The notes under the pieces: generated by a model
Told to the model about the DNA's origin: nothing
The model's database searches: none
What the model saw: the letters and a program-made list of their open reading frames with translations, nothing else
Virus record (IMG/VR): IMGVR_UViG_3300037245_000888
Location: 32,001 to 96,000 of that record
Source: a virus
Reading direction: 5' to 3' (one strand)
DNA length: 64,000 nucleotides
Made by a program: the position numbers and the translations under genes
Shown: one piece after another, positions 1 through 64,000 of the stretch
Position numbering within the stretch: position 1 is the stretch's first letter
Layout: every line of letters begins with the position of its first letter

Positions 1-32
1 TAGGAATGGAATGAATTAGAGAGGAGATAAAA

Positions 33-164
33 ATGATTAATCTTATAGCAGCAATTTTCTGTTTTATAATGGGATTGGGATGCGCAAAGAACGGTGGTAT
101 AATTAGTACTATTTTATGTATGATACTTGCATTATTAAACATATTTGCGTATATGGCTTTATAA
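33..164 (+). CDS. Small 43-aa membrane protein (2 TM), not in ORF track
   Basis: GAGGAG RBS then ATG at 33. Hand translation gives MINLIAAIFCFIMGLGCAKNGGIISTILCMILALLNIFAYMAL*. Confidence 0.7.
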   Translation: MINLIAAIFCFIMGLGCAKNGGIISTILCMILALLNIFAYMAL

Positions 165-179
165 AGAGAGGAGATAAAA

Positions 180-542
180 ATGATCGTTAAATTTGGAATG
201 AATGATAAGGTGAGGATATCAGATACGTCATCTTTATCAGATGAATTCAAAAGAATTAAAAATATAGAAACGATACTTTTTAAAATTGATGGAGCATGTG
301 GTAAAAGGTATAAATTAAAACCACTAACTGAATCGAGATTTAAAAAGGCATTTAATAATGTATGGTTTACTGAAGATTGTTTAGAAATAGTTAGACTAAA
401 TACGATAGATTTTAAAATGTTAAAGTCGGTATGTGTCAATTGGGACGATGAGAGTAGGAGAACTGAAAATTATAGTAACATAGAGTGTCAAATTACTGGA
501 GAAAAATGCTGTCTTGTAAAATGTCCAATTGTAACATTTTAG
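180..542 (+). CDS. Hypothetical phage protein (KFGMNDKVRI-type N-terminal SH3-like domain, Cys-rich C-terminus)
   Basis: ORF with GAGGAG RBS. Confidence 0.7.
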   Translation: MIVKFGMNDKVRISDTSSLSDEFKRIKNIETILFKIDGACGKRYKLKPLTESRFKKAFNNVWFTEDCLEIVRLNTIDFKMLKSVCVNWDDESRRTENYSNIECQITGEKCCLVKCPIVTF

Positions 543-578
543 GGATACAACCATAACCGCACCAGAAAGGAGTGAACA

Positions 579-1022
579 ATGAATGAATTAATGTATTATT
601 ACATTTTAGAATTATCGTTAGTAGGAGTATTATATTTGATTGTACAATTTGCACAATCAAAATCTATAGCATATAATGAAGAATATAAGTGGGTACTTGG
701 TGACATAAAGTATTATATGAACATGCACAAATTTAAATTTACATTAAGATATATTGCATTATTTATTTTATACTTCATTCCAGTTATAAATATAATTGTG
801 GTTTTCGGTAGATTATTATGTACAATGGATTCAGATAAAATGAGATATTTGTCTAATTGTATTATATCGATGATTAAGCCTCATGTGGATGAAAATTACC
901 CACATTTATATAGTCAGGTTGGAATGGCTGATAATATTGAAGAAGATGAATATTATATGTATACGATTAAATTAGTTGTGGAGTTAAATAGGGAGAGTAA
1001 TATTAAAGGAGAGGAGGATTAA
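579..1022 (+). CDS. Hypothetical membrane protein
   Basis: AAGGAG RBS; two hydrophobic segments. Confidence 0.7.
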   Translation: MNELMYYYILELSLVGVLYLIVQFAQSKSIAYNEEYKWVLGDIKYYMNMHKFKFTLRYIALFILYFIPVINIIVVFGRLLCTMDSDKMRYLSNCIISMIKPHVDENYPHLYSQVGMADNIEEDEYYMYTIKLVVELNRESNIKGEED

Positions 1023-1025
1023 TAA

Positions 1026-1367
1026 ATGTATGTATTCATAGGAACATTTACAATATGTATTTTAGTATTATTGCTGAATTATTACTTAAACAATATGCAT
1101 AAAGATAAACTGACAGAGAAGAAAACCTATAATAGTTATAAAACAATAAAAGAATCATACGAAGTGGCACTTATGTTGTCATGTATTTTTCAATTGTTGA
1201 TTGGAATTGTATTTATTATAGCTGGGATAATCTTAAATAGTCCAGCGGTTTTAGTAGGAATTGTGTTATGTTCATTAGGTATTTTATGTATAGCTACATT
1301 AAACATCAAAGAAGGATCAATAAGAGTAATTAAAAGATGGATTGAAGACAAGAGGGAGAATAATTAA
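1026..1367 (+). CDS. Hypothetical membrane protein (3 TM)
   Basis: GAGGAGG RBS; three hydrophobic segments. Confidence 0.7.
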   Translation: MYVFIGTFTICILVLLLNYYLNNMHKDKLTEKKTYNSYKTIKESYEVALMLSCIFQLLIGIVFIIAGIILNSPAVLVGIVLCSLGILCIATLNIKEGSIRVIKRWIEDKRENN

Positions 1368-1368
1368 A

Positions 1369-1848
1369 ATGAAAGGATTACAAGAATGTATTAATTGGAT
1401 GATGGATAATCCATTGAAGAATTTAGAAATAGCAGAAGGTATTGCGATTGCTTACTTTGAAAAAGGTATGTTTTACGAAGGATATAGAGACGAAGCAGAG
1501 GTTTCTGCTATTGATGATTTCTCTATGTTTGATGATAATTATTGGATACCACAATCAGAAAAAGATGAACACGATGCTAAAACTGAAGCTGATAGACTTG
1601 CTGCAATGTCATGTGAAGAGTTATTGTTTGAATGTATTGAGAAGAATATCGATGGATATTTGTCTGTTGAATCTTCTATTTCATTTATAGCAGAATTTAG
1701 TGATGATAAAGTTGCAGTAGACACATCAGGTTTATCAGATGAAATATTCCAATTTTTAAATAGTAATGGAGTTACATTGATTAAGGATGATAAGTTAGTT
1801 GTATTAGAAGATAAGGCTTCTAAATATGATAGTTTATGTGATGAATAA
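1369..1848 (+). CDS. Hypothetical acidic protein
   Basis: ORF track 1342..1848; the ATG at 1369 follows a GAGGGAG RBS. Confidence 0.65.
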   Translation: MKGLQECINWMMDNPLKNLEIAEGIAIAYFEKGMFYEGYRDEAEVSAIDDFSMFDDNYWIPQSEKDEHDAKTEADRLAAMSCEELLFECIEKNIDGYLSVESSISFIAEFSDDKVAVDTSGLSDEIFQFLNSNGVTLIKDDKLVVLEDKASKYDSLCDE

Positions 1849-1859
1849 AAGGAGGAAAA

Positions 1860-2447
1860 ATGAAAAATAAAATTATTATATTATGTGGTGAATCATCATC
1901 AGGTAAGGACTCTATATTAAACATATTAATAAAAGAGTATGGATGGCATAAAGCGGTGTCATACACGACAAGACCAATGAGACAAGGTGAGAAAGATGGA
2001 TATGATTATCATTTCTTAATGTCGAATATCCGGTTTAATGAATTAATGGATACTGGACATATGTTTGAGAAAACAGAATATAAAACTAATATGGGTTTGT
2101 GGCTATATGGATTAGGAGAAGATAGTTTTGTAGATGATAATATTAATGTGTGTATTGTTAATCCTCATGGATTAGATCAATTGTTAGAAATTGAATCATT
2201 GAAAGATAGATTAGTTGTATTTTATATAACAGCTCCGTTCAAACAGAGATTCTTTAGATATTTAAAAAGAGATGCTGATAATGAAAAACATAAGATTGAG
2301 TTGGTTGATAGATTTATAAGAGATGAAGATGATTTTAAAGGGTTTGCAATTAAATATAATACTCTTTCATATAGTAATAAAGATGGCTGTGATATTGAGA
2401 GCTTCTTAATTCTCATGAGAGCAGTTATAAAAGGAGGAGTAATTTAA
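1860..2447 (+). CDS. gmk: Guanylate kinase
   Basis: P-loop CGESSSGKD and the GK signature VSYTTRPMRQGEKDGYDYHF. Confidence 0.9.
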   Translation: MKNKIIILCGESSSGKDSILNILIKEYGWHKAVSYTTRPMRQGEKDGYDYHFLMSNIRFNELMDTGHMFEKTEYKTNMGLWLYGLGEDSFVDDNINVCIVNPHGLDQLLEIESLKDRLVVFYITAPFKQRFFRYLKRDADNEKHKIELVDRFIRDEDDFKGFAIKYNTLSYSNKDGCDIESFLILMRAVIKGGVI

Positions 2448-3097
2448 TGAATAAAATAAGAGCAGTAGTATTCGATTTTGACGGTGTAGTAGTTTCATCG
2501 GGAGATGTAATCTGCAAACTATATAATTTAGATCCAATTAACTATGAAGATCAAAACTTTGAAGAAGCAGATTTTTCCAAATGTGTGAAGTGGGATATGT
2601 CGGATGTAGTTCCATTAATAGATTCAAAGACTCAAGAAAATATGTTTGCGTCATCAGACTTCTTTGACAATGTAGAATTTAATGTTGGCATGAAAGATCT
2701 AATCAATCAGTTACATGAAGAGGAATATCAAATAGTATTCTGCTCAAGAGGAACAGTTGAAAATATTAACAAGAAAAATAAATGGCTTAAGAAACATTTT
2801 CCTTTTGCAATCATGTTACCTGTAATTGGTAGCTGGGATGCTGTCATTGAGAAAGATTGGATTAATATGAAGGATTGTGTTTTCATTGATGATAGATCAA
2901 ACAATCTTAGTAGCAGTAATGCATCATTTAAAATTCTATATGACGAACACAACAAATTTGGAAGAGAATGGAATAGTGGAGTTGATTGTGCTGATACATT
3001 CGCTGGTAGTGCATTTAATATTTATACTGAGATTAAGAAATATGAAAATGGTGATTATGATGTAAAAGAAGAATGTGTAGCAATTAACCAAAAATAA
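2447..3097 (+). CDS. HAD-family 5'(3')-deoxyribonucleotidase
   Basis: HAD motif I FDFDGVV, K..WLKKHFP, motif IV FIDDRSNNL. Confidence 0.8.
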   Translation: MNKIRAVVFDFDGVVVSSGDVICKLYNLDPINYEDQNFEEADFSKCVKWDMSDVVPLIDSKTQENMFASSDFFDNVEFNVGMKDLINQLHEEEYQIVFCSRGTVENINKKNKWLKKHFPFAIMLPVIGSWDAVIEKDWINMKDCVFIDDRSNNLSSSNASFKILYDEHNKFGREWNSGVDCADTFAGSAFNIYTEIKKYENGDYDVKEECVAINQK

Positions 3098-3100
3098 CTC

Positions 3101-3129
3101 TTGCACTCTACTATCTCCTGTGGTATCAT
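3101..3129 (+). promoter_or_regulatory. sigmaA-type promoter for the recombinase
   Basis: TTGCAC-17nt-TATCAT with extended -10 TG. Confidence 0.55.
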
Positions 3130-3197
3130 TAAATCAGAAGTTAAGATAATTAAACAAACAGATCACAACAAACAATAATAATATAGTGGAGGTAGTT

Positions 3198-4076
3198 ATG
3201 AGTGAGAGTATGTTAATTAAATCAAATTTGGTAGATGGTTTCGTGAGCTTCAAAATTAAAATTAATGTATTAGATAAAACAATATCAGAATATAAAGCAA
3301 GTGTAGATAAATTTATCATTTGGTTACAAGATCAGGATAATGCTAAACTTGACAAGTCATCTACTGATAATATGTTGGTAAGTGTAACTCGCAAGATAGC
3401 GCAATCGTATGTGTTTGTAATTAGAGAGACATTGAAATTTAATAGCACTAAGAAAGCGATAGCAGGTATTCTTCAACTTTACAATTTTATCATGATGGAA
3501 ATGGATTTACTTGGAAATGCTTTTAGTGGATTACAGGTGCCAAAGGATAGTGTTACTGAAATTAAAGAATACATTTCATTAAAGGAATCTAATATAATAT
3601 TAAATTCATGTGAAAGTACTCAACACAGATTACTAATTGGACTGGCTTTTAAATCTGGATTAAGAATTCAAGAAATTTCTAAAATTGAAGTCGCTAATAT
3701 TGATTTAGAAAACAAAACGATTGATGTATTGAGAAAAGGTAGACGTATGCGTAGATTAGATATTGCTGCTGAATTAATTAATGATTTAACTATTCAAGTT
3801 GAGAATTGTAATGCACTTAATCACACCTTCTTATTTCAAGGTAGAAGAGGTATTAAGCCATTGACAACCAAATCTATCAGAGATACTTTTGATGGTTATC
3901 TTGGCAAACTAGACTTGAATTCTGACTACGTATTCCATAGTTTAAGAAAGGTTTATAGTACAGATTTATATTATAATGAGAATAAGACAATGCATGAGAT
4001 AAGTAAATTATTAGATCATAGTAATACCGGAATTACTGAATTGTATGTTTTGGATAAGAAGTATGTTGAGCTATAA
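3198..4076 (+). CDS. Tyrosine recombinase (XerC/D-like integrase/resolvase)
   Basis: Catalytic set GLRIQE, RKG, HSLR, LDH, TELY. GGAGG RBS before ATG 3198. Confidence 0.9.
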   Translation: MSESMLIKSNLVDGFVSFKIKINVLDKTISEYKASVDKFIIWLQDQDNAKLDKSSTDNMLVSVTRKIAQSYVFVIRETLKFNSTKKAIAGILQLYNFIMMEMDLLGNAFSGLQVPKDSVTEIKEYISLKESNIILNSCESTQHRLLIGLAFKSGLRIQEISKIEVANIDLENKTIDVLRKGRRMRRLDIAAELINDLTIQVENCNALNHTFLFQGRRGIKPLTTKSIRDTFDGYLGKLDLNSDYVFHSLRKVYSTDLYYNENKTMHEISKLLDHSNTGITELYVLDKKYVEL

Positions 4077-4089
4077 AGGGAGAATTGAA

Positions 4090-4257
4090 ATGAATGTTTT
4101 AGAAAAGCAAGAATTTTGTGGAGTGATTAAACAGGGGTTAGAAGTTGGATTGGGCATTCCTGATATTTCAGGAGAGAAATGTCGTGGATATACAGTGAGT
4201 AAAGACAATGATGAACCACATGATTTATGCAAAGGCTGTAAATTCTTAGACTTATAG
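4090..4257 (+). CDS. Small Cys-containing hypothetical protein
   Basis: AGGGAG RBS before ATG 4090; C..CxxC residues. Confidence 0.6.
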   Translation: MNVLEKQEFCGVIKQGLEVGLGIPDISGEKCRGYTVSKDNDEPHDLCKGCKFLDL

Positions 4258-4281
4258 TAAATTATAAAGGAGAAAAATAAA

Positions 4282-4515
4282 ATGAAACTAAAACTATTAA
4301 ATCCATTCAGACGTAAAAAGAAATCTAAAATACTCTTAATGTGGATAGATATAACAAATATCACAGGATTCAAAAACAGAGATAAAAATAGTTGTACAAC
4401 TTATAATCATCCGATTATTAGTTGTTTGCCTGATGATATTAAGCAAGAGGTAATTGAACATATTGAAAAGGTAATAGATTTAATTAGGGATAATGGAGAT
4501 ATGGATATATTATAA
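4282..4515 (+). CDS. Hypothetical protein
   Basis: AAGGAG RBS, ORF. Confidence 0.6.
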   Translation: MKLKLLNPFRRKKKSKILLMWIDITNITGFKNRDKNSCTTYNHPIISCLPDDIKQEVIEHIEKVIDLIRDNGDMDIL

Positions 4516-4525
4516 GGAGGGTTAA

Positions 4526-4846
4526 ATGAAACAAATAATACATGAATTTATATTTACAATATTAGCTAAAATCGATAGAATATTCAAAGGTGATCTTGAT
4601 ATTTCAGATAGGCCTCAAACAGTAATGGTAGAATGTTATCATACTTTATATATGTATCACTATCATAAGATATCTGATAAGTATATAGATACATGCTGTT
4701 ATAATGTAAATTCACCAAGTAATGTTCAACACTTTGCAAACATAGAAAATCACAAATGGATGACAAGCAGTAAGACACTAGATATATCAGATGTACAACA
4801 TATAATTGATCAACTAGATAAAATGTATAAGTATAAGGAGATGTAA
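4526..4846 (+). CDS. Hypothetical protein
   Basis: AAGGAGG RBS, ORF. Confidence 0.6.
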   Translation: MKQIIHEFIFTILAKIDRIFKGDLDISDRPQTVMVECYHTLYMYHYHKISDKYIDTCCYNVNSPSNVQHFANIENHKWMTSSKTLDISDVQHIIDQLDKMYKYKEM

Positions 4847-4847
4847 A

Positions 4848-6791
4848 ATGAAGCAAATAATTTTAGAATTAATTGAGTTTTTAAATTATAACTCAAACAT
4901 TTATTACAATAATTTATCTCAAGATTGTATTAGTGACACACTGTGGGACAAAACATTCGATGAACTAAAACAACTAGAAGATAAAACTGGCATTATAATG
5001 TCAAATAGTCCAACTCAAAATGCTGGATATCCAGTAGTAGATGGATTAAATAAAATTAAACATAGCACTCCATTATTGTCTCTTGGTAAAACTAAAAATG
5101 TAAATGATCTTGTTAAGTTTTTAGGATATAGAGAAGGTGTTCTGATGTTTAAATTAGATGGAGGAACTCAAATTGTAGACTATGAACATGGAGATTTTGA
5201 TTATCTAGCAACAAGAGGTAGCTCATCTACAAATGAAGGACAAGATATTACTCATAACGCTTCAGCTATTATTGGGATTCCAAAATCTATAGGAACCAAC
5301 CATATTCAAGTTGTTGGTGAAGGAATTATGTACAGGTCTAAGCTAGAAGAAATTAACTCTAAATTGAATCCAGAAGATCAGTATGCTAATGCTAGAAACT
5401 TAGCTAATGCATCTGCCTCAATGTTAGATTCTAAAAGAGTTGCTGCAAGAGACATTAGATTTATTGCATTTGCTACTCTGGAATGTGATGATTTTTCCAC
5501 TAAAGTCAACGAATTAAAACAGTTGGAATCAGAAGGCTTCAGAGTGGTTGAACATGTATTAGTTACAAAGGATAATTTAATAGAAGAAGTTGAGAGAATG
5601 ACTAAATTAAGAAGTGAATTGGATTATGATATTGATGGATTGGTGTTAGCGCATAATGATATGGAGTATGGTAGATCACTTGGTAAAACATCTCATCACT
5701 TTAAAAATGCTATGGCCTTTAAATTTGAAGACGATGAAGAAGAAACTACATTAAGAAATATTTTAGTTGATATTGGAAAATCTGGACAAGTATCATATGT
5801 TGCAGAATTCGACTCTGTAGAGCTTTGTGGAACCACAGTAGGAAAGGCAAGCTTAAGTAATTATAGTCTTATAGAAGGCTTAAAATTGGGTATAGGGGAC
5901 ACTATTACAGTAAGAAAGGCTAATGAAATTATACCTCAAGTTACTGGTAATTTAACAATGAGCAATACATATGAGAAGGCATTAAATTGTCCTGTATGTG
6001 GATCTGAATTAGAACATAATGGAATACATCAATTCTGTACAAACTTTGGATGTGATAATCAAGTAATTGGTAGACTGGTTCATTTCTGCTCTAGAGAAGC
6101 TATGGATATTAGTGGATTAAGTGAAGAAACAATCAGAACAATTTATAATAACTTCAATCCTAAAGTATTATATGGATTAGAGACAATATATGATTTACCT
6201 TCTAATAAAGAATCATTAATGACATTAGATAGATTTGGCAAAAGAAAAGTAGATAAATTCTGTGATGCTATTGAATCATCTAAAACTATGGATTTAAATA
6301 GAGTGTTATACGCATTATCTATTCCATCAGTGGGTAGAACAGCTAGTAAGAAGATTGCTGAACATTATGGTTCAATGAGGAATATTTTAGATGGAGTTAT
6401 GAAATATAAAGTAGCTCAATTAGTTGGAGAATCTGTTGCTGAGAAATTCATGGAGTATTTTGAGAAAAACAACTTTATAAACATGATTGAGCATCTACTG
6501 TCATTAGGTCTAACAATGGTTCAACCAAAAGAACTGGTTAGCTCTGACAGCACAATATCAGGATTAAACTTCTGCGTAACCGGAAAAGTGTTTACATTTA
6601 AGAATAGAGATGAGCTAAAAGCTAAAATATCAGAATTAGGTGGAAAGAATCAGAGTGGTGTCTCTAAGAATACTGACTACTTAATTAACAATGATATTGA
6701 ATCTGTAACCGGTAAAAATAAGAAAGCTAAAGACTTAGATGTTAAAATTATAACTGAAGATCAATTCATTGAAATGATTGGTGGATTATAG
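4848..6791 (+). CDS. ligA: NAD-dependent DNA ligase
   Basis: KLDG adenylation motif, ATRG, ARN, DIDGLV, AFKF, EIIPQV, CPVC..C..C zinc finger, HhH repeats and a C-terminal BRCT (VTG..RDELK..GGK..SGVSKNTDYL). Confidence 0.97.
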   Translation: MKQIILELIEFLNYNSNIYYNNLSQDCISDTLWDKTFDELKQLEDKTGIIMSNSPTQNAGYPVVDGLNKIKHSTPLLSLGKTKNVNDLVKFLGYREGVLMFKLDGGTQIVDYEHGDFDYLATRGSSSTNEGQDITHNASAIIGIPKSIGTNHIQVVGEGIMYRSKLEEINSKLNPEDQYANARNLANASASMLDSKRVAARDIRFIAFATLECDDFSTKVNELKQLESEGFRVVEHVLVTKDNLIEEVERMTKLRSELDYDIDGLVLAHNDMEYGRSLGKTSHHFKNAMAFKFEDDEEETTLRNILVDIGKSGQVSYVAEFDSVELCGTTVGKASLSNYSLIEGLKLGIGDTITVRKANEIIPQVTGNLTMSNTYEKALNCPVCGSELEHNGIHQFCTNFGCDNQVIGRLVHFCSREAMDISGLSEETIRTIYNNFNPKVLYGLETIYDLPSNKESLMTLDRFGKRKVDKFCDAIESSKTMDLNRVLYALSIPSVGRTASKKIAEHYGSMRNILDGVMKYKVAQLVGESVAEKFMEYFEKNNFINMIEHLLSLGLTMVQPKELVSSDSTISGLNFCVTGKVFTFKNRDELKAKISELGGKNQSGVSKNTDYLINNDIESVTGKNKKAKDLDVKIITEDQFIEMIGGL

Positions 6792-6820
6792 AAAGTTAAG
6801 AAATAAATATTAATTAATCA

Positions 6821-6849
6821 TTGACATCATGTATATGAGATGTTAGTAT
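6821..6849 (+). promoter_or_regulatory. sigmaA-type promoter
   Basis: TTGACA-17nt-TAGTAT with extended TG. Confidence 0.7.
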
Positions 6850-6914
6850 AGAGAGGTAAGGCAGCGTAATTACATTGAGTAGTTAACAAGCCTACGTGAA
6901 AGGAGAGTAAAATT

Positions 6915-7235
6915 ATGTTAGTAGAAAAGGCAATTAAACACTTCCAAGATGAGGAAGGAAATGAACTTGACGATGTTATTGAGTTTGGTAAATCGATTGT
7001 AACAAAAGGTGGAACATTTAGAGAAAGAGAAAATGTAAAAGTTGTCACTGAAAAAGGTGATGTGTTTGAAGGTATGTTATTTAAAGTAAGTACATTGGCT
7101 CCGAGTTCTCCAAAGGAATTAGTAATACTTGATGAGCATGGAGTAAAGCATGTAATTAAATATTGTGATATTGTTGAGAAAGATGGATTGACGTTAATTC
7201 AGGATGAAGATAGTGAAGAGAATGAAGACGATTAG
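6915..7235 (+). CDS. Hypothetical protein (possible Sm/SH3-like beta fold, acidic tail)
   Basis: AAGGAG RBS, downstream of a promoter. Confidence 0.65.
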   Translation: MLVEKAIKHFQDEEGNELDDVIEFGKSIVTKGGTFRERENVKVVTEKGDVFEGMLFKVSTLAPSSPKELVILDEHGVKHVIKYCDIVEKDGLTLIQDEDSEENEDD

Positions 7236-7357
7236 GAGTGTGATCAAAATAATCTTATCCGATATAGTAGACTTTGTTTATGGATTGCTGCTGTGGGTGA
7301 TAGTTAGAGTGAGTTAGAATATTATTAGAGTGTGTTAAATTATTAATTTGAAATGTA

Positions 7358-7386
7358 TTGACACAAAGGTAAAAATGAATTAGAAT
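7358..7386 (+). promoter_or_regulatory. sigmaA-type promoter for the replication operon
   Basis: TTGACA-17nt-TAGAAT. Confidence 0.75.
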
Positions 7387-7447
7387 ATAAAGTGTAGTAG
7401 TGTAGTATAAGTGAAACTAAACTAAGAATATTAAAGGAGAATTATTT

Positions 7448-8557
7448 ATGGCTAAGAAGAAAGAGGAAAGAAAAGTAAAAAACACGAATGGATCATTTGA
7501 GTTAGTGGGTGCAATTAATCTAGGATTAGACAAGTTTTCTGCTAAGACAAGCGATTCAGGATATAAATACCAGAGATTTTCTTCTAGTATTAACTGTGGA
7601 TCGACTAAACCAAGAATTCAAGCAATGGGCGGATTCTTCCCAAATAATCCATATCCTATCAGCTACTATGATAATGGTGCAAAGTGTGAAATCGATTGGG
7701 TTGATAGATTAAATGAAAAGATTGTAAAAGAAGTTCCAAACTATAATAGAATTACTCTTGGAGTTACTAGAGATGAGTCTGGTGCAATCGTATACAAAGA
7801 CTTTTTATCATGGTTTGATGCCATGGCTGAATTACAGAAGTTACAAGATGGATCTGTAGTAAAAGTCAAAGGTGATGTTAAGTACCAAATATATGAAAAA
7901 GACGGAAAAGAGACAACAAATTATCAACTTGAAGTAAATAAGATCTACCTATGTGATGCTGAAGAAGAAGATTTCCACGCTACATTTAAGCAGGTTGTAT
8001 TATTTGATGAAGACTCTATTGATAAAGCCAGATATAAAGAAGATAAAGAAATTGACATCTTTGGTACTGTCATTCAATATGATAGCACAATTAAAGTTTC
8101 AAGACCAATGCCATTTAAATATGTTGTTGCGTTGGAAGATTTTAAATCACCTGATCAATTTAAAAAAATGCTTGCTCTTATGAAGGTTAAAACAGGAGTT
8201 TTAGGATTTGAAGTGCTTGGAGATATTCATGCTGAAACATCTGTTAGACAGGCTACAGTGGAAGATTTTAGTGCAGATTTATTAGATTTCTATGAAGATG
8301 ATGTTGATACTTTATTAGAAGAGAAAATTATAGACAATAGTGCTGGCGGTAACTTCTTATCTATAACTAAACCAGCTATGAGAGTCAATAAGAAGACTAC
8401 GAAGAAAGAGTTATTTAGAGAAGCCAAAGATTGGTTGCCAGAGGACTTAATTTTCCAAGGTAAAAAGGAAGAAACTGTTGAAGATATTGATGATTTGATT
8501 GATGGCGAATTAAACTTAGATGACTTAGATCTAGATTTGGATTTAGACTTAGATTAA
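7448..8557 (+). CDS. Putative single-stranded DNA-binding protein (SPbeta-like replication module)
   Basis: OB-fold-like segment (VKVKGDVKYQIYEKDGKETTNYQLEVNKI), long acidic tail ending in (LD)n, and position before the ATPase-helicase-primase genes. Confidence 0.6.
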   Translation: MAKKKEERKVKNTNGSFELVGAINLGLDKFSAKTSDSGYKYQRFSSSINCGSTKPRIQAMGGFFPNNPYPISYYDNGAKCEIDWVDRLNEKIVKEVPNYNRITLGVTRDESGAIVYKDFLSWFDAMAELQKLQDGSVVKVKGDVKYQIYEKDGKETTNYQLEVNKIYLCDAEEEDFHATFKQVVLFDEDSIDKARYKEDKEIDIFGTVIQYDSTIKVSRPMPFKYVVALEDFKSPDQFKKMLALMKVKTGVLGFEVLGDIHAETSVRQATVEDFSADLLDFYEDDVDTLLEEKIIDNSAGGNFLSITKPAMRVNKKTTKKELFREAKDWLPEDLIFQGKKEETVEDIDDLIDGELNLDDLDLDLDLDLD

Positions 8558-8561
8558 TAAA

Positions 8562-8592
8562 ATATGTGGGTATTGTATTAATGCCCACATAT
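8562..8592 (+). terminator. Stem-loop after the SSB-like gene (terminator or processing site)
   Basis: ATATGTGGGTATT / AATGCCCACATAT inverted repeat; weak U-tract. Confidence 0.5.
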
Positions 8593-8626
8593 CAATTATA
8601 AAATTAGTATTATTTGGAGGAATTAT

Positions 8627-9592
8627 ATGAGTATAGAGATAAGAAAAGTTGGCTCAAGAGTCGTTGGATGGAAGGTGTTATTGTTGGCAGATACAGAATG
8701 TGGTAAAACTACATTTGGACTATCAATGCCTAAATCATTAGTCCTAGATTCTGAGGACGGCTGGGCACATTATGAAGATATTGCAGAAAACACAATTGGT
8801 ATTGTAAGCACATCATCTACAAAAGATGTAAAAGAGATGTTTGAGATGTTAGAAGATGGAGAAGATCTATTGGATGAGATGCAAACGCTTATTACAGACT
8901 CAAAATCAAATATTTACTCAGGTCAACAAATATCAGCTATGGAAGTTGAAGAACGTAGAGCTAGAAGTAAAAAGGGTGAAGTAGATGATCAGACCGTATC
9001 TCAAAGAGGTTGGGGTAAGATTAAGTTAGATACCAAAAGACTTCAAGCATTAACAATAGATTTAGCATCTAGAGGTAAGTTTGTGGTTGATATGGCACAA
9101 GAGGTTGAGATCATAAAGCAAGTTGGAGATAAAAGAATTGTCATTGGATATAAGCCGGATATTCATAAAACTGAGAAATTCGTATATGATACCATCATTA
9201 GATTATCTAGAGAGAAGGTTGGTGAGGAGTACACATATAAGGCTGAGATATACAAAGATAGAACTAAAGTATACAAAGCTGGTGACATAATTGAAGGTGG
9301 CGTAAGCTGGGAGAACTGGAAACCTTATTTCGACAATAAGAATAAAAAAGGTGCTAAAGTAGTTAAGACATCTTATCAGGATGATGTAGAGAAAGATGAA
9401 AAAGTATTAGAAAACGAAGACGATACAATATCTCTTGCAATTGCAGCAGTTAAAAGAGTTGCCAAGGAAAAAGGAAAAGCTGAATTGGTTCCAATCTTTA
9501 AAGGTGCTAAGATCAAAGCAATAAAAGATATAAATAGTATTGAAATTGCTAAAACTGTTTTAGGATTAGCGAATGAGAAATTATCAGAATAA
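8627..9592 (+). CDS. AAA_24/Sak4-like ATPase (recombination/annealing)
   Basis: Walker A ADTECGKTT, LDSEDG, LITDS, WGKIK motifs. Confidence 0.75.
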   Translation: MSIEIRKVGSRVVGWKVLLLADTECGKTTFGLSMPKSLVLDSEDGWAHYEDIAENTIGIVSTSSTKDVKEMFEMLEDGEDLLDEMQTLITDSKSNIYSGQQISAMEVEERRARSKKGEVDDQTVSQRGWGKIKLDTKRLQALTIDLASRGKFVVDMAQEVEIIKQVGDKRIVIGYKPDIHKTEKFVYDTIIRLSREKVGEEYTYKAEIYKDRTKVYKAGDIIEGGVSWENWKPYFDNKNKKGAKVVKTSYQDDVEKDEKVLENEDDTISLAIAAVKRVAKEKGKAELVPIFKGAKIKAIKDINSIEIAKTVLGLANEKLSE

Positions 9593-9658
9593 TTAAAACT
9601 GAATAGGGATTAATATTTCTATTCTTTCTTTTGATATTATATATGAAGGGAGATAAAA

Positions 9659-10228
9659 ATGGCTAAAGAATATTATAAATGTTTTATATGTAAAGAAGAT
9701 GTAAAAGCAACAGAAATGGTAAAAAGAAAAGATAAGAATGCTCATGAAGAATGTGCAAAAATATATGATATCAAAACAAAGAATAAGGATCAACTTGACA
9801 AGCTATGTAAATTTATAGAGAAAAGGATATTCGCAAATAAAATAAAATTAAATAATAATATGATAAGAAGGTTGCAAGGAATAAGAGCAGGTGGTATAAT
9901 GATCAAGAGAGGAGATACTGTACCATATAAACAAAATGAAGGATACTCATATAAGTTGATATTAATATGTTTTCTATACAATATAGATTATGTAATTAAT
10001 TCAGCTTCTGGAAAAGAGTTCAAGTCTAGCAATCAAGAGTTTAATTATATATGTGCTATCATAGAAAATAAAATGGCAGATCTTAAGACTGAATTAATTA
10101 AGCAGCAGAAAGAAAAGAAGGACTTGGATAAAGTTGATGTAAAAGTAATGGATAAAATTGTCGAATACAAGAAGCATGAAGACTTAGAAAAAGATAAACT
10201 GAAAGATAAATTTAACGACATATGGTAG
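9659..10228 (+). CDS. Hypothetical replication protein (possible helicase loader), N-terminal CxxC..HxxC zinc finger
   Basis: CFIC..HEEC; lies immediately upstream of DnaB as in SPbeta-like phages. Confidence 0.55.
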   Translation: MAKEYYKCFICKEDVKATEMVKRKDKNAHEECAKIYDIKTKNKDQLDKLCKFIEKRIFANKIKLNNNMIRRLQGIRAGGIMIKRGDTVPYKQNEGYSYKLILICFLYNIDYVINSASGKEFKSSNQEFNYICAIIENKMADLKTELIKQQKEKKDLDKVDVKVMDKIVEYKKHEDLEKDKLKDKFNDIW

Positions 10229-10238
10229 GAGATAATTG

Positions 10239-11747
10239 ATGGAGAAGAAGAAAACAGTAAAAGATATTCATAATATGTTGGTGGCTAAAAACCATAAAGA
10301 AATAACAAAGTATAAGGTTACTAATGAGGCAAGTGTTGTGGGGGCTCTATGGAAGAATCCAGAGTTATATTCTCAACATAAAATAAACTCTAACCATTTT
10401 GGTATGGAAGAAGAATCAAATATGTGGAGAGTATATTTTGTAATAGGAAAAGAGATTGTTCAAAAGGGCAAGAATAACATCACAGAAGTTGAGGTAGATT
10501 TATATTTAGATCAACATCCCAAAATGAAAAAGGTATATGAGTCTGCAGGTGGATACGATACAATAAGTGAGCTTATGACTGAGTATGCCAGTGAAGAAAA
10601 CATAGATGGATATATTCAAGAGTTTCATAAATGGTGGGCTATATCAGAATTGAATAAAAAAGGTTGGGTAGAATTTGAGAATATAAAAGAGTTTATAGAC
10701 TATTCAATAGACGATATATACAGAACATATAGCGTTCCATTACATGATATATTTATTCATACCACATCGAATATCAAGACTTATAATCTATGCTCTGACT
10801 TGGATAGTTTAATTGATAGAGCTAACAGAGGACTCATAAGAGGTATTCCACTTCATAATGCTGATATATTAGATAAGATGATAGGTGGCGTTAGAAAGGG
10901 TGAAATAGTCATGATGGGTGGTATTTCAGGATCAGGAAAGACAACCACAATGATAGAAATACTTTTACCAACAATTATAGAGTTAGACAAGCAGATTGTA
11001 CTCATGTTGAATGAACAGGATGAAGACAAGGTGAGAAGAGAGATGCTAACGTGGATAATGAATAATATATATGATGCTAATTTCAATAAATCAAGATGGG
11101 TTCAAGGAGAATTTACAGAGGATGAAATGAATCATCTTAATACGGCAAAATCTTGGTTGCAAGAAAAGGAAGATAGAAAGAATGTAACTATAATACCTAT
11201 TGAAAAGTATTCAGCAGATTTAGTAGTTAAGATAATAAACAAGTATGCAGGTATGGGAGTTGAGTATTTCTGTTTAGATACATTTAAACCATCTACCGAT
11301 GCAGATTCAGCCTTACAATGGCAAGAAATGACTAGAGATTCTGTTAAAATATATGATGCAATAAAACCAGCTACTAATAATGTTGGCATGTGGATAAACT
11401 TACAATTAGCAAAATCGGTAAGTAAACATAGATATCTTGGATTGGACTCAATTGGAGTCGCAAAGAATGTTGTTGATGTAGCTAGTACATTTATAGCACT
11501 TAGAAGCTTGTGGAATATAGAAAAGTCAGGTGGCAGAAAAGCTACTGAATATATTAAATATCAAAGTGAAAATAGCAAAACAACTATAAAAAAAGTAGTA
11601 GACTCTGAGGATCACGTAAATCACAGTATACTCTTTGTCCCTAAGTCTAGAGAGGGTGCAGGAGGTTTTCAAGTAATGTCTAAGAATAATCTTGGATTAA
11701 ATAAGTTTGAAGAACTTGGAATATTATATCTAGAGGAGGATTTCTAG
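10239..11747 (+). CDS. dnaB: Replicative DnaB-like helicase
   Basis: LDKMIGGVRKGE, Walker A GISGSGKTT, NEQ, Walker B FCLDTFK, QL, KSREG. Confidence 0.9.
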   Translation: MEKKKTVKDIHNMLVAKNHKEITKYKVTNEASVVGALWKNPELYSQHKINSNHFGMEEESNMWRVYFVIGKEIVQKGKNNITEVEVDLYLDQHPKMKKVYESAGGYDTISELMTEYASEENIDGYIQEFHKWWAISELNKKGWVEFENIKEFIDYSIDDIYRTYSVPLHDIFIHTTSNIKTYNLCSDLDSLIDRANRGLIRGIPLHNADILDKMIGGVRKGEIVMMGGISGSGKTTTMIEILLPTIIELDKQIVLMLNEQDEDKVRREMLTWIMNNIYDANFNKSRWVQGEFTEDEMNHLNTAKSWLQEKEDRKNVTIIPIEKYSADLVVKIINKYAGMGVEYFCLDTFKPSTDADSALQWQEMTRDSVKIYDAIKPATNNVGMWINLQLAKSVSKHRYLGLDSIGVAKNVVDVASTFIALRSLWNIEKSGGRKATEYIKYQSENSKTTIKKVVDSEDHVNHSILFVPKSREGAGGFQVMSKNNLGLNKFEELGILYLEEDF

Positions 11748-11759
11748 AAAGGAGATTTT

Positions 11760-12800
11760 ATGCAAGCCTATGAATTAAAAGAGTATCTATCGAAGAACGA
11801 AGATCAAGTTGTAAGAATTCTAGAAGATTTAGGTATGCATCATATAAATACAAGCCATCATAAGCATATCTCTTGTGGTATGCCAGATGGTGACAATCCA
11901 TCATCTACGGTGGTTTATAAGGATAATATGAAAGTTAGAGCATATACAAGAGACTTAGGAAATAAGGAGAATGGATCAGATATATTTATTTTGATTATGT
12001 TTGTAAAAGGTATAAGTTTTCCGAAGTCTGTCAGATATGCACATAAATTATTGGGTATAAAATTCACATACTACAATGAGGAAATGAACGAAAACAAAAT
12101 TGATTTATTGTCTAGATTCAGGAAAATAAAGAAGAAGAGGGATAGAGCGTATGATTACGATACTCATCCAGAATTCATATTAAATAAATATGATCCATTA
12201 CCACATGTTGATTTTATAAAAGATAATATATTGCCCAAATCTTATAGAAAGTATGACACTAGATTTGATTGCTTTAGTCAAAGAATAATATTAACACACA
12301 GAAAATGGGATACAGGCGAGATATTAGGATTCTTTGGAAGAACAACTATACCAAATTGGGAAGAGTTGGGATTACAAAAATACATAGGTATTATGCCATT
12401 CGACAGAGGTGGTAACTTATATGGCCTTGATATAAATTATGAAGCTATAATAAAGGCTGGCTATGTAGTGGTATTAGAATCTGAAAAATCTATTCAACAA
12501 GCAGATTCATTTGGAGAAAATGCTACATGTGCAATATGTTGTGCTGATGTAACAAGAGAGCAACGTAAAATATTATTAAGTCTAAATGTTGATATAATAT
12601 TTGCATTCGATAAAGGTATATCATTAGAGCATATAGATTTAACATGTAAACCATTCTTAAATAAGAGAAGAATTTACTACATTTATGACAATGATAATAT
12701 GCTGCAAGACAAGGAATCACCAACAGATAATGGAGTAATAATATATGAAATGTTGTTATCTGAAAAAATAGAATATACAGGAGAAATTAAGGAGATATAA
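11760..12800 (+). CDS. dnaG: DNA primase (TOPRIM)
   Basis: GFFGRT, NLYGL, VVLESEKS, IIFAFDKG TOPRIM motifs; follows the helicase. Confidence 0.8.
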   Translation: MQAYELKEYLSKNEDQVVRILEDLGMHHINTSHHKHISCGMPDGDNPSSTVVYKDNMKVRAYTRDLGNKENGSDIFILIMFVKGISFPKSVRYAHKLLGIKFTYYNEEMNENKIDLLSRFRKIKKKRDRAYDYDTHPEFILNKYDPLPHVDFIKDNILPKSYRKYDTRFDCFSQRIILTHRKWDTGEILGFFGRTTIPNWEELGLQKYIGIMPFDRGGNLYGLDINYEAIIKAGYVVVLESEKSIQQADSFGENATCAICCADVTREQRKILLSLNVDIIFAFDKGISLEHIDLTCKPFLNKRRIYYIYDNDNMLQDKESPTDNGVIIYEMLLSEKIEYTGEIKEI

Positions 12801-14182
12801 TGGGTAGACATAGTAATATGCCGGAAGAGTATAAAGGCAGAAAGAAATATAGCTTCAGTGCATTGACTTCATGGGAAGAGTGTACATGGGGATATTATCT
12901 ACAGAGATTATTAAAAGTTGATAGCAAGGATAATTTTTATAATTTAATGGGTGCAGTCGTTCATGATGATTGTTTAGATTCTTATAAAAATGGTAAAATA
13001 ACAAAGCAAGAAATGTTTGAAGTGTTTAAGGACGGATTTAATACAATTGTTTCAGAGGGATATAGATTAGATTCAGACGATGGTAAAAATGAAGAACAGC
13101 TTAATTCATATTACAATTGTATAAAGCATTATTTATTGAATTATTATGAAGTAGATAATATTGATCACGAAGAAAATGAAGCTGAAATGTGGACAGAGTT
13201 AAAGGGTAATGTATTTATTGGATATATCGACCATTATTTCTCTACAACTGAAGGTATTCATTATATACGAGATTACAAAACGTCTTCTATGTATGCTCCG
13301 GCTAAAAGATTTCACTATGGAAGACAATTAATTTTGTACACTAAGTATTTATTAGACAAAGGTATTAAGTATAAAGATATTCGTATAATGTGGGACTTTG
13401 CTAAATATGCCAAGCTGTCATTCAAAAAGCCAAGAATATTTAAAATTGATATTCAGAATGATAGTATGCTTGATCAATTAATAGAAAATGGATTAGTTAA
13501 AACAAGAAGATCTACAAAGGTTGATATATTAGGCTATGAAGATAAAACCATGTATCCTAAACGAGATGAGATAGGTAATAAGCTTAGAGCATCATTAAGA
13601 GCTATGTTAAAATTTGATGGATACACGGAGGAAGAAATTGAGTCAATAGTCAAAAAAACATCATCAACAAATGATTTAAAACATGTGCCTAAGCAAATAA
13701 TCAATAAGTATCAAATAACGATTGAGAGAGCTGATGTAGAGTTAGAGTTCAATAAAAAAGTATTCAAAGAGATGGAGAATAGTCTACTAGGAATAATAGA
13801 AGAGATAGAAGACTCTCAAAAGATAAACGAAGATAGGCCTGAAGATGAACACTATAAAGTTTATGAGAGAGATAAAATAGAAAGGTTTAGTAGTTTCTTT
13901 TGCATCAAGTTATGTGGGGTAAATCACTCATGTAAGTATTTCAAAGAGTTTATGGGCGAGGAAAATATGATGCTTATGGATGAACACAAAACTGGTGCTG
14001 ATGATCTTAGAGGTGGAGAAGACTTTAATTTAGATGATATCGATCTAGATGACTTGCTAGATAGTGATGATATAGACTTAGATACAGAGGATGATCTTGA
14101 AATACCACCAGAAGCAAAAGATATTAAAGTAGAAAAGAGTCAAGAAGAAATAGACTTAGATAATTTATTAGATGATTTATAA
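12800..14182 (+). CDS. PD-(D/E)XK exonuclease (AddB/Cas4-like, Fe-S staple)
   Basis: YSFSAL..WEEC, GAVVHD, GYIDH, IRDYKT, QLILY and C-terminal FFCIKLCG...C. Confidence 0.85.
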   Translation: MGRHSNMPEEYKGRKKYSFSALTSWEECTWGYYLQRLLKVDSKDNFYNLMGAVVHDDCLDSYKNGKITKQEMFEVFKDGFNTIVSEGYRLDSDDGKNEEQLNSYYNCIKHYLLNYYEVDNIDHEENEAEMWTELKGNVFIGYIDHYFSTTEGIHYIRDYKTSSMYAPAKRFHYGRQLILYTKYLLDKGIKYKDIRIMWDFAKYAKLSFKKPRIFKIDIQNDSMLDQLIENGLVKTRRSTKVDILGYEDKTMYPKRDEIGNKLRASLRAMLKFDGYTEEEIESIVKKTSSTNDLKHVPKQIINKYQITIERADVELEFNKKVFKEMENSLLGIIEEIEDSQKINEDRPEDEHYKVYERDKIERFSSFFCIKLCGVNHSCKYFKEFMGEENMMLMDEHKTGADDLRGGEDFNLDDIDLDDLLDSDDIDLDTEDDLEIPPEAKDIKVEKSQEEIDLDNLLDDL

Positions 14183-14186
14183 AATA

Positions 14187-14230
14187 AAAAGAGAATAGTG
14201 CTTGTGTGCTATTCTCTTTTATGATATACT
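14187..14230 (+). promoter_or_regulatory. Intrinsic terminator overlapping a sigmaA promoter for dnaE
   Basis: AAAAGAGAATAG/CTATTCTCTTTT stem; TTGTGT(14202)-17nt-TGaTATACT(14225-14230). Confidence 0.65.
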
Positions 14231-14252
14231 ACTCAGTAAGGAGGAAACAAAT

Positions 14253-17200
14253 ATGAACAACTATATTGACAACTATATAATCTATCATATTCACACAGAT
14301 ATATCTAATGGTTTTACAGTATTGGATTCAATAGATACATACTTAACATATATTAATATGGCTAAAGAAAATGGCATGGAGGCAATGGCTATATCAGAGC
14401 ATGGCTCTATACTAAATTGGTTAAAGAAAAAAGAATACATGGAGACAGAAAAGTATGTGTGTAAACATTGTGGTGAAGAGTATAAAAGTTTCGTGTCTGA
14501 ATGTAAAAAGTGTAAGTCAACAGATATCGAAAATACTATACATAAGATGAAATATATACATGCAATAGAAGCATATGTAACAGAGTCATTAGATGAAAAG
14601 GTGAGAGACAATAATCATATTATCTTAATAGCTAAGAATTGGGACGGTGTAATGGAATTGAATAGAATGTCTTCAAAGTCATTTAATAGAGAGGATGGAC
14701 ATTTTTATTTCAATCCAAGAATGACATATGATGAGATAAAATCAACAAGTGATAATATAATTATAACGACTGCATGTTTAGGTGGAATATTAAATAAGGG
14801 AAGTGACGAATATCAGTCAGATTTTATTGATTTCTTATCTAAAAATAAGCATAGATCATTCTTGGAAATACAACATCATAATGTAGAAGACCAGATAAAT
14901 TATAATAAGAAACTATATCAAATATCTAAGGATGCAGGAGTACCACTTATTGCTGGTACGGATACACATTGCTCAACAGCAAGCAAGTTAAATACAAGAA
15001 AATTAGCACAAGAAAGAAAAGGTGTGCGCTTCGATAATGAAGATGGCTGGGACTTGTTATTTAAATCATATGAAGAATTAGTGTCATCATATGACGAACA
15101 GAATTCATTGCCTAAAGATGTATATATGCAAGCAATAGAAAATACAAATGTTATGGCAGGTATGATCGAAGAGTTTGAAATGGATAGATCAAACAAATAT
15201 CCTAAGCTGTATAATAATTCTATGGAGATGATAAAAGACAAAATATCAACTGGTTATAAAGATAGAATGAAAAATAAAGTTCATGATAAAAAGGTATACA
15301 ATGATAGAATAAAATATGAACTAAAAACAATGAGAGATAATGGTTCAATAGATTATATTCTACTTGAAGATTTAGTAAAATCAACAATGAGAAGCAAAGG
15401 TATATATCCAGCTTATTCTAGAGGAAGTTGCTCAGGTAGTCAAATTGCATATCTAACAAGAATAACAGATATTGATGCAATTAAATATAATATGAGTTTT
15501 GAAAGATTTATGAATCCTGAGAGAGTTTCCTTATGTGATATAGATAGCGATTGGGCTCCATCAGAAAGAGGTGAGATTAAGAAGTTCTTACACAATATGA
15601 ATGATGAAGTAGAGCTGGCAAGTACAGTCTATATATCGGAAATAGTTACATTTAATAGGTGGGGAATAAATGGTGCCATAAGAGATGTAGCTCCGATGTT
15701 AAATTACTCGTACAAAGATATAGATAGCATATGTAGCAATATTGAATCCGATGAGCCTAAGTTAAGAAAAAAACATAAAGAACTATTTAAATATGTAGAT
15801 GATTTGATTGGTGTAATATTCTCGATTGGAACACATGCTGCAGGAACAATAGTTAGCCCAATTCCATTAGAGGATAATGTTGGCACGTTTACATCTTCAA
15901 CAAATAACTATCCGATATCACAATTAAATATGAAGGAGATTGATAGTTTGAATTTCGTGAAACTTGATATACTTGGACTGGATAATTGGGAGGTTATACT
16001 CAAGTCATGCAAGCTGGCCGGAATAGATACATTGGTACCTGATAATATGGATTTCTCAGATCAAGAAGTGTGGGATAATATGTTATTAGATCCGATTGGT
16101 ATGTTTCAATTTGAGGGAGATTTTGCACATAGTTATTTAAGAAAGGTTTTTAGAAAATCCAACATAGATAAAATGAAAGCTAATATGATTGGCATACCTG
16201 AAGAGTTGAAGACTATAATTATACTTGGTATTGTGAATGGTGCAATAAGACCAGCAGGAGCTTCATATAGAGATGCATTGGCAAATGGTGATTACAATGA
16301 TAACGGACACAAAGTTTTAAATGATTTCCTATCACCAACATTGGGATATTTAATATTCCAAGAGCAGATAATAGAATTCTTAAATAGGTTCTGTGGATTC
16401 ACAATGGGAGAGGCTGACACTGTCCGTAGAGGGTTTGCTAAAAAGACAGGTACAGAGAAATATATACCTAGAATAACAAGTGGATTTATTAAGATTATGC
16501 ATGATGAATATGGTGTATGTAAAAAGGAATCTGAGGCGATAATAATCTCTTTCCTAAAAGTTATAGAAGATGCTAGTTTTTACTTATTCTCAAAGAACCA
16601 TGCTGATCCATACTCAATGTTAGGATTCGCAACTGCATATCTTAGAACATATCACCCATTAGAATTCTTTACATCTATGCTTGAGGTCAATTTATCAAAC
16701 ATGGATAAGACTAATCAAATAATGAAATATATAAATAAATTTACAAATATAAGAGTCAAGCCAGCACAATTTGGAAGATCGACTGCACATTATTCTTGTA
16801 GCAAAGAGAATAATACAATCTACAAAGGCATTGCATCAATTAAAACATTAGGAGTGTCAGTAGGCGATGCATTTGAAAAGCTTAATAGTGGGTCATACAA
16901 GACGTTTATGGACGCATTAGACGGCATATATCAATATGATAATGTTATGTATATCAGAAGGTATGAACGTGCTTTAAAGGATGATCTAAAGGTTTTAAAG
17001 AAGCAGTGGAAAGAAGATGGGTTTAATAAAGATGAGATAAAAGAAAAGAATGAAGTAGAGAAAACTATAATAGCGAACAAAGTAAAGGATGAAAGAGTCA
17101 TGTGTCCAACTAATCAATTGGTGGGAGACTCTGCAATAGAATTATTAATAGGACTTTCATTCTTCAAAGAGTATGGAAAATCTCAATATCTAATAAACAT

Positions 17201-17741
17201 TCTCAAGGCATATTCTAAAATTAGATATGCTATGGCATTAAAAAAATCATCACTTGAGTCACTTGATATTGAATGGATAAAAATAATTATAAACAATTCA
17301 AAAGAGACAGACTCACAATATTCACAACTTGACACAGATAAAATATTACCTGAAATTATAGACATTATTCAAGATGTTGATATTTCAATAGATAATTGTT
17401 TATTACTTCAGGCTGAATATCTTGGATATATAAATGGCGAGTTGATAGAAAACCCACCATCTAAATATTGTATAATCAATATGGTAAATAAAAGATATAC
17501 ACCATATCTAAGACTACAGAGTTTGACAGGTAAGCAATTTGATGCTAAGATTGATAAAAGAACATTTAACTATAAGTTAGAGCAAGGAGATATACTTGAG
17601 CTAAGAAAGATAGTTAAAAAACCACAATATAAAATGGTTGGTGAGAAAACCAATGGAAAACCTGATTATGTTGAAGATAAAACTAAACCTCTAATTATAT
17701 GGGTTACTGATTATAGGGTTGTTGAAAAGGGAGGAGAATAA
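14253..17741 (+). CDS. dnaE: DNA polymerase III alpha subunit (C-family, PHP domain)
   Basis: PHP motifs HIHT, AISEHG, GTDTH; RGSCSGS, FERFMNPER, DIDSD, HAAG, KLDILGL, QEQ, FSKNHA. AAGGAGG RBS before ATG 14253. Confidence 0.97.
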   Translation: MNNYIDNYIIYHIHTDISNGFTVLDSIDTYLTYINMAKENGMEAMAISEHGSILNWLKKKEYMETEKYVCKHCGEEYKSFVSECKKCKSTDIENTIHKMKYIHAIEAYVTESLDEKVRDNNHIILIAKNWDGVMELNRMSSKSFNREDGHFYFNPRMTYDEIKSTSDNIIITTACLGGILNKGSDEYQSDFIDFLSKNKHRSFLEIQHHNVEDQINYNKKLYQISKDAGVPLIAGTDTHCSTASKLNTRKLAQERKGVRFDNEDGWDLLFKSYEELVSSYDEQNSLPKDVYMQAIENTNVMAGMIEEFEMDRSNKYPKLYNNSMEMIKDKISTGYKDRMKNKVHDKKVYNDRIKYELKTMRDNGSIDYILLEDLVKSTMRSKGIYPAYSRGSCSGSQIAYLTRITDIDAIKYNMSFERFMNPERVSLCDIDSDWAPSERGEIKKFLHNMNDEVELASTVYISEIVTFNRWGINGAIRDVAPMLNYSYKDIDSICSNIESDEPKLRKKHKELFKYVDDLIGVIFSIGTHAAGTIVSPIPLEDNVGTFTSSTNNYPISQLNMKEIDSLNFVKLDILGLDNWEVILKSCKLAGIDTLVPDNMDFSDQEVWDNMLLDPIGMFQFEGDFAHSYLRKVFRKSNIDKMKANMIGIPEELKTIIILGIVNGAIRPAGASYRDALANGDYNDNGHKVLNDFLSPTLGYLIFQEQIIEFLNRFCGFTMGEADTVRRGFAKKTGTEKYIPRITSGFIKIMHDEYGVCKKESEAIIISFLKVIEDASFYLFSKNHADPYSMLGFATAYLRTYHPLEFFTSMLEVNLSNMDKTNQIMKYINKFTNIRVKPAQFGRSTAHYSCSKENNTIYKGIASIKTLGVSVGDAFEKLNSGSYKTFMDALDGIYQYDNVMYIRRYERALKDDLKVLKKQWKEDGFNKDEIKEKNEVEKTIIANKVKDERVMCPTNQLVGDSAIELLIGLSFFKEYGKSQYLINILKAYSKIRYAMALKKSSLESLDIEWIKIIINNSKETDSQYSQLDTDKILPEIIDIIQDVDISIDNCLLLQAEYLGYINGELIENPPSKYCIINMVNKRYTPYLRLQSLTGKQFDAKIDKRTFNYKLEQGDILELRKIVKKPQYKMVGEKTNGKPDYVEDKTKPLIIWVTDYRVVEKGGE

Positions 17742-17742
17742 T

Positions 17743-20196
17743 TTGAGTGAAGAAAAAAATATTGTTGAGTTCAAATGTGAGATTGAAAATTGTGTATTCC
17801 AGAGTGACAACTGGAGTATATATGCAGCAATACCTAAATTTGATTCAGTAGATGTATCTGACAAGGATATATTCTCTGAGTCTGAAGTCAAGGATGATGG
17901 ATTTAAATACAACAAATACAATAATATAACACTAGTTGGTAATTTACCATCATTAGATTTATATCAAGAATATACGATTAAAGCAGATGTTACAAATGAT
18001 CCTAATTATGGATGGCAATATAAAGTTATAACACTGCATAGAGATGTTCCAGCTAGTGATGCTGCGACTAGAGATTTCCTAGCGTCTATACTGACATACG
18101 ATCAATGTAGTGTCGTATTAGAAGTTTATCCCGATGTTGTAAATATGGTAATAGATGGCAATGAAAAAGAAATAGATGTCACTAAACTTCATAATATAGG
18201 TGAATTCAGAAAAGGTAAGATGATAGACAAGATACAGGAAAACTATGTTTATATGGATTTACTTTCAGAATTTAAGGACTTTGATTTATCTTTATCTACA
18301 GTGAAAGCATTATTTACGAAGCATGGGTCATCCGAAAAGGTTAAGCAAGTATTTTATAAAGATCCATACAAATTCTTAATGGACATGGATAGGATAGGAT
18401 TCAAAAGAGCGGATGATAAAATATTGAGAAAGATGCCTGAATTAAAGAGTAGCTATATAAGATGTAAAGCATATTTTGATAAATATATTATGGATATGGA
18501 GGGCAAAGGACATACAATTATATCACTTCCAAAGTTAGAAGAGTCTGTAAGAGAAAATATAATAGATAGCTATGAGTATTTTGATGAAGTTCAAAGCGAT
18601 GAAAGATTCAAAAAGATAAAGAATTTTATCATGAGAAAAGAAACATTTGATAAAGAATTGTATATAGCTCAGACTTTAATCGATATGCAATATGGTAATG
18701 AGCTAAGAGTATGGGATTATGATTTTGTAGACATTAATAAAGACAAAGAATTCCCTGCAACATTAGAACAGATAGCTGCAATGAATGACGCATTAATTAA
18801 TAACGTGAGTATGTTATTTGCAATAGGTGGGTCTGGAAAGTCATTTGCTATGAAAACTCTACTAGATGTATTAGATGAATTAAATAAAACGTCTCTATGG
18901 TTGGCTCCAACAGGTAGGGCAAGCAAGGTTTTATCTGATTATATTGGAAGAGGAGCAAGCACAATACACAGAGGTTTGGCATACAATCCTTCACAGTCTC
19001 CTAAATGGGGATACAATGAAAACAGTAAATTGAATTGTGATATTGTTATTATTGATGAGGGCTCAATGATCGATGTAGATTTAATGTATAGATTATGCTT
19101 AGCAATTGATCCAAGCGTAACTAAATTATTTATAGTTGGAGACGATTATCAAATACCTTCAGTTGGAAAAGGTAATGTTGCATACGATATGCTCAGATCA
19201 ACATTTATAAATGTATCTAGATTAACAAAAGTATTCAGATACAAAGCTGGAGGCATGGCAAAAGTATTAGATGATATGAGACTTGGAAAAGTATTCTTTG
19301 ATAGAAAAACATTGAAAGAAGGCGTAAATACATTTGGAGAAGATAAAGATTATGTATTAATTAAGACTCCACAAGAGAAGTCAAGTGGGACAATATTATC
19401 TATATACAACAAAATGATATTGCAAGGAGTCCCACATACGGATATAATGATAACAATGACAATGAATGTTCATGAACACGGTGCAATAAAAATTAATAAA
19501 ATGATACAAAAATATTTACTCGACAAAACTAAATTGTTGGATAAAAATAGAAACATAAAGTCTAATGGAATGGATTGGTATGTTGGAGATATAGTAATGC
19601 AAACGTCAAACGATTATAAGGCTGAAATATCAGAAAGCTTATTTGAGAGCTCATCACCGTTTGTAGGTGAAGTATTTAATGGATCAGTAGGAAAGATTAT
19701 AGATATTCAAAGAGATAAAGCATTGATAGAGTTTGATGGCGTTAAATTAGTCTACACAAAGAGTAAATTCTATAACCTGCTATTGGGTTATGCCGTCAAT
19801 ATATATAAACTACAGGGTGGTCAGGCTCCATATATTATACTATCTACACCAAAAGCTCATACATTTAATATGAATAAAAATCTAATGTATACAGGTGGAA
19901 GTAGAGCAAAGAAAAGACTGTTCCATATTACTGATATAGATATTATATTATCAGCATTGTCTAAGTCTGCAACATTTGAAAGAGATACACTACTTGGACA
20001 TTTACTAAAGAAAGTATATTTAGATTGGTCTAAAGAAAAAGTGGTTAAACCGTATGTTGAAAAAGAACACAATAATAGAAATCATCAATTTGGATTAGGC
20101 GATAGAAAACCACCAACTATAGGTAAAACATATAAAGACTCAAATACGTTTAGAGGCTTCACAGCTATGGATGGAGACGATGACATACCTTTCTAA
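17743..20196 (+). CDS. recD2: RecD2-like SF1B helicase
   Basis: N-terminal YGWQYK/HhH domain, IGGSGKS, LAPTGRAS, TIHR, IIDEGSM, VGDDYQIPSVG, VFNG, YKLQG. TTG start after GGAGGAG. Confidence 0.92.
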   Translation: MSEEKNIVEFKCEIENCVFQSDNWSIYAAIPKFDSVDVSDKDIFSESEVKDDGFKYNKYNNITLVGNLPSLDLYQEYTIKADVTNDPNYGWQYKVITLHRDVPASDAATRDFLASILTYDQCSVVLEVYPDVVNMVIDGNEKEIDVTKLHNIGEFRKGKMIDKIQENYVYMDLLSEFKDFDLSLSTVKALFTKHGSSEKVKQVFYKDPYKFLMDMDRIGFKRADDKILRKMPELKSSYIRCKAYFDKYIMDMEGKGHTIISLPKLEESVRENIIDSYEYFDEVQSDERFKKIKNFIMRKETFDKELYIAQTLIDMQYGNELRVWDYDFVDINKDKEFPATLEQIAAMNDALINNVSMLFAIGGSGKSFAMKTLLDVLDELNKTSLWLAPTGRASKVLSDYIGRGASTIHRGLAYNPSQSPKWGYNENSKLNCDIVIIDEGSMIDVDLMYRLCLAIDPSVTKLFIVGDDYQIPSVGKGNVAYDMLRSTFINVSRLTKVFRYKAGGMAKVLDDMRLGKVFFDRKTLKEGVNTFGEDKDYVLIKTPQEKSSGTILSIYNKMILQGVPHTDIMITMTMNVHEHGAIKINKMIQKYLLDKTKLLDKNRNIKSNGMDWYVGDIVMQTSNDYKAEISESLFESSSPFVGEVFNGSVGKIIDIQRDKALIEFDGVKLVYTKSKFYNLLLGYAVNIYKLQGGQAPYIILSTPKAHTFNMNKNLMYTGGSRAKKRLFHITDIDIILSALSKSATFERDTLLGHLLKKVYLDWSKEKVVKPYVEKEHNNRNHQFGLGDRKPPTIGKTYKDSNTFRGFTAMDGDDDIPF

Positions 20197-20219
20197 ACAA
20201 CTAAAAGGAGAAATAAAAT

Positions 20220-23120
20220 ATGAACACGAAAATCACAAATAACATTAAAATATCACAAATCAAAAATACAAAAGTATGTGCATTTAAAGGCTTCATGTCA
20301 ACATTCAACGTGAGAGGTGGGTCTACCCCATTCCTCCACCTCTTATCTCTACATAAGAAATTTATAAGAGAACATGATAATATGACTGTTATAGAAGAAT
20401 TCTTTGATGAAAATGTAGATGATTCGTACTTTCATTCTACTGTGGCCTTAGATATCGAGAAGAACTTATTCACTAAAAATTTAACTAGAATGTACGACTA
20501 TTTCAAGTCTAATAACGCTACTATAATAGATTCTAAAGGTGGCTCATTCGATTACAATCACAATGGACAAACTATAGAAACTAAATATGATATGATTATT
20601 GAATATCCAGATAGAATTGAAGTTGTTAAAATTGCTAACACTATTCCTAAGCTGTCATATAACGCTAAATCAGAGAAAAACTTACCAAGCAACAATCTAG
20701 AATTGTTCTTACTATCTGAGGGTGGTAAGAGTGCCTTTAACAGTGGTGGAACGTTGTTTGATAACATTAGTCTAGGGATTACAGATAAGCCTGTATATGG
20801 GTCTTTTTACCACCTACAGGGTAAGGCTGACAAGGATTCAGATAAGAAAAGTAAAATAGTTAAAAATTGTTATCAGATGTGGTTGAAAGGTGATTTCAAA
20901 GGTATTCAACATGAATTAAATGAGTTACAAGAACTATATTATTATTATCATGAATTAGGTAAGAATGGAAAAGCAAAACCCTTTATGACTAAAATTAATA
21001 AAATTAACTCAATCCTAAAGTTTGATCACAATCATGGTAATCACATTATCTCTGAAGTAAAGTTTGATAAATATAATATTCTATCTGAATTAGATGATAT
21101 ATTATCTGTTGAGTTAAATATGGATAGTGATAAATGTTCAGGAACCCATTGTACTATGTGTCCAAGTAAAGTATTATGTGACGCAAAGAAGTATACTCAT
21201 ATCGACTTAGAAGAGATAGTTGATGAAATTGAGGATGCTGATGATTGGACTAAGCTGCTTGATGATAATTATGAGTTAATAGAGAAGGTTGAGATTAAAC
21301 CAACTAATCAGCAACAAGCAGTGATAGATACCAAAGAAGGATTTATTAGAGTTAACTCAGCATGTGGAACAGGTAAGTCTGAAACTACAGCTCAGAGATT
21401 TAAATCATTAATTCAAGATGGAGTTGAGTCAAATAAAATACTTGGAATCACATTCACAAACAAAGGTGGACAGGAGTTAAGAGATAGAGTTTCAAAGAGA
21501 GCTAACGTTGATAAAAATGATCTTGAGATTTATACATTTAACTCACTAGGCTCTCATATATTAAATAATGAGTTTGAATTATTAGGATTCACAAAAGAAC
21601 CAACTATCGTAGATAATATCACGAAAGTAGAAACTATGTTATCTATATTAAGAAATCCAAAGTACTATAGTATTGATTGGTTAAATATGAAATTACCATT
21701 ACTATCTATGATCAATGCTAAAGGTGCAGTTTATGAATTATTTGCTGCATTCAGCAAGAAGAAAACATTTGATACGTTTGGTGATTACGATAAAGAGCAA
21801 CTGGAAATTATTCAAGAAATGTTCGATGAATATAATAAAGCCGTTTGGAGTAAAGATAAAATTGACTATCAAGACCAAATATTATTAGTTAATGAATTAT
21901 TCGAAAACCATCCACAGCTTATTGAGAAATATGGATTTACACACATTATGACTGATGAGTTTCAAGATACTAATAAAATGCAAGTATACTTGCTTAATCA
22001 ATTATCAACATACACAGAGTTTGTATCAATGATGAATGTAGGTGACGCATCTCAAAGTATATACAGTTTTGCTGGATCCTCACAAGAATATATGTTAAAC
22101 TTCGAAGCATATTTTGGAGAGTTCACAGATTTATCAATGACAACTAATTTCAGATCAACAACGCAAATTTGCGATTTTGCCAATAAATTGGATAGATTAA
22201 ATACTATCAGAATAGATAAAACAATGACATCATTCAAAGGAAATGGAGAAGAAGTAGAATTACTCTCATACGATACCCTAGAAGACGAATATAGGGACGT
22301 AGCGAACCTTATTAAGTTTTCTGATACTAACTATCAAGACACTGCTATACTGGCAAGAACGAAGGCTGAGCTGCTTAAAATGCAACGTGTGTTAAGTGAT
22401 AATAATATACCTAGTATAATTGATGTCACTGAAAGAAATATAGACAATCATACTGTTAGGCTTGCTATTAATTTAGCTCAGTATTTAAACAACCCAAAAG
22501 AGAATCAATATTTGTTAGATCACATTTCATATTTAAATCCAGAAGTGTCCAGTGATGATGAGTTAAATAATCTTATGGATAGTGTTGGTAAAACATTAAC
22601 AGATGTAATTAACAATATTATCACTGAAGAAGAAAGACTAGAAGAAGGTTTGGATGCTAATGAGTCTATTGAATTAACTAGATTAGAATTATATTTAGAT
22701 TTAGTTAGACCATTAAGAGACTCTGATGAAGTATGTGACAAGTTTATTGAAGGTGTATTAAATAGTAGAACATTCATATCAATATCTGATTTATCTTCTT
22801 ATTTAAAGAAACATGTAGATTATAATGATGCTGGACAAGTTGAGAAAGATGAAAGAAAATGGAAAGCTGTTAAACTTACAACTCTTCATTCTAGTAAGGG
22901 ACAAGAATTTAATACTACTTTCGTTCTCCTTGACAAAATGAAATATGATCACAAAATGTCACTAAAGGATTTGGAGGAAGAGAGGAGATTACTCTTTGTT
23001 GGCTGTACTAGGTCAAAGGATAAGTTGTACATCATGTATAACAAGAATATGGATAAGAAACGTGGAGCTGGCAAGTATTGCTTGTTTGCTGATGAAGTTG
23101 CTATGATATTACAAGATTAA
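20220..23120 (+). CDS. UvrD/PcrA-like SF1A helicase with an N-terminal degenerate nuclease-like/Fe-S domain
   Basis: QQ, SACGTGKS, ITFTNK, DEFQDTN, VGDASQSIYSF, NFRST, AILART, TTLHSSKGQEF, EERRLLFVGCTRSK. Confidence 0.9.
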   Translation: MNTKITNNIKISQIKNTKVCAFKGFMSTFNVRGGSTPFLHLLSLHKKFIREHDNMTVIEEFFDENVDDSYFHSTVALDIEKNLFTKNLTRMYDYFKSNNATIIDSKGGSFDYNHNGQTIETKYDMIIEYPDRIEVVKIANTIPKLSYNAKSEKNLPSNNLELFLLSEGGKSAFNSGGTLFDNISLGITDKPVYGSFYHLQGKADKDSDKKSKIVKNCYQMWLKGDFKGIQHELNELQELYYYYHELGKNGKAKPFMTKINKINSILKFDHNHGNHIISEVKFDKYNILSELDDILSVELNMDSDKCSGTHCTMCPSKVLCDAKKYTHIDLEEIVDEIEDADDWTKLLDDNYELIEKVEIKPTNQQQAVIDTKEGFIRVNSACGTGKSETTAQRFKSLIQDGVESNKILGITFTNKGGQELRDRVSKRANVDKNDLEIYTFNSLGSHILNNEFELLGFTKEPTIVDNITKVETMLSILRNPKYYSIDWLNMKLPLLSMINAKGAVYELFAAFSKKKTFDTFGDYDKEQLEIIQEMFDEYNKAVWSKDKIDYQDQILLVNELFENHPQLIEKYGFTHIMTDEFQDTNKMQVYLLNQLSTYTEFVSMMNVGDASQSIYSFAGSSQEYMLNFEAYFGEFTDLSMTTNFRSTTQICDFANKLDRLNTIRIDKTMTSFKGNGEEVELLSYDTLEDEYRDVANLIKFSDTNYQDTAILARTKAELLKMQRVLSDNNIPSIIDVTERNIDNHTVRLAINLAQYLNNPKENQYLLDHISYLNPEVSSDDELNNLMDSVGKTLTDVINNIITEEERLEEGLDANESIELTRLELYLDLVRPLRDSDEVCDKFIEGVLNSRTFISISDLSSYLKKHVDYNDAGQVEKDERKWKAVKLTTLHSSKGQEFNTTFVLLDKMKYDHKMSLKDLEEERRLLFVGCTRSKDKLYIMYNKNMDKKRGAGKYCLFADEVAMILQD

Positions 23121-23146
23121 CCAAACTAAATAAAATAAATCTAATA

Positions 23147-23181
23147 AAAGCATTGACATTAAGTTGTTGATGCTTTATTAT
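23147..23181 (+). promoter_or_regulatory. Hairpin overlapping a sigmaA promoter
   Basis: TTGACA(23153)-17nt-TATTAT(23176) lying within the AAAGCATTGACA/TGTTGATGCTTT inverted repeat. Confidence 0.7.
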
Positions 23182-23227
23182 ATTACATATAGGGAACAGG
23201 AAAACAATATTGAGGAGGAAATTAATA

Positions 23228-23776
23228 ATGGGAATGTATACAGGAATCAGATTTAAGGGAACAGTAAAAGAAGAGTTTAGAAAAGGGTTTGGTATTATTG
23301 CTATTGAAGGAGATTGGGAATTACATTTAGATGATAACTTAAAAGCATTTGGAGATAATGTAGGTAGAAGTGGTTTTATCCCATGTGGATGCTTATCATA
23401 TATGCCTGATAAATGGGAGAAGGATTATATTAATCCAGAAGGCAATAAGGAGCCTGAATTTAGCTCAGATAAAGACAAACCAATTGAAGAAGTTAAATAT
23501 TACAAACAAGTTGACACAGATGGATTTAAAAGAACATATAATGAAGAAACTGGTTATTGGACTTTCCAATGTTCATTAAAGAATTATGAATCTGAGATTG
23601 AAATATTCTTTAAATTATTACCTTATTTTATTGAGTCGATTGATCACTTAGAATATTTCTATGAAGAAGATACATGGTCACAAAAGTATGAATTAGTGAA
23701 TGGAAAGGTTGTTGAGACAAGTGATAAATTTGTACTGTATGGATATGAAGATGAAAATAGTAAGTGGGGTTATTAA
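23228..23776 (+). CDS. Hypothetical phage protein (MGMYT N-terminus)
   Basis: GAGGAGG RBS before ATG 23228. Confidence 0.7.
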   Translation: MGMYTGIRFKGTVKEEFRKGFGIIAIEGDWELHLDDNLKAFGDNVGRSGFIPCGCLSYMPDKWEKDYINPEGNKEPEFSSDKDKPIEEVKYYKQVDTDGFKRTYNEETGYWTFQCSLKNYESEIEIFFKLLPYFIESIDHLEYFYEEDTWSQKYELVNGKVVETSDKFVLYGYEDENSKWGY

Positions 23777-23777
23777 A

Positions 23778-24215
23778 ATGAATTCAAATACAACATTAGA
23801 AGAATTAGATTTATCGGTAAGAGCATATAATTGCTTAAAGAGACACAGAATTAATACACTTGGACAATTAGAGAAATTAACTCATGAAGATTTATTGAAA
23901 GTTAGAAATATGAATATGAAATGTGTTTTTGAAGTTGAGAAGAAATTAGGTAGAGTTGATGAAATAGTTGAACATTCTCCATTAGAATTTAAACCTAATG
24001 AAATAGTATTCGATAGAAAAAGAGGCTGGTACGGTATTTACTTAAGTAAAGTAGATTCAGAATGCTCAGAGGTTCAATTTGAAGATGGATTAACTATCGT
24101 CCGAACTAAATGGCTAACACATGTTAATCAAGTTGCAGTGTTAAAAATTATTAGAGAATATAATGAATTACAGCAAAGAGGTGTGATTGACTTAGGAAAT
24201 GAATTTGAATATTAA
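23778..24215 (+). CDS. RNA polymerase alpha-CTD-like domain protein
   Basis: LEELDLSVRAYNCLKR..INTLGQL...T.EDLLKVRN matches the RpoA C-terminal domain signature. Confidence 0.85.
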   Translation: MNSNTTLEELDLSVRAYNCLKRHRINTLGQLEKLTHEDLLKVRNMNMKCVFEVEKKLGRVDEIVEHSPLEFKPNEIVFDRKRGWYGIYLSKVDSECSEVQFEDGLTIVRTKWLTHVNQVAVLKIIREYNELQQRGVIDLGNEFEY

Positions 24216-24226
24216 GGAGAAATAAG

Positions 24227-24388
24227 ATGAAATACGAAATTACCTATAAATACACAAGCACAAGGATTTCTACAGTGGAGGCTGATAACGAGGAAGAGGC
24301 AATTAAAAAGTTTAACGATGGGCATATCTTAGAGGACTCAGAAGAAGATTGTGAAGATAGTGTTTTTCAAGATATTAAGAAAATATAA
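24227..24388 (+). CDS. Small 53-aa protein (DpnD/PcfM-like VEA.neeeA motif), not in ORF track
   Basis: AAGGAG RBS; MKYEITYKYTSTRISTVEADNEEEAIKKF... Confidence 0.65.
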   Translation: MKYEITYKYTSTRISTVEADNEEEAIKKFNDGHILEDSEEDCEDSVFQDIKKI

Positions 24389-24400
24389 GGAGGATCACAA

Positions 24401-24601
24401 GTGAAAACTAAAAAGCAAATTAGAAAACAGATTAGAGAATTAAAATTAGATCAGAAAAACTTAGGATTAAAAACTGATCGTCGGCTTTGGGGAAGTAAAA
24501 TGAAACAAATTACTGAGTTATCTCCCAGAGATATGGATAAATTTAGCTCTATACAACTTGAGATTGATGTGTTAAGATGGGTAATGAGGGAGGAGAAATA
24601 G
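24401..24601 (+). CDS. Hypothetical protein
   Basis: AAGGAGG RBS, GTG start. Confidence 0.6.
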   Translation: MKTKKQIRKQIRELKLDQKNLGLKTDRRLWGSKMKQITELSPRDMDKFSSIQLEIDVLRWVMREEK

Positions 24602-24763
24602 ATGAAAAAAGAAGACTTTAAAGAGATGTTAAAAGAATGCTTAAAGGAGTTAATAGAAGATGGCACCTTGGCATTTTATAAAGGTGACTATACTGGTGAG
24701 TCAAAAATATATTTAAATGACGAACCTATTGGAAGTATTGATGTGTTACTAAGACGAACATAA
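24602..24763 (+). CDS. Small 53-aa hypothetical protein, not in ORF track
   Basis: GGAGGAG RBS; MKKEDFKEMLKECLKELIEDG...LLRRT*. Confidence 0.6.
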   Translation: MKKEDFKEMLKECLKELIEDGTLAFYKGDYTGESKIYLNDEPIGSIDVLLRRT

Positions 24764-24781
24764 GACAATAAGGAGGCTCAA

Positions 24782-24970
24782 ATGATTAAAAAGTTTGTCG
24801 TAAGATTCTTAGAATCAATGGTGGACAAATGTAATTCTGAGATGGAAATTTTAGAAATGGAAGGAAGATCTAACAGTATAAAATACTCTAATGAATGGTT
24901 GGATGAGATGCATAATCTTGAAACAAAGAAGAAACAATCGTTGCAACATGTTATTAGACTATTAAAATAA
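24782..24970 (+). CDS. Hypothetical protein
   Basis: AAGGAGG RBS. Confidence 0.6.
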   Translation: MIKKFVVRFLESMVDKCNSEMEILEMEGRSNSIKYSNEWLDEMHNLETKKKQSLQHVIRLLK

Positions 24971-24981
24971 AGGAGGCTTAA

Positions 24982-25572
24982 ATGGCACATGGTAACAATA
25001 GGGTTGATATAGATGGATATACTTTTCTATCACCCTCTGAAGGACGATTTTATTTAAAAGTTAAAAGAGCAAAAGAAAATGGTGTCATATTAGATTTTGA
25101 AATCGCACCAAAGTATGAGCTACAACCAAAGTTTACAGATTGGAGAGGTAAGAAAATTGATTCAATTGATCATTATCCAGATTTCTTTATTACTCGATTA
25201 GATGGAAGTCAATATATTATTGATACTAAAGGTGGATCATTTCATGAAAAAGATGCTGTTCTAAAACGTAAAATGTGGTTATATAAGAATCAAGGTATCC
25301 CATATTATTATGCTTCAGAAATACCAAAGTTTCTTGGAAAAGTGTGGTGTGAAACAAGCACTGGAAATAACTTTGAAAAGAAGCTCAAAGATTTATATTA
25401 TAAAATATTACATCCAGATATTAAAAGAGCAACAGCTACATCTCCACAAATAAGAAAATCAGAAATTGATGAATACTTTGATTGGGAATGTCTAGATGGA
25501 CTGTTTAACAGGATGATTAAGAAGTACACTAAAAAAGAACGTGAGAAAATGGCTAAGGAAAAGGAGAAATAA
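24982..25572 (+). CDS. DUF1064-like PD-(D/E)XK endonuclease (possible Holliday junction resolvase)
   Basis: IDGYTFLSPSEGRFY, YELQPKF, YPDF, IIDTKG motifs. Confidence 0.75.
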   Translation: MAHGNNRVDIDGYTFLSPSEGRFYLKVKRAKENGVILDFEIAPKYELQPKFTDWRGKKIDSIDHYPDFFITRLDGSQYIIDTKGGSFHEKDAVLKRKMWLYKNQGIPYYYASEIPKFLGKVWCETSTGNNFEKKLKDLYYKILHPDIKRATATSPQIRKSEIDEYFDWECLDGLFNRMIKKYTKKEREKMAKEKEK

Positions 25573-25574
25573 TA

Positions 25575-25850
25575 ATGAAAGATAATTTAAGTAAAGCAAT
25601 ATTTTTAAAGCATGAAACTGATGAAACTGGATATCCTATAATCGGATATGAATATGTAAAACAATTCCACGATAATGCAAAACAAGCATTCCCAGACAAT
25701 GTAATATTTTCATATTTTGGATTTGATATTCATGTCTTGGAAGGAACAGATTTAATTAAAGTTGAAAGTTTAGAAGAGATCAAAGATATATTAAATCAGA
25801 AATTAGAAGATATTAAAGTTAATAGTTTAAAGGTTGAAGTATCTGAATAA
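25575..25850 (+). CDS. Hypothetical protein
   Basis: AAGGAG RBS. Confidence 0.6.
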   Translation: MKDNLSKAIFLKHETDETGYPIIGYEYVKQFHDNAKQAFPDNVIFSYFGFDIHVLEGTDLIKVESLEEIKDILNQKLEDIKVNSLKVEVSE

Positions 25851-25862
25851 GTGTGGTATTAT
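25834..25862 (+). promoter_or_regulatory. sigmaA-type promoter
   Basis: TTGAAG-17nt-TGgTATTAT. Confidence 0.5.
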
Positions 25863-25917
25863 TGATTAGTAAGATATGTTGTGAACCAAACTAAGATTAT
25901 AAAAGGAGATTAAAAAG

Positions 25918-26466
25918 ATGACAGGAAAGAAAATTGATTTAGAAAATGTAGAAGCGGTTGATGTTGATTTTGAAGAGGTAGTTGAAACTGAAGGTGATAC
26001 TCCGGTAGAAGTTAAGCCAGAAGAGAAACCAAAATTAACATTAGAGGAACAAGTTGTTAGTTTAGAAGGCAAAATTGAAGAAGTTAAAAGATATCAAAGT
26101 TTCTTGAGTTTAGTTAAGATGGCTGGAGTTGGTTTCAGATATGAACTTCCGAGTAAAGATGACAGATCAGTTATGACATTGAATGTTGTAGTTAAGAAAA
26201 CTAAAACTGGTCATATGGATGTTGAGAAATATGAGATTGATGGTAGAAATGAAGATGGTACTGGTATTCAAGGTAAGTGGTTAGGTAAAGAGAGATTGAC
26301 TGGTACAGCTTTCGACATGGGTGAGCAGCAAGCTAAAATGTATTTACAAATGTTTGAGAGTCAACTTGAGTTAGTTAAGAGTGAGATCAGTGGTGAGACT
26401 GTTGATGGGGTTAAGGTTGAAAGAGGATTGAGAGCCAAGACAGGAGTATTAGATGAGAAAATTTAA
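25918..26466 (+). CDS. Hypothetical protein
   Basis: AAAGGAG RBS. Confidence 0.7.
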   Translation: MTGKKIDLENVEAVDVDFEEVVETEGDTPVEVKPEEKPKLTLEEQVVSLEGKIEEVKRYQSFLSLVKMAGVGFRYELPSKDDRSVMTLNVVVKKTKTGHMDVEKYEIDGRNEDGTGIQGKWLGKERLTGTAFDMGEQQAKMYLQMFESQLELVKSEISGETVDGVKVERGLRAKTGVLDEKI

Positions 26467-27055
26467 AGTTATTAAACAATTTGGAAGATGTGGCGTAGGA
26501 GATATTGTTAATGAAGATTATATTTATACTCATTTTAATAACCACCGTGGTATATCTTGGACTGGAAACATAGAAGACTTCAATAGTATTCTTTTAGGTA
26601 AGATAGAAGAAGTTTTTGAATTTGTACCTGTTAAACCACAAACATTCACAACTTTAGAAATGATTGCTGACTGGAAAGATAGTGAATTTACTAAAGAGTA
26701 TCAGATATTAGATAGTAAAGATCATGATAATTGGGTTGGAGCCAATGATACTTATGGATGGCTATGTTGGAAAAGAGACTTTGATGATAGATTTCCTATG
26801 TGCGAGTCAAATTTAAATGATATTTGGATTGAAAAAGTTGAACCAAAACCTGAATACATCAAATTTTCTGATTGGGAAGATGGTGTTTGGTATTTTACAG
26901 AAGGAGCGTCAAGCTGTCATATGACGAAGGATAGTATTGTATATTATTCTGGTAAAGAATTAATTATAGAATATGGAGATGATGTTAAATTGGATAAAAG
27001 TCAAATTAGCTACAATCAATTAACTGGATTTAAATGGATTAAGTTTGAAATATAA
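26453..27055 (+). CDS. Hypothetical protein (Trp-rich)
   Basis: AGGAG RBS, overlaps the previous gene. Confidence 0.65.
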   Translation: MRKFKVIKQFGRCGVGDIVNEDYIYTHFNNHRGISWTGNIEDFNSILLGKIEEVFEFVPVKPQTFTTLEMIADWKDSEFTKEYQILDSKDHDNWVGANDTYGWLCWKRDFDDRFPMCESNLNDIWIEKVEPKPEYIKFSDWEDGVWYFTEGASSCHMTKDSIVYYSGKELIIEYGDDVKLDKSQISYNQLTGFKWIKFEI

Positions 27056-27067
27056 GGAGAATAAAAT

Positions 27068-27667
27068 ATGAGTGTAGTTGTAGCAATTAAAGATGATGAT
27101 AAAGTATGGATGGCTTGTGATAGTCAAGTTTCTCAGGGTTACAGTAAAATGACACTGACTAACAGTAATAACTATAAAATAGTAAGACCTAAAAATGAAA
27201 AGAATACATTGGTTGGTATCGTTGGTAATTTAAAATTACAAAACGCTATGAAAATACAAGATTCATTTATAGATGAATTGATTGTGCTTAAAGGTGAATT
27301 TAATTTTAAAGAAATGTTTACTAAGGTCATGCCAAAGATATTTGAAATAGCTAAAAAGTATGGTGTGTCTGAAAAAGCAAAAGATCAAGACAGCGTTTAT
27401 CTTAACGGAGTGATAATATTTGCCCATAAAGATATGTTATTTAAATTGGACTCTGATGGGTGTGTAACAGAGGTTGACGACTATATTGCTACTGGTAGTG
27501 GTGGTAGATTATCTACTGGTTATTTAAATCAATTAGATAATACTGAGAGCAAAAGAGATAGTATAATCAAAGCTGTTAAGGCTGCTTGTCAAACAGATTT
27601 ATATGTAAATTATCCAATTATTGTTACAAATACTATGGATGATGAGTTTATTGTTATTAATAAATAG
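27068..27667 (+). CDS. Ntn-hydrolase, proteasome-beta/HslV-like protein
   Basis: MSVVVAI...VWMACDSQ, YKI, GIVG, YIATGSGG, A..AA..D.YVN.P pattern. Confidence 0.75.
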   Translation: MSVVVAIKDDDKVWMACDSQVSQGYSKMTLTNSNNYKIVRPKNEKNTLVGIVGNLKLQNAMKIQDSFIDELIVLKGEFNFKEMFTKVMPKIFEIAKKYGVSEKAKDQDSVYLNGVIIFAHKDMLFKLDSDGCVTEVDDYIATGSGGRLSTGYLNQLDNTESKRDSIIKAVKAACQTDLYVNYPIIVTNTMDDEFIVINK

Positions 27668-27709
27668 GACATAATTAGGACATAATAAGACACAATAGGA
27701 GGAACGTGA

Positions 27710-29821
27710 ATGGAAAAGGTAATTGAGAATGGAATTGTGGTTAAGAGAGATGGATCAGAAGTGCAATATGATGGAAGTAAGATTATAGATGCTATAGACA
27801 AGGCATTTTCAGCATGTAATAAAAAAGAGAGTGCTGTATCGAGAACAATAGAACAAGAAGTTAGATCTGAAGTTGGATTAAAATCAACCATTAACGAAAT
27901 TCAAAATTTAGTAGAGTCTAAAATTATGCAGTATGGTCAGCATAAAGATGTGTCTAAAGCATTTATTATTTACAGATACAAACACACACAAGATAGAATT
28001 ATTGAAGACAAAAGATTATTCATCGAAGACTACAAAGAAGCTAAGAATGCATCTAGTGGCAGTAAGTATGACTCAAATGCAAATGTTGAGAATAAAAATA
28101 TCGCTACTCTAAGTGGTGAATTAAATAAGAAGGAAAACATTTTATTAAATAGAAAGCTTCTTACAAACAAAATTACTCAACTTTATGGAAAAGATTTAGC
28201 TGATGAATATATCAGACAATTAAATGATCATGAGATTTATAAACATGATGAAACATCTATTAAACCATATTGTGTAAGTATTAGTATGTATCCATTTTTA
28301 AGAAACGGTTTAAAGGATTTGGGTGGATTATCAGAAGCACCAACACATCTACAATCATTCAATGGATCATTTATCAATCTAGTGTTTGCTGTAGCCTCTC
28401 AATTTGCTGGAGCTGTAGCAACACCGGAATACTTAATGTATATGGACTACTTTATCAGAAACGACTATGGAAATGAGTATTACTTAGATTCAAACAGAGT
28501 AGTTGATATGTCATCAAGACAAAGAACAATTGAAAAAGTAATAGAAGATTCATTCCAGCAAGTAGTATATAGTATGAATCAACCAGCAGCGGCTAGAGAC
28601 TACCAATCTGTATTTTGGAACATAGGCTACTTTGATAGTCACTATTTTAAAAGCATGTTTGAGACATTTAGATTTCCTGATGGATCAGAACCACAGTGGG
28701 AATCATTAAACTGGCTACAAAAGAAATTTATGAAGTGGTTTAACAAGGAGAGAACTAAAACTCCATTGACATTCCCTGTGGAGACAATGGCATTACTGAC
28801 TGAGGATAACGATGTTAGAGACAAAGAGTACGCAGAATTTACGTCTGAGATGTTCTCTGAAGGACATTCCTTCTTTGTATATATGTCAGATAGTGCAGAT
28901 AGCTTGAGTTCTTGCTGTAGACTTAGAAATGAGATTGCATCAAATGATTTCTCATTCTCGTTGGGTGCCGGAGGAGTAGCAACTGGATCTAAATCTGTTA
29001 TGACTATGAATGTAAATAGATTAGTTCAAAATGCTGTGAATAAAGGTGTTGGTATATCAGATGCAATAAGAGAGCAAACATTAAAGATTCATAAGTATCA
29101 AACAGCCTATAATGAAATTATGAAAGAAAACTTTGAAGCAAAATTGTTACCTGTTTATAATGCAGGATATATATTCTTAGAAAAACAATACTTAACAATT
29201 GGTGTAAATGGAGTTGTTGAGAGTGCTGAGTTTATGGGTATTGACATTAGTGTTAATGATGAGTATCAGGAATATATTAATACTATTCTTAAGCCCATTT
29301 ATGAAGAGAACTTAAATGCAAAGTTAAACAGTGATGAATTAATGTTTAATACAGAATTTGTTCCAGCTGAAAACTTAGGTGTAAAACATGCCAATTGGGA
29401 TAGACAAGATGGATATTTTGTACCAAGAGATGTTTACAATTCATATTTCTATGTAGTTGAAGATGAAAAAATAAATCTAATCGATAAGATTAAATTACAT
29501 GGTAAAGACTCTGTTCAATTTTTAGATGGAGGATCAGCTTTACATGCAAACTTAGATGAACATTTAACGAAAGACCAATACAGAATATTATTGAAAGTTG
29601 CTGCTCAACAAGGTTGTAATTATTTTACTTTTAATATACCAAATACAATCTGTAATGAATGTAATCACATCAGTAAAAATAAACTTACAAAATGTGAAAA
29701 ATGTGGTTCAGAAAATTTAGATTACTTAACTAGAGTTATTGGTTATTTAAAAAGAGTATCTAGTTTTAGTGTGCCAAGACAAAAAGAAGAAGGTGAAAGA
29801 TATTATGGTAACTTACGATAA
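27710..29821 (+). CDS. nrdD: Anaerobic ribonucleoside-triphosphate reductase (class III) with ATP-cone
   Basis: ATP-cone VVKRDG, IYKHD, TFPV, SSCCRL, EFVPAE, CxxC..CxxC and glycyl-radical TRVIGYL. Confidence 0.96.
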   Translation: MEKVIENGIVVKRDGSEVQYDGSKIIDAIDKAFSACNKKESAVSRTIEQEVRSEVGLKSTINEIQNLVESKIMQYGQHKDVSKAFIIYRYKHTQDRIIEDKRLFIEDYKEAKNASSGSKYDSNANVENKNIATLSGELNKKENILLNRKLLTNKITQLYGKDLADEYIRQLNDHEIYKHDETSIKPYCVSISMYPFLRNGLKDLGGLSEAPTHLQSFNGSFINLVFAVASQFAGAVATPEYLMYMDYFIRNDYGNEYYLDSNRVVDMSSRQRTIEKVIEDSFQQVVYSMNQPAAARDYQSVFWNIGYFDSHYFKSMFETFRFPDGSEPQWESLNWLQKKFMKWFNKERTKTPLTFPVETMALLTEDNDVRDKEYAEFTSEMFSEGHSFFVYMSDSADSLSSCCRLRNEIASNDFSFSLGAGGVATGSKSVMTMNVNRLVQNAVNKGVGISDAIREQTLKIHKYQTAYNEIMKENFEAKLLPVYNAGYIFLEKQYLTIGVNGVVESAEFMGIDISVNDEYQEYINTILKPIYEENLNAKLNSDELMFNTEFVPAENLGVKHANWDRQDGYFVPRDVYNSYFYVVEDEKINLIDKIKLHGKDSVQFLDGGSALHANLDEHLTKDQYRILLKVAAQQGCNYFTFNIPNTICNECNHISKNKLTKCEKCGSENLDYLTRVIGYLKRVSSFSVPRQKEEGERYYGNLR

Positions 29822-30257
29822 GTATGATATAGTATTTCAAGAGATTCCTAATGAGGTTTCTCTTGCCTTTACTTTAAAAGGATGTCCGAATAAGTGTGCT
29901 GGTTGTCATAGCACTCATCTCAGAGATAATAATGGACATAAATTGACAATTGATTCTCTTAGAATAATATTAGAGAAATATAAAGATTCGATAACTACTG
30001 TCTTGTTTCTTGGAGGAGACGCTAATCACAATGAGTTAATACCATTATTCAAGGAGATCAGAAAACATGGCTTAAAGTCTGCATTCTATAGTGGGTTTGA
30101 TTATTTTAATATCAGTCTACTTAATTATTTAGACTATTATAAGGCAGGAAGATATATTAGGGATCTTGGAGGACTAAATAGTAAGACAACAAATCAAAGG
30201 ATATCAGAAATTCGTGATGGTAAAATTATAGATATAACTAGAAAGTTTTGGAAATAA
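29805..30257 (+). CDS. nrdG: Anaerobic RNR activating radical-SAM protein
   Basis: GCPNKCAGCHS (CxxxCxxC), FLGGD, TTNQR; adjacent to nrdD. Confidence 0.93.
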   Translation: MVTYDKYDIVFQEIPNEVSLAFTLKGCPNKCAGCHSTHLRDNNGHKLTIDSLRIILEKYKDSITTVLFLGGDANHNELIPLFKEIRKHGLKSAFYSGFDYFNISLLNYLDYYKAGRYIRDLGGLNSKTTNQRISEIRDGKIIDITRKFWK

Positions 30258-30287
30258 ATTAGAAAACTAAAAGGAGAGTAAAACGAT

Positions 30288-31064
30288 ATGAGTAATAAAA
30301 ATAAAATAACATCAATCACAGATTTAAAGGTGGGAGATACTGTTAGACTTAGGGATGATTTAGAAATTGATGGAGATTATGAAGCTGGCATGATTCAAGA
30401 AATATTCACAAGAAAAGGAAAAGATGTGAAAATATGGGGATTCAGCTGTACTAATTTACCTTATTTTATATGTAATAGTGAATATCCCTCTGAAGGTAGT
30501 TATATATTCTTATCAGATGACATTATTGATTGGGATAAAACCAATGGTGTCGAAGAAGAACCAATCACAACAAGAGGATTTGAGTTTATATCACAGCAGC
30601 AATGGAATAAATCGCTCCCACAAGACGTTGACTTAGAACAATGGGCTTTACTATACATTGACCTAAAACTACCGAAGAGAGGCACTAAACGGTCAGCAGG
30701 ATATGATGTATTTTCACCATTTACTTTTACATTGGAACCAAATGAAGATATTAAAATTCCAACAGGCACAAAAGCATATATGTTAGAAGATGAGCAACTT
30801 GTAGGTCATATTAGATCAAGTCTAGGATTTAAGAAATATATTAGATTGGCAAATCAAACATTCATTGGTGACGCAGATTATTATAATAATCCAGACAATG
30901 AAGGTCATTGGTTTATCAAGATTAGAAATGAAGGTGATAAGCCTATTACAATTGAAAAAGGAATGGCTTTTGCCCAATTAATATTCCAAAAGTTTTTATT
31001 AGTTGACGGTGATAATTTTACCGAAGGTGAAGATAGAGTTGGTGGAATTGGAAGTACTGATTAA
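30288..31064 (+). CDS. dut: Trimeric dUTPase with a ~90-aa N-terminal extra domain
   Basis: LPKRGTKRSAGYD, IPTG, RSSLG, GDADYYNN, AQLIF, RVGGIGST. Confidence 0.92.
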   Translation: MSNKNKITSITDLKVGDTVRLRDDLEIDGDYEAGMIQEIFTRKGKDVKIWGFSCTNLPYFICNSEYPSEGSYIFLSDDIIDWDKTNGVEEEPITTRGFEFISQQQWNKSLPQDVDLEQWALLYIDLKLPKRGTKRSAGYDVFSPFTFTLEPNEDIKIPTGTKAYMLEDEQLVGHIRSSLGFKKYIRLANQTFIGDADYYNNPDNEGHWFIKIRNEGDKPITIEKGMAFAQLIFQKFLLVDGDNFTEGEDRVGGIGSTD

Positions 31065-31081
31065 AAGGAGAGTGATCACAA

Positions 31082-31231
31082 ATGGATAATAACAACATTA
31101 CTCAAGGCCAATCCAATGTAACATATCTTCAATCTCTCCGTCCTAAATGTACATCATGTAATCAACCAATGGTATTCGAGGTAGAATCAGGAATCTTCGT
31201 ATGTTTGGAACCGGATTGTGAAGATGATTAA
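31082..31231 (+). CDS. 49-aa zinc-ribbon protein, not in ORF track
   Basis: AAAGGAG RBS; ...PKCTSCNQPMVFEVESGIFVCLEPDCEDD*. Confidence 0.6.
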   Translation: MDNNNITQGQSNVTYLQSLRPKCTSCNQPMVFEVESGIFVCLEPDCEDD

Positions 31232-31272
31232 ATGGTAAACTAGATAAATATTAATTAAATTGAATAAAGTGC

Positions 31273-31324
31273 TTGACATAAATTGCCTTCCGTGATATTA
31301 TTATGATATTGGAAGGCAATTTAT
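31273..31324 (+). promoter_or_regulatory. sigmaA promoter embedded in a perfect 14-bp inverted repeat
   Basis: TTGACA-17nt-TGaTATTAT; ATAAATTGCCTTCC (31278-31291) / GGAAGGCAATTTAT (31311-31324). Confidence 0.75.
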
Positions 31325-31356
31325 ATTTAAACTAAACGATTAAAAGGAGAAAACAA

Positions 31357-32409
31357 ATGAAAGAAATTAGAATTATGGATTGGACAGACTTCAGTGGATC
31401 AACACAGGATTATATTACCCACTGTATGCCAATTATTAAAGAAGGTAGACACCCTATGGTGATTGTTATTGAGGATAAGATAACTAGAATATCTCATGCA
31501 GACGAAGCAATGGGAGCAGTAATATTAGACGTTCAAGTTGTCTCAATTAAGACAGGAGAATTATATCTTACCTGTAGTAGATTCCTAAAACCATATAAGT
31601 TTAATGTAGAAAAAGACTTGTTAGATGTGATGTGTAATTTACACCATAGTGTTAATTTTATATTGAAAGCATTACAATTGAAAGTTGTTAGTGGTATAGA
31701 AGAACCTAAACATGATGATAGATTTGCTTCTTTAGCTTATTATATGAATGTTGGATTCTCAGACAAAGAATCTCAGATTTTAGCTGATAGAGTGGATAAA
31801 TTAATGGCGCAACATATACATGAACAATTCATTAAAAATTTACTTAATCCGGTTTATGTTATTAATACTAATCCAATATTTCAATTTGAAAGTGATTATG
31901 TATTACCGAAAATGAGAATGCCTCATATGTATATAGGCTGTATTTTACCACAACTATCAAGAAAATCAATCAATGGTGTTAAATTAGGATATAGATGGAT
32001 GACTAATTTTGAAGAATCAGAGAGACATATTTACGAAGATACTATTAAAGCTACAGGATATAAAGACTCAATGTATATTTCTGCAAAGTGTCTTAAATTA
32101 TGTGATCCAAATTATGGAGGCTCATTAGTAGTTAAATCTGATATTGGTGATTTATCATCATTCTGGAAGACGTTTAATATTTTATCAAGTGGATATAATT
32201 GGATTATTGATTCTGCATCAGAGGAAGAAATTAAAGTAATAAACGTATTAATCACTAAAGACAATACAAACTTTATAGTAGATGACTTCGGTAATATATT
32301 CTCTAAAGTTAAAATGAGAGATGAAGTTACAAATTTACTAAGTGAAGCGATTGATGAGATTGCTAGATATAATAAAATTGCTGTGGATATTATTGGAGGA
32401 GATAAATAA
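31357..32409 (+). CDS. Hypothetical protein
   Basis: AAAGGAG RBS, 350-aa ORF. Confidence 0.7.
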
Positions 32410-32410
32410 A

Positions 32411-33175
32411 ATGAAAATTAAATTATTAGCATGTACACCAGACGCAGAAAGAATTGTAGCATCGGCAGCAAAGGTATGTTATGCAAATGGAACCGTAGAT
32501 GACGTTATGAATACAACAGATATTCAAGTTGAAAAATTCCTAGAAAAGTTAATATCTATCGGACATGAATCACCAATTGAACATGTATCATTTACATTTG
32601 CAGTAGAAGGTATTTCAAGAGTATTATCACATCAACTGGTAAGACATCGTATTGCAAGTTATTCACAACAATCTCAAAGATATGTTAAATTAGATCAATT
32701 TAAATATGTTATTCCACCGAGTTTTCATAAACAGACATCCTCTTTCCACATATTTGAAAAACACATGAAAGACTCTCAGATTGCATATGATAGAATTGTT
32801 GATGACATGGTACATAGACAAATAGAAGATTTCTTAGGATGTGCTGTATCTTCTGTAGAGGACTCTAAACATTTAATACCCACCAAGGTATTTAGTGGGT
32901 TCGAAAAGAGAGCAATTGAAGATGCAAGATTTGTCTTCCCTAATGCATGTGCTACAACTATGATATTCACTATGAATGCCAGAACACTAATGAATTTCTT
33001 CCATCATAGATGCTGTGATCGTGCTCAGTGGGAGATAAGAGGTATGGCTAATGAAATGCTAAGGTTAGTACAGAAAGCTTGTCCTACACTGTTTAAATGG
33101 GCTGGAGCATCATGTGTGAAAGGTGTTTGTCCAGAAGGAAAGATGAGTTGTGGAAATTTAAAGACTATTGAATAA
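32411..33175 (+). CDS. thyX: Flavin-dependent thymidylate synthase
   Basis: [52 protein letters not shown]. Confidence 0.97.
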
Positions 33176-33193
33176 AGGAGGCTGAATAACCCA

Positions 33194-33424
33194 ATGAATA
33201 TATTAGAAACAATGAGTAGACTAATGGATGACTCTAAAATACTTGGACTTTATCCTAGTAAATCAAATAAACAGGAATCAATCGACAATGCTAGAACTAC
33301 TTTAAAAAGTGAATTAACCAAAGACAACAAACGTAGAAATAAACAAGGTAGAAATGAAAAGTGTAGTTGTGGTAGTGGGTTGAAATACAAGAAATGTTGT
33401 GGGAGAATAATTAATGACAATTAA
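33194..33424 (+). CDS. SEC-C metal-binding motif protein
   Basis: GRNEKCSCGSGLKYKKCCG. Confidence 0.85.
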   Translation: MNILETMSRLMDDSKILGLYPSKSNKQESIDNARTTLKSELTKDNKRRNKQGRNEKCSCGSGLKYKKCCGRIINDN

Positions 33425-33455
33425 ATAATATAAAACTATATAAAGGAGAAATAAT

Positions 33456-33644
33456 ATGCCAGAAGAAGTTTTACTAGATGAGCAATTATTATCAGCAATA
33501 GAAATATTAGAAGAAAAGGTAAGAGTTAAAGAAAATGAAATTAAGGAATTAAATGTTAGGATTGATAGGTTGTATGATGGTAATACTGATGAATTAGTCG
33601 ATTGTAATGTAGAAAACTTTAATTGTAAGTATTTGGAAGAGTAG
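33456..33644 (+). CDS. Small coiled-coil hypothetical protein
   Basis: AAAGGAG RBS. Confidence 0.6.
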   Translation: MPEEVLLDEQLLSAIEILEEKVRVKENEIKELNVRIDRLYDGNTDELVDCNVENFNCKYLEE

Positions 33645-33687
<43 letters not shown>

Positions 33688-33715
33688 ATAAGATAATTAA
33701 ATACAAAAAGAAAAA

Positions 33716-33764
33716 ATAGGCATGAGATTATAAACCACCATTTACGGTGATATCTCATGCCTAT
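33716..33764. terminator. Probable bidirectional terminator at the convergence of the two arms
   Basis: ATAGGCATGAGAT / ATCTCATGCCTAT 13-bp stem. The A-run to its left is a U-tract on the - strand. Confidence 0.75.
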
Positions 33765-33799
33765 GTCTATGTTCGGTTATACTAAAATGTTATTTTAAA

Positions 33800-35671
33800 T
33801 TACACCAAAGAAATCTCGTGCTCAATACCATCACCACTTTGAAAATATAACTTATTATCCGCTTTAGTGTAAACTCTACCAAAGTTAGGAATTGCTGTAG
33901 GTGTTGTAGTCTCCTCTAAAATTATATTATTAACAGTAGGTTCATCAGTAAATTCCAAAGCTGTTTCACCAGTATTAACTTGAGCTATTTTAAAAGCTTC
34001 ACCTACATAATCAGCAGGAGTATCACTTAACCCTAAAAATGTTGTAATCCCACTTCCACCAACTCCTGAGCCAGCAGTATTATTAGGGACAAAACCTCTG
34101 AGATCTTTATAACCCACAACTGTTCCGTTGTATTCAAATTGACCACCGTTCAATTTGAATACAAATAATCCTATTAAGAATCCAACACCCTGAAAATCAC
34201 TAGGTATTGTATATACATTTTTACTATCTTTATCATTTAATGCATCTTTCTCTTTACCATAATTACCTCTAGGTAGGTTACACATAATATGAGACATTTC
34301 ACCTGACTTATTCGCTATTCCCCATACTACTAATCCAAACCACTTTCCGTTTAAGGAATCACCTAATGCATCAACTGTTATATCATTTAAATTAGTTGTT
34401 GATCTAAAAGGTGTGACAGGATCATTTACAACATGTATATCAGCACCTGTACTCATACTAAGTGCTGGGAAAGTTTGTTTATGCATTTGATATACTTGAC
34501 CTGATGTTACATCTACATATACATTATTTGGAGTGCCAAGTATAGTTCCTTCGGTTCCATTAGCCCAACTTGAATCCATCTGTCTTATTCTATCAGTGAT
34601 ATGAGATAAATGTCCTTGGAATGTAGTTGTATTCTCTATCGCATCATTCCAATTCTGGTTTCTTAGTGCATCATCTGTTTGAGTGGTAGATGCACTTTGT
34701 AAGACTATAGTTGCAACTTTAGCATGTTCGTCTGTAGGGAACGATGCTGTGCTAACCGTTAATACTTTTGTATCTTTTGGTATATACACATAATTAGTTT
34801 GTGGTATAGCGTCAGTACCAGCAGTTAACGTGATAGTTACATCTGGAGTTGCTGTAAATATGGTCAATCCATCACTAAACATTAATGTTAAGTCAGGATG
34901 TCCATTTGAAGGTGATAATGCTCCTGTAATAATAGTTCCATTACTTGTAATTCTAAAGTCAAAAGTTTCTCTAATTGTTCCATTCCAAAAGTTTATTGTA
35001 GTATCTTCTGGTATACCATGTCGATCAACAATTATTTCGCCTTCTAATGCATCTACTTTTGTAACCAATCCTATTAATATTTCATAGTTTGGAAACTCTG
35101 GTCTAGTATTTGTTAATCCACCTAATACATCTGCTGATAAATATACTGGCCCTTCAGATAATAATGAAGTATCAAAATCTCTTACCTTTCCAAATACATT
35201 TACAAATCCTTCTGCACCATTTAAAATTTCTGATGTTGCTACGCCATAAGCGGTACTTATTGTTTCATGACTATCTGCCTTAGCTTTTGCTACATTCGGG
35301 AATCCAGTTGTGCTTGTTCCTATTGGATATACTACCTCTCCAGAGCTTATTCCTATTCCTGAATTATTATGAACTTTGATCAAGTCTTCCTGTCCTATTT
35401 GTATGGCAGTAGTTCCTATTCCTGTTCCAATTTCAGCTGTTGAATCCTCTTCGTTCCAATGAAATCTACCTTTCTGATGTGGTACAGAGGTTCCTAGAGT
35501 TGTATCTAAATCTATGAAGTCTGTTTCTATTTCTTTATTTACGAATGTTTGAATTACATCTAATGTTATATTTTTACTTAAATTACCATTCTCAGTGTCA
35601 GTCATAACTACTTTATCCGTGCCTGTAGTTGATGTTTTGGTTGGCAAATTATTAATTTTTATATCTGACAT
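33800..35671 (-). CDS. Putative fibre/virion appendage protein
   Basis: MSDIKINNLP N-terminus, GEVVY..A.AD..GVA..G.V..FG.V capsid-fibre-like motif, TTFLGLSDTP.DY repeat; Thr/Gly-rich. Confidence 0.6.
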   Translation of the reverse strand: MSDIKINNLPTKTSTTGTDKVVMTDTENGNLSKNITLDVIQTFVNKEIETDFIDLDTTLGTSVPHQKGRFHWNEEDSTAEIGTGIGTTAIQIGQEDLIKVHNNSGIGISSGEVVYPIGTSTTGFPNVAKAKADSHETISTAYGVATSEILNGAEGFVNVFGKVRDFDTSLLSEGPVYLSADVLGGLTNTRPEFPNYEILIGLVTKVDALEGEIIVDRHGIPEDTTINFWNGTIRETFDFRITSNGTIITGALSPSNGHPDLTLMFSDGLTIFTATPDVTITLTAGTDAIPQTNYVYIPKDTKVLTVSTASFPTDEHAKVATIVLQSASTTQTDDALRNQNWNDAIENTTTFQGHLSHITDRIRQMDSSWANGTEGTILGTPNNVYVDVTSGQVYQMHKQTFPALSMSTGADIHVVNDPVTPFRSTTNLNDITVDALGDSLNGKWFGLVVWGIANKSGEMSHIMCNLPRGNYGKEKDALNDKDSKNVYTIPSDFQGVGFLIGLFVFKLNGGQFEYNGTVVGYKDLRGFVPNNTAGSGVGGSGITTFLGLSDTPADYVGEAFKIAQVNTGETALEFTDEPTVNNIILEETTTPTAIPNFGRVYTKADNKLYFQSGDGIEHEISLV

Positions 35672-35682
35672 TGCTTCACCTC

Positions 35683-37959
35683 CTAGTGATTAGCTGCTAG
35701 ATTATCTCCGTCTTCAGTTAATGTTGCATCTCCACCCTCAGTCAATAAATGAGTAAGGGTATTAAAAAAATCCTCAGCTTTTACTAAACAATCTCCTGTC
35801 AATGAGGTTGAGAAGAATCCTATTTGTTTTGTTATTTTATTTATGAACATTTGGTCATTTGTAGTTTCTGTTACTGTTGCTATTTCAATTACTTTAGCTA
35901 CTCCAGCAGCGTCATATAAAATGAACGTTGTATCTGCTATAAATACTTCTGCGTAGAATTGATCAATTTTGAAATAGTTTGGTGATGCGAAATCACCTAT
36001 GATTGGTGTTCCTGATATATCTGTTATTACGTAATTGTAAGTTGCTCTTTTAGTGTACGTTGGTACAGCCTTTCCACTTGGCGATTCATAGTTATATGCT
36101 ACAACAAATGGATCTGTAGACACTTCTATTCCATCGTTTATCATATTTATTTGTGTATATCGTGTGTCTATTAACGTGTCTACTGTTGTAATACATCCTT
36201 CTAAATAAGCAATAGACCCAGCGTCTTTTTCCCAATCTTCTTGTCCGCCTAACAATGGTTTGTAAGATAAACAAAATACATTCCAAGCCACTGTACCAGC
36301 AGTTACATCAGTAACTCCGGGGCCAAAATTATTAAATAAATTATCTGCAAATCGAACCACTTGGACACCACCATGGCAAGTTGAACCTTGGTCACTGGCA
36401 CTATCTCCATTGTTTCTTGCTACACAGTTGAACTCAATTATGTTTTGATTGTCATGACTAAAACCATCACCTTGACCACTTGAAGCTATGCAATTTTGGA
36501 AAAATGAATCGAATCCAACAACATTGGTGCTATAGCAACCAGCAGCACCAGCGTATTTAGCTGTACAATTCTTCATATAAGTGTTTGTAATGCTATTTAA
36601 ACCACCTAAGTATCCACCTTCTATGTTTACATTTTCAATATAGTTTCCAGCACCAGTTGTAAGTCTCAAAACATGTGTTCTTTTATAAGTTACTATATCA
36701 CTATCTGGCACCCTTGAGTCAGGTGTATGAACATACATTTTACTTACACCATCCCAGAACCAACTACCTTGAGTACTATCCACCAAAGCAATTGAACCCA
36801 CTTCTAAAAGTGTTGTATAATCTTGGTCTTGGTAAACTAATATACTCATATCGGTTACATTACTACATCTATCCATAGTAGATTCATAAACATTAGTAAA
36901 TCCACCTGTCTTAGACCATGTTGCTGGTATTGCATTTGTTATTTTTACATTATCTCCGGTACCTATCATAGAAGTTCCAACACGCATGGTTGCACCCTGA
37001 AAAGCATCATCGTTGTTATAAGTACCGTTAGCAATATGCATCTCTACTAAGTCTACTTTTGTTCTTGCTTCTTTGATAGTTTTAAAAGCTGTTAAAGCTG
37101 TTAGTCCATCATTTGTATCCAGCCCTGTGACGATATCAACATAATATTTTTTACCTACAAACTTATAATCAGATACATCGAAATCACTCGCATAACTACC
37201 GTCCGGCATTAAATAAATATCAATTGGTGGAACCCAATTGTCGGTTAAATCAGTTGGCGGGACTACAATAATTCCTCCAGTTATGTCGCTATAATCTTTT
37301 TCTTGTAGGGTATCATCTAATATTCTAAAGTCTGCTTCAACATAATATGCGACAGAATTTACACCTTCGTTTGGTATAATTGCATCCTTTTCTATAGGAT
37401 CAGTTGCTAGAGCATCCCAAAAATTATTAACGCCATTAGCAACGCTATAACCTTGTTGATTTGCAAGAGATTCTATATTATTTACTTCTACCCATGTAGG
37501 AGTTGCACTCAACTTAGATATTCTTCCATTTACATGGTCAGCAATTGTATCTCCAGCACCCTCTTCAAATTTGAAGTAGTCACCTATTGATGTGATTTTT
37601 ATATCTGCTACTTTTTTAGTATTTGGAAATGTAAAGAAACCACTTCCGTCAGTTGTTCCAGCAACATCTAATAATGTATCAGCATCCAAATATGTTAATG
37701 GCTCATTTAATAAACCAATATCCGCGGTTAATATGCCATCACCAAGTATATATTTTGCTTTTATTGATACTCTAGTTTCATCTCCAACTTGATCTTCCAT
37801 GAAGCCATCAACTACCGTGTCGGCATATGAGATGAGTCCACAGTCACGTACTAGTAAATCAAAAGCACTAAGACCTTTCTTAACATAATCAATACCAAAT
37901 CTCATTGCTGCTCTGACTATTCCTATAAAGGTATTCTTACCATTCTTTGAATAAATCAT
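35683..37959 (-). CDS. Putative tailspike/depolymerase with a right-handed beta-helix
   Basis: YYVDIVTGLDTNDGLT..TAFKTI.EA motif followed by beta-helix-like repeats (NCIASSGQGDGFSHD, NCVARNNGD). Confidence 0.65.
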   Translation of the reverse strand: MIYSKNGKNTFIGIVRAAMRFGIDYVKKGLSAFDLLVRDCGLISYADTVVDGFMEDQVGDETRVSIKAKYILGDGILTADIGLLNEPLTYLDADTLLDVAGTTDGSGFFTFPNTKKVADIKITSIGDYFKFEEGAGDTIADHVNGRISKLSATPTWVEVNNIESLANQQGYSVANGVNNFWDALATDPIEKDAIIPNEGVNSVAYYVEADFRILDDTLQEKDYSDITGGIIVVPPTDLTDNWVPPIDIYLMPDGSYASDFDVSDYKFVGKKYYVDIVTGLDTNDGLTALTAFKTIKEARTKVDLVEMHIANGTYNNDDAFQGATMRVGTSMIGTGDNVKITNAIPATWSKTGGFTNVYESTMDRCSNVTDMSILVYQDQDYTTLLEVGSIALVDSTQGSWFWDGVSKMYVHTPDSRVPDSDIVTYKRTHVLRLTTGAGNYIENVNIEGGYLGGLNSITNTYMKNCTAKYAGAAGCYSTNVVGFDSFFQNCIASSGQGDGFSHDNQNIIEFNCVARNNGDSASDQGSTCHGGVQVVRFADNLFNNFGPGVTDVTAGTVAWNVFCLSYKPLLGGQEDWEKDAGSIAYLEGCITTVDTLIDTRYTQINMINDGIEVSTDPFVVAYNYESPSGKAVPTYTKRATYNYVITDISGTPIIGDFASPNYFKIDQFYAEVFIADTTFILYDAAGVAKVIEIATVTETTNDQMFINKITKQIGFFSTSLTGDCLVKAEDFFNTLTHLLTEGGDATLTEDGDNLAANH

Positions 37960-37970
37960 AGTAATCCTCC

Positions 37971-38327
37971 TTAATATTTTGAGCCATTAATATATAGTTT
38001 AGCTCCTAAATCGTTACTTAGCTTAATTCCTCTAACCTGAACACCCGCAATAATTAATGTTTCTCCAGCTTTGCAACAGATTACAGGTTCATCTGTATAG
38101 TCCTCTGTTGTTGGGTTATCAACGGAACTTCTAACAATAACAAAATAAATGTCTGTTGCGTCTGCCTCAATAGTTGTGCTATTAGCATTTAGATTCTTAT
38201 CATCCTTTGTCAAGAACATGATCAATTCTTGGTCTACTAACGTTTCATAAAATCTGTCCAATACTGGTGCTCCATCGTATTTTAGTGTTGAAAAAAGTGC
38301 TCTCGCGTACAATTCTCCATAACTCAT
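37971..38327 (-). CDS. Hypothetical (possible virion) protein
   Basis: GGAGG RBS; first gene of the post-lysis module. Confidence 0.65.
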   Translation of the reverse strand: MSYGELYARALFSTLKYDGAPVLDRFYETLVDQELIMFLTKDDKNLNANSTTIEADATDIYFVIVRSSVDNPTTEDYTDEPVICCKAGETLIIAGVQVRGIKLSNDLGAKLYINGSKY

Positions 38328-38425
38328 GTAAATACCTCCATCTCCGCCTACACGGTATTTTATTTATATAAATAACACAATTGTTATTATATCTAATTTA
38401 ATAATTTAATATTTAACTATATCCA

Positions 38426-38480
38426 CAAACTTAAAAATACACCCACAGTTGTTAACCACGAATGCATTTCCTCAAGTTTG
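38426..38480 (-). other. Long G-U-rich RNA hairpin (processing site, terminator or ncRNA element)
   Basis: 25-bp stem with 8 G-U pairs that folds well only on the - strand. Confidence 0.6.
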
Positions 38481-38514
38481 TTATTGCTTATTTAATTTTA
38501 ATATTTATTAGTTT

Positions 38515-38590
38515 TAATCGCTTCTAATCGCTTCTAATACCATACTAATGTATTCTAATACTATCGACCATAATCGACCGCAATCGATTG
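38515..38590. repeat. Helically phased short direct repeats
   Basis: TAAT at 38515/25/35/46/56 (TAATCGCTTC twice); ATCGA at 38563/73/83. Confidence 0.6.
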
Positions 38591-38607
38591 GACGATACTT
38601 GATACTA

Positions 38608-39018
38608 CTAAGCAAATAAGTATATTACTTGAATAGCACCACGCATAATTTTCTGATCACTTTCAGACAATTCAATATCCATTTCTGTTAAAATCTCAAT
38701 TGCTCTTGTCATTACATCTTCCTCAGAAACCATTTTACTTCCTTCAAGTATGATACATGACTGAATATATTCAAGGCTATCGTGAACTACTCCATTAATC
38801 AAACTAATAGTCTTATAATCTAAATCAGTATTATTCTTTAATAGACTAGCTGTGAAATTTAATATAACTTGTAAGTCATCAATTTTATCAGCTGTATTTT
38901 TTGGATTGTCAATAATACCTTTATTTTTTAATACTAAAATTGTAACTGATATGATAAACAATACGGCCACTGTGATTAAGCCTACGGTGCTTGTATCTAA
39001 TCCTAAGTTTTCTAACAT
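38608..39018 (-). CDS. Holin (LL-H-like, N-terminal TM)
   Basis: Single N-terminal TM and C-terminal AIEIL..MDIELSESD..IMRGAIQ; downstream of the endolysin. Confidence 0.6.
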   Translation of the reverse strand: MLENLGLDTSTVGLITVAVLFIISVTILVLKNKGIIDNPKNTADKIDDLQVILNFTASLLKNNTDLDYKTISLINGVVHDSLEYIQSCIILEGSKMVSEEDVMTRAIEILTEMDIELSESDQKIMRGAIQVIYLFA

Positions 39019-39084
39019 AATAATCTCCTTTTATTGTATAGTTCATTATTTGGCGTTATCGGTTCGTTGTTAATTCCTTATTTG

Positions 39085-39435
39085 TTATCCATTTTTAGTA
39101 TTCATATCATCAGCTACTTCTTCTAATATGCTATTATTTGAATCAGATAAATCTATTTCAATTCCCATTGATTTAGTTATATTTTTTAATCCCTTGTCTA
39201 CAATAGTATTGACAAGTTTTGTTTTTTCAATTGTTGCTTTACCTGAATATAAGAATAATTCAAACATCCATCCCTTTGCAACCCAACTAAATATAAACTC
39301 AAGTTGTTGTATTTCATATCCTTTTATGAATAAGTATCCCATTGCAAGAATACACGATACAAAGATAATATTAACTATCCAAAGGAGTTTTTTACTAGTG
39401 GCATATTTCAATATTTTTTTAAATAATTTCTTCAT
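39085..39435 (-). CDS. Putative holin (2 TM)
   Basis: Basic N-terminus, TSKKLL, two TMs and a charged tail; directly after the endolysin. Confidence 0.6.
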   Translation of the reverse strand: MKKLFKKILKYATSKKLLWIVNIIFVSCILAMGYLFIKGYEIQQLEFIFSWVAKGWMFELFLYSGKATIEKTKLVNTIVDKGLKNITKSMGIEIDLSDSNNSILEEVADDMNTKNG

Positions 39436-39446
39436 TTTATTCTCCT

Positions 39447-41381
39447 TTAAAACTTAACCAATTGATAAAGTCTTCTCGTTGTTGTATAATACCAAACACC
39501 ATCAACCTTCAATAATGTTGAATTTCCTGCATCCCAGCTATTAATAAACCCGAGAACCATAGCCTTACCCATTCTGGTAGCTGTTTTATTACTCATATAT
39601 GGGTGTACAGCAAAATACAATTCACCGTTAAGTTTAAAGTTATAAGGTCTTTTAGTTGCTCTAATTACATCTGCATATTTACCAGTGAATCCTGATGTAG
39701 CATATGCACTTGTTGATGGATATAATTCAAGTCCAGCATCAGCGAAAACTACACCATTGCCTAATTCCTTTGCGTTTAATACAGTTTTAACATCAAAGTG
39801 TTTACCACCTTTTGAAAATAGCGTAAAAGTAGGTTTATAATGCACCTGTCCGTCAAGTAATAATTTACCTTTTGTCATTGTAATTCCATACTTATACATT
39901 TTTCTTGCTGTAGGAGAATACCATTGATAACTTGAAGTAATTAAATTTGATTCAATATACCTATTACCAGCCTTATCTCCAATTGTAATATCTAATCTAC
40001 TTGGATTAACCTTAACAACTATTGATGTATATTTACTATTTTTAGGAATCTTCCAAGACTCTGTTCCATATTTACCATTGTGATATTTATGAAAATCTAA
40101 TATAAGCTTTTTATTAATTTTAAATATATCATCTTCATTTAGAGTATTTCCATGTGAAGATAGTCCAATTTCAGCTTTCAAATCTTTAATTCCTAATATA
40201 GTACCATTGCCTTTTTTCTTATCACATGAGAATGCTCTATAATATCCAAGTGATTGTAATGCTCTCTGTAAGTATAATATTTGACTAGATTTGAATGAAC
40301 TGGTTTTATTATAGTTGATTACACCCTTATAAACTAATTGTGGAATAGCTTTGTTATATAGTAGTACCTCAGACTTCACCACAGCCTCACCACTGTCATC
40401 AAATGGTTCACTGGTAATAACTGTTGGCTCATCAATAACTACTGTCTGAGAGGCTATTAGAGCTGTATTAATAGCTGTAGCAATATTCTCTGTAATTTTA
40501 TTATTATACCAAATATTTAATGGTTTACAGAAATTATATAATGCTGTTGAAAGACCATTACCATAAGATTTATCTAATCCATTTACATCAAATCCTAATT
40601 GAGTTAATGCTTTCTGAACTTCTAATACATCATCAGAAACTTCACCTTTTAATATATCTCTTCCAACATACATATATAAAACTTTAATAGTATAAGGCTC
40701 ATATGGGTCAATAAAATCTTTAATATCATCAATTGTTTTCTTTTCTAAGTCAGTAAATTTCTCACCTGACATTTTAATTTTAATGTTGATTCTTTCTCCT
40801 GTCATATTTTCTCCTTTTTTAGATCCTTTTTTAATCTCATATAAACTTTTAACATCTTGTAAAAATACATTCCACCTACTATAATCCACTTTATTATATT
40901 CTGGACAATAATATTTAGGACAATCTTTACCTGATATAATCCCATGATTTGTTACTTTATCTAATCCTAAATTATATTCAATTAATAAGTCAACTGTTCT
41001 TTCTACCATTATAAAATACACGATATCAGAATAGTTTCCTTTCATGTTTATTGTTGGAACTTCAATTGAATATACAACAGAATTAGGGTAAGTGTCACCC
41101 ATCATATTATATTTTTCTTTTGTGTATGTTTTGGAGCCTACACTATATGCCATTTCATTGTCTGGTATAACTTTCCAAACATCACCATTAGTATCAATTA
41201 TTTCATGAGCTGATCCATAGCTTTTCTTACCATATTTTCTTGATTCAAAGAAGTCTCTTACAGCGGATGCTCTTGCATTAATAACAGCCTCCCAATGAAC
41301 ACATATAAATTTAACCTCAGCTTTCTTCTGTGGCCTACTCCATTTATTAGGAGTTAAATATTTTTCTATTACTTTGTACAT
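39447..41381 (-). CDS. Endolysin: Amidase_2 + two PG-binding-like domains + C-terminal phosphodiester-glycosidase-like domain
   Basis: ICVHW, SAHEIID, EMAYSVG, SIE, H...GKDCP; DVLEVQKALTQLGF..DKSYG and LQRALQSLGY..DKKKG; NSWDAGNST. Confidence 0.85.
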   Translation of the reverse strand: MYKVIEKYLTPNKWSRPQKKAEVKFICVHWEAVINARASAVRDFFESRKYGKKSYGSAHEIIDTNGDVWKVIPDNEMAYSVGSKTYTKEKYNMMGDTYPNSVVYSIEVPTINMKGNYSDIVYFIMVERTVDLLIEYNLGLDKVTNHGIISGKDCPKYYCPEYNKVDYSRWNVFLQDVKSLYEIKKGSKKGENMTGERINIKIKMSGEKFTDLEKKTIDDIKDFIDPYEPYTIKVLYMYVGRDILKGEVSDDVLEVQKALTQLGFDVNGLDKSYGNGLSTALYNFCKPLNIWYNNKITENIATAINTALIASQTVVIDEPTVITSEPFDDSGEAVVKSEVLLYNKAIPQLVYKGVINYNKTSSFKSSQILYLQRALQSLGYYRAFSCDKKKGNGTILGIKDLKAEIGLSSHGNTLNEDDIFKINKKLILDFHKYHNGKYGTESWKIPKNSKYTSIVVKVNPSRLDITIGDKAGNRYIESNLITSSYQWYSPTARKMYKYGITMTKGKLLLDGQVHYKPTFTLFSKGGKHFDVKTVLNAKELGNGVVFADAGLELYPSTSAYATSGFTGKYADVIRATKRPYNFKLNGELYFAVHPYMSNKTATRMGKAMVLGFINSWDAGNSTLLKVDGVWYYTTTRRLYQLVKF

Positions 41382-41382
41382 A

Positions 41383-41493
41383 TTACCTCCTTTTACAATC
41401 CAATCTATTCAAAGCCATTGTAACATATTCAATTAACAATGTAAAGAACATGTTGGCTATATTTTTCAATTTAATAAGAAAAGGGAATTTCAC
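41383..41493 (-). CDS. Possible 36-aa hydrophobic peptide between agrB and the endolysin
   Basis: GTG overlaps the agrB TGA (GTGA). Open frame MKFPFLIKLKNIANMFFTLLIEYVTMALNRLDCKRR* fills the gap exactly and stops 1 nt before the endolysin ATG. Confidence 0.35.
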   Translation of the reverse strand: MKFPFLIKLKNIANMFFTLLIEYVTMALNRLDCKRR

Positions 41494-41873
41494 CCTAATC
41501 TATTTTTCTTTTTTCTTAATACTACTCCAGCAATATATCCTAATGGAATAGCTAACCACCATATAATGAATGAGCTTATTAAGGCTAATCCGATTATTAG
41601 GATTGTTGATACAATAAAACATTGCCACATTTCTGGCATGTGTACACCCTTTCTACCTACTCTGGCCAATATAAAAAATAACATTGCTAAAATAGATTCA
41701 GGGACTACACCGAGCATAAATGCTATACTCATAATGAATGTTGTCTCGTAAACTTGGAACATTGACATATCAATAAACATTGCCAGATATTTAGTATCCT
41801 CTGGCATATTATGTTTATCACATATTTTCTTTGCTAATTTGTAGTAAATTGTGTTCTTTCTGCTTTTACTCAT
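41490..41873 (-). CDS. agrB: AgrB-like membrane peptidase (short form, 127 aa)
   Basis: Multi-TM protein. ARVGRKGVHMPEMWQCFIVS gives R71-x6-H78-x6-C85, the same spacing as R70/H77/C84 of S. aureus AgrB. Adjacent to an AgrD-like peptide. Confidence 0.8.
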   Translation of the reverse strand: MSKSRKNTIYYKLAKKICDKHNMPEDTKYLAMFIDMSMFQVYETTFIMSIAFMLGVVPESILAMLFFILARVGRKGVHMPEMWQCFIVSTILIIGLALISSFIIWWLAIPLGYIAGVVLRKKKNRLG

Positions 41874-41967
41874 AATCTGATAAATCTGTTTCTCCGACTA
41901 TCCAAAAACATCCAGTTTTACTTGTTAGTCCTAATAGTCTCTTAATAAGTTCCATTAATTTTTTCAT
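41866..41967 (-). CDS. agrD: AgrD-like cyclic thiolactone autoinducer propeptide (33 aa), not in ORF track
   Basis: GGAGG RBS; MKKLMELIKRLLGLTSKTGCFWIVGETDLSDYE* has an amphipathic leader, a C-FWIV core and an acidic tail. Its stop overlaps the agrB start. Confidence 0.82.
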   Translation of the reverse strand: MKKLMELIKRLLGLTSKTGCFWIVGETDLSDYE

Positions 41968-42424
41968 ACTTTCCTCCAAGTCTCATATAGGTTATATAAC
42001 AAATCATATATTGAAATAGTCTAACAGGAGTATAAAATATTATAGTGGAATATATACTTTCTTTTACTGGCGATATATCACTGCCAAGAATATATAGAAT
42101 CGGCACATATATTATAAACTCCATGACTCCAACAATCACTATGGCTATAGCTGTATTTAAAAATACTTTTAGTGCTTTTTCTTTGTTTACTTTGCTTAGG
42201 AAAGATATTGTTAATCCGGCCAATGCTAGATAGACTAATCTATTTAATATGCTATCACTACCAAATGGTAATAATATTAGCCCTAACACAGAACATATTA
42301 ATATTGATATGATTGTGTATTTAGTCTTAATATTTATCTTTGAAAACATTAATGTCATCAATACTACAAATGTTGCTTCAAAGATTTGTATACCGATAAA
42401 GTCTGTTAACCAGATGTAATTCAT
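41942..42424 (-). CDS. Multi-TM protein resembling an AgrC/VirS sensor domain without the kinase
   Basis: About 5 TMs with intramembrane Glu (IFEAT, VMEF). No H-box or ATPase domain. Lies immediately upstream of and overlaps agrD. Confidence 0.6.
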   Translation of the reverse strand: MNYIWLTDFIGIQIFEATFVVLMTLMFSKINIKTKYTIISILICSVLGLILLPFGSDSILNRLVYLALAGLTISFLSKVNKEKALKVFLNTAIAIVIVGVMEFIIYVPILYILGSDISPVKESIYSTIIFYTPVRLFQYMICYITYMRLGGKYEKINGTY

Positions 42425-42978
42425 AAAATCAGCTCCTTTAACATAATTAATATATCAAAGAAAGTTTTGCCACCTGATGTAAAAAACGAGAATATACTAA
42501 CCAACAGTATAATTGACATTGTTACTATAAATCTACTTATCCATTTGTTTAATTTACTTTTGTTGTAGAACAACCTAAATTGATCTCTCAGGTTATTATT
42601 CTTAATCTCAGCTTTCATACCTTGTATTTCATTTAATATCAAACCTACTGATCTTTTCAAATCATCTTGTTCTCTACTTGATATAAATTGATTAGCTAAG
42701 ACTTGAGCATTGTTTTCTAAATATTCTTCTAGCTTACTACTTATTTCATCGATAGAATTTGAAAGCTTACCAATAACATCTCTATCTTCTTGACGATTAT
42801 TTTTCATCTCTTTGAGTTCAAATCGAATTTCAGTTATTTCAAGTTGCATTTTATGAAAAGTATCAACAGTTATCATACTTCCTTTTACATGGTCTACTTC
42901 CTGTCTTAATAATTTTATTTCATTTTCAAGATTATTGATTTTGCTCTTGTTAGCCTCACCAATACATTTTTCAGTCAT
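42421..42978 (-). CDS. Coiled-coil protein with C-terminal TM (XhlA/hemolysin-like lysis accessory)
   Basis: Long heptad region then one TM; first gene of the lysis region; ATGA overlap with the next gene. Confidence 0.55.
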   Translation of the reverse strand: MTEKCIGEANKSKINNLENEIKLLRQEVDHVKGSMITVDTFHKMQLEITEIRFELKEMKNNRQEDRDVIGKLSNSIDEISSKLEEYLENNAQVLANQFISSREQDDLKRSVGLILNEIQGMKAEIKNNNLRDQFRLFYNKSKLNKWISRFIVTMSIILLVSIFSFFTSGGKTFFDILIMLKELIL

Positions 42979-42997
42979 TTGTCATCACACCACCTCA

Positions 42998-44065
42998 CTA
43001 TATCTTCTCTATATCATAATTCAACTGAAGAGAGAAGTTTGGTGTTGTCACGCCTTCCCCATTTACAACTTTGATATATACATCGTCATCTTTGTCTATT
43101 AAACCGTCAATTATAACTAAATCTTTTGTTTCATTTTTAGTTGGGAATAATTCTAAGTCAGTAAAAGTTGTATCAGATATAATATCAGAGCCTTCGATTA
43201 ATTGTAAATTTGAAGTATTGACATCATCTATTCCAATACTATCTCCATTGCTGATTATTTTAATTCCTGTGATTGTACATGTGTAACCATCTGGTGCCGT
43301 GAATAATATTCTGTGTATTGCTATATCTGGTGGATTAGAGAATGATGGAATATCAAATACTATCATTTGATTTGTGCTGTCTTTTAATATTGCAATTAAT
43401 GACACATATTCCTCTTTCATATCTGAAAATTCTGATGTGCGTGTTGACTCATTAGATTGTCTAGTTGACTCATTAATTGTTCTAACGCCCTCATTTACAG
43501 TTCTCTGAGTTTCTTTTTCCTGTCTAGTATCTTCACTAGCAATTCTAATATTCTCACTAGATACTCTTTCTGATTCTTGAAATACTCTATCAATTTCTGA
43601 TGCTTCACGCTCATCTTCTTCAAAAGATATATTAGATAATTTAGAAATCAAATCACTAACTACTGAAACTTTGTCTTCATTAGATAAAGTACATCCATTC
43701 ATCATATCTGCCAATACAACAAATCTAAATATATTACTTGTGACAATTTGACCACTGGCAGTATATAATTTTATTAAACCTGTGACTGAACCACTTTTAC
43801 TTAATGATTCATTACATAATTCATATGTTATTGAGTCTGAATTTAATATGCATAAACATGGTTCCATATAAGTTGCATCTTGGAACTTTAGAGTAATATA
43901 AACTTCGGATAGTTCAGAGTAATTAATCTCCGAACCATCTTCTCTGGTAACTGTAAAGACTAGCTTACCAACTCCATTGTCATTTTGACTGAAATATCTT
44001 CCAGTATTAATAGATCCAGATGAGTTTATTTTTAGCTGGATTGGTATAGTTTCTATTGAAATCAT
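42998..44065 (-). CDS. BppU-like baseplate upper protein
   Basis: N-terminal FSQNDNGVGKLVF (DUF2479-like) domain and E..R heptad coiled-coil repeats. Confidence 0.65.
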   Translation of the reverse strand: MISIETIPIQLKINSSGSINTGRYFSQNDNGVGKLVFTVTREDGSEINYSELSEVYITLKFQDATYMEPCLCILNSDSITYELCNESLSKSGSVTGLIKLYTASGQIVTSNIFRFVVLADMMNGCTLSNEDKVSVVSDLISKLSNISFEEDEREASEIDRVFQESERVSSENIRIASEDTRQEKETQRTVNEGVRTINESTRQSNESTRTSEFSDMKEEYVSLIAILKDSTNQMIVFDIPSFSNPPDIAIHRILFTAPDGYTCTITGIKIISNGDSIGIDDVNTSNLQLIEGSDIISDTTFTDLELFPTKNETKDLVIIDGLIDKDDDVYIKVVNGEGVTTPNFSLQLNYDIEKI

Positions 44066-44074
44066 AAATACCTC

Positions 44075-44398
44075 CTAATAAGGATTGTTTTCTGAATCGT
44101 ATTGCAACCAAATTTGCTGTCTATTTAGTTTGTCTTGCTCAGTTTTCATACCGAGAAGGATAAGATTATCTAGTTCTTTTAAGTCTGTGAGTGCTATTTG
44201 TTTTTCTGCTTCATAAAGTTGGATTGCTAGTTCCTGCTCTGTTCTAATTGTAGAAATTTCACATTCTATTTTATTTCCGAACATCTTTTCACCTTGTATA
44301 TAACTATATGAAACTTCGAGTTCTAAACCTGTCAAATTAGGATTCATTTCTAAAATTTCAGCACCTGTTAATATACCTTCAAATATTATCTTTTTCAT
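44075..44398 (-). CDS. Putative tail fibre assembly/chaperone protein
   Basis: Small gene directly after the fibre gene. Confidence 0.45.
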   Translation of the reverse strand: MKKIIFEGILTGAEILEMNPNLTGLELEVSYSYIQGEKMFGNKIECEISTIRTEQELAIQLYEAEKQIALTDLKELDNLILLGMKTEQDKLNRQQIWLQYDSENNPY

Positions 44399-44406
44399 AT
44401 TGCCCC

Positions 44407-45621
44407 CTAATTATCTTTTTCATATTGAACAACTTGTTCTGCAACACCAGTGTTCTCAGCATAAATCTTTAACTCAGAGTTAAATCTCCACTTTGCACGT
44501 ACCGCATTTGTTCCAATATCACTATCAAATACCACAACTCCATCACATTCAATTTTAATCGCAAAAGCAGTGCTACCTATTATAACATTAACAAATCCAC
44601 TATCTACTATAGTGGTTAGGAGTGAATAACCAGCCCCAACAGCATCGTTACCATTAAATTTAGGTGTTGATTTCTTAGGATCTCCACTTCCATCATCTTC
44701 TGAATAAGATATTCCATATGGAGAAGCTGCGCATCGGTATTCAAAACCAGTTTCACACCTTATGTCGCACCCTGTCTGCGTTAAATTCACAGTACCATTA
44801 GTTACACCAGAAAATTTTTCTCCATCATCACCATCTATTTTTAATTGTACATCACCGTTAGATCCTGTCATTGTACCCAACCAATGAATCCAACAAGCAC
44901 CAACAAAAGTATGCCTTAGTGTAGGTGAACCAGTACCGGGTGTTCCAACATTATATGCTTGTGCAAGAACTTTTGATAAATCATTTGCCCCACCTTTAGG
45001 ACTAAGCAAGAAAAAATTGCCAGTCACCCTCCTTAAAATGGTTATAGGTGTTCCGTCAACAAAGTCATCAGCTTCCATTGGTATTACTCCACCAGCACCA
45101 TCTGGTTTGGATATTGCTACTGCTCCATGACCATCTAGATTAACAGTGACAGCACCAGTATTATTAGCTGTTGGTATGAATGTGATTGGATTTAAGTCTA
45201 TCGTAAAATCAAAACTTGAAGCCGTTCCACTTGTTAAGATAATAGCGTCTGCTGTACCTGTTACTACTGCACCTGTTCTTAGGATATCAATGTTGTCTAG
45301 GTTGATAGCTATATCTGAAATATTAATTAAAATATCAGATTCATTATCTTCAATTGAATCTTTCATAATCGTATAATCCGTATCAGCGTATATATAATCT
45401 TGTAGGTTGGATGGAGCTTCTGTAAATAATAAAATTGCTAATCCAGCTTCTCCATTATTATCCTGACTTGAGCCAGCAGTATTAGTTACAACTAAAGTGT
45501 CTGGATTTTCATATGAAACATTTGTAGAGGTACTTCTACCGAATTTATTTAATATTCTCTGATACTCGCCTAATTCTCCCAATAAACTGTCCGGAATGGG
45601 AAACCTATTTTCTAAAGGCAT
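44407..45621 (-). CDS. Tail fibre/receptor-binding protein
   Basis: FIPTANNTGAVTVNLDGHGAVAI fibre motif; Gly/Thr-rich. Confidence 0.65.
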   Translation of the reverse strand: MPLENRFPIPDSLLGELGEYQRILNKFGRSTSTNVSYENPDTLVVTNTAGSSQDNNGEAGLAILLFTEAPSNLQDYIYADTDYTIMKDSIEDNESDILINISDIAINLDNIDILRTGAVVTGTADAIILTSGTASSFDFTIDLNPITFIPTANNTGAVTVNLDGHGAVAISKPDGAGGVIPMEADDFVDGTPITILRRVTGNFFLLSPKGGANDLSKVLAQAYNVGTPGTGSPTLRHTFVGACWIHWLGTMTGSNGDVQLKIDGDDGEKFSGVTNGTVNLTQTGCDIRCETGFEYRCAASPYGISYSEDDGSGDPKKSTPKFNGNDAVGAGYSLLTTIVDSGFVNVIIGSTAFAIKIECDGVVVFDSDIGTNAVRAKWRFNSELKIYAENTGVAEQVVQYEKDN

Positions 45622-45661
45622 GTTTGCCTCCTTTCTGTATTTGTTGTTTCTTTAATTTAGT

Positions 45662-45976
45662 TTATTTTGCTTCTTTTATTGTTGCATCTGATAAACTGCC
45701 AGTCCACGAAACAATATATACCTCTTGATTCGCACTGAGAGTTTCCCATGTTTTATTTTTCATACTAATTGGTGTACTAGTTTGGTCACCATTCAGCCAA
45801 AGCGATGCAACGGAATTAGGGGCTATCGCAGGACTACCAGTAACAACTTCTGCTACCCAAGTCCTTGGTACTCTCTTCATCCTAGCATTAACTACTTTAG
45901 TGGCTATATCAGATATTAAATTTATTAATTTGTTTGCGCCACTATTACTATCATTTTTACTTTTGTTTAATATCAT
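45662..45976 (-). CDS. Baseplate/tail-tip small protein
   Basis: Synteny between the hub and fibre genes. Confidence 0.5.
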   Translation of the reverse strand: MILNKSKNDSNSGANKLINLISDIATKVVNARMKRVPRTWVAEVVTGSPAIAPNSVASLWLNGDQTSTPISMKNKTWETLSANQEVYIVSWTGSLSDATIKEAK

Positions 45977-46006
45977 ATTAGCCTCCTAAGTTTTGTAGTA
46001 AACTTG

Positions 46007-47140
46007 TTATAAGTCAATATCGAATGTGTCAACAACTGTTAGTGACATTGGACTGTTTGTGAGTGGCATCGTAATTCTATCTAATAAAATCCTTTTACCA
46101 TTCGCATCCTGTCTTGAGTCTGTAGCTGTCACAACGTGATCTACATCTAAGTGAGGTAAAATCATAGATGTGATATTACCTTGAGTTAGAACATTAGTTT
46201 TTCTTTTTAGTTCGTAAATACCTCTTTGCTCACAAAGGGCAACTGAATATATAATGCTATCTTTGACTATTTCTAATATTTCTATACCTAAATTTCCAAT
46301 ACTTGTATCAGAAAGTAGGTCGTTATTTTGAACATTTTTTCTAACTGTAACTCCTGAAATATTATCACCAATTACAGTTATAGAATTCACAACTTCATCT
46401 AAATTATATTGAGTATTTCCAGATACATAATTTGTTTCATCTTCAGAATCAGCGTCAAAGTCCCAAATCGATCCCTTCGAGGAGTCCTTAGAATCTTTTT
46501 CAAAAACAAGACTGCCTCCAGTATTATAGTATACATTGCATGAAAATGCTTGTGCAAGTTCAATTAAAATCTCTCCAAGATTTGAACCTTCCTCTTTTAC
46601 AATCTGATAAGGTATATTCTCTGAATCAATAGTTGTATCTATTATAACATCACGAGGATCTTGTGATATTGACATCACTGTTCTAATTGCTGTTCCAAGT
46701 GTCGTTGATGATGGGATTACTAACGTAAAGTCAATTTTGCCAGCCAAGCTACCATTGAGCAATGAGAACTTATCTTGCATTGAAACTTTAACTGAATTGT
46801 CTGGATTCACGACTGGTTTGTCATAGACAAACGTGCCCTGTTTTATGAAATATTCCTCTCCATTTATCAGGTAACCGAGTGATAATCTACCCTTTTGTGC
46901 CACCCATATTCCAGAATCTAAACTAGGGAAGAATTCATTCAATGTATTATCAAACGAAATGTCCAAAGTTCTCCTAACTCCATTACCATTAGATATATTT
47001 AAACTTCCTTCTAATCTTAATTTTGAAGTAATTTCTCTTAAAGGAGTTTCATCTTCTTTTCTCAACATTTCAAACTTTACAAGGGGTTGTCTTATTCTGT
47101 TGTTTTTTACAAAGTCTAAATAATCTTGAAAACTAATCAT
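46007..47140 (-). CDS. Tail-tip/baseplate hub protein
   Basis: VRRT, SMQDKF.LL, LGEIL.ELA....VYYN..G.L, N.ITVIG, PHLDV.HVV pattern. Confidence 0.65.
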   Translation of the reverse strand: MISFQDYLDFVKNNRIRQPLVKFEMLRKEDETPLREITSKLRLEGSLNISNGNGVRRTLDISFDNTLNEFFPSLDSGIWVAQKGRLSLGYLINGEEYFIKQGTFVYDKPVVNPDNSVKVSMQDKFSLLNGSLAGKIDFTLVIPSSTTLGTAIRTVMSISQDPRDVIIDTTIDSENIPYQIVKEEGSNLGEILIELAQAFSCNVYYNTGGSLVFEKDSKDSSKGSIWDFDADSEDETNYVSGNTQYNLDEVVNSITVIGDNISGVTVRKNVQNNDLLSDTSIGNLGIEILEIVKDSIIYSVALCEQRGIYELKRKTNVLTQGNITSMILPHLDVDHVVTATDSRQDANGKRILLDRITMPLTNSPMSLTVVDTFDIDL

Positions 47141-48293
47141 TTGAGATTACCTCCTTTATTACTTTTTCTAGGTCTGGGATATCATAAAAACATTCAGTAT
47201 ATCCAGCAAATTTTATTTTTGGTGTTGACTTAAAATCGTTGTACGCTCTTAGCAAGTGACGTTCTAGATCCCACATTAAAGCTCCATTCTGAGATTCAAT
47301 AATCCTTACTTCTTTATAAAAATATGGCAAACTTTTAGTTTTTATTTTATTGCTATGATATCTTGCTTTTATTGTAGTATGAGTTTTACCTATTTTATAA
47401 AAGGTTTCTCCAGTCAACTCATCATAACATTTTATTATATAAACTTTAAATGTTTTGCTTTCATTAGATTTTTCTTTTCCTCTTATCCATTTTGTTTTTG
47501 TCCACCCTGTATTTTCCAGTGCACATCTAGGGCATCCATATCCGCTGTATAAATCTTGGTAAGTAGGATTCCATTCATGTCCGCATATGTCACATTCACA
47601 ATCTAGTTTAGAGTAGGCGTTGATATATTCTTTTGATTTTATTATTATTGTAGGAGATGTTTTATAAATAGTGTCTTTAACTTCTTTTAGTGTAAGATTC
47701 AATGTTCCAGCACACTTTCTGCACCCGTGCCCAGCTTTTAATGAACGGGCTACAGTCACCCAAACATGTCCATCAATTAGACATTTTACTTCAAACCCAT
47801 TTCTACCATCAGTGGTTCTTGCTACCCTTAAAATTTCAATACCATTGTTAATTAATAGCATATCTCGCCTAATGTCATCTATGTTTACTGGTAGATTTCC
47901 AGCGCAACTCGGACAGCCGGCACCAGATTTTAACGTATCCCATATTGGATTCCAATCATAATTACATATTAAGCACGTGCAATCCAATGGCTTATCTGAA
48001 CCCATGTATTCTTTTGAGTTTATTTTGATAGTTGAGCTTATATTTTTTAATTCTTCTTTTATTCCTTTTAACGTTCTTCTAGCATTTAATCCACCTTGTT
48101 TTTGTCCACACAATTGACATCCAGCCCCTTGTTGAAACCTATTCCATCTTTGCTTAAATGGCTTATTGCATATTTTACAAAAACAATCTAGATCTTTTAT
48201 CGCTCCAATATATTCTTTAGACAAAACAGATACACTTGGAAAATGTATAGCAAGATATGCCACTATTTCTTCTAAAGTTTTCTTTCTCGCCAT
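47133..48293 (-). CDS. Free-standing GIY-YIG-like homing endonuclease with four zinc-ribbon repeats
   Basis: Four ~65-aa repeats C..C/H...GC..C, then VYIIKC..FYKIGKT..RY..GYTECF. Confidence 0.75.
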   Translation of the reverse strand: MARKKTLEEIVAYLAIHFPSVSVLSKEYIGAIKDLDCFCKICNKPFKQRWNRFQQGAGCQLCGQKQGGLNARRTLKGIKEELKNISSTIKINSKEYMGSDKPLDCTCLICNYDWNPIWDTLKSGAGCPSCAGNLPVNIDDIRRDMLLINNGIEILRVARTTDGRNGFEVKCLIDGHVWVTVARSLKAGHGCRKCAGTLNLTLKEVKDTIYKTSPTIIIKSKEYINAYSKLDCECDICGHEWNPTYQDLYSGYGCPRCALENTGWTKTKWIRGKEKSNESKTFKVYIIKCYDELTGETFYKIGKTHTTIKARYHSNKIKTKSLPYFYKEVRIIESQNGALMWDLERHLLRAYNDFKSTPKIKFAGYTECFYDIPDLEKVIKEVISND

Positions 48294-48302
48294 ACACTCC
48301 TC

Positions 48303-49169
48303 CTATATTTCATTTATTTCTCTCCACTCAAAATTAATAATCCAAACACTTGAATTACCATTAATGTTTCCATTCTTTTTAGTAAGAGATACATTTGATG
48401 TTATTACACGGTACATATACCCATTCGTAAATTTAAGTATCTTTTCTTCTCCATTTAATAAGAAGGCTTCAAATTGTTTCATATATTGGAAGTCTTGTTC
48501 AAACTCCAACTCTGTAACAGAATTAGAATTAGCAATGAACCCCATTGATCCAACGTGCACTTCTTTTTCACCGATTAAAGCTGTTTGGAATTTTGACCTA
48601 ACATCATTAAAAGTAATATCTTGTTCAATATTTGTTTCTGATAATCTTAAATCTAAGCAGAAAGAATATCCATTTTCAGACTTATCATCGAGCAGAATTA
48701 TTTTGTTAAATTGTGTTAAAACTTCATTACTCTCCATCGGCTGGCCTAAAAAATCGCCAGTTTTAGGGATGAACTGAAAAACATATTGACTATTGCTGTT
48801 TGCAAGTCTGTCTATATATTCTAAATCAATTGCTTCTAATTCATCTACCTTAGTAAATTTAGCATCATTTATTTCTTTTCTTAAAACAATCCAGCCATCT
48901 ATTGGGGCTGGTAGGCTAGTAACATTCCCACCTTGTAAATTATTATTAAATTGAGCTAGCAAAAATGTTAAAACTCCATACTCTCTTATTTCTGTAAAAC
49001 TCAAATCATCTATTTGTTGTTGCGTCATTATTTCATGTGTACCTTCTAAATCATCAAAAATAGCATTTCCGAATAGTTTGATGTTAGTATAAATACCAGC
49101 GATCGGAGTCTGCGGTATTGCTTGAAAAACATTGTTAAAATTGAAATTTGAAAGATTAAAAATTGCCAA
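48303..49169 (-). CDS. Distal tail (Dit-like) protein
   Basis: FLLNGEEKILKF.NG..Y.V and INFEWREI C-terminus; synteny after the tape measure gene. Confidence 0.55.
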   Translation of the reverse strand: MAIFNLSNFNFNNVFQAIPQTPIAGIYTNIKLFGNAIFDDLEGTHEIMTQQQIDDLSFTEIREYGVLTFLLAQFNNNLQGGNVTSLPAPIDGWIVLRKEINDAKFTKVDELEAIDLEYIDRLANSNSQYVFQFIPKTGDFLGQPMESNEVLTQFNKIILLDDKSENGYSFCLDLRLSETNIEQDITFNDVRSKFQTALIGEKEVHVGSMGFIANSNSVTELEFEQDFQYMKQFEAFLLNGEEKILKFTNGYMYRVITSNVSLTKKNGNINGNSSVWIINFEWREINEI

Positions 49170-49184
49170 AATACATACTCCTTT

Positions 49185-50228
49185 CTAAATCGCTTGATAT
49201 ACTACTTCTACTTTTGTAGGTAGTAACACTATATAAAATACCCTATCTGTTAAACTTATTGGTACACCATAATTTGTAATTCCATTAATCGTCCATCCAA
49301 ATCTTCCAGACACATAAAAAACTTCGTAGTCTCCATCATCCAACTGAACAATCTTACCTTCAAATAAATCACTATCAGGTTGCCATTTTACTTTTATAGT
49401 ATCTGTTGTTAATATATCTACATCGAAACTTACATAACTTAAACTATCATCTATACTTAAAGCAGTATTTCCAACATAAATAAAATCATTTACATAACTT
49501 ATACTCCCACTACTTGTACCAATAATCTGTACGACTTCTGGTCTAGTAACAGTAATTAAACTTGTATTATTATCTACAACTGCTTCTGGAACCAAATCAA
49601 TATCTGGTTCAGCATATGCAACGTTAAATGCAACGAGTCCACTATCGAAGGTACTTCCACCTGTGGTTGTTCCAAATACTCTAATTTGTAAACTATCACC
49701 ATTGGTAAATCCTTCAAATGTATATTTAATATTAAAATTAGTAACTAATCCACTATCTTCAATTAATTCACTCAAAGCATCATATAATTCAAAAGTATAA
49801 TTATTTACTATATCTCCTTCAGCTTGAGCTACTGTTGCAGTAAACTCATATGATTGAGTTGTTATTGTTGCTGGAGGATTAAATGTTAATACAGGAGTTG
49901 TCTTAGCTGAAAATTGAAATTCTCTAGTTGTGACTTCTTCTGCTGTATTCCATACTGTCATTTTCCATTTGTAGCTATCTATTCCAGTGTTTGGTATTGT
50001 ACCACCAATTAGCTCATGAATAAGTAACTCCCCATCGGCTAAGTTTGGTGATAAAGGTAATTTAGTTGTATCATGCATTGGTGTATTATCTGATACCTTG
50101 AAAAATTCAATCTGGTAATCAGTAAACTTAACACCATCCATAGTAGCTGTTATATCTTGATTTAAATTTAAATCTCTAACCTCATTACGAGGTGAGGGAT
50201 TTTGTGGCGTAAATATTGTTGAGGGCAT
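49185..50228 (-). CDS. Minor tail protein (Ig/FN3-like beta domains)
   Basis: P.N.SP, YKWKMTVWN, beta-rich; directly after the tape measure gene. Confidence 0.55.
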   Translation of the reverse strand: MPSTIFTPQNPSPRNEVRDLNLNQDITATMDGVKFTDYQIEFFKVSDNTPMHDTTKLPLSPNLADGELLIHELIGGTIPNTGIDSYKWKMTVWNTAEEVTTREFQFSAKTTPVLTFNPPATITTQSYEFTATVAQAEGDIVNNYTFELYDALSELIEDSGLVTNFNIKYTFEGFTNGDSLQIRVFGTTTGGSTFDSGLVAFNVAYAEPDIDLVPEAVVDNNTSLITVTRPEVVQIIGTSSGSISYVNDFIYVGNTALSIDDSLSYVSFDVDILTTDTIKVKWQPDSDLFEGKIVQLDDGDYEVFYVSGRFGWTINGITNYGVPISLTDRVFYIVLLPTKVEVVYQAI

Positions 50229-50241
50229 CTAACCTCACCTC

Positions 50242-53200
50242 CTAAAATTGTTGTAATTTAGATTGACCAGTTGCATTATCTATTAGTCTTTCTAATGAGT
50301 CTTCGTTAGTTTGTACATTCATTGTATTAACTGTTGTTGTGCTTGTTGTAGTATCTCCACTACCTCCAACAGTTGCTCTATCTCCAATAGTAGTTGATGA
50401 TTCAGTTGAACCACTTCTAATCGGAATAATTGGTTGGAATGTATTTCTTTGAATAGATTCTTCAACAGCTTTTATCTGATCTTCAAGAACTTCTACTTCT
50501 GCTTTCTGCACATTTAAAGTAGCTATCTTAGAATTGTAATCAGAAATAAATCCATCTAAATTTGTAAGTCTACTTGTGTAAGATGTACTCTCAACTGTTT
50601 CCAATGTATCATTCAAAGTAGTTACTGATTCAATTGTGATAATATCCCCAGCTTCTATCTTTTCAGATATATCATTTTGGAATGACTCTAATTCGCCAAC
50701 TCTAGTATTATAAGATTCCTCTTCTATTCTAGCAGTTTCATTTAAAGCATCAATATCATTTTGTAGTTTGTCTTCTGCTGCTTGCATTGCTTGATCATTT
50801 CTAAAATCTAATATAACCTTTTCAGAATCAGCTATGTCTTTGTTTACGTCTTTTAATGCGTCAGTATCAACTACTTGAACGAATCCAACTTCAGCATCTT
50901 TAACTAGTCTTTTGTTCTTGTTTGCTAATATATTAGATCTACGATCTTTAAGGTCTTGTAAATCAGATAATAAATCTTCTAATTTTACTTTATCTTTTAA
51001 TGCATCATTGGCTTCTTTAAGAGCCTCTAGTTCAGCTTCTTTATCTCTTATAGCTGCGTCAGATGCTTTCTTAGTTGCTTTAAAGTTTTCTTCTTCTAAG
51101 TCAATTTTATCCTGTATAACACCATTAAGTATTTCACCTAATTTAATTAACTCTTCCTCAGATTGCTCTACACCTAAATTAAGTCCATCTTTAACTATTT
51201 GATTAGTAGCATCAACTAAACCGAAAATACTATTTGTTGTGTCTTCAATAGCTAAACTTAATCTGAAAGCTTCATCTATATAGGCATCATACTCTTTAGT
51301 TCCGGCTACAAGGGACTTAGCTTCTTCATCTAATGCTAACTGTTGTTCAAGCAATAAGTCTCTTTGTTGAGCGTATAACGTGGTTAAACGACCATTTATA
51401 GCAATCCTATTATCCAAGTCAGTTGTTCTACTTAATAGTTTGTTTTGCTGATCAATTGCGAATTTGTTCTTATTTAATGAAAGTGTTAACTTGTCAACAG
51501 CTTCATATTCTTCCTTAGTTTTCTTCTCACGAGATTTCTTAATAGATTCTTCACGAGCTTTATCAACAGACTCTATTTGCCTTCTTTCATTTGCTAATAA
51601 TACTAAATTGTTCTCAGCGTCTTTTATAGCTTTATTGGCCTGAGTAAGTAGAGTATTTTCACCTTGACCTTCACTTAAGAAGTCAATAGCTTTTCTAGAA
51701 GCAATAATTACTTTAGCTGTATTAATTTCAGCTTGAGCTAAGGTTTCTAATCTCTCTATTTCTTTCAGAGTATTTAATCTATTTTTTTCAACATATTCAG
51801 TGAATGCATCTTTAGCTAATCCAGTTTGTATAATTGAAGCACCATAAGTTTCTATGAGAGCATCTAACATATCATCTGTTAAGAATCCATCTATTGTTAA
51901 TTGTTCTAATGCATCAGATAAATTTTCATATTCCTCAGATGAATCAAGAGCACGCCTAACATCATTTAATGCTTGTTCTTGTTTTGTTAATGCAAATGTT
52001 TGAGCTTCTATGTCTTCAGTTGTTTTTAATAATGCAAATCCATAACCTTGAGTATATTCTTTTTCAATTGCAATCAAGGCTTCTTCTATGATTAATAGAC
52101 TTGCTTCATTGTCTTTATATAAAGCTGTTCCTTCTTGAAGGATATCAAGAGATTTTAATAACTCTAATTGATAACTTTTTAATGCTGTCTCTTGTTCTTT
52201 TAATGCTTCTTCATTATCCTTTAAACCTTTTATTCTTTTGTTATCTTCTGTTGATCCAGTAAAGAATAAATCTTGATGAAGTGTTATATTTTCTTCAATA
52301 GCATCTCTAATTCTTTCATAAGATTCAGCTATTTTATCATTACGATCACTAGAAGCATTCTCCTCTTCAATTCTCAAGAGTTCTTTTTCAGCTTCTATTG
52401 TCTTTAATAAAATTTGTAATCTATTTTCTTGTGCTTTAGTTCTTTCTTTGATTCCTCTTAAATCTAATAATTCACTATTCATAGATTTAATATTGTCTCT
52501 AAGTTCAGCAATTTTTATAGCTGACTCTTCTGATGAATCTCCAAATAACTTAACCCCTTGACTGATAGCAGCAATAGTTAATGCTATACCAGCGAATATT
52601 GGATTTAAACCAAATGCAGCAATACTTAATGCAGTAACTAATCCAATAGCTATTGGTAATTTATTGATTAAGAATGTTAATCCAACAACAAATCCTTTTA
52701 ATGCATCAACAATACCTTTAACTGCAACACTACTACTAAGAGCAGTAAGTAATTGTCCCCATGCTTCTTTAAGTTGATTTGTTTTGCCTTTTAAACTATC
52801 TAAAAACTTTTCATTAGCTTCAGCAACTTCACCTGTACTATTTAATGCATCTTTCAATGCAGATTCAGCAACATCAAAGTTTTCAAGTAAACCAATTAAA
52901 ATATTCTTTTGTCGTTTACCCGCTAATTTTTCAAGTAATGATTCTCTTGTTAATTCATCTAAACCTTTATATATATCTGAGAAGTCTTGGAACACATCAA
53001 ATATATTTCTGAATGATCCATCTGCTTCTTGTATTTCAATTCCAACTCTAGCAAAGTCATCAGCTAATGAAGGTAATAGTTCACCAGCATCAGTAACTCC
53101 TCTTAATCGAGAGGCTATTGTTTTAAGAGCCGTACCAACTTTGGCAGGATCTTGGATTGATTCATTTGCAGAAGCTATTAATGCAGCAGATTGTTCTAAT

Positions 53201-53925
53201 GATGCACCAGCAGTATTTAATGTATTTGCTGATCTTAAGAATGCTTCACCAATACCTTCAAGATTGATTGCAGTAGTATTTGCTACTCTGAATAATACAT
53301 CTAAAATTCTAGCTGAGTCTTCTGCTTCAAGTCGAAATGACTTCAGACCTGCGACTAGGAAAGTCGTAATCTTAGATAAGTCAGTCATACCAACGTTTGC
53401 AGCGGCTATGGCATTACCAGCTAGTGTCATTGATTCCTGTATTGAGAAACCAGCTCTTGTAAACTCTGTAACGGCATCAATAACATCTTTCTTTAATGCT
53501 CCGAGTCCTAATGACATTTCATTTATTTGTGAATTTACAACTGCTAATTCTGTGGCTGTTGCCTTAGATACAATTGCAAAGTTTGTAAAAGCTATATCTA
53601 GTTCGAACATTAATCCTAATGCTGATCTTATGGTTTTAGCTAAAGTAGCAATTACTAATGAAGCAACTCCAAGAGTCAACATTGATTTTATATTCTTTTT
53701 AAAGCTATTTGTTAATTGATTAAATAAACCAATTTGTTTTTTAGTTTGTTTGTTCGATGTTGCTTGTCCTTTGTTAAATTTACCCTGTGTTTTAGTTTGC
53801 CTATCTATACTTTCTTTAAAGCTTTTCTCATAGCCCTTCTGCAGAGCGACTGCCTCTTTCTGACTTTTCCGTTGGTCATAAACTACAGCCACTTTTAAAA
53901 CGAGTTTATTAACTTTTGCTGCCAT
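50242..53925 (-). CDS. Tail tape measure protein (TP901 family)
   Basis: PhageMin_Tail core (EFTRAGFS, VGTALKTIASRL, LAGKRQKN), central TM segments and long coiled coils. Confidence 0.9.
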   Translation of the reverse strand: MAAKVNKLVLKVAVVYDQRKSQKEAVALQKGYEKSFKESIDRQTKTQGKFNKGQATSNKQTKKQIGLFNQLTNSFKKNIKSMLTLGVASLVIATLAKTIRSALGLMFELDIAFTNFAIVSKATATELAVVNSQINEMSLGLGALKKDVIDAVTEFTRAGFSIQESMTLAGNAIAAANVGMTDLSKITTFLVAGLKSFRLEAEDSARILDVLFRVANTTAINLEGIGEAFLRSANTLNTAGASLEQSAALIASANESIQDPAKVGTALKTIASRLRGVTDAGELLPSLADDFARVGIEIQEADGSFRNIFDVFQDFSDIYKGLDELTRESLLEKLAGKRQKNILIGLLENFDVAESALKDALNSTGEVAEANEKFLDSLKGKTNQLKEAWGQLLTALSSSVAVKGIVDALKGFVVGLTFLINKLPIAIGLVTALSIAAFGLNPIFAGIALTIAAISQGVKLFGDSSEESAIKIAELRDNIKSMNSELLDLRGIKERTKAQENRLQILLKTIEAEKELLRIEEENASSDRNDKIAESYERIRDAIEENITLHQDLFFTGSTEDNKRIKGLKDNEEALKEQETALKSYQLELLKSLDILQEGTALYKDNEASLLIIEEALIAIEKEYTQGYGFALLKTTEDIEAQTFALTKQEQALNDVRRALDSSEEYENLSDALEQLTIDGFLTDDMLDALIETYGASIIQTGLAKDAFTEYVEKNRLNTLKEIERLETLAQAEINTAKVIIASRKAIDFLSEGQGENTLLTQANKAIKDAENNLVLLANERRQIESVDKAREESIKKSREKKTKEEYEAVDKLTLSLNKNKFAIDQQNKLLSRTTDLDNRIAINGRLTTLYAQQRDLLLEQQLALDEEAKSLVAGTKEYDAYIDEAFRLSLAIEDTTNSIFGLVDATNQIVKDGLNLGVEQSEEELIKLGEILNGVIQDKIDLEEENFKATKKASDAAIRDKEAELEALKEANDALKDKVKLEDLLSDLQDLKDRRSNILANKNKRLVKDAEVGFVQVVDTDALKDVNKDIADSEKVILDFRNDQAMQAAEDKLQNDIDALNETARIEEESYNTRVGELESFQNDISEKIEAGDIITIESVTTLNDTLETVESTSYTSRLTNLDGFISDYNSKIATLNVQKAEVEVLEDQIKAVEESIQRNTFQPIIPIRSGSTESSTTIGDRATVGGSGDTTTSTTTVNTMNVQTNEDSLERLIDNATGQSKLQQF

Positions 53926-53951
53926 CGATTGTCACTTCCTTTCTATTTTAA

Positions 53952-54437
53952 TTACGAACGAAGTCTAGAAATGACGTATCCAAGACTTTTTAGTTTATTA
54001 GTTATTCTCTTTTTAAGTGTATTATTTTTCGTAAGATCATTCTGAGCTTTTTCTATAAAATCTCTTGCCTCATAAGTAATAGCATTTCCTTTAAAGAATC
54101 CTTCGTGGCCTTGATCTAACAACTCAACAATTTTATCTGTTACATCTTCACTGCCATAATAAGATTCATATTTACCTTTTGGTTTTATTCCAGTCTCTAC
54201 TAGGTTTCCATTTATTCCAAGTTTGGTATCAGTTGCTATTGCAGCGTCTCTAAGACCAAATGTGTTTTCATAAAAGTCATCGTCTCCATTTAATAATGAA
54301 TTTTCATATACTTCCGACTCAACTCTTTCGTTTAGTTTTTCTTTTGATACTATTTTAATAATTGGCACTATCTCTTTGTCTATAGTGACACCTCTTATAT
54401 ATGCATCAAGTTGATTTATTGTTCCAAACTCAGGCAT
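53952..54437 (-). CDS. Putative tail completion/neck protein
   Basis: VESEVYE..YENT.GL..ARDFIEKA pattern; synteny. Confidence 0.5.
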   Translation of the reverse strand: MPEFGTINQLDAYIRGVTIDKEIVPIIKIVSKEKLNERVESEVYENSLLNGDDDFYENTFGLRDAAIATDTKLGINGNLVETGIKPKGKYESYYGSEDVTDKIVELLDQGHEGFFKGNAITYEARDFIEKAQNDLTKNNTLKKRITNKLKSLGYVISRLRS

Positions 54438-54461
54438 TTGAGTCTCCTTTCGTATTATATA

Positions 54462-55028
54462 TTACTCACCTAATAAATTATTCATAACGATTTCTTCTAG
54501 TTGTTTTACATATTTTATTTCACATAAGTCATCAAATACTTCTGTTATAATATCTTCTGTATGTTCAATCATTTTATCCATCTTATCATTACCAATATTC
54601 AATAAATTTGTCTTATCATTACCCATTTTAAATCTAAATTGTGATAATCTAAAATTAGTAATTGCTTCTAACATTTCTGTAAATTCAATTCTAAATTCAT
54701 CAGATGAGAAGTCAGGTGTAATTACACTAATTTCTTCATCATTGGTTTTAAACTTAACATGTTTATTTACTATCTGAGCTATTTTTAAATATGAAAGATT
54801 ATCTCTATCTAATTCTTTTGTTTCAGAGTCTAATTTCAATTCATACAATTTAATAGTTATATTCTTAATTAATTTTATTTCTTCTCTTACTTCTAAATCT
54901 TTATTCGAAAACATATCTTCAATTACTTCTTTTGCTGCTTCTTTAGTAATTTTACCAAAGTAATAAACAATTGCAATTACAATAATTGATGCCATTGTTA
55001 TTAATATTATCATTAATTCTTTACTCAT
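54462..55028 (-). CDS. Hypothetical protein with an N-terminal membrane anchor
   Basis: MIILITMASIIVIAIVYYF; AAAGGAG RBS. Confidence 0.6.
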   Translation of the reverse strand: MSKELMIILITMASIIVIAIVYYFGKITKEAAKEVIEDMFSNKDLEVREEIKLIKNITIKLYELKLDSETKELDRDNLSYLKIAQIVNKHVKFKTNDEEISVITPDFSSDEFRIEFTEMLEAITNFRLSQFRFKMGNDKTNLLNIGNDKMDKMIEHTEDIITEVFDDLCEIKYVKQLEEIVMNNLLGE

Positions 55029-55091
55029 AATATTCTCCTTTTAATATCTCATTTAATAATCCGTTTAAAATCCATTTGTTAAAAATATAAA

Positions 55092-55128
55092 AATGGGAAG
55101 AAAGATATATAATATCAATCTTCCCATT
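55092..55128 (-). terminator. Intrinsic terminator after the major tail gene
   Basis: AATGGGAAGA/TCTTCCCATT stem followed by a T-rich tract on the - strand. Confidence 0.7.
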
Positions 55129-55153
55129 AATTGTTGGTTATAAATATTATAGA

Positions 55154-55885
55154 TTACGTTTCATCTACAACAATATATCTACCCATTACATTATTTTGTC
55201 CTGTTAATACTGTTACTTTAATTTCTGCGACTGAGTTAGTAGCACCAGCTAAAGCTAATGACAATCCACCATCACCTACAACTTTATCAAATGTAAAGTA
55301 TAATGTAGATAGAATTATATTAGTGTCAGGATCATATGCAATTGTTTCTAATGTAATACCATGTACTTGAGGGATATCAGTATCTTTGAAAGTTAATACA
55401 TCACCTGTAACAGCTTTTTTATACGAAACTACACCTTTAGTACCAGCTAATACTGCTCCACCTGTAACCGTAACTGTACTACCTGCGAAAGTTGCTGGCC
55501 ACATAGTACCCTGAGCATCCTGCACTTCAACCTCATCGTCAACAGGAGTTCCAGTAATTTCTGCTGTTGCATCTGCTGTTGACAATACGAATGTAACATC
55601 CTCATGAGTCCATACGTCTACTGATTGATCTAATTCAAACGCTGTTCCCGATGCACTTTCAATAAAGAAATCATTCCAAAATGCTGGCGTAAGAGTTAAT
55701 TCCATACTTGGATTTGTATACATGATTGCGCTGATGCCCCAACCAATACCACATCTAATTTCTTCTGTGTCAATTGTTTTTTCTAATCCTGCAGTAGCCA
55801 TACAGCCAAAGAATCTTGTAGTTCCGTCTGCAAGATGATAATACACATTTGCTGTGTCTTTTACTAATACTCTAATATTAGGCAT
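55154..55885 (-). CDS. Major tail tube protein
   Basis: Beta-rich acidic 243-aa protein with EEIRCGIG motif, followed by a terminator; SPbeta-like synteny. Confidence 0.7.
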   Translation of the reverse strand: MPNIRVLVKDTANVYYHLADGTTRFFGCMATAGLEKTIDTEEIRCGIGWGISAIMYTNPSMELTLTPAFWNDFFIESASGTAFELDQSVDVWTHEDVTFVLSTADATAEITGTPVDDEVEVQDAQGTMWPATFAGSTVTVTGGAVLAGTKGVVSYKKAVTGDVLTFKDTDIPQVHGITLETIAYDPDTNIILSTLYFTFDKVVGDGGLSLALAGATNSVAEIKVTVLTGQNNVMGRYIVVDET

Positions 55886-55912
55886 TTATTTATTCCTCCA
55901 TCTTTTACATTG

Positions 55913-56782
55913 TTATTTTTTAGGATTACTCTTTATATTTTTCATTCCCGTGGTGTCAAATTCGCCCTTAGAGGTTCTACCTCCATTTAAGAAAGCGTTA
56001 CCCTTTTTAAGCTCATCGACACTACCATACTCCTTGTCTCCACCTTCAGTTACTCTAGAAGATTTAAACCAATCAACTATCTTAACACCATCTTTTGAAT
56101 CAACTGTCTTAAATAAAATAGTTGTATCGTGAGCCTTGTTAAACTCAACTCTTTTAAAAGCCAAATAATATTGTCTAATTGTTAAATTATTAATATCACT
56201 TGGTAGATGTCCTCCACCTTCTTTCGTCATTAGAGTAGTAAATACAGTATCAAATTCTATAACCCCACCAGTTCTTGATGCTATGAAGGGTTTTATCCTA
56301 TTGAACTGTTCTATTCTAGGATTTGGATTCTTTTCATGGTATTGTATATTGTTAAAATCTAGCATCATTCTTCTTAAGTTATCAAATTGTGATTGAGTCA
56401 TTCTCCAAAACATTTTAGCATCGAATCCAATTATAAATTTACTGAATGTTTGGACATATATTGTTCTCAAATTTCCTACATTATTTTTAACACAAGTTAA
56501 GAATGAATTATCTTTAAGAGTTTTAGCCATGTCAGCTCTCTTAACTTTATCATTCATTTCTTTGAGAACCATATTTATAACTTCCCAACCTTGAAGTTTA
56601 AGAAATTCAAACTCCATTGTATACTTAGGATAATCCTTTATTTTTATTGGATTAATAAACCCAAAGTCTGTTTTCAAAGGAAAGCCTGTTATCCATAATT
56701 CAACTTGATAAGGAAGAACAAAGTCTTCAGGCTCTTTTTTGATTTCACCTTTTTTAATTTTAATAGTCTTTTTCAATTCCAT
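55913..56782 (-). CDS. Putative tail assembly chaperone
   Basis: HLPSDINNLTIRQYY resembles the gpT-type chaperone motif; synteny. Confidence 0.45.
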   Translation of the reverse strand: MELKKTIKIKKGEIKKEPEDFVLPYQVELWITGFPLKTDFGFINPIKIKDYPKYTMEFEFLKLQGWEVINMVLKEMNDKVKRADMAKTLKDNSFLTCVKNNVGNLRTIYVQTFSKFIIGFDAKMFWRMTQSQFDNLRRMMLDFNNIQYHEKNPNPRIEQFNRIKPFIASRTGGVIEFDTVFTTLMTKEGGGHLPSDINNLTIRQYYLAFKRVEFNKAHDTTILFKTVDSKDGVKIVDWFKSSRVTEGGDKEYGSVDELKKGNAFLNGGRTSKGEFDTTGMKNIKSNPKK

Positions 56783-56812
56783 TTATATCAATCCTATCAT
56801 TTTGCAATCATA

Positions 56813-57376
56813 TTAACCACTAGTAGTCTTTAAGCTAAGTTGATATCCTTGGTAGTCATTATTAAATAAATGAATAACTCCTCTAGTACCAACATTAGTC
56901 ATTAATCCTATTGATTTGTATACTCTACTATTATTAAAAATTCTATATATTTCATGTCTTAATACATTTATAGTTTGCTTGCCTACTCCATCTAAAATTA
57001 ATGATTTATTATGGCTTATTATTTCCACTCCTAAATTTAATTCATAGTTGTTTAAGGAAGGGACTCCCCATGAAGCATTAAATAATCTTATCTCACTGTG
57101 GGCATCAGCAGATATATCATAATTAAACTTGGCAACTGTTACTTTAGTTATAAGTTTACCGTCTCCGTCAACATTGTTTTGTTTTACCATTGCACGTTTA
57201 TCTGCAGTAGATATCGTGTAAGTTGGATTAATCAATGCATCATTAGATCCATATTTTAATATTTTCCAGAAATCATCACTTGCTACTTCTACTAATATAA
57301 GTAACATTTCATTGATTAAGTCATCAACAAAAGCGAGATCATTTCCACAACTAATTTTCTTGTAACCTGTACTCAT
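56813..57376 (-). CDS. Putative tail terminator protein
   Basis: Synteny; C-terminal YQGYQL. Confidence 0.5.
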   Translation of the reverse strand: MSTGYKKISCGNDLAFVDDLINEMLLILVEVASDDFWKILKYGSNDALINPTYTISTADKRAMVKQNNVDGDGKLITKVTVAKFNYDISADAHSEIRLFNASWGVPSLNNYELNLGVEIISHNKSLILDGVGKQTINVLRHEIYRIFNNSRVYKSIGLMTNVGTRGVIHLFNNDYQGYQLSLKTTSG

Positions 57377-57391
57377 AATCTCACCTTTCTT

Positions 57392-58345
57392 TTAACCTAA
57401 CGCTGAAACAAGTTCAATAGGTATCGTATATTCTAATAAAGTAGATTGATCAATTGCAACCAATTCACCAGCAAAGTAATATCCATCTGATTTAATTTCT
57501 ATACTATTATCTGTTTCTGATACTATTGTATATTCTGATGCACTGATATTATCTATTCTAAAATCGAATAATGTAAATGGATCAATTACATCATTTATAT
57601 AATTATAAACTTCAACACTTTGACTATCTTCAATTGCAATTCTTAAGCTATCCTTAGTAAAGAATATACCATTTTTACCTGTGTCTGGAATATTGGTATT
57701 GTCCATATCGTTGAATGCTATATTTGTAATGAAGTCATCACCAGCAACTTCTTGAGTGGCCTCTAATGTTAATTTGAATACTCCAGTAATTGTGAAGTTG
57801 TCATAAGCTGTAATCTTATATGGTTCCAAGTGATTCAATATAAACCTCTGATTTTTAAATATCTTATTTGAGCTTGGATTTACCTGAACCCACAGTTGTT
57901 TCTTAGTATCAGAAAATGGAACTGCATGATTACTATCTTGTGATCCCATACCAGTATTTGTGATGTGATAGAATAGCTCATGTACTTCATTATTGCTATC
58001 CTTGAATGATATACTTTGTTCAGCTCTCTTCATTTTACCAAAAGCTTGAATAGTTGAATGAACATCTTTCTCATGGACTAAATATTTAAATCCATCATCT
58101 GTATATTCTATAATGTCACCTTTTTGTAATTCATAATCAGGATGACAAACATACTTCTTCTCACTATCCGACTTAGTAGAAAATATATGAATAGGGAAAG
58201 AATCTAAAAATTCTATGCCTTCTCTTGTTACTTTGTATTCACCATAAGCATCTGATCTATCAAAATTTCTAATATCGAGATCTTTATTCGTCTGAACAAA
58301 TCTAGCTTTATATCCGCCTGTTCCTACTTGGTCATAAATAGACAT
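57392..58345 (-). CDS. Putative head closure protein
   Basis: Synteny; LQKGDIIEY...YLV and QRFIL motifs. Confidence 0.5.
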   Translation of the reverse strand: MSIYDQVGTGGYKARFVQTNKDLDIRNFDRSDAYGEYKVTREGIEFLDSFPIHIFSTKSDSEKKYVCHPDYELQKGDIIEYTDDGFKYLVHEKDVHSTIQAFGKMKRAEQSISFKDSNNEVHELFYHITNTGMGSQDSNHAVPFSDTKKQLWVQVNPSSNKIFKNQRFILNHLEPYKITAYDNFTITGVFKLTLEATQEVAGDDFITNIAFNDMDNTNIPDTGKNGIFFTKDSLRIAIEDSQSVEVYNYINDVIDPFTLFDFRIDNISASEYTIVSETDNSIEIKSDGYYFAGELVAIDQSTLLEYTIPIELVSALG

Positions 58346-58368
58346 TCATATATTCCCTCCTTTATCGA

Positions 58369-58409
58369 TTATTTTTTAGTTGTTTTAGTTATTTTTTAGT
58401 TGTTTTTAG
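58369..58409. repeat. 20-nt tandem duplication
   Basis: TTATTTTTTAGTTGTTTT(T)AG present twice. Confidence 0.7.
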
Positions 58410-58413
58410 CTAT

Positions 58414-58719
58414 TTAATTGTTCTTAGCTATTTTGTCTAGGATACCGATACATTCATGTAGTATACTTTTTCTTACAGTAAAATCACTTACCGATTCGAT
58501 ACCTTTTAAGTTAAGTATAACATCTGAAAGTTGATTGCTATAATTTATATAGATTTCTGACTCATCACATAATACACTTAATCCAACAACCTTTGCATTT
58601 ATTTTCTGTATAAATCTTCCTACATTATCTTTCTCTTCATCTGTGTTCGCAATTCTTGATAAGTCCATCAATGTAAATAACTTTCCATTTAATGAGCTTG
58701 CTGTTTCACTTATGTTCAT
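58414..58719 (-). CDS. Hypothetical virion-region protein
   Basis: GGAGG RBS; TAATG overlap with the upstream gene. Confidence 0.6.
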   Translation of the reverse strand: MNISETASSLNGKLFTLMDLSRIANTDEEKDNVGRFIQKINAKVVGLSVLCDESEIYINYSNQLSDVILNLKGIESVSDFTVRKSILHECIGILDKIAKNN

Positions 58720-59144
58720 TAGCCAAGCCCTCCTATTATATTCAATACGGAGTCTTTAGCGGCTATTAGTCCAGCTTGTTTCTCTGAATATTCAGCTACA
58801 TCCTTGATTGCCTTCATTTTATTTGCAGAAGAAAACGCATTGTATTCTAATGTTGCAAAGTTTAATTCAAACAAATCTTGATTATTCATATAAGGTTCAG
58901 CCCATGACTGAGCCATATAATATGCTAATACTTGCTGATTGTTTTCTGACAAATCATTATTGAAAATTAAAGCTCCATCATTCCTATCTGATAATACTAC
59001 TCCACAACCAATATACTTTGTGATAGCATTTTGTAATAGTTCTAATTCAACTGTAGCTTTCCCAGAAGGAGACAAGTCAGCTAAGTCAAAGTCTGTAATT
59101 GTTTTTCTAAATCTTACATAAATTAATTCATAACTAGTGCTCAT
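58719..59144 (-). CDS. Head-tail adaptor protein
   Basis: T.Y..IY..F...ITD, FNNDLSE....LA..M...W, FSSAN pattern typical of SPbeta-like connectors. Confidence 0.6.
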   Translation of the reverse strand: MSTSYELIYVRFRKTITDFDLADLSPSGKATVELELLQNAITKYIGCGVVLSDRNDGALIFNNDLSENNQQVLAYYMAQSWAEPYMNNQDLFELNFATLEYNAFSSANKMKAIKDVAEYSEKQAGLIAAKDSVLNIIGGLG

Positions 59145-59162
59145 TACTTTCTCCTATTCTGA

Positions 59163-59942
59163 TTATTGATCTTTTGATACTCTTTCCATATCAATATCCA
59201 ACTCTAATTTTTCAGAGACAGCTTTAACTTTAAAGTAGTCAATAGACTCTTTTCTCTGAATTTTATCAATTAATATTTGTCCGACAATATTCTTAACTTC
59301 TTTACTCGCATTGTCTACAAAGTTAATTACAGTTTTAAGTGGTGCATCCAAAATCTTAATGATATCTTCAATCTTACCAAATCCATCATAAGTTTTTTGT
59401 AGTCCTAGTTCTTTAATTACTTCTTCATCTAATATATACAACATAGATTTAAAGCAATCTTTTTTATTGGCTCTTAACCACGACAACGTACCAAATCTAA
59501 TTGACTGCACATCACCAAGTTTTTCAAAATGAGTATTATCAAAAGGTTTATTTGGATTTTTAGCATCTGTTCCACCTGTAGCAATACTAATAACAGGAAC
59601 CATATCTTCATCATCAAAAACTCTTACTTTATTTTTAGTAACTCCAAGCTGCTTTGCCGTCTTAACAGCAGAACCCAATTCTTCTTCTAGAGTTTTATTT
59701 TCTTCTTTATTTTTTAACAGTTCTTCAGCTTCTAATTCAAGTCTAAGCTTTTCTTTTAAGTCAGCTTCAGCTTTCATTTCAGCTCTAATTTCTTTTTTAA
59801 GTTTTTCTTTTTCATCAGCCTCTAACTTGAGTTTTGCTGCTTTTTTATCAGCCTTAACTTTAGCTTTAGCTTCTTTGGTTTCTTTGGCTTCTCTAACTTT
59901 AATTTCTTCTTCTGTTTCTTCTTTTACTAATTGATCAGTCAT
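59163..59942 (-). CDS. Hypothetical head-associated protein (charged coiled-coil N-terminus)
   Basis: GAGGAG RBS; synteny after the capsid gene. Confidence 0.6.
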   Translation of the reverse strand: MTDQLVKEETEEEIKVREAKETKEAKAKVKADKKAAKLKLEADEKEKLKKEIRAEMKAEADLKEKLRLELEAEELLKNKEENKTLEEELGSAVKTAKQLGVTKNKVRVFDDEDMVPVISIATGGTDAKNPNKPFDNTHFEKLGDVQSIRFGTLSWLRANKKDCFKSMLYILDEEVIKELGLQKTYDGFGKIEDIIKILDAPLKTVINFVDNASKEVKNIVGQILIDKIQRKESIDYFKVKAVSEKLELDIDMERVSKDQ

Positions 59943-60007
59943 TATTAATTTCTCCTCTTATAATCATTTTAATATCGATTACCAATATATCGTATTTGTT
60001 TGCAGCC

Positions 60008-60883
60008 CTAAACTAGAGAGCTAAAACATTCTGTGTATCCATGAAAATGTAATTTTGGCTCATATGAGTGTTTATTCTCTTCGTGCATTTTATTTTCTAA
60101 ATATACTGCATCATATAAATTTGTGTAAATTACATCTATTATCCTGTATCTATATGGCATAGCATTTCCTCTGAATCTCCTTTCTATAGACGTAGTTGTT
60201 AGACCTATTTTATAGAAATTTTCATCATCATTCCAACATTGTATTGTATATACCTTTGCAGGTTTTTCTAACCATATTTCTTTATTTCTTTCAGCAGTTT
60301 TGATGTTATATGCACCTTCATGAGATTCTCTCGAACATTTTAAACAGCCTCCGCTCTCTATATGATTGAGTGGTTCTTGCACAAATTCACCGTGAATTGG
60401 ACAGATGATAATTACTTTATCTATATTGTTTTTATATTTTACTTTTGTATAGTCATATTTTTCACCATGAACTTCTTTAGCCATACTAACCCAATATTCA
60501 GTTTTATTTATTGCTGATAAAATATGGAATTTACTGCCATTAAGTAAATTACTTGGAATTACCTTACAGTATCCATGCTTTGTTCCAACAATAACTTTTG
60601 TATAGTTGTTAACATATTTAACCTTGCTATAATCTAAATTCAGATCTCCGTGCACTTCTTTAACCATGTTAATCCAGTACTCCGTTTTATTGATTGAGTT
60701 TCTTATTGTAGGACTCACGCCTGACAGTAAGCTATCTGGTCTAATTTTGCAATACCCATATTTATTCCCTATAATTATTTTAGTATCACAGTTAATGTAT
60801 TTTACTTGGTTATAGTTTAAGTCTGAGTTTTTATGGATGATTTTAGCTTCTTCGATAAATTGTTCTTGTGTTTTACGTCTCAT
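60008..60883 (-). CDS. Free-standing GIY-YIG-like homing endonuclease with DUF723-like repeats
   Basis: Three KT.....AKEVHG..YDY.KVKY.N...KV.I repeats, CPIHG..GCLKC, VYTIQC..FYKIGLT..RRF..GYTECF. ATG 60883 follows a GAGGA RBS. Confidence 0.75.
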   Translation of the reverse strand: MRRKTQEQFIEEAKIIHKNSDLNYNQVKYINCDTKIIIGNKYGYCKIRPDSLLSGVSPTIRNSINKTEYWINMVKEVHGDLNLDYSKVKYVNNYTKVIVGTKHGYCKVIPSNLLNGSKFHILSAINKTEYWVSMAKEVHGEKYDYTKVKYKNNIDKVIIICPIHGEFVQEPLNHIESGGCLKCSRESHEGAYNIKTAERNKEIWLEKPAKVYTIQCWNDDENFYKIGLTTTSIERRFRGNAMPYRYRIIDVIYTNLYDAVYLENKMHEENKHSYEPKLHFHGYTECFSSLV

Positions 60884-60937
60884 TTCCTCTACCTTCCATT
60901 TTAAAATACACATACTTTAATATATTTTAGTAAGTTT

Positions 60938-60978
60938 ATTAATCAACGACATGAGATATACCCATGCCATCGATTAAT
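60938..60978 (-). terminator. Stem-loop after the major capsid gene
   Basis: 18-bp stem with G-U pairs on the - strand (AUUAAUCGAUGGCAUGGG/CUCAUGUCGUUGAUUAAU). Confidence 0.65.
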
Positions 60979-61004
60979 TGTCTTACTATACTATTTAGGT
61001 GTGA

Positions 61005-62012
61005 TTAGACCCACGTGTACTTGCCAAACTTACGTCCCGTTACGATACCAACACCAACTTCTCTATAATACATAAACTCAACAGAGAAATCTGCGTTATC
61101 GCCAATACCCTTATTTGTGATGATTGGAACGCCTTCTTCTACAATCTTAACTAAAGAACCTAAGTCAGCAGGAATAACCATTAATTGCTTATTAGAAAGT
61201 AAGAAAGTGAAAGTATTCTTAACATGCATTTGATCTACAGGAACTAAGTTGTAACCCTCAGCAGTCTTATAGAAACCATTGTTATACATATCTAAGTTAG
61301 CTTGCTCAGTTGCGATAACTGGAGTTAAGTTTTTCAATGCAGATCTTGTTCCGACAATAATAACATCAGAATTCATATTTTCTGCTTGAACGTGCTCAAC
61401 TAATGTGTAAACATTGTCAAGGTCAAAACCACCAGCATCATTAACGTTGAATGTAGCATTTCCGTTAACTGGAGCAACAGCATAGAAAGCTGTCCATGTT
61501 AATTCTTTTACATGCTGAACATAAGAAGCAACAACCTTAGTCATCATTTTAGTCCAGTTTGCTTGTCCTGATAAGAATCTCTTGAAGCTATCAAAGATTT
61601 TAATTCCTTTGGCTTCAGTAGGAATAGTTAAATAACCATTCTCAATTCTTTGTCTTCTGATATTACCATTACCTTTAGCAATAGTACATACATCAAATAA
61701 ATCAGAGTTTTCAATTTCAAATCTAGTTGTTTCATTCCATCCTTGTGTGATAATCTCAGCGAAAGGAAGGTCTGCTGCTAATTGATCAGTTGCTCTAGCA
61801 CCAACAAATGCTTCGATGATTTCAAAGAACATACCTGAATTTGGATTTCTATCAACTTCAAGAATAGATGGATTCTCTTTACCGAAGAACTTTACCATTT
61901 CTACTCTTACTTTTTTTTCTAAGTCCACTTGTGAATACTTTGTAGACTCGCCTTTTGACGCAGCCTCAAGATCAATCATCATATCTTTAATTATTTGCAA
62001 ATTTTCGTTCAT
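61005..62012 (-). CDS. Major capsid protein
   Basis: ~335 aa with FFEIIE, IAKGNGNIRRQRI and IIVGTRSAL motifs. Follows the protease and decoration genes and is followed by a hairpin. GGAGG RBS before ATG 62012. Confidence 0.8.
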   Translation of the reverse strand: MNENLQIIKDMMIDLEAASKGESTKYSQVDLEKKVRVEMVKFFGKENPSILEVDRNPNSGMFFEIIEAFVGARATDQLAADLPFAEIITQGWNETTRFEIENSDLFDVCTIAKGNGNIRRQRIENGYLTIPTEAKGIKIFDSFKRFLSGQANWTKMMTKVVASYVQHVKELTWTAFYAVAPVNGNATFNVNDAGGFDLDNVYTLVEHVQAENMNSDVIIVGTRSALKNLTPVIATEQANLDMYNNGFYKTAEGYNLVPVDQMHVKNTFTFLLSNKQLMVIPADLGSLVKIVEEGVPIITNKGIGDNADFSVEFMYYREVGVGIVTGRKFGKYTWV

Positions 62013-62074
62013 GTTTAAATCCTCCATAAGATAATATTTACTGTTTCCGATTTACTATAATAACTAATTGGCTA

Positions 62075-62557
62075 TTATAAGTATGATCTAACTGCAACTC
62101 TAATTGCTGGGTTTCTTCCAAAGCCAATAACTTGATCTACTTCAATAATTTCAATTACATTTTTAGTTCCAACTTTAGCTACAGTTACAGTAGGTACAGT
62201 TGTTCCGTTTACTGGTGACAAGAATTTACCAACGCCTACAGCTTCAGTATCATCAATATCTTCAATATCAATTAACCATCCATCACCTTGTGTTAAGTGA
62301 TATGCTGGTGTTGGAATATCAGCTAAATTTGTGAATGAAGAAATATTTGTTCCTTCTGCATATTGAGACTCATCAGAGAATACCAATAATACTTCAGCAG
62401 TATCTAATGTTGCTGTTGCTGGCACTGAAACAGTGTAAACATCATCTTTAGCTTTAACACCTAAGTTGACGAAAGCACCGTTCTTCATAGCTGCTGAATG
62501 TTGTACATTGTCAATATTTCCTATTGAAATTGCTTGACTTTTTTCTAAGTTCATCAT
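62075..62557 (-). CDS. Head decoration/cement-like protein
   Basis: NGAFV.LG motif; lies between the protease-scaffold and MCP genes. Confidence 0.55.
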   Translation of the reverse strand: MMNLEKSQAISIGNIDNVQHSAAMKNGAFVNLGVKAKDDVYTVSVPATATLDTAEVLLVFSDESQYAEGTNISSFTNLADIPTPAYHLTQGDGWLIDIEDIDDTEAVGVGKFLSPVNGTTVPTVTVAKVGTKNVIEIIEVDQVIGFGRNPAIRVAVRSYL

Positions 62558-62623
62558 GTTTTGTTCCTCCTGTATAAATAATTATTTGATTACCGATTGG
62601 TGCTATTTAATTTTAAATTTAAC

Positions 62624-64000
62624 CTATTCCATTAAGCTATCATAAGATTTAGCTTCTAAGTTTTTATCATCATCTGTATTAGGAAGATTGTTATCTTTAA
62701 TATCTTCAATCTCAGTGACAGTAAATTTAAGAGCTTTTAATCCTACATCTGTAGCTATTTTTAATTTTAATTCATCAAGAGTATATTTATCTAAAGATTC
62801 GGTGAAAACAGTCTTCTCTTCATCTGTTAAATTTTCTACACTTGTTACAAAATCTGACTTAGCTTTGGTATCTTCAGTCTCCTTAAATGTACGAAGTTGA
62901 GAAAGTTCTTCTTCTAAAGTAGATACTTGTAATTCAAAAGTAACTTTTTGAGTTTCTAATTCAGCTTCATATTTAACTTTAGATTCTTCTTTAGCTTCAT
63001 TAACTTTAGCAGATCCAAATTCAAAAGCAGTTTTAGCTTCTTCTGAAATTGTAAATGTTGCAGATGCTCCACCTTCAAGTTTCTGTGGTTGCCATGCGAT
63101 TTTGAATTTCGAACCTTCATCAATTACAAAATTATCTCCATCTTTAGTGAAAGTAAATCCATAATCCATCCAGTCAGTATAATCCATAACATAAACTTCA
63201 TTCAATTCGAAATTAGCATCTCTGGCATAATATCTCCCATCGTGATACCAACAGTCCATTGCTTCAAGATCTGTAACAGCATTACTTAATAAATCCATTT
63301 GTGCGCCTTGAGTTAACGCAAATTGCACAGCCTGTTCTACATCTAAAACTTTTTCTAAATCTTCTTTAGTTTCATAACTTTCAAGTTTGCTTTTTAATCC
63401 TTCAACAAACTCATCGGAAATTAGTGTGAATTTAGATTGCTTCATCATAGCTTCTAATACTTTAATATCCAACACATTTCCTCCCTTCTCATTTTCATAG
63501 TTTAATTTTTGAGCTTCTTTGTCTGAAGTGTATCTCAAATCCATCTCTTGTAACAATGATTGCAGTTCAAATTTTATACTTGTAAATTGGGTTTTCTCAA
63601 TCTGCCCTCCAGACATAGCTGGGATCTTCGAATCACCAAGAATACATAAAGCTTCAAAATCAGCAGATGTAACCATATACTGATCATTTATCGCATCATA
63701 ATAACCATCAAAAGTTTCTGGCAATAACTCCATTGAGTGACCTTTGGTTACATCTCTATCAATAATTTCTTTCATTTTAGAAAACTTATTAATCAATACT
63801 CCATCTGCGATAAGATATTCTCTACTAACGCCATCTACTTCTATTGTTTCAAATCTTGCATTATTATCTTTTGGAATGAATCCATACATTCTACCTAGAT
63901 ATTCGGTTTTTACACCGTCTTTATCTATGATATATCTTTCTTCATGACCAGCAAAGTCTTCTTCATTATTTTCACCAACTTCAATATATCCAACAATAGG
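62624..64000 (-). CDS. Prohead protease/scaffold protein (5' end lies beyond the window)
   Basis: Frame is open to the window edge (PIVGYIE...DFAGHE). YGFIP, HSMEL, FEALCILG..PAM protease motifs, then a coiled-coil scaffold. Confidence 0.75.
   Translation of the reverse strand, partial: PIVGYIEVGENNEEDFAGHEERYIIDKDGVKTEYLGRMYGFIPKDNNARFETIEVDGVSREYLIADGVLINKFSKMKEIIDRDVTKGHSMELLPETFDGYYDAINDQYMVTSADFEALCILGDSKIPAMSGGQIEKTQFTSIKFELQSLLQEMDLRYTSDKEAQKLNYENEKGGNVLDIKVLEAMMKQSKFTLISDEFVEGLKSKLESYETKEDLEKVLDVEQAVQFALTQGAQMDLLSNAVTDLEAMDCWYHDGRYYARDANFELNEVYVMDYTDWMDYGFTFTKDGDNFVIDEGSKFKIAWQPQKLEGGASATFTISEEAKTAFEFGSAKVNEAKEESKVKYEAELETQKVTFELQVSTLEEELSQLRTFKETEDTKAKSDFVTSVENLTDEEKTVFTESLDKYTLDELKLKIATDVGLKALKFTVTEIEDIKDNNLPNTDDDKNLEAKSYDSLME

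Follow-up and report, generated by a model that had tools for sequence, protein, structure and literature searches.

Genes of the agr type have been known in phages since phiCDHM1 (HG531805), which carries agrD, agrB and agrC without agrA beside its endolysin gene, and these genes are transcribed (PMC3901668). Their function in phiCDHM1 is unproven, and the kinase is still carried there. In Staphylococcus aureus, H77 and C84 form the catalytic dyad of AgrB, and R70 contacts E34 of AgrD (PMC10482373). The canonical AgrD tail has 14–15 residues, with a conserved Glu and a Pro-x-Glu-Leu region (PMC10482373). In a published model, K139, which lies in a loop of AgrB, also contacts AgrD.

Here, we analyzed a much smaller set of agr-type genes in an uncultivated phage from marine sediment, whose genome of 111,832 bp (~112 kb) is circularly closed. 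The window, that is, the whole stretch of DNA that was analyzed, has a length of 64,000 nucleotides, and all positions refer to it. An agr-type cassette without kinase or regulator stands on the late strand of this phage, beside the endolysin gene. The features of the region, in the order of transcription, are as follows:

42998..44065, minus strand: 355-aa tail/baseplate protein with a BppU_N domain (PF10651, E 9.2e-9)
42421..42978, minus strand: 185-aa protein; coiled coil in the N-terminal part, single TM helix in the C-terminal part at about residues 150–170 (ORF, hydropathy)
41942..42424, minus strand: 160-aa membrane protein with five predicted TM helices (5-TM protein) and no DHp or ATPase domain (ORF, AF2 model)
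41866..41967, minus strand: 33-aa AgrD-like precursor (GGAGG site, overlap with agrB, layout)
41490..41873, minus strand: 127-aa minimal AgrB core (PF04647 and NF002210)
41382..41489, minus strand: 108-nt gap that separates agrB from the endolysin gene, with a promoter-like motif and a ribosome-binding site
39447..41381, minus strand: 644-aa endolysin, an N-acetylmuramoyl-L-alanine amidase with a peptidoglycan-binding domain (PF01510, PF01471)
39085..39435, minus strand: 116-aa small membrane protein; position and architecture, but no family match, make it a candidate holin (hydropathy)
38608..39018, minus strand: 136-aa protein; one TM helix in the N-terminal part, C-terminal part acidic with net charge −10 (hydropathy)

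The late strand reads, by these positions, from the tail genes through the four cassette genes (185-aa protein, 160-aa protein, 33-aa precursor, agrB) to the endolysin. The BppU_N gene lies 19 nt upstream of the cassette, which forms an appendix to the tail-gene block. All minus-strand ORFs that the initial annotation had listed were recovered at the same coordinates, and the overlaps it had described were found as well: an ATGA overlap joins the 185-aa gene to the 160-aa gene, which in turn overlaps the peptide ORF by 26 nt, and the peptide ORF and agrB share 8 nt (ATGAGTAA). All four cassette genes are translationally chained. Their reading frames are intact, with 0 stops and 0 frameshifts, and the ribosome-binding sites are good. 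The capsid protein groups the phage, distantly, with the SPbeta-like large siphophages. A tyrosine recombinase is encoded in the genome, so that a prophage stage is possible.

Like phiCDHM1, this phage encodes AgrB and an AgrD-type peptide behind a membrane protein, has no AgrA or LytTR protein, and carries the genes adjoining the endolysin. However, phiCDHM1 has a full 453-aa AgrC with a HATPase_c_5 domain and a full 197-aa AgrB, whereas a kinase-less 160-aa protein and a 127-aa core are found here. The arrangement also differs. In phiCDHM1 the agr genes stand in the order C-B-D in the moron slot by the lysogeny module, on the strand that does not carry the lysis genes; in the phage studied here it is C-like, D, B, on the late strand and upstream of the endolysin. 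The gene order agrC-agrD-agrB of L011 matches the order of the 5-TM, peptide and agrB genes, and the ring and tail of the L011 AgrD (CMWYF-GQD) resemble those of the 33-aa precursor.

In the Brevibacillus phages Davies, Emery and Abouo and the Paenibacillus phages Harrison and Paisley, a membrane protein gene overlaps the start of agrB, and a peptide ORF of about 39 aa is adjacent. Davies, the one of these that was inspected, differs in several respects. Its cassette is found next to the integrase, its AgrB of 172 aa comes close to full length (model positions 8–159), and the peptide comes after AgrB and is followed by a small protein with a sub-threshold LytTR match. The membrane proteins of Davies show no similarity to the 5-TM family. 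The arbitrium system (AimR/AimP) of the SPbeta group is likewise built on a phage-encoded secreted peptide, which in our phage is predicted, and the capsid studied here is distantly SPbeta-like. However, the arbitrium peptide is a linear hexapeptide, its receptor is a cytoplasmic TPR protein, and the system is expressed early, whereas the present cassette has a membrane peptidase, a precursor with a Cys ring, and a position on the late strand.

Neither the DNA of the region nor the 5-TM protein gave a DNA or protein match among the sequenced phages. In viral, metagenome and genome collections, queries with the tail protein, the endolysin and the AgrB core, as well as with the 5-TM and 185-aa families, yielded no true relative. 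The single pattern match, in a Prevotella genome, was rejected as a relative of the cassette, being a 10-residue chance match.

The AgrB homology proposed for 41490–41873 was confirmed by PF04647, which matches the 127-aa protein with 52.6 bits against a cut-off of 23 (E 4.6e-14). This is the sole PF04647 match in the phage genome, and the AgrB-like NCBIfam model NF002210 also matches the protein (E 1.6e-7). The identity as AgrB thus stands, but full length does not, because the match covers model positions 3–101 of 185 and there are four helices, not the six of staphylococcal and clostridial AgrB. The protein has a basic cytoplasmic N-terminus, four TM helices and a basic C-terminus. It corresponds to the four-helix N-terminal core of AgrB and stops 17 residues past the conserved Pro110; the last ~65 residues of canonical AgrB, with helices 5 and 6, are absent, as is the K139-bearing loop. 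In an alignment with five phage-borne AgrBs (from phiCDHM1, Davies, a Ruminococcus phage and gut contigs), F67, R71, G76, H78, C85 and P110 are invariant. R71, H78 and C85 correspond to R70, H77 and C84 of S. aureus, and the spacing is that of staphylococcal and clostridial AgrB, with His78 and Cys85 placed 7 residues apart and R71 placed 7 residues ahead of His78. The predicted topology sets this dyad at the cytoplasmic face.

The nearest clusters in the Atlas support the same assignment, since 29 of 30 are AgrB, with lengths such as 117, 134, 136 and 144 aa. Going by these cluster sequences, short AgrB (117–144 aa) is a populated natural class. Near relatives of this particular copy were not found, a PDB sequence search with it gave no match, and no HTH remnant occurs downstream of AgrB in any of the frames, all of which were checked.

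The peptide ORF that overlaps agrB has a GGAGG site 5 nt ahead of its ATG at 41967. Its product has the layout of staphylococcal and clostridial AgrD, in which an amphipathic leader is followed by a ring made of Cys and four further residues, and then by an acidic tail that carries Glu at +2 (PMC10482373). The leader comprises residues 1–19 and is basic, the ring CFWIV consists of Cys20 and four hydrophobic residues (to Val24), and the tail is GETDLSDYE, whose Glu at position 2 corresponds to E34 of S. aureus AgrD. The differences are in size and in the end of the tail. The precursor has 33 residues against 40–50 and the tail 9 against 14–15, and the tail contains no Pro and no terminal Leu and so departs from the canonical form. 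The hydrophobic moment of the leader was 0.61, compared with 0.31 in shuffled sequences, of which 3.3% were equally high. Among the 1,462 small ORFs of the genome, 59 have a Shine-Dalgarno site, and the AgrD-like layout, a pattern defined post hoc, occurs in 1, which abuts the sole AgrB gene. The HMMs for AgrD and for cyclic-lactone autoinducers gave no match to the 33-aa ORF at E ≤ 1. This test is without power, because the accepted AgrD of phiCDHM1 fails it too.

The initial annotation regarded the 160-aa protein as an AgrC membrane domain serving as receptor only. This idea is based on the position of the gene where agrC would lie, on the predicted N-out/C-in topology, in which residues 1–8, 52–60 and 113–124 form the outward-facing loops, and on one Atlas search; there is no sequence match to AgrC. 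The sequence ends after helix 5, and the AF2 model has five helices (pLDDT 76.6, pTM 0.76). The best structural neighbour in the Atlas was a cluster of 450-aa HATPase_c_5 kinases, with a TM score of 0.75 over 146 residues. Such kinases occur in 3 of the 10 Atlas rows, and in a fourth row SPOB_a is present in 13% of the members. Two phage proteins with the size and fold of the 5-TM protein were found in BFVD, while a fold search of the PDB returned neither a fold match nor a solved sensor structure. No family in Pfam, PHROG or NCBIfam matches the protein, and this includes protease and transporter families. The hhalign comparisons of the 5-TM family with two AgrCs (phiCDHM1 and L011) and with gp44 and gp45 of Davies were non-significant.

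Four relatives of 161–164 aa, all of them stand-alone, were detected among 1.8 billion representatives, and one weak search showed no fused or longer relatives. Across the family, E16, E102, P133, R135, Y139 and Y146 are invariant, and there is no conserved His, Cys or Ser. Judged from these sequences, the invariant membrane-embedded Glu/Glu/Arg set looks more like that of a transporter or an enzyme than like the hypervariable sensor of AgrC. A complex prediction for the AgrB core and the 5-TM protein scored 0.00, which is evidence neither way. The assignment of the 5-TM protein as the membrane domain of an AgrC-type receptor is thus a lead.

The first gene of the cassette had been called XhlA-like. 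This label failed, since PF10779 has no match in the genome at E ≤ 10 and none of the five members of the family matches it; the likeness of the 185-aa protein to XhlA is confined to architecture, namely a coiled coil and a C-terminal TM helix. The members match no other family either, and the family is undescribed. It has four relatives with 43–60% identity, two of which sit on contigs of 87 and 94 kb, and the C-terminus FSFFTSGGxTFF is invariant. The contigs that encode the relatives of the 5-TM and 185-aa proteins range from 2.3 to 121 kb. A member of the 5-TM family (P0003) and a member of the 185-aa family (P0010) each lie on a 2,343-bp JGI contig, the sole hint that the arrangement of the cassette may be conserved.

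Downstream of the cassette, the endolysin is well supported by Amidase_2 (PF01510, E 1e-8), PG_binding_1 (PF01471, E 4.8e-6) and the PHROG endolysin families, which match the 644-aa protein down to E 1.9e-18. The two genes that follow had been taken for holins. However, neither the 116-aa nor the 136-aa protein has a Pfam, NCBIfam or PHROG match, and both are small membrane proteins by hydropathy only. The 116-aa protein has one strong TM helix (residues 17–35) and an AAGGAG site, and its gene starts after a gap of 11 nt behind the endolysin. A possible 36-aa ORF between agrB and the endolysin (41383–41493) is unsupported, because it begins with GTG, has no Shine-Dalgarno site and matches no family.

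It had also been stated that no gap in this operon could hold a separate promoter. This does not agree with the 108-nt gap that parts agrB from the endolysin, the third-largest on the late strand. The gap contains a sigma-A-like motif, TTTACA-N17-TACAAT with an upstream TG (41445–41417), although such matches occur at chance frequency in this AT-rich DNA (80 found, 77 expected). The ribosome-binding site of the endolysin, AAGGAGG, also lies inside the gap, and the RNA fold of the gap is not unusual (z −1.29). Co-transcription of the cassette with the lysis genes is unproven because of this gap with its promoter-like motif. A survey of sequencing runs listed no RNA run with this DNA and a single DNA run, a marine sediment metagenome that is probably the source sample. 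An Rfam scan of 38000–43300 gave no credible family, and a terminator scan gave weak stems only, inside ORFs and at about the chance rate.

The initial annotation had seen no histidine kinase and no LytTR regulator in the window. We extended the check to the whole closed genome of 111,832 bp, and the result was the same: kinase, receiver, LytTR and sigma-r4 domains are all absent, with zero matches genome-wide for the kinase domains PF14501 and PF02518.

We propose that the cassette is a phage-borne, kinase-free agr-type module which produces an autoinducing peptide as a signal addressed to host Agr receptors, and we give this reading a probability of about 0.6. From its sequence, the cassette can probably make a cyclic signal peptide. 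His78 and Cys85 of AgrB would cut off the acidic tail of 9 residues and close a Cys20–Val24 thiolactone with the ring CFWIV; the leader would be removed next, and export or lysis would then release the peptide from the infected cell. Because the phage has no transcriptional output domain, the most likely addressees would be Agr-type receptors of the host population, either activated or blocked, where a host agr system is assumed. The 5-TM protein may be a kinase-less, AgrC-derived peptide binder that acts as a decoy or insulates the producer cell; alternatively, it may be a maturation or export partner that offsets the absent C-terminal half of AgrB. Late transcription coming from the tail operon probably also covers the module.

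The initial annotation preferred another function, in which lysis is timed by density. A cyclic peptide would be secreted, and a kinase-less 5-TM receptor would act on the coiled-coil/TM protein or on a holin, so that lysis is delayed or advanced as in the lysis inhibition of T4. Such a transcription-independent quorum circuit, in which the number of infected neighbour cells sets the burst time through the effect of the 5-TM receptor and the coiled-coil/TM protein on hole formation, seems to us improbable. The cassette does share its strand with the tail genes before it and the endolysin after it, its coiled-coil/TM gene is tightly coupled to the 5-TM gene, and the 185-aa protein resembles lysis accessories of the XhlA type in general architecture. 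If a receptor is produced only late, little besides lysis is left for it to influence, and the lack of a transcriptional output domain would fit, since a lysis clock would then need an output by protein–protein contact. However, nothing but adjacency links the cassette to lysis. The XhlA and holin labels are without support in every HMM test, and between the cassette and the endolysin lies the 108-nt gap with its promoter-like site. Moreover, the known phage agr genes (phiCDHM1, Davies) have no tie to lysis and are located in moron or lysogeny positions, and accessory genes commonly land in the slot beside the lysis genes. The alternative that the initial annotation had itself named, an effect on the agr signalling of the host, explains the data no worse than lysis timing does. 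It is also conceivable, and we hold it to be rather unlikely but not far-fetched, that the cassette is a self-contained biosynthesis line. In that case the 5-TM protein, and perhaps the 185-aa protein, would be a maturation or export partner of the truncated AgrB and not a receptor; it would take over the part of helices 5 and 6, of leader removal as by MroQ, or of export as by AbcA/PmtCD, and the phage could therefore make its peptide in any host. Release of the autoinducing peptide of S. aureus indeed requires a second protease and dedicated exporters (PMC9388083; bioRxiv 10.64898/2026.09.29.755489). The four-helix core of AgrB, the translational chaining of the four genes and the invariant membrane-embedded E16, E102 and R135, which are typical of transporters and enzymes, point in this direction. 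Against this, no protease or transporter family was detected for the 5-TM protein, its family has no conserved His, Cys or Ser, its structural neighbours are kinase sensor domains, and the weak search for fused relatives found none.

The two other explanations concern a toxic peptide and a decayed locus, and both appear highly improbable. The peptide could be a cyclic antimicrobial or toxin with the 5-TM protein as its immunity protein, like sunA/sunI of sublancin on SPbeta. The capsid places the phage among the SPbeta-like large siphophages, and SPbeta, the type member of that group, carries a peptide bacteriocin operon; the tyrosine recombinase makes a prophage stage possible, and a small polytopic protein by a peptide gene is a typical immunity layout. 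However, the products of AgrB and AgrD are known as signals and not as antibiotics, the cassette lies within the late structural strand and not in an island expressed during lysogeny, and no bacteriocin or immunity family was matched. A remnant of a captured agr locus without present function, in which only the membrane part of AgrC is left and both AgrB and AgrD have lost length, would explain why each of the three is shorter than its canonical counterpart (PMC10482373), and this AgrB copy is indeed without near relatives found. Decay does not agree with the intact, overlapping frames, which have good ribosome-binding sites and contain no stops or frameshifts, nor with the presence of every invariant AgrB residue. 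In addition, conservation of the 5-TM and 185-aa families extends over their full length across diverged contigs, and short AgrB is a populated natural class.

The kinase-free module signalling to host receptors, our preferred reading, would have consequences for both the enzyme and the phages. The set, which lies among the late genes and has no signalling output of its own, is the smallest on a phage so far; it is made up of a four-helix AgrB core, a precursor and, where agrC would stand, an orphan membrane protein. If the four-helix core is active, it defines the minimal AgrB enzyme, and phages in the lytic phase would send agr-type peptides out to the populations of their hosts. Should the 5-TM protein prove to be a receptor without a kinase, it would represent a new way of reading such peptides.

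All of the ORFs that the initial annotation had claimed for the cassette and the lysis region were present as described (window coordinates):

42421-42978, minus strand, 185-aa coiled-coil protein
41942-42424, minus strand, 160-aa membrane protein
41866-41967, minus strand, 33-aa AgrD-like peptide
41490-41873, minus strand, 127-aa AgrB
39447-41381, minus strand, endolysin (Amidase_2 and PG_binding_1 domains)
39085-39435, minus strand, 116-aa small membrane protein
38608-39018, minus strand, 136-aa small membrane protein

A BppU_N tail protein gene stops 19 nt upstream of the 185-aa gene, which is joined to the 160-aa gene by an ATGA overlap. The 160-aa gene overlaps the peptide ORF by 26 nt, and the latter, whose ATG at 41967 is preceded at 5 nt by GGAGG, overlaps agrB by 8 nt. 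A 108-nt gap then separates agrB from the endolysin and the two small membrane proteins. The gene-free 280 nt after the lysis genes (38328-38607) contain AT-rich inverted repeats and short direct repeats, the latter of the CTAATCGCTT type with a period of about 10 nt at 38514-38564.

We found that the 127-aa protein scored 52.6 bits against the Pfam AgrB model (cut-off 23), which bears out its proposed AgrB homology, and that it also matched the NCBIfam AgrB-like model. The Pfam alignment spans model positions 3-101 of 185. When aligned with the AgrBs of phiCDHM1, Brevibacillus phage Davies, a Ruminococcus phage and two gut phage contigs, F67, R71, G76, H78, C85 and P110 were invariant. In S. 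aureus AgrB the catalytic dyad is H77/C84, and a published model has R70 in contact with AgrD E34 (PMC10482373); the Arg/His/Cys spacing of the phage protein is identical. A topology of four helices (N-in/C-in) is predicted from hydropathy and charge, and it places the dyad on the cytoplasmic side of the membrane. The protein ends in a basic cluster 17 residues past the conserved Pro, and thus the last two helices are missing. It is probably a natural short form and not a broken gene: 29 of the 30 nearest Atlas clusters were AgrB-domain proteins, with lengths such as 117, 134, 136 and 144 aa, and no remnants of further domains were found downstream in any frame.

The 33-residue product begins with a basic, amphipathic leader, which is followed by Cys20-FWIV and the tail GETDLSDYE. 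The hydrophobic moment of the leader was 0.61 versus 0.31 for shuffles, 3.3% of which were as high. Of the genome's 1,462 small ORFs, 59 had a Shine-Dalgarno site, and under a pattern set post hoc the 33-aa ORF, which abuts the only AgrB gene of the genome, was the sole one of these with an AgrD-like layout. AgrD HMMs gave no match for the peptide, and the accepted phiCDHM1 AgrD was likewise unmatched. Canonical AgrD has 40-50 residues and a tail of 14-15 residues (PMC10482373); the phage precursor and its tail are both shorter, but Glu is retained at tail position 2. The ring and the first tail residues resemble those of the AgrD of the human gut phage contig MT836496.1 (L011), CMWYF-GQD.

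The 160-aa protein matched no described family. It is predicted to form five helices (AF2 with family alignment, pLDDT 76.6, pTM 0.76) oriented N-out/C-in. Only four relatives emerged when 1.8 billion representatives were searched exhaustively with phmmer, all stand-alone proteins of 161-164 aa, one of them on a 120,785-bp contig; the invariant residues of the family include the membrane-embedded E16, E102 and R135. In favour of AgrC ancestry, the gene occupies the agrC position of the agrC-agrD-agrB order seen in L011. The best neighbour in the Atlas structure search was an AgrC-type HATPase_c_5 kinase (TM 0.75 over 146 residues); such kinases occurred in 3 of 10 rows, and a fourth row had SPOB_a in 13% of its members. 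Profile comparisons of the family with two AgrCs were non-significant, the PDB comparison gave generic bundles only, and BFVD yielded two phage proteins of equal size, both uncharacterised. A receptor role derived from AgrC is therefore a lead and not an established function. Because the AgrB is truncated, and because peptide release in S. aureus needs a second protease and exporters (PMC9388083), a role in maturation or export is a serious alternative.

The window covers bases 32001-96000 of a 111,832-bp virus record. The first and last 127 bp of this record are identical and IMG/VR classes it under direct terminal repeats. The genome is thus circularly closed, and statements of absence cover the whole phage. 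LytTR, HATPase_c_5, HATPase_c, Response_reg, Sigma70_r4 and Sigma70_r4_2 were all absent from it, which extends the reported lack of a kinase or regulator from the window to the closed genome. The exact terminal identity (genome 1-127 and 111706-111832) resembles the k-mer overlap that an assembler leaves at the ends of a circular contig, not a biological terminal repeat.

The phage DNA has a GC content of 30%. The plus strand carries replication genes as far as about 33 kb, and the structural, tail and lysis genes occupy the minus strand between about 64 and 33.8 kb:

4848-6791 and 14202-23120, plus strand, replication set (NAD-dependent DNA ligase, PolIII alpha with PHP domain, RecD2-like helicase, UvrD-like helicase)
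3186-4076, plus strand, 296-aa tyrosine recombinase amid the replication genes (PF00589, 81 bits)
61005-62027, minus strand, 340-aa capsid-region protein, no Pfam match
33800-37959, minus strand, two large ORFs of 623 and 758 aa, last on the late strand, no Pfam family

Given the recombinase, a temperate lifestyle or the use of an Xer-like resolvase is possible for this large phage. Major capsid proteins of SPbeta-like large siphophages (Bacillus, Staphylococcus, Brevibacillus, Alicyclobacillus, Clostridioides, Enterocloster) share 27-31% identity with its capsid protein, which makes the phage a distant member of that group. Its DNA was contained in a single sequencing run, from a marine sediment metagenome that is probably the source sample.

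In phiCDHM1, agrC-agrB-agrD directly follow the endolysin on the opposite strand, are transcribed, and, unlike the present cassette, encode a complete kinase and a full-length AgrB. L011 carries a canonical agrC-agrD-agrB set (1414-3582) in the same order as our three parts. Davies gp44-gp48 (3580-5995 of its sequence, L002), beside the integrase, encode two membrane proteins of about 220 aa, AgrB and a 39-aa peptide ending in PVAPKELRK, together with a 121-aa protein that carries a peptidase annotation and gave a sub-threshold LytTR match (E 0.0074). These genes may form an agr-like unit that lacks a kinase and has its DNA-binding domain on a separate protein. By annotation, AgrB matches overlap membrane-protein genes in other Brevibacillus and Paenibacillus phages too. 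Our literature searches turned up no account of kinase-free agr modules of this kind on a late strand.

The cassette had been interpreted as a timer of lysis, in which the peptide is sensed by a kinase-less receptor acting on the holin/XhlA machinery. This model is logically coherent, but adjacency is its only basis, and we consider it improbable. The 185-aa protein, a coiled coil with one C-terminal helix ending in an invariant FSFFTSGGxTFF, had been called XhlA-like. However, PF10779 was unmatched genome-wide at E ≤ 10, and none of the five members of the family had an XhlA match in Pfam or PHROGs. Its four relatives are 43-60% identical; two come from contigs 87 and 94 kb long and one from a 2,343-bp JGI contig, equal in length to that of a five-helix relative, which suggests that the pair may be conserved. 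Scans of the sequence collections recovered no DNA encoding these relatives. The two supposed holins had no holin-family match. The claim that no gap could hold a promoter is contradicted by the 108-nt gap: only two late-strand gaps are larger, and it contains a TTTACA-N17-TACAAT motif with TG upstream. Because of this size and motif, a separate endolysin promoter is possible, although motifs of this type are about as frequent in this DNA as expected by chance (80 found versus 77 expected). The 36-aa ORF proposed in the gap starts with GTG, lacks a Shine-Dalgarno site and matched no family, and was therefore treated as non-coding. A bacteriocin encoded with its immunity protein is a less likely reading of the cassette, to which we give very little weight, and the same holds for a decayed remnant.

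We favour, with a probability of about 60%, a working module for autoinducing peptide production. From these sequence features we infer that the AgrD-like peptide would be converted to a product whose predicted thiolactone ring is CFWIV, and that the five-helix protein would serve as a kinase-less binder or as a biosynthetic partner. The product would leave infected cells late in infection and would act on Agr-type receptors in the population of host cells.

Follow-up and report, generated by a model that had tools for sequence, protein, structure and literature searches.

A candidate miniature AgrD/AgrB-like pair in the tail and lysis gene region of a large marine-sediment phage

We describe a 33-codon ORF in a large phage that probably encodes a miniature AgrD-type substrate of mini-AgrB, a 127-aa homolog of the AgrB-type cysteine peptidase/cyclase whose gene overlaps the end of the ORF. 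The phage record is 111,832 bp long, has direct terminal repeats and contains 31% G+C. In the window, i.e., the whole 64,000-nt stretch of this record that was analyzed, four genes overlap head to tail, encoding a 185-aa coiled-coil protein, a 160-aa membrane protein, the product of the small ORF and the 127-aa AgrB-like protein (Table 1), and upstream of this cassette lie tail-fiber and other tail genes. We file the cassette as an AgrD/AgrB-like miniature variant, not as a curated AgrD member, because neither curated AgrD profile matches, the tail is short and has no PxxP, and the phage record contains no AgrC-type kinase or LytTR regulator. The window DNA was found in a single sequencing run, a marine-sediment metagenome that is probably its source and whose contigs show no variants, and the sequencing-run search returned no RNA run matching the window.

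Table 1. Positions in the window of the cassette genes, the parts of the small peptide and the adjoining features.
Feature	Position	Strand	Remarks
185-aa coiled-coil protein, C-terminal membrane anchor	42421..42978	(-)	First cassette gene; ATGA overlap with the next gene
160-aa membrane protein, five predicted helices	41942..42424	(-)	agrC position of an agrC-agrD-agrB order
Shine-Dalgarno GGAGG	41973..41977	(-)	5 nt before the ATG of the small ORF; read directly in the sequence
AgrD-like propeptide gene, 33 codons	41866..41967	(-)	ATG at 41967; TAA at 41868-41866
Leader, residues 1-19	41911..41967	(-)	Amphipathic helix at residues 2-12, then conserved LTSK linker
Predicted ring CFWIV, residues 20-24	41896..41910	(-)	Cys20 predicted nucleophile, Val24 predicted acyl donor
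Tail GETDLSDYE, 9 residues	41869..41895	(-)	Predicted to be cleaved off by mini-AgrB, by analogy with the S. aureus site between M32 and D33-E34
Mini-AgrB, 127 aa	41490..41873	(-)	Four-helix membrane core and N-terminal amphipathic helix; R71, G76, H78, C85
Promoter-like site TTTACA, 17 nt, TG-TACAAT	41417..41445	(-)	Between the AgrB-like and endolysin genes
Endolysin, Amidase_2 and PG_binding_1	39447..41381	(-)	About 110 nt downstream of the cassette

The Small ORF and Its Counterpart in a Related Phage

The sequence-only reading had placed a short ORF preceded by GGAGG at 41866-41967; the ORF is found there, on the minus strand, and its translation is identical to the one given. That reading also called the ORF hidden, which turned out to be wrong, since there is a public gene call with exactly the same 33 residues. 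A 5-mer Shine-Dalgarno site of the GGAGG kind precedes 71% of the long ORFs in the window. The first 26 nt of the ORF are shared with the 3' end of the 160-aa membrane-protein gene, and its last 8 nt (ATGAGTAA) hold the start of the AgrB-like gene. The adjacency to AgrB that had been claimed is real, but the AgrB-like gene lies downstream of the ORF, not upstream, and is half-size. Starting at a TTG instead of the ATG would lengthen the product to 37 aa; such a frame spans the GGAGG and is not kept in the related phage described below. Across both window strands, 316 ATG-started ORFs encode 25-60 aa, and a Shine-Dalgarno site combined with a Cys or Ser, four hydrophobic residues and a tail occurs in just one of them, the 33-codon ORF. 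A word-based protein search with a 41-residue read-through query, in which the upstream TGA was read as W, matched only the window's own 33-aa call, and a search of the ESM Atlas with the 33-aa peptide gave no usable match.

The one homologous locus recovered, L004, came from a GTDB scan and lies on a contig of 25,435 bp (G001:C24) in a metagenome-assembled genome (MAG). The sequence of this contig identifies it as part of a divergent related phage, syntenic with the window phage along its length and with 71-74% identity in a tail-fiber protein and 24-42% in the other shared proteins. The gene order at L004 is the same as in the window cassette. At positions 3901-4005 it contains a 34-codon ORF, whose ATG aligns with that of the window ORF, which has its own purine-rich ribosome-binding site, and whose stop overlaps the AgrB start (ATGAATAG) by the same 8 nt as in the window. 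Between the two loci, the small peptide is 52% identical, AgrB 42%, the coiled-coil protein 35% and the membrane protein 22%, and all four overlapping genes are intact in both phages. The small ORF shows a pN of 0.32 against a pS of 0.61, and seven residues that are identical in the two peptides are written with different codons. The C-terminus of the 160-aa protein, whose gene the small ORF overlaps, is not conserved at L004. By this comparison, in which conservation of the small ORF is read from a single homologous locus, the 33-aa peptide appears to be under purifying selection.

Further searches for relatives covered several collections. IMG/VR scans with mini-AgrB, its short AgrB relatives P0002 and P0003, the alignment A2, the endolysin and the conserved tail-fiber protein as queries returned no related locus, nor did two JGI metagenome scans, and among 50,697 phage records nothing was matched by blastn or tblastn with the cassette region and mini-AgrB. 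P0003, one of the closest short AgrBs, is encoded on a 94-kb Logan contig that probably belongs to a related phage. Genomes around the MAG of L004 (G001) at the family, order, class and phylum levels held no additional short AgrB. The two loci also have in common a short AT-rich stretch (window 41382-41489, minus strand; L004 4364-4480), one frame of which translates as PFLIKLK; the ORFs of 36 aa and 33 aa in these stretches were not kept as proteins.

Taken together, we regard the 33-codon ORF as very likely a coding gene, since its pattern is met once in 316 ORFs and the same ORF, start and overlap are kept at L004, which makes it more than a chance frame.

Mini-AgrB Belongs to a Family of Short AgrB Proteins

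Mini-AgrB matches the Pfam AgrB family (PF04647) with 52.6 bits (E 4.6e-14) over profile positions 3-101 of 185, where the curated cut-off is 23 bits, and the homolog at L004 reaches 39.7 bits on the same profile. The spacing of its Arg, Gly, His and Cys residues is identical to that of R70, G75, H77, and C84 in S. aureus AgrB, which are required for peptidase activity (PMC10196373). Searching 1.8 billion representatives exhaustively with HMMER yielded 23 relatives of mini-AgrB, of which the closest are all short (121-148 aa). R71, G76, H78, C85, and also S89, are invariant in an alignment of 12 short homologs, down to ~20% identity. These short AgrB proteins come from metagenomes and end at a basic patch (e.g., LRKKK).

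Compared with full-length, six-helix AgrB proteins of ~190-210 aa, mini-AgrB lacks the C-terminal third (profile positions 102-185). Aligned with a 188-aa AgrB, it covers residues 20-142 and stops where that protein has its basic loop, the positional equivalent of the K129-131 loop of S. aureus AgrB. An AF2 model of mini-AgrB is compact (pLDDT 89.8), with an N-terminal helix followed by four long helices and the catalytic loop at residues 72-81. Sequence searches of the PDB found no AgrB homolog, a Foldseek search of the PDB with the mini-AgrB model gave no significant match, and a word-based protein search with mini-AgrB matched only itself. Because of the short homologs, the invariant catalytic residues and the confident model, we consider mini-AgrB to represent a distinct family and not a local truncation. 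We know of no enzyme of this length that has been shown to work, and of no defined catalytic role for the C-terminal helices of AgrB.

Leader, Predicted Ring, and Tail of the Peptide

The N-terminal part of the peptide is strongly amphipathic. The hydrophobic moment over residues 2-12 is 0.84 in the window peptide and 0.64 in the L004 peptide, and the amphipathicity value of the leader is reached by 1.6% of shuffles. The LTSK linker that follows is identical in the two peptides.

The register of the CFWIV ring is plausible from the pattern of residues. CFWIV aligns with SFLWL of the L004 peptide, in which Phe21 is kept and each other ring position after the first has a hydrophobic residue, while the Cys20 codon TGT is replaced by TCT (Ser). 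The Cys, whose conservation had been proposed as a check, is therefore not strictly kept, the one homolog having Ser. To our knowledge, Cys and Ser are the sole two known nucleophiles of autoinducing peptide (AIP) rings. Ser makes the lactone ring in the S. pseudintermedius AIP and in GBAP (PMC3673130), and the Cys-to-Ser change fits a lactone ring in the relative. Nevertheless, this match is only modest evidence, because Ser accounts for two of the seven non-stop single-base replacements from TGT and the comparison involves one sequence.

Nine residues follow the predicted ring in both peptides, and E26, L29, Y32, and E33 (tail positions 2 and 5 and the final Y-E) are invariant. The window tail has neither Pro nor a PxxP motif, and in this respect the sequence-only reading was accurate in describing a short precursor with an unusual Pro-free tail: the AgrDs read for comparison are 48-53 aa long and most have xQxxxPxE-type tails, against 33 aa here. 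The acidity of the tail, by contrast, did not bear out as a conserved property, with a net charge of -4 in the window peptide vs. 0 in the L004 peptide. S. aureus AgrD is cut between M32 and D33, and D33 and E34 are essential for its cleavage by AgrB (PMC10196373). With a five-residue ring, the predicted cut in the window peptide would precede Gly25-Glu26. The AgrDs read beside AgrBs of full size have Q as the second tail residue, which supports the same cleavage register.

Neither the window peptide nor the L004 peptide was matched by the AgrD models Pfam PF05931 and NCBIfam TIGR04223, even at E values up to 10, with the 48-aa AgrD of MAG G489 as a positive control for TIGR04223 (50.4 bits, 1.6e-13). 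A complex prediction of mini-AgrB with the peptide gave a score of 0.02, a value obtained without control runs and given no weight for or against the pairing. The AgrD-like identity first proposed for the ORF product thus survives in part: the architecture and the translational coupling to an AgrB homolog with its catalytic residues speak for it, but no curated AgrD profile matches.

Neighboring Genes and Phage Context

The 160-aa membrane protein could be a sensor without a kinase, a decoy, a stand-in scaffold for the missing AgrB helices, or unrelated to the peptide. In a structure search of the ESM Atlas, it came closest to HATPase_c_5 proteins of 450 aa, in their N-terminal part (TM by query 0.75), and two more kinase clusters were among the ten matches listed. 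This makes a kinase-less AgrC-type sensor possible, as a lead only. The protein had no family match and no longer relatives were found; comparisons with AgrC by BLASTP and hhalign gave nothing significant, and a Foldseek search of BFVD with its model gave no significant match. Both the HATPase_c_5 kinase (AgrC) and the LytTR regulator (AgrA) are absent from the 111,832-bp phage record.

The 185-aa coiled-coil protein matched no Pfam family at the curated cut-off. An XhlA-like identity was considered for it and rejected, as there was no XhlA match in Pfam. At the place equivalent to the promoter-like site between the AgrB-like and endolysin genes, L004 has TTGACA and TATACT, and in both phages the promoter-like site ahead of the endolysin gene is a strong one. 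Two small membrane proteins encoded 3' of the endolysin (38608-39018 and 39085-39435, both on the minus strand) have no Pfam or PHROG family, and no Rfam family was found in window positions 38000-46000.

Elsewhere in the window, a tyrosine recombinase is encoded at 3186-4076 on the plus strand (Phage_integrase, 4.7e-24), with integration or dimer resolution as its possible function; lysogeny is possible because the phage has this gene. The phage also carries large replication genes and nrdD. Genes of HNH/endonuclease families (47133-48293, minus strand, phrog_681; 60008-60913, minus strand, phrog_559) are inserted among the structural genes.

Proposed Mechanism and Alternative Explanations

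We hypothesize that the peptide would be processed as follows. The amphipathic leader (residues 1-13) would anchor the peptide on the inner side of the membrane, where mini-AgrB (Cys85, His78, Arg71, Gly76) would recognize the nine-residue follower via Glu26 and cut after Val24 to form an acyl-enzyme. Attack of Cys20 on the acyl-enzyme would then give the five-residue thiolactone CFWIV, or, in the relative, the Ser lactone SFLWL, and a peptidase of the host or of a neighboring cell would remove the leader. If this left no exocyclic residue, a homodetic cyclopeptide would form from the thiolactone by rearrangement. The peptide would be produced late in infection and released by export or lysis; late production is proposed because the cassette sits among late tail and lysis genes. 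Any role of the product in signaling is likewise hypothetical, as is the agonist or antagonist action on a host agr system that the sequence-only reading suggested.

Rather than being cyclized, the peptide may be a real, conserved small protein that acts in linear form, as a membrane-active or regulatory lysis peptide, or a substrate that mini-AgrB merely trims; we consider this unlikely. Its amphipathic helix might act on the membrane, on a holin or on the 160-aa protein. Such a role would be in keeping with the strong amphipathicity of the leader, with the location of the ORF among late and lysis genes adjoining the endolysin, and with the lack of a curated AgrD profile match. The enzyme is relevant here as well: mutants in the K129-131 loop of S. 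aureus AgrB keep peptidase activity and lose AIP formation (PMC10196373), and mini-AgrB ends at the equivalent loop, without the helices beyond it. However, the stop/start overlap with a catalytically complete AgrB homolog is conserved in both phages, and a simple membrane-active peptide would have no need of a position held only by Cys or Ser, four hydrophobic residues after it and a Glu as the second tail residue. We therefore prefer an AgrD-type substrate.

It is also conceivable, though unlikely in our estimate, that the four genes form a private cyclic-peptide module of the phage, built into the late/lysis region, in which peptide set free by lysing cells would be sensed through the 160-aa protein in other infected or lysogenic cells and would either time lysis or bias the choice between lysis and lysogeny. 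If this were true, the module would be a counterpart of arbitrium built on agr chemistry, and would define the minimal AgrB catalytic core.

Alternatively, the pair could be a decaying remnant, a truncated and inactive AgrB together with a shortened AgrD, captured from a host and no longer functional. The partial coverage of the AgrB profile (positions 3-101 of 185 only), a peptide shorter than the 45-53-aa AgrDs described or read, and the lack of a kinase or response regulator in the phage are as expected of a remnant. We nevertheless find decay quite improbable: short AgrBs of 121-148 aa make up a family with invariant R, G, H, C, and S residues, four overlapping genes have stayed intact in two phages whose neighboring proteins are only 22-42% identical, the peptide appears to be under purifying selection, and the AF2 model of mini-AgrB is confident.

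Finally, an untranslated frame open by chance in the gap and overlap of two real genes is very improbable, even though the ORF is short and shares 34 of its 102 nt with its neighbors, since a ~33-codon frame free of selection at 31% G+C is estimated to be open in ~6% of cases, start and stop are kept in the relative with 52% peptide identity against 22-42% for the flanks and pN below pS, both loci have a ribosome-binding site, and conservation does not extend to the C-terminus of the 160-aa protein, where its gene overlaps the ORF.

Possible Host

The MAG that holds the L004 contig was considered as a guide to the host and rejected, the bin probably being wrong. A strong Shine-Dalgarno sequence precedes ~4% of the long ORFs in the MAG, compared with 71% in the window and ~37% on the L004 contig, and the MAG encodes LpxC (476 aa) and no Spo0A. 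On both counts, the far heavier use of Shine-Dalgarno sequences by the contig and the diderm character of a MAG with LpxC and no Spo0A, the contig is probably mis-binned. AgrB was found in none of 400 sampled genomes from the phylum of this MAG and in 2 of 254 genomes from its order. Heavy Shine-Dalgarno use, low G+C content and a lysin with Amidase_2 and PG_binding_1 domains point to a Bacillota-type host, as we infer from these features of the phage.

Novelty and Implications

Phage-borne agr genes are already known, from phiCDHM1 and from unannotated gut phage contigs. New here are the small size of both enzyme and precursor, a gene without a kinase domain at the place of agrC, the location of an agr-type cassette within a late tail/lysis operon in a large phage from marine sediment, and the Cys/Ser switch between two relatives. 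The production of agr-type peptides by phages appears to extend from the gut Clostridioides example to this large phage of marine sediment. A signal factory free of kinase and regulator in the late/lysis region may address the agr system of the host, other bacteria or other phages.

If the pair works, it would set the minimal AgrB at a four-helix core of ~120 aa ending at the basic loop, and the minimal AgrD at 19 leader, 5 ring and 9 follower residues, with no PxxP in the follower. A natural half-size AgrB, if functional, would also make the enzymology and structural study of AIP synthesis easier. Further cassettes of this kind are probably under-annotated, as the class escapes the curated AgrD models.

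Comparison with Known agr and Peptide-Signaling Systems

The S. aureus system resembles the window pair in the R-x4-G-x-H-x6-C arrangement of AgrB and in an AgrD whose leader is amphipathic, whose ring has five residues (as predicted for the window peptide) and whose second tail residue is acidic; in S. aureus, cleavage depends on that residue (PMC10196373). It differs in having an AgrB with six helices and ~189 aa, an AgrD of 46 aa with a 14-aa tail, and the gene order agrB-agrD-agrC-agrA. The agr1 locus of C. difficile, which consists of agrB1-agrD1 only, is similar in that a signal pair occurs without a cognate kinase or regulator in the locus (PMC8534292; PMC3901668), whereas it is chromosomal and encodes full-size proteins. 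The arbitrium system (AimP/AimR) is a possible functional analog, given that a secreted peptide encoded by a phage could report infection to neighbors. However, its chemistry and proteins are unrelated, a linear hexapeptide acting on a cytoplasmic receptor, and no receptor was identified here.

Full-size agr genes are found in other phages. A tblastn search with a full-size AgrB matched 18 phage records, most of them unannotated. Nine of these were opened, and AgrB was full length in all nine, with an AgrD-like ORF beside it in five; none of the opened INPHARED phage AgrBs was short. The AgrB-bearing INPHARED records include MT835721, MT836121, MT836496, MT838776, and PV036441. Human-faecal contigs make up 15 of the 18 records, and the seven of these contigs that were opened had no annotation; in Ruminococcus phage NatCom_29429, the AgrB gene carries the annotation hypothetical.

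Four contigs of faecal phages (MT835721, MT836121, MT836496, and MT838776), like the agr locus of MAG G489, have agrD directly 5' of agrB and abutting or overlapping it, so the order seen in the window is a normal one. The rings read in these five loci are CNWLY, CAYIF, CMWYF, CIWYL, and CFVFM, the AgrDs are 48-53 aa long with Q at tail position 2, and the AgrBs have 188-208 aa. The tails of G489 and three of the phage contigs are of the xQxxxPxE type, with 15-16 aa, and the fifth tail has 17 aa with Pro one place later. The window pair resembles these loci in the agrD-agrB order, in a Cys followed by four mostly hydrophobic residues and in a polar Q/E residue at tail position 2, but it differs from them in its 9-aa tail and the absence of Pro, and it lacks the profile match that the G489 AgrD, the one tested, has. 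The G489 locus (G489:C92, L006, 1477-3469, minus strand) comprises agrC (371 aa), agrD (48 aa, CFVFM, TIGR04223 match), and agrB (188 aa). Its contig is small, the MAG carries LpxC, and the order is otherwise without AgrB (2 of 254 genomes); the locus could represent contamination or horizontal transfer into a diderm.

The agr3 locus of the Clostridioides difficile phage phiCDHM1 encodes an AgrD of 45 aa, an AgrB of 197 aa and an AgrC of 453 aa and adjoins lysis genes (Hargreaves et al., 2014; PMC3901668). Its parts are of full size, its AgrD has PxxP and its AgrC a kinase domain, whereas the window phage has a 33-aa AgrD-like peptide without Pro, a 127-aa AgrB and a 160-aa protein without a kinase encoded in the agrC position. 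Despite these differences, the two are alike in being phage-borne cassettes of the agr signal-production type that have no response regulator and are located next to lysis genes.
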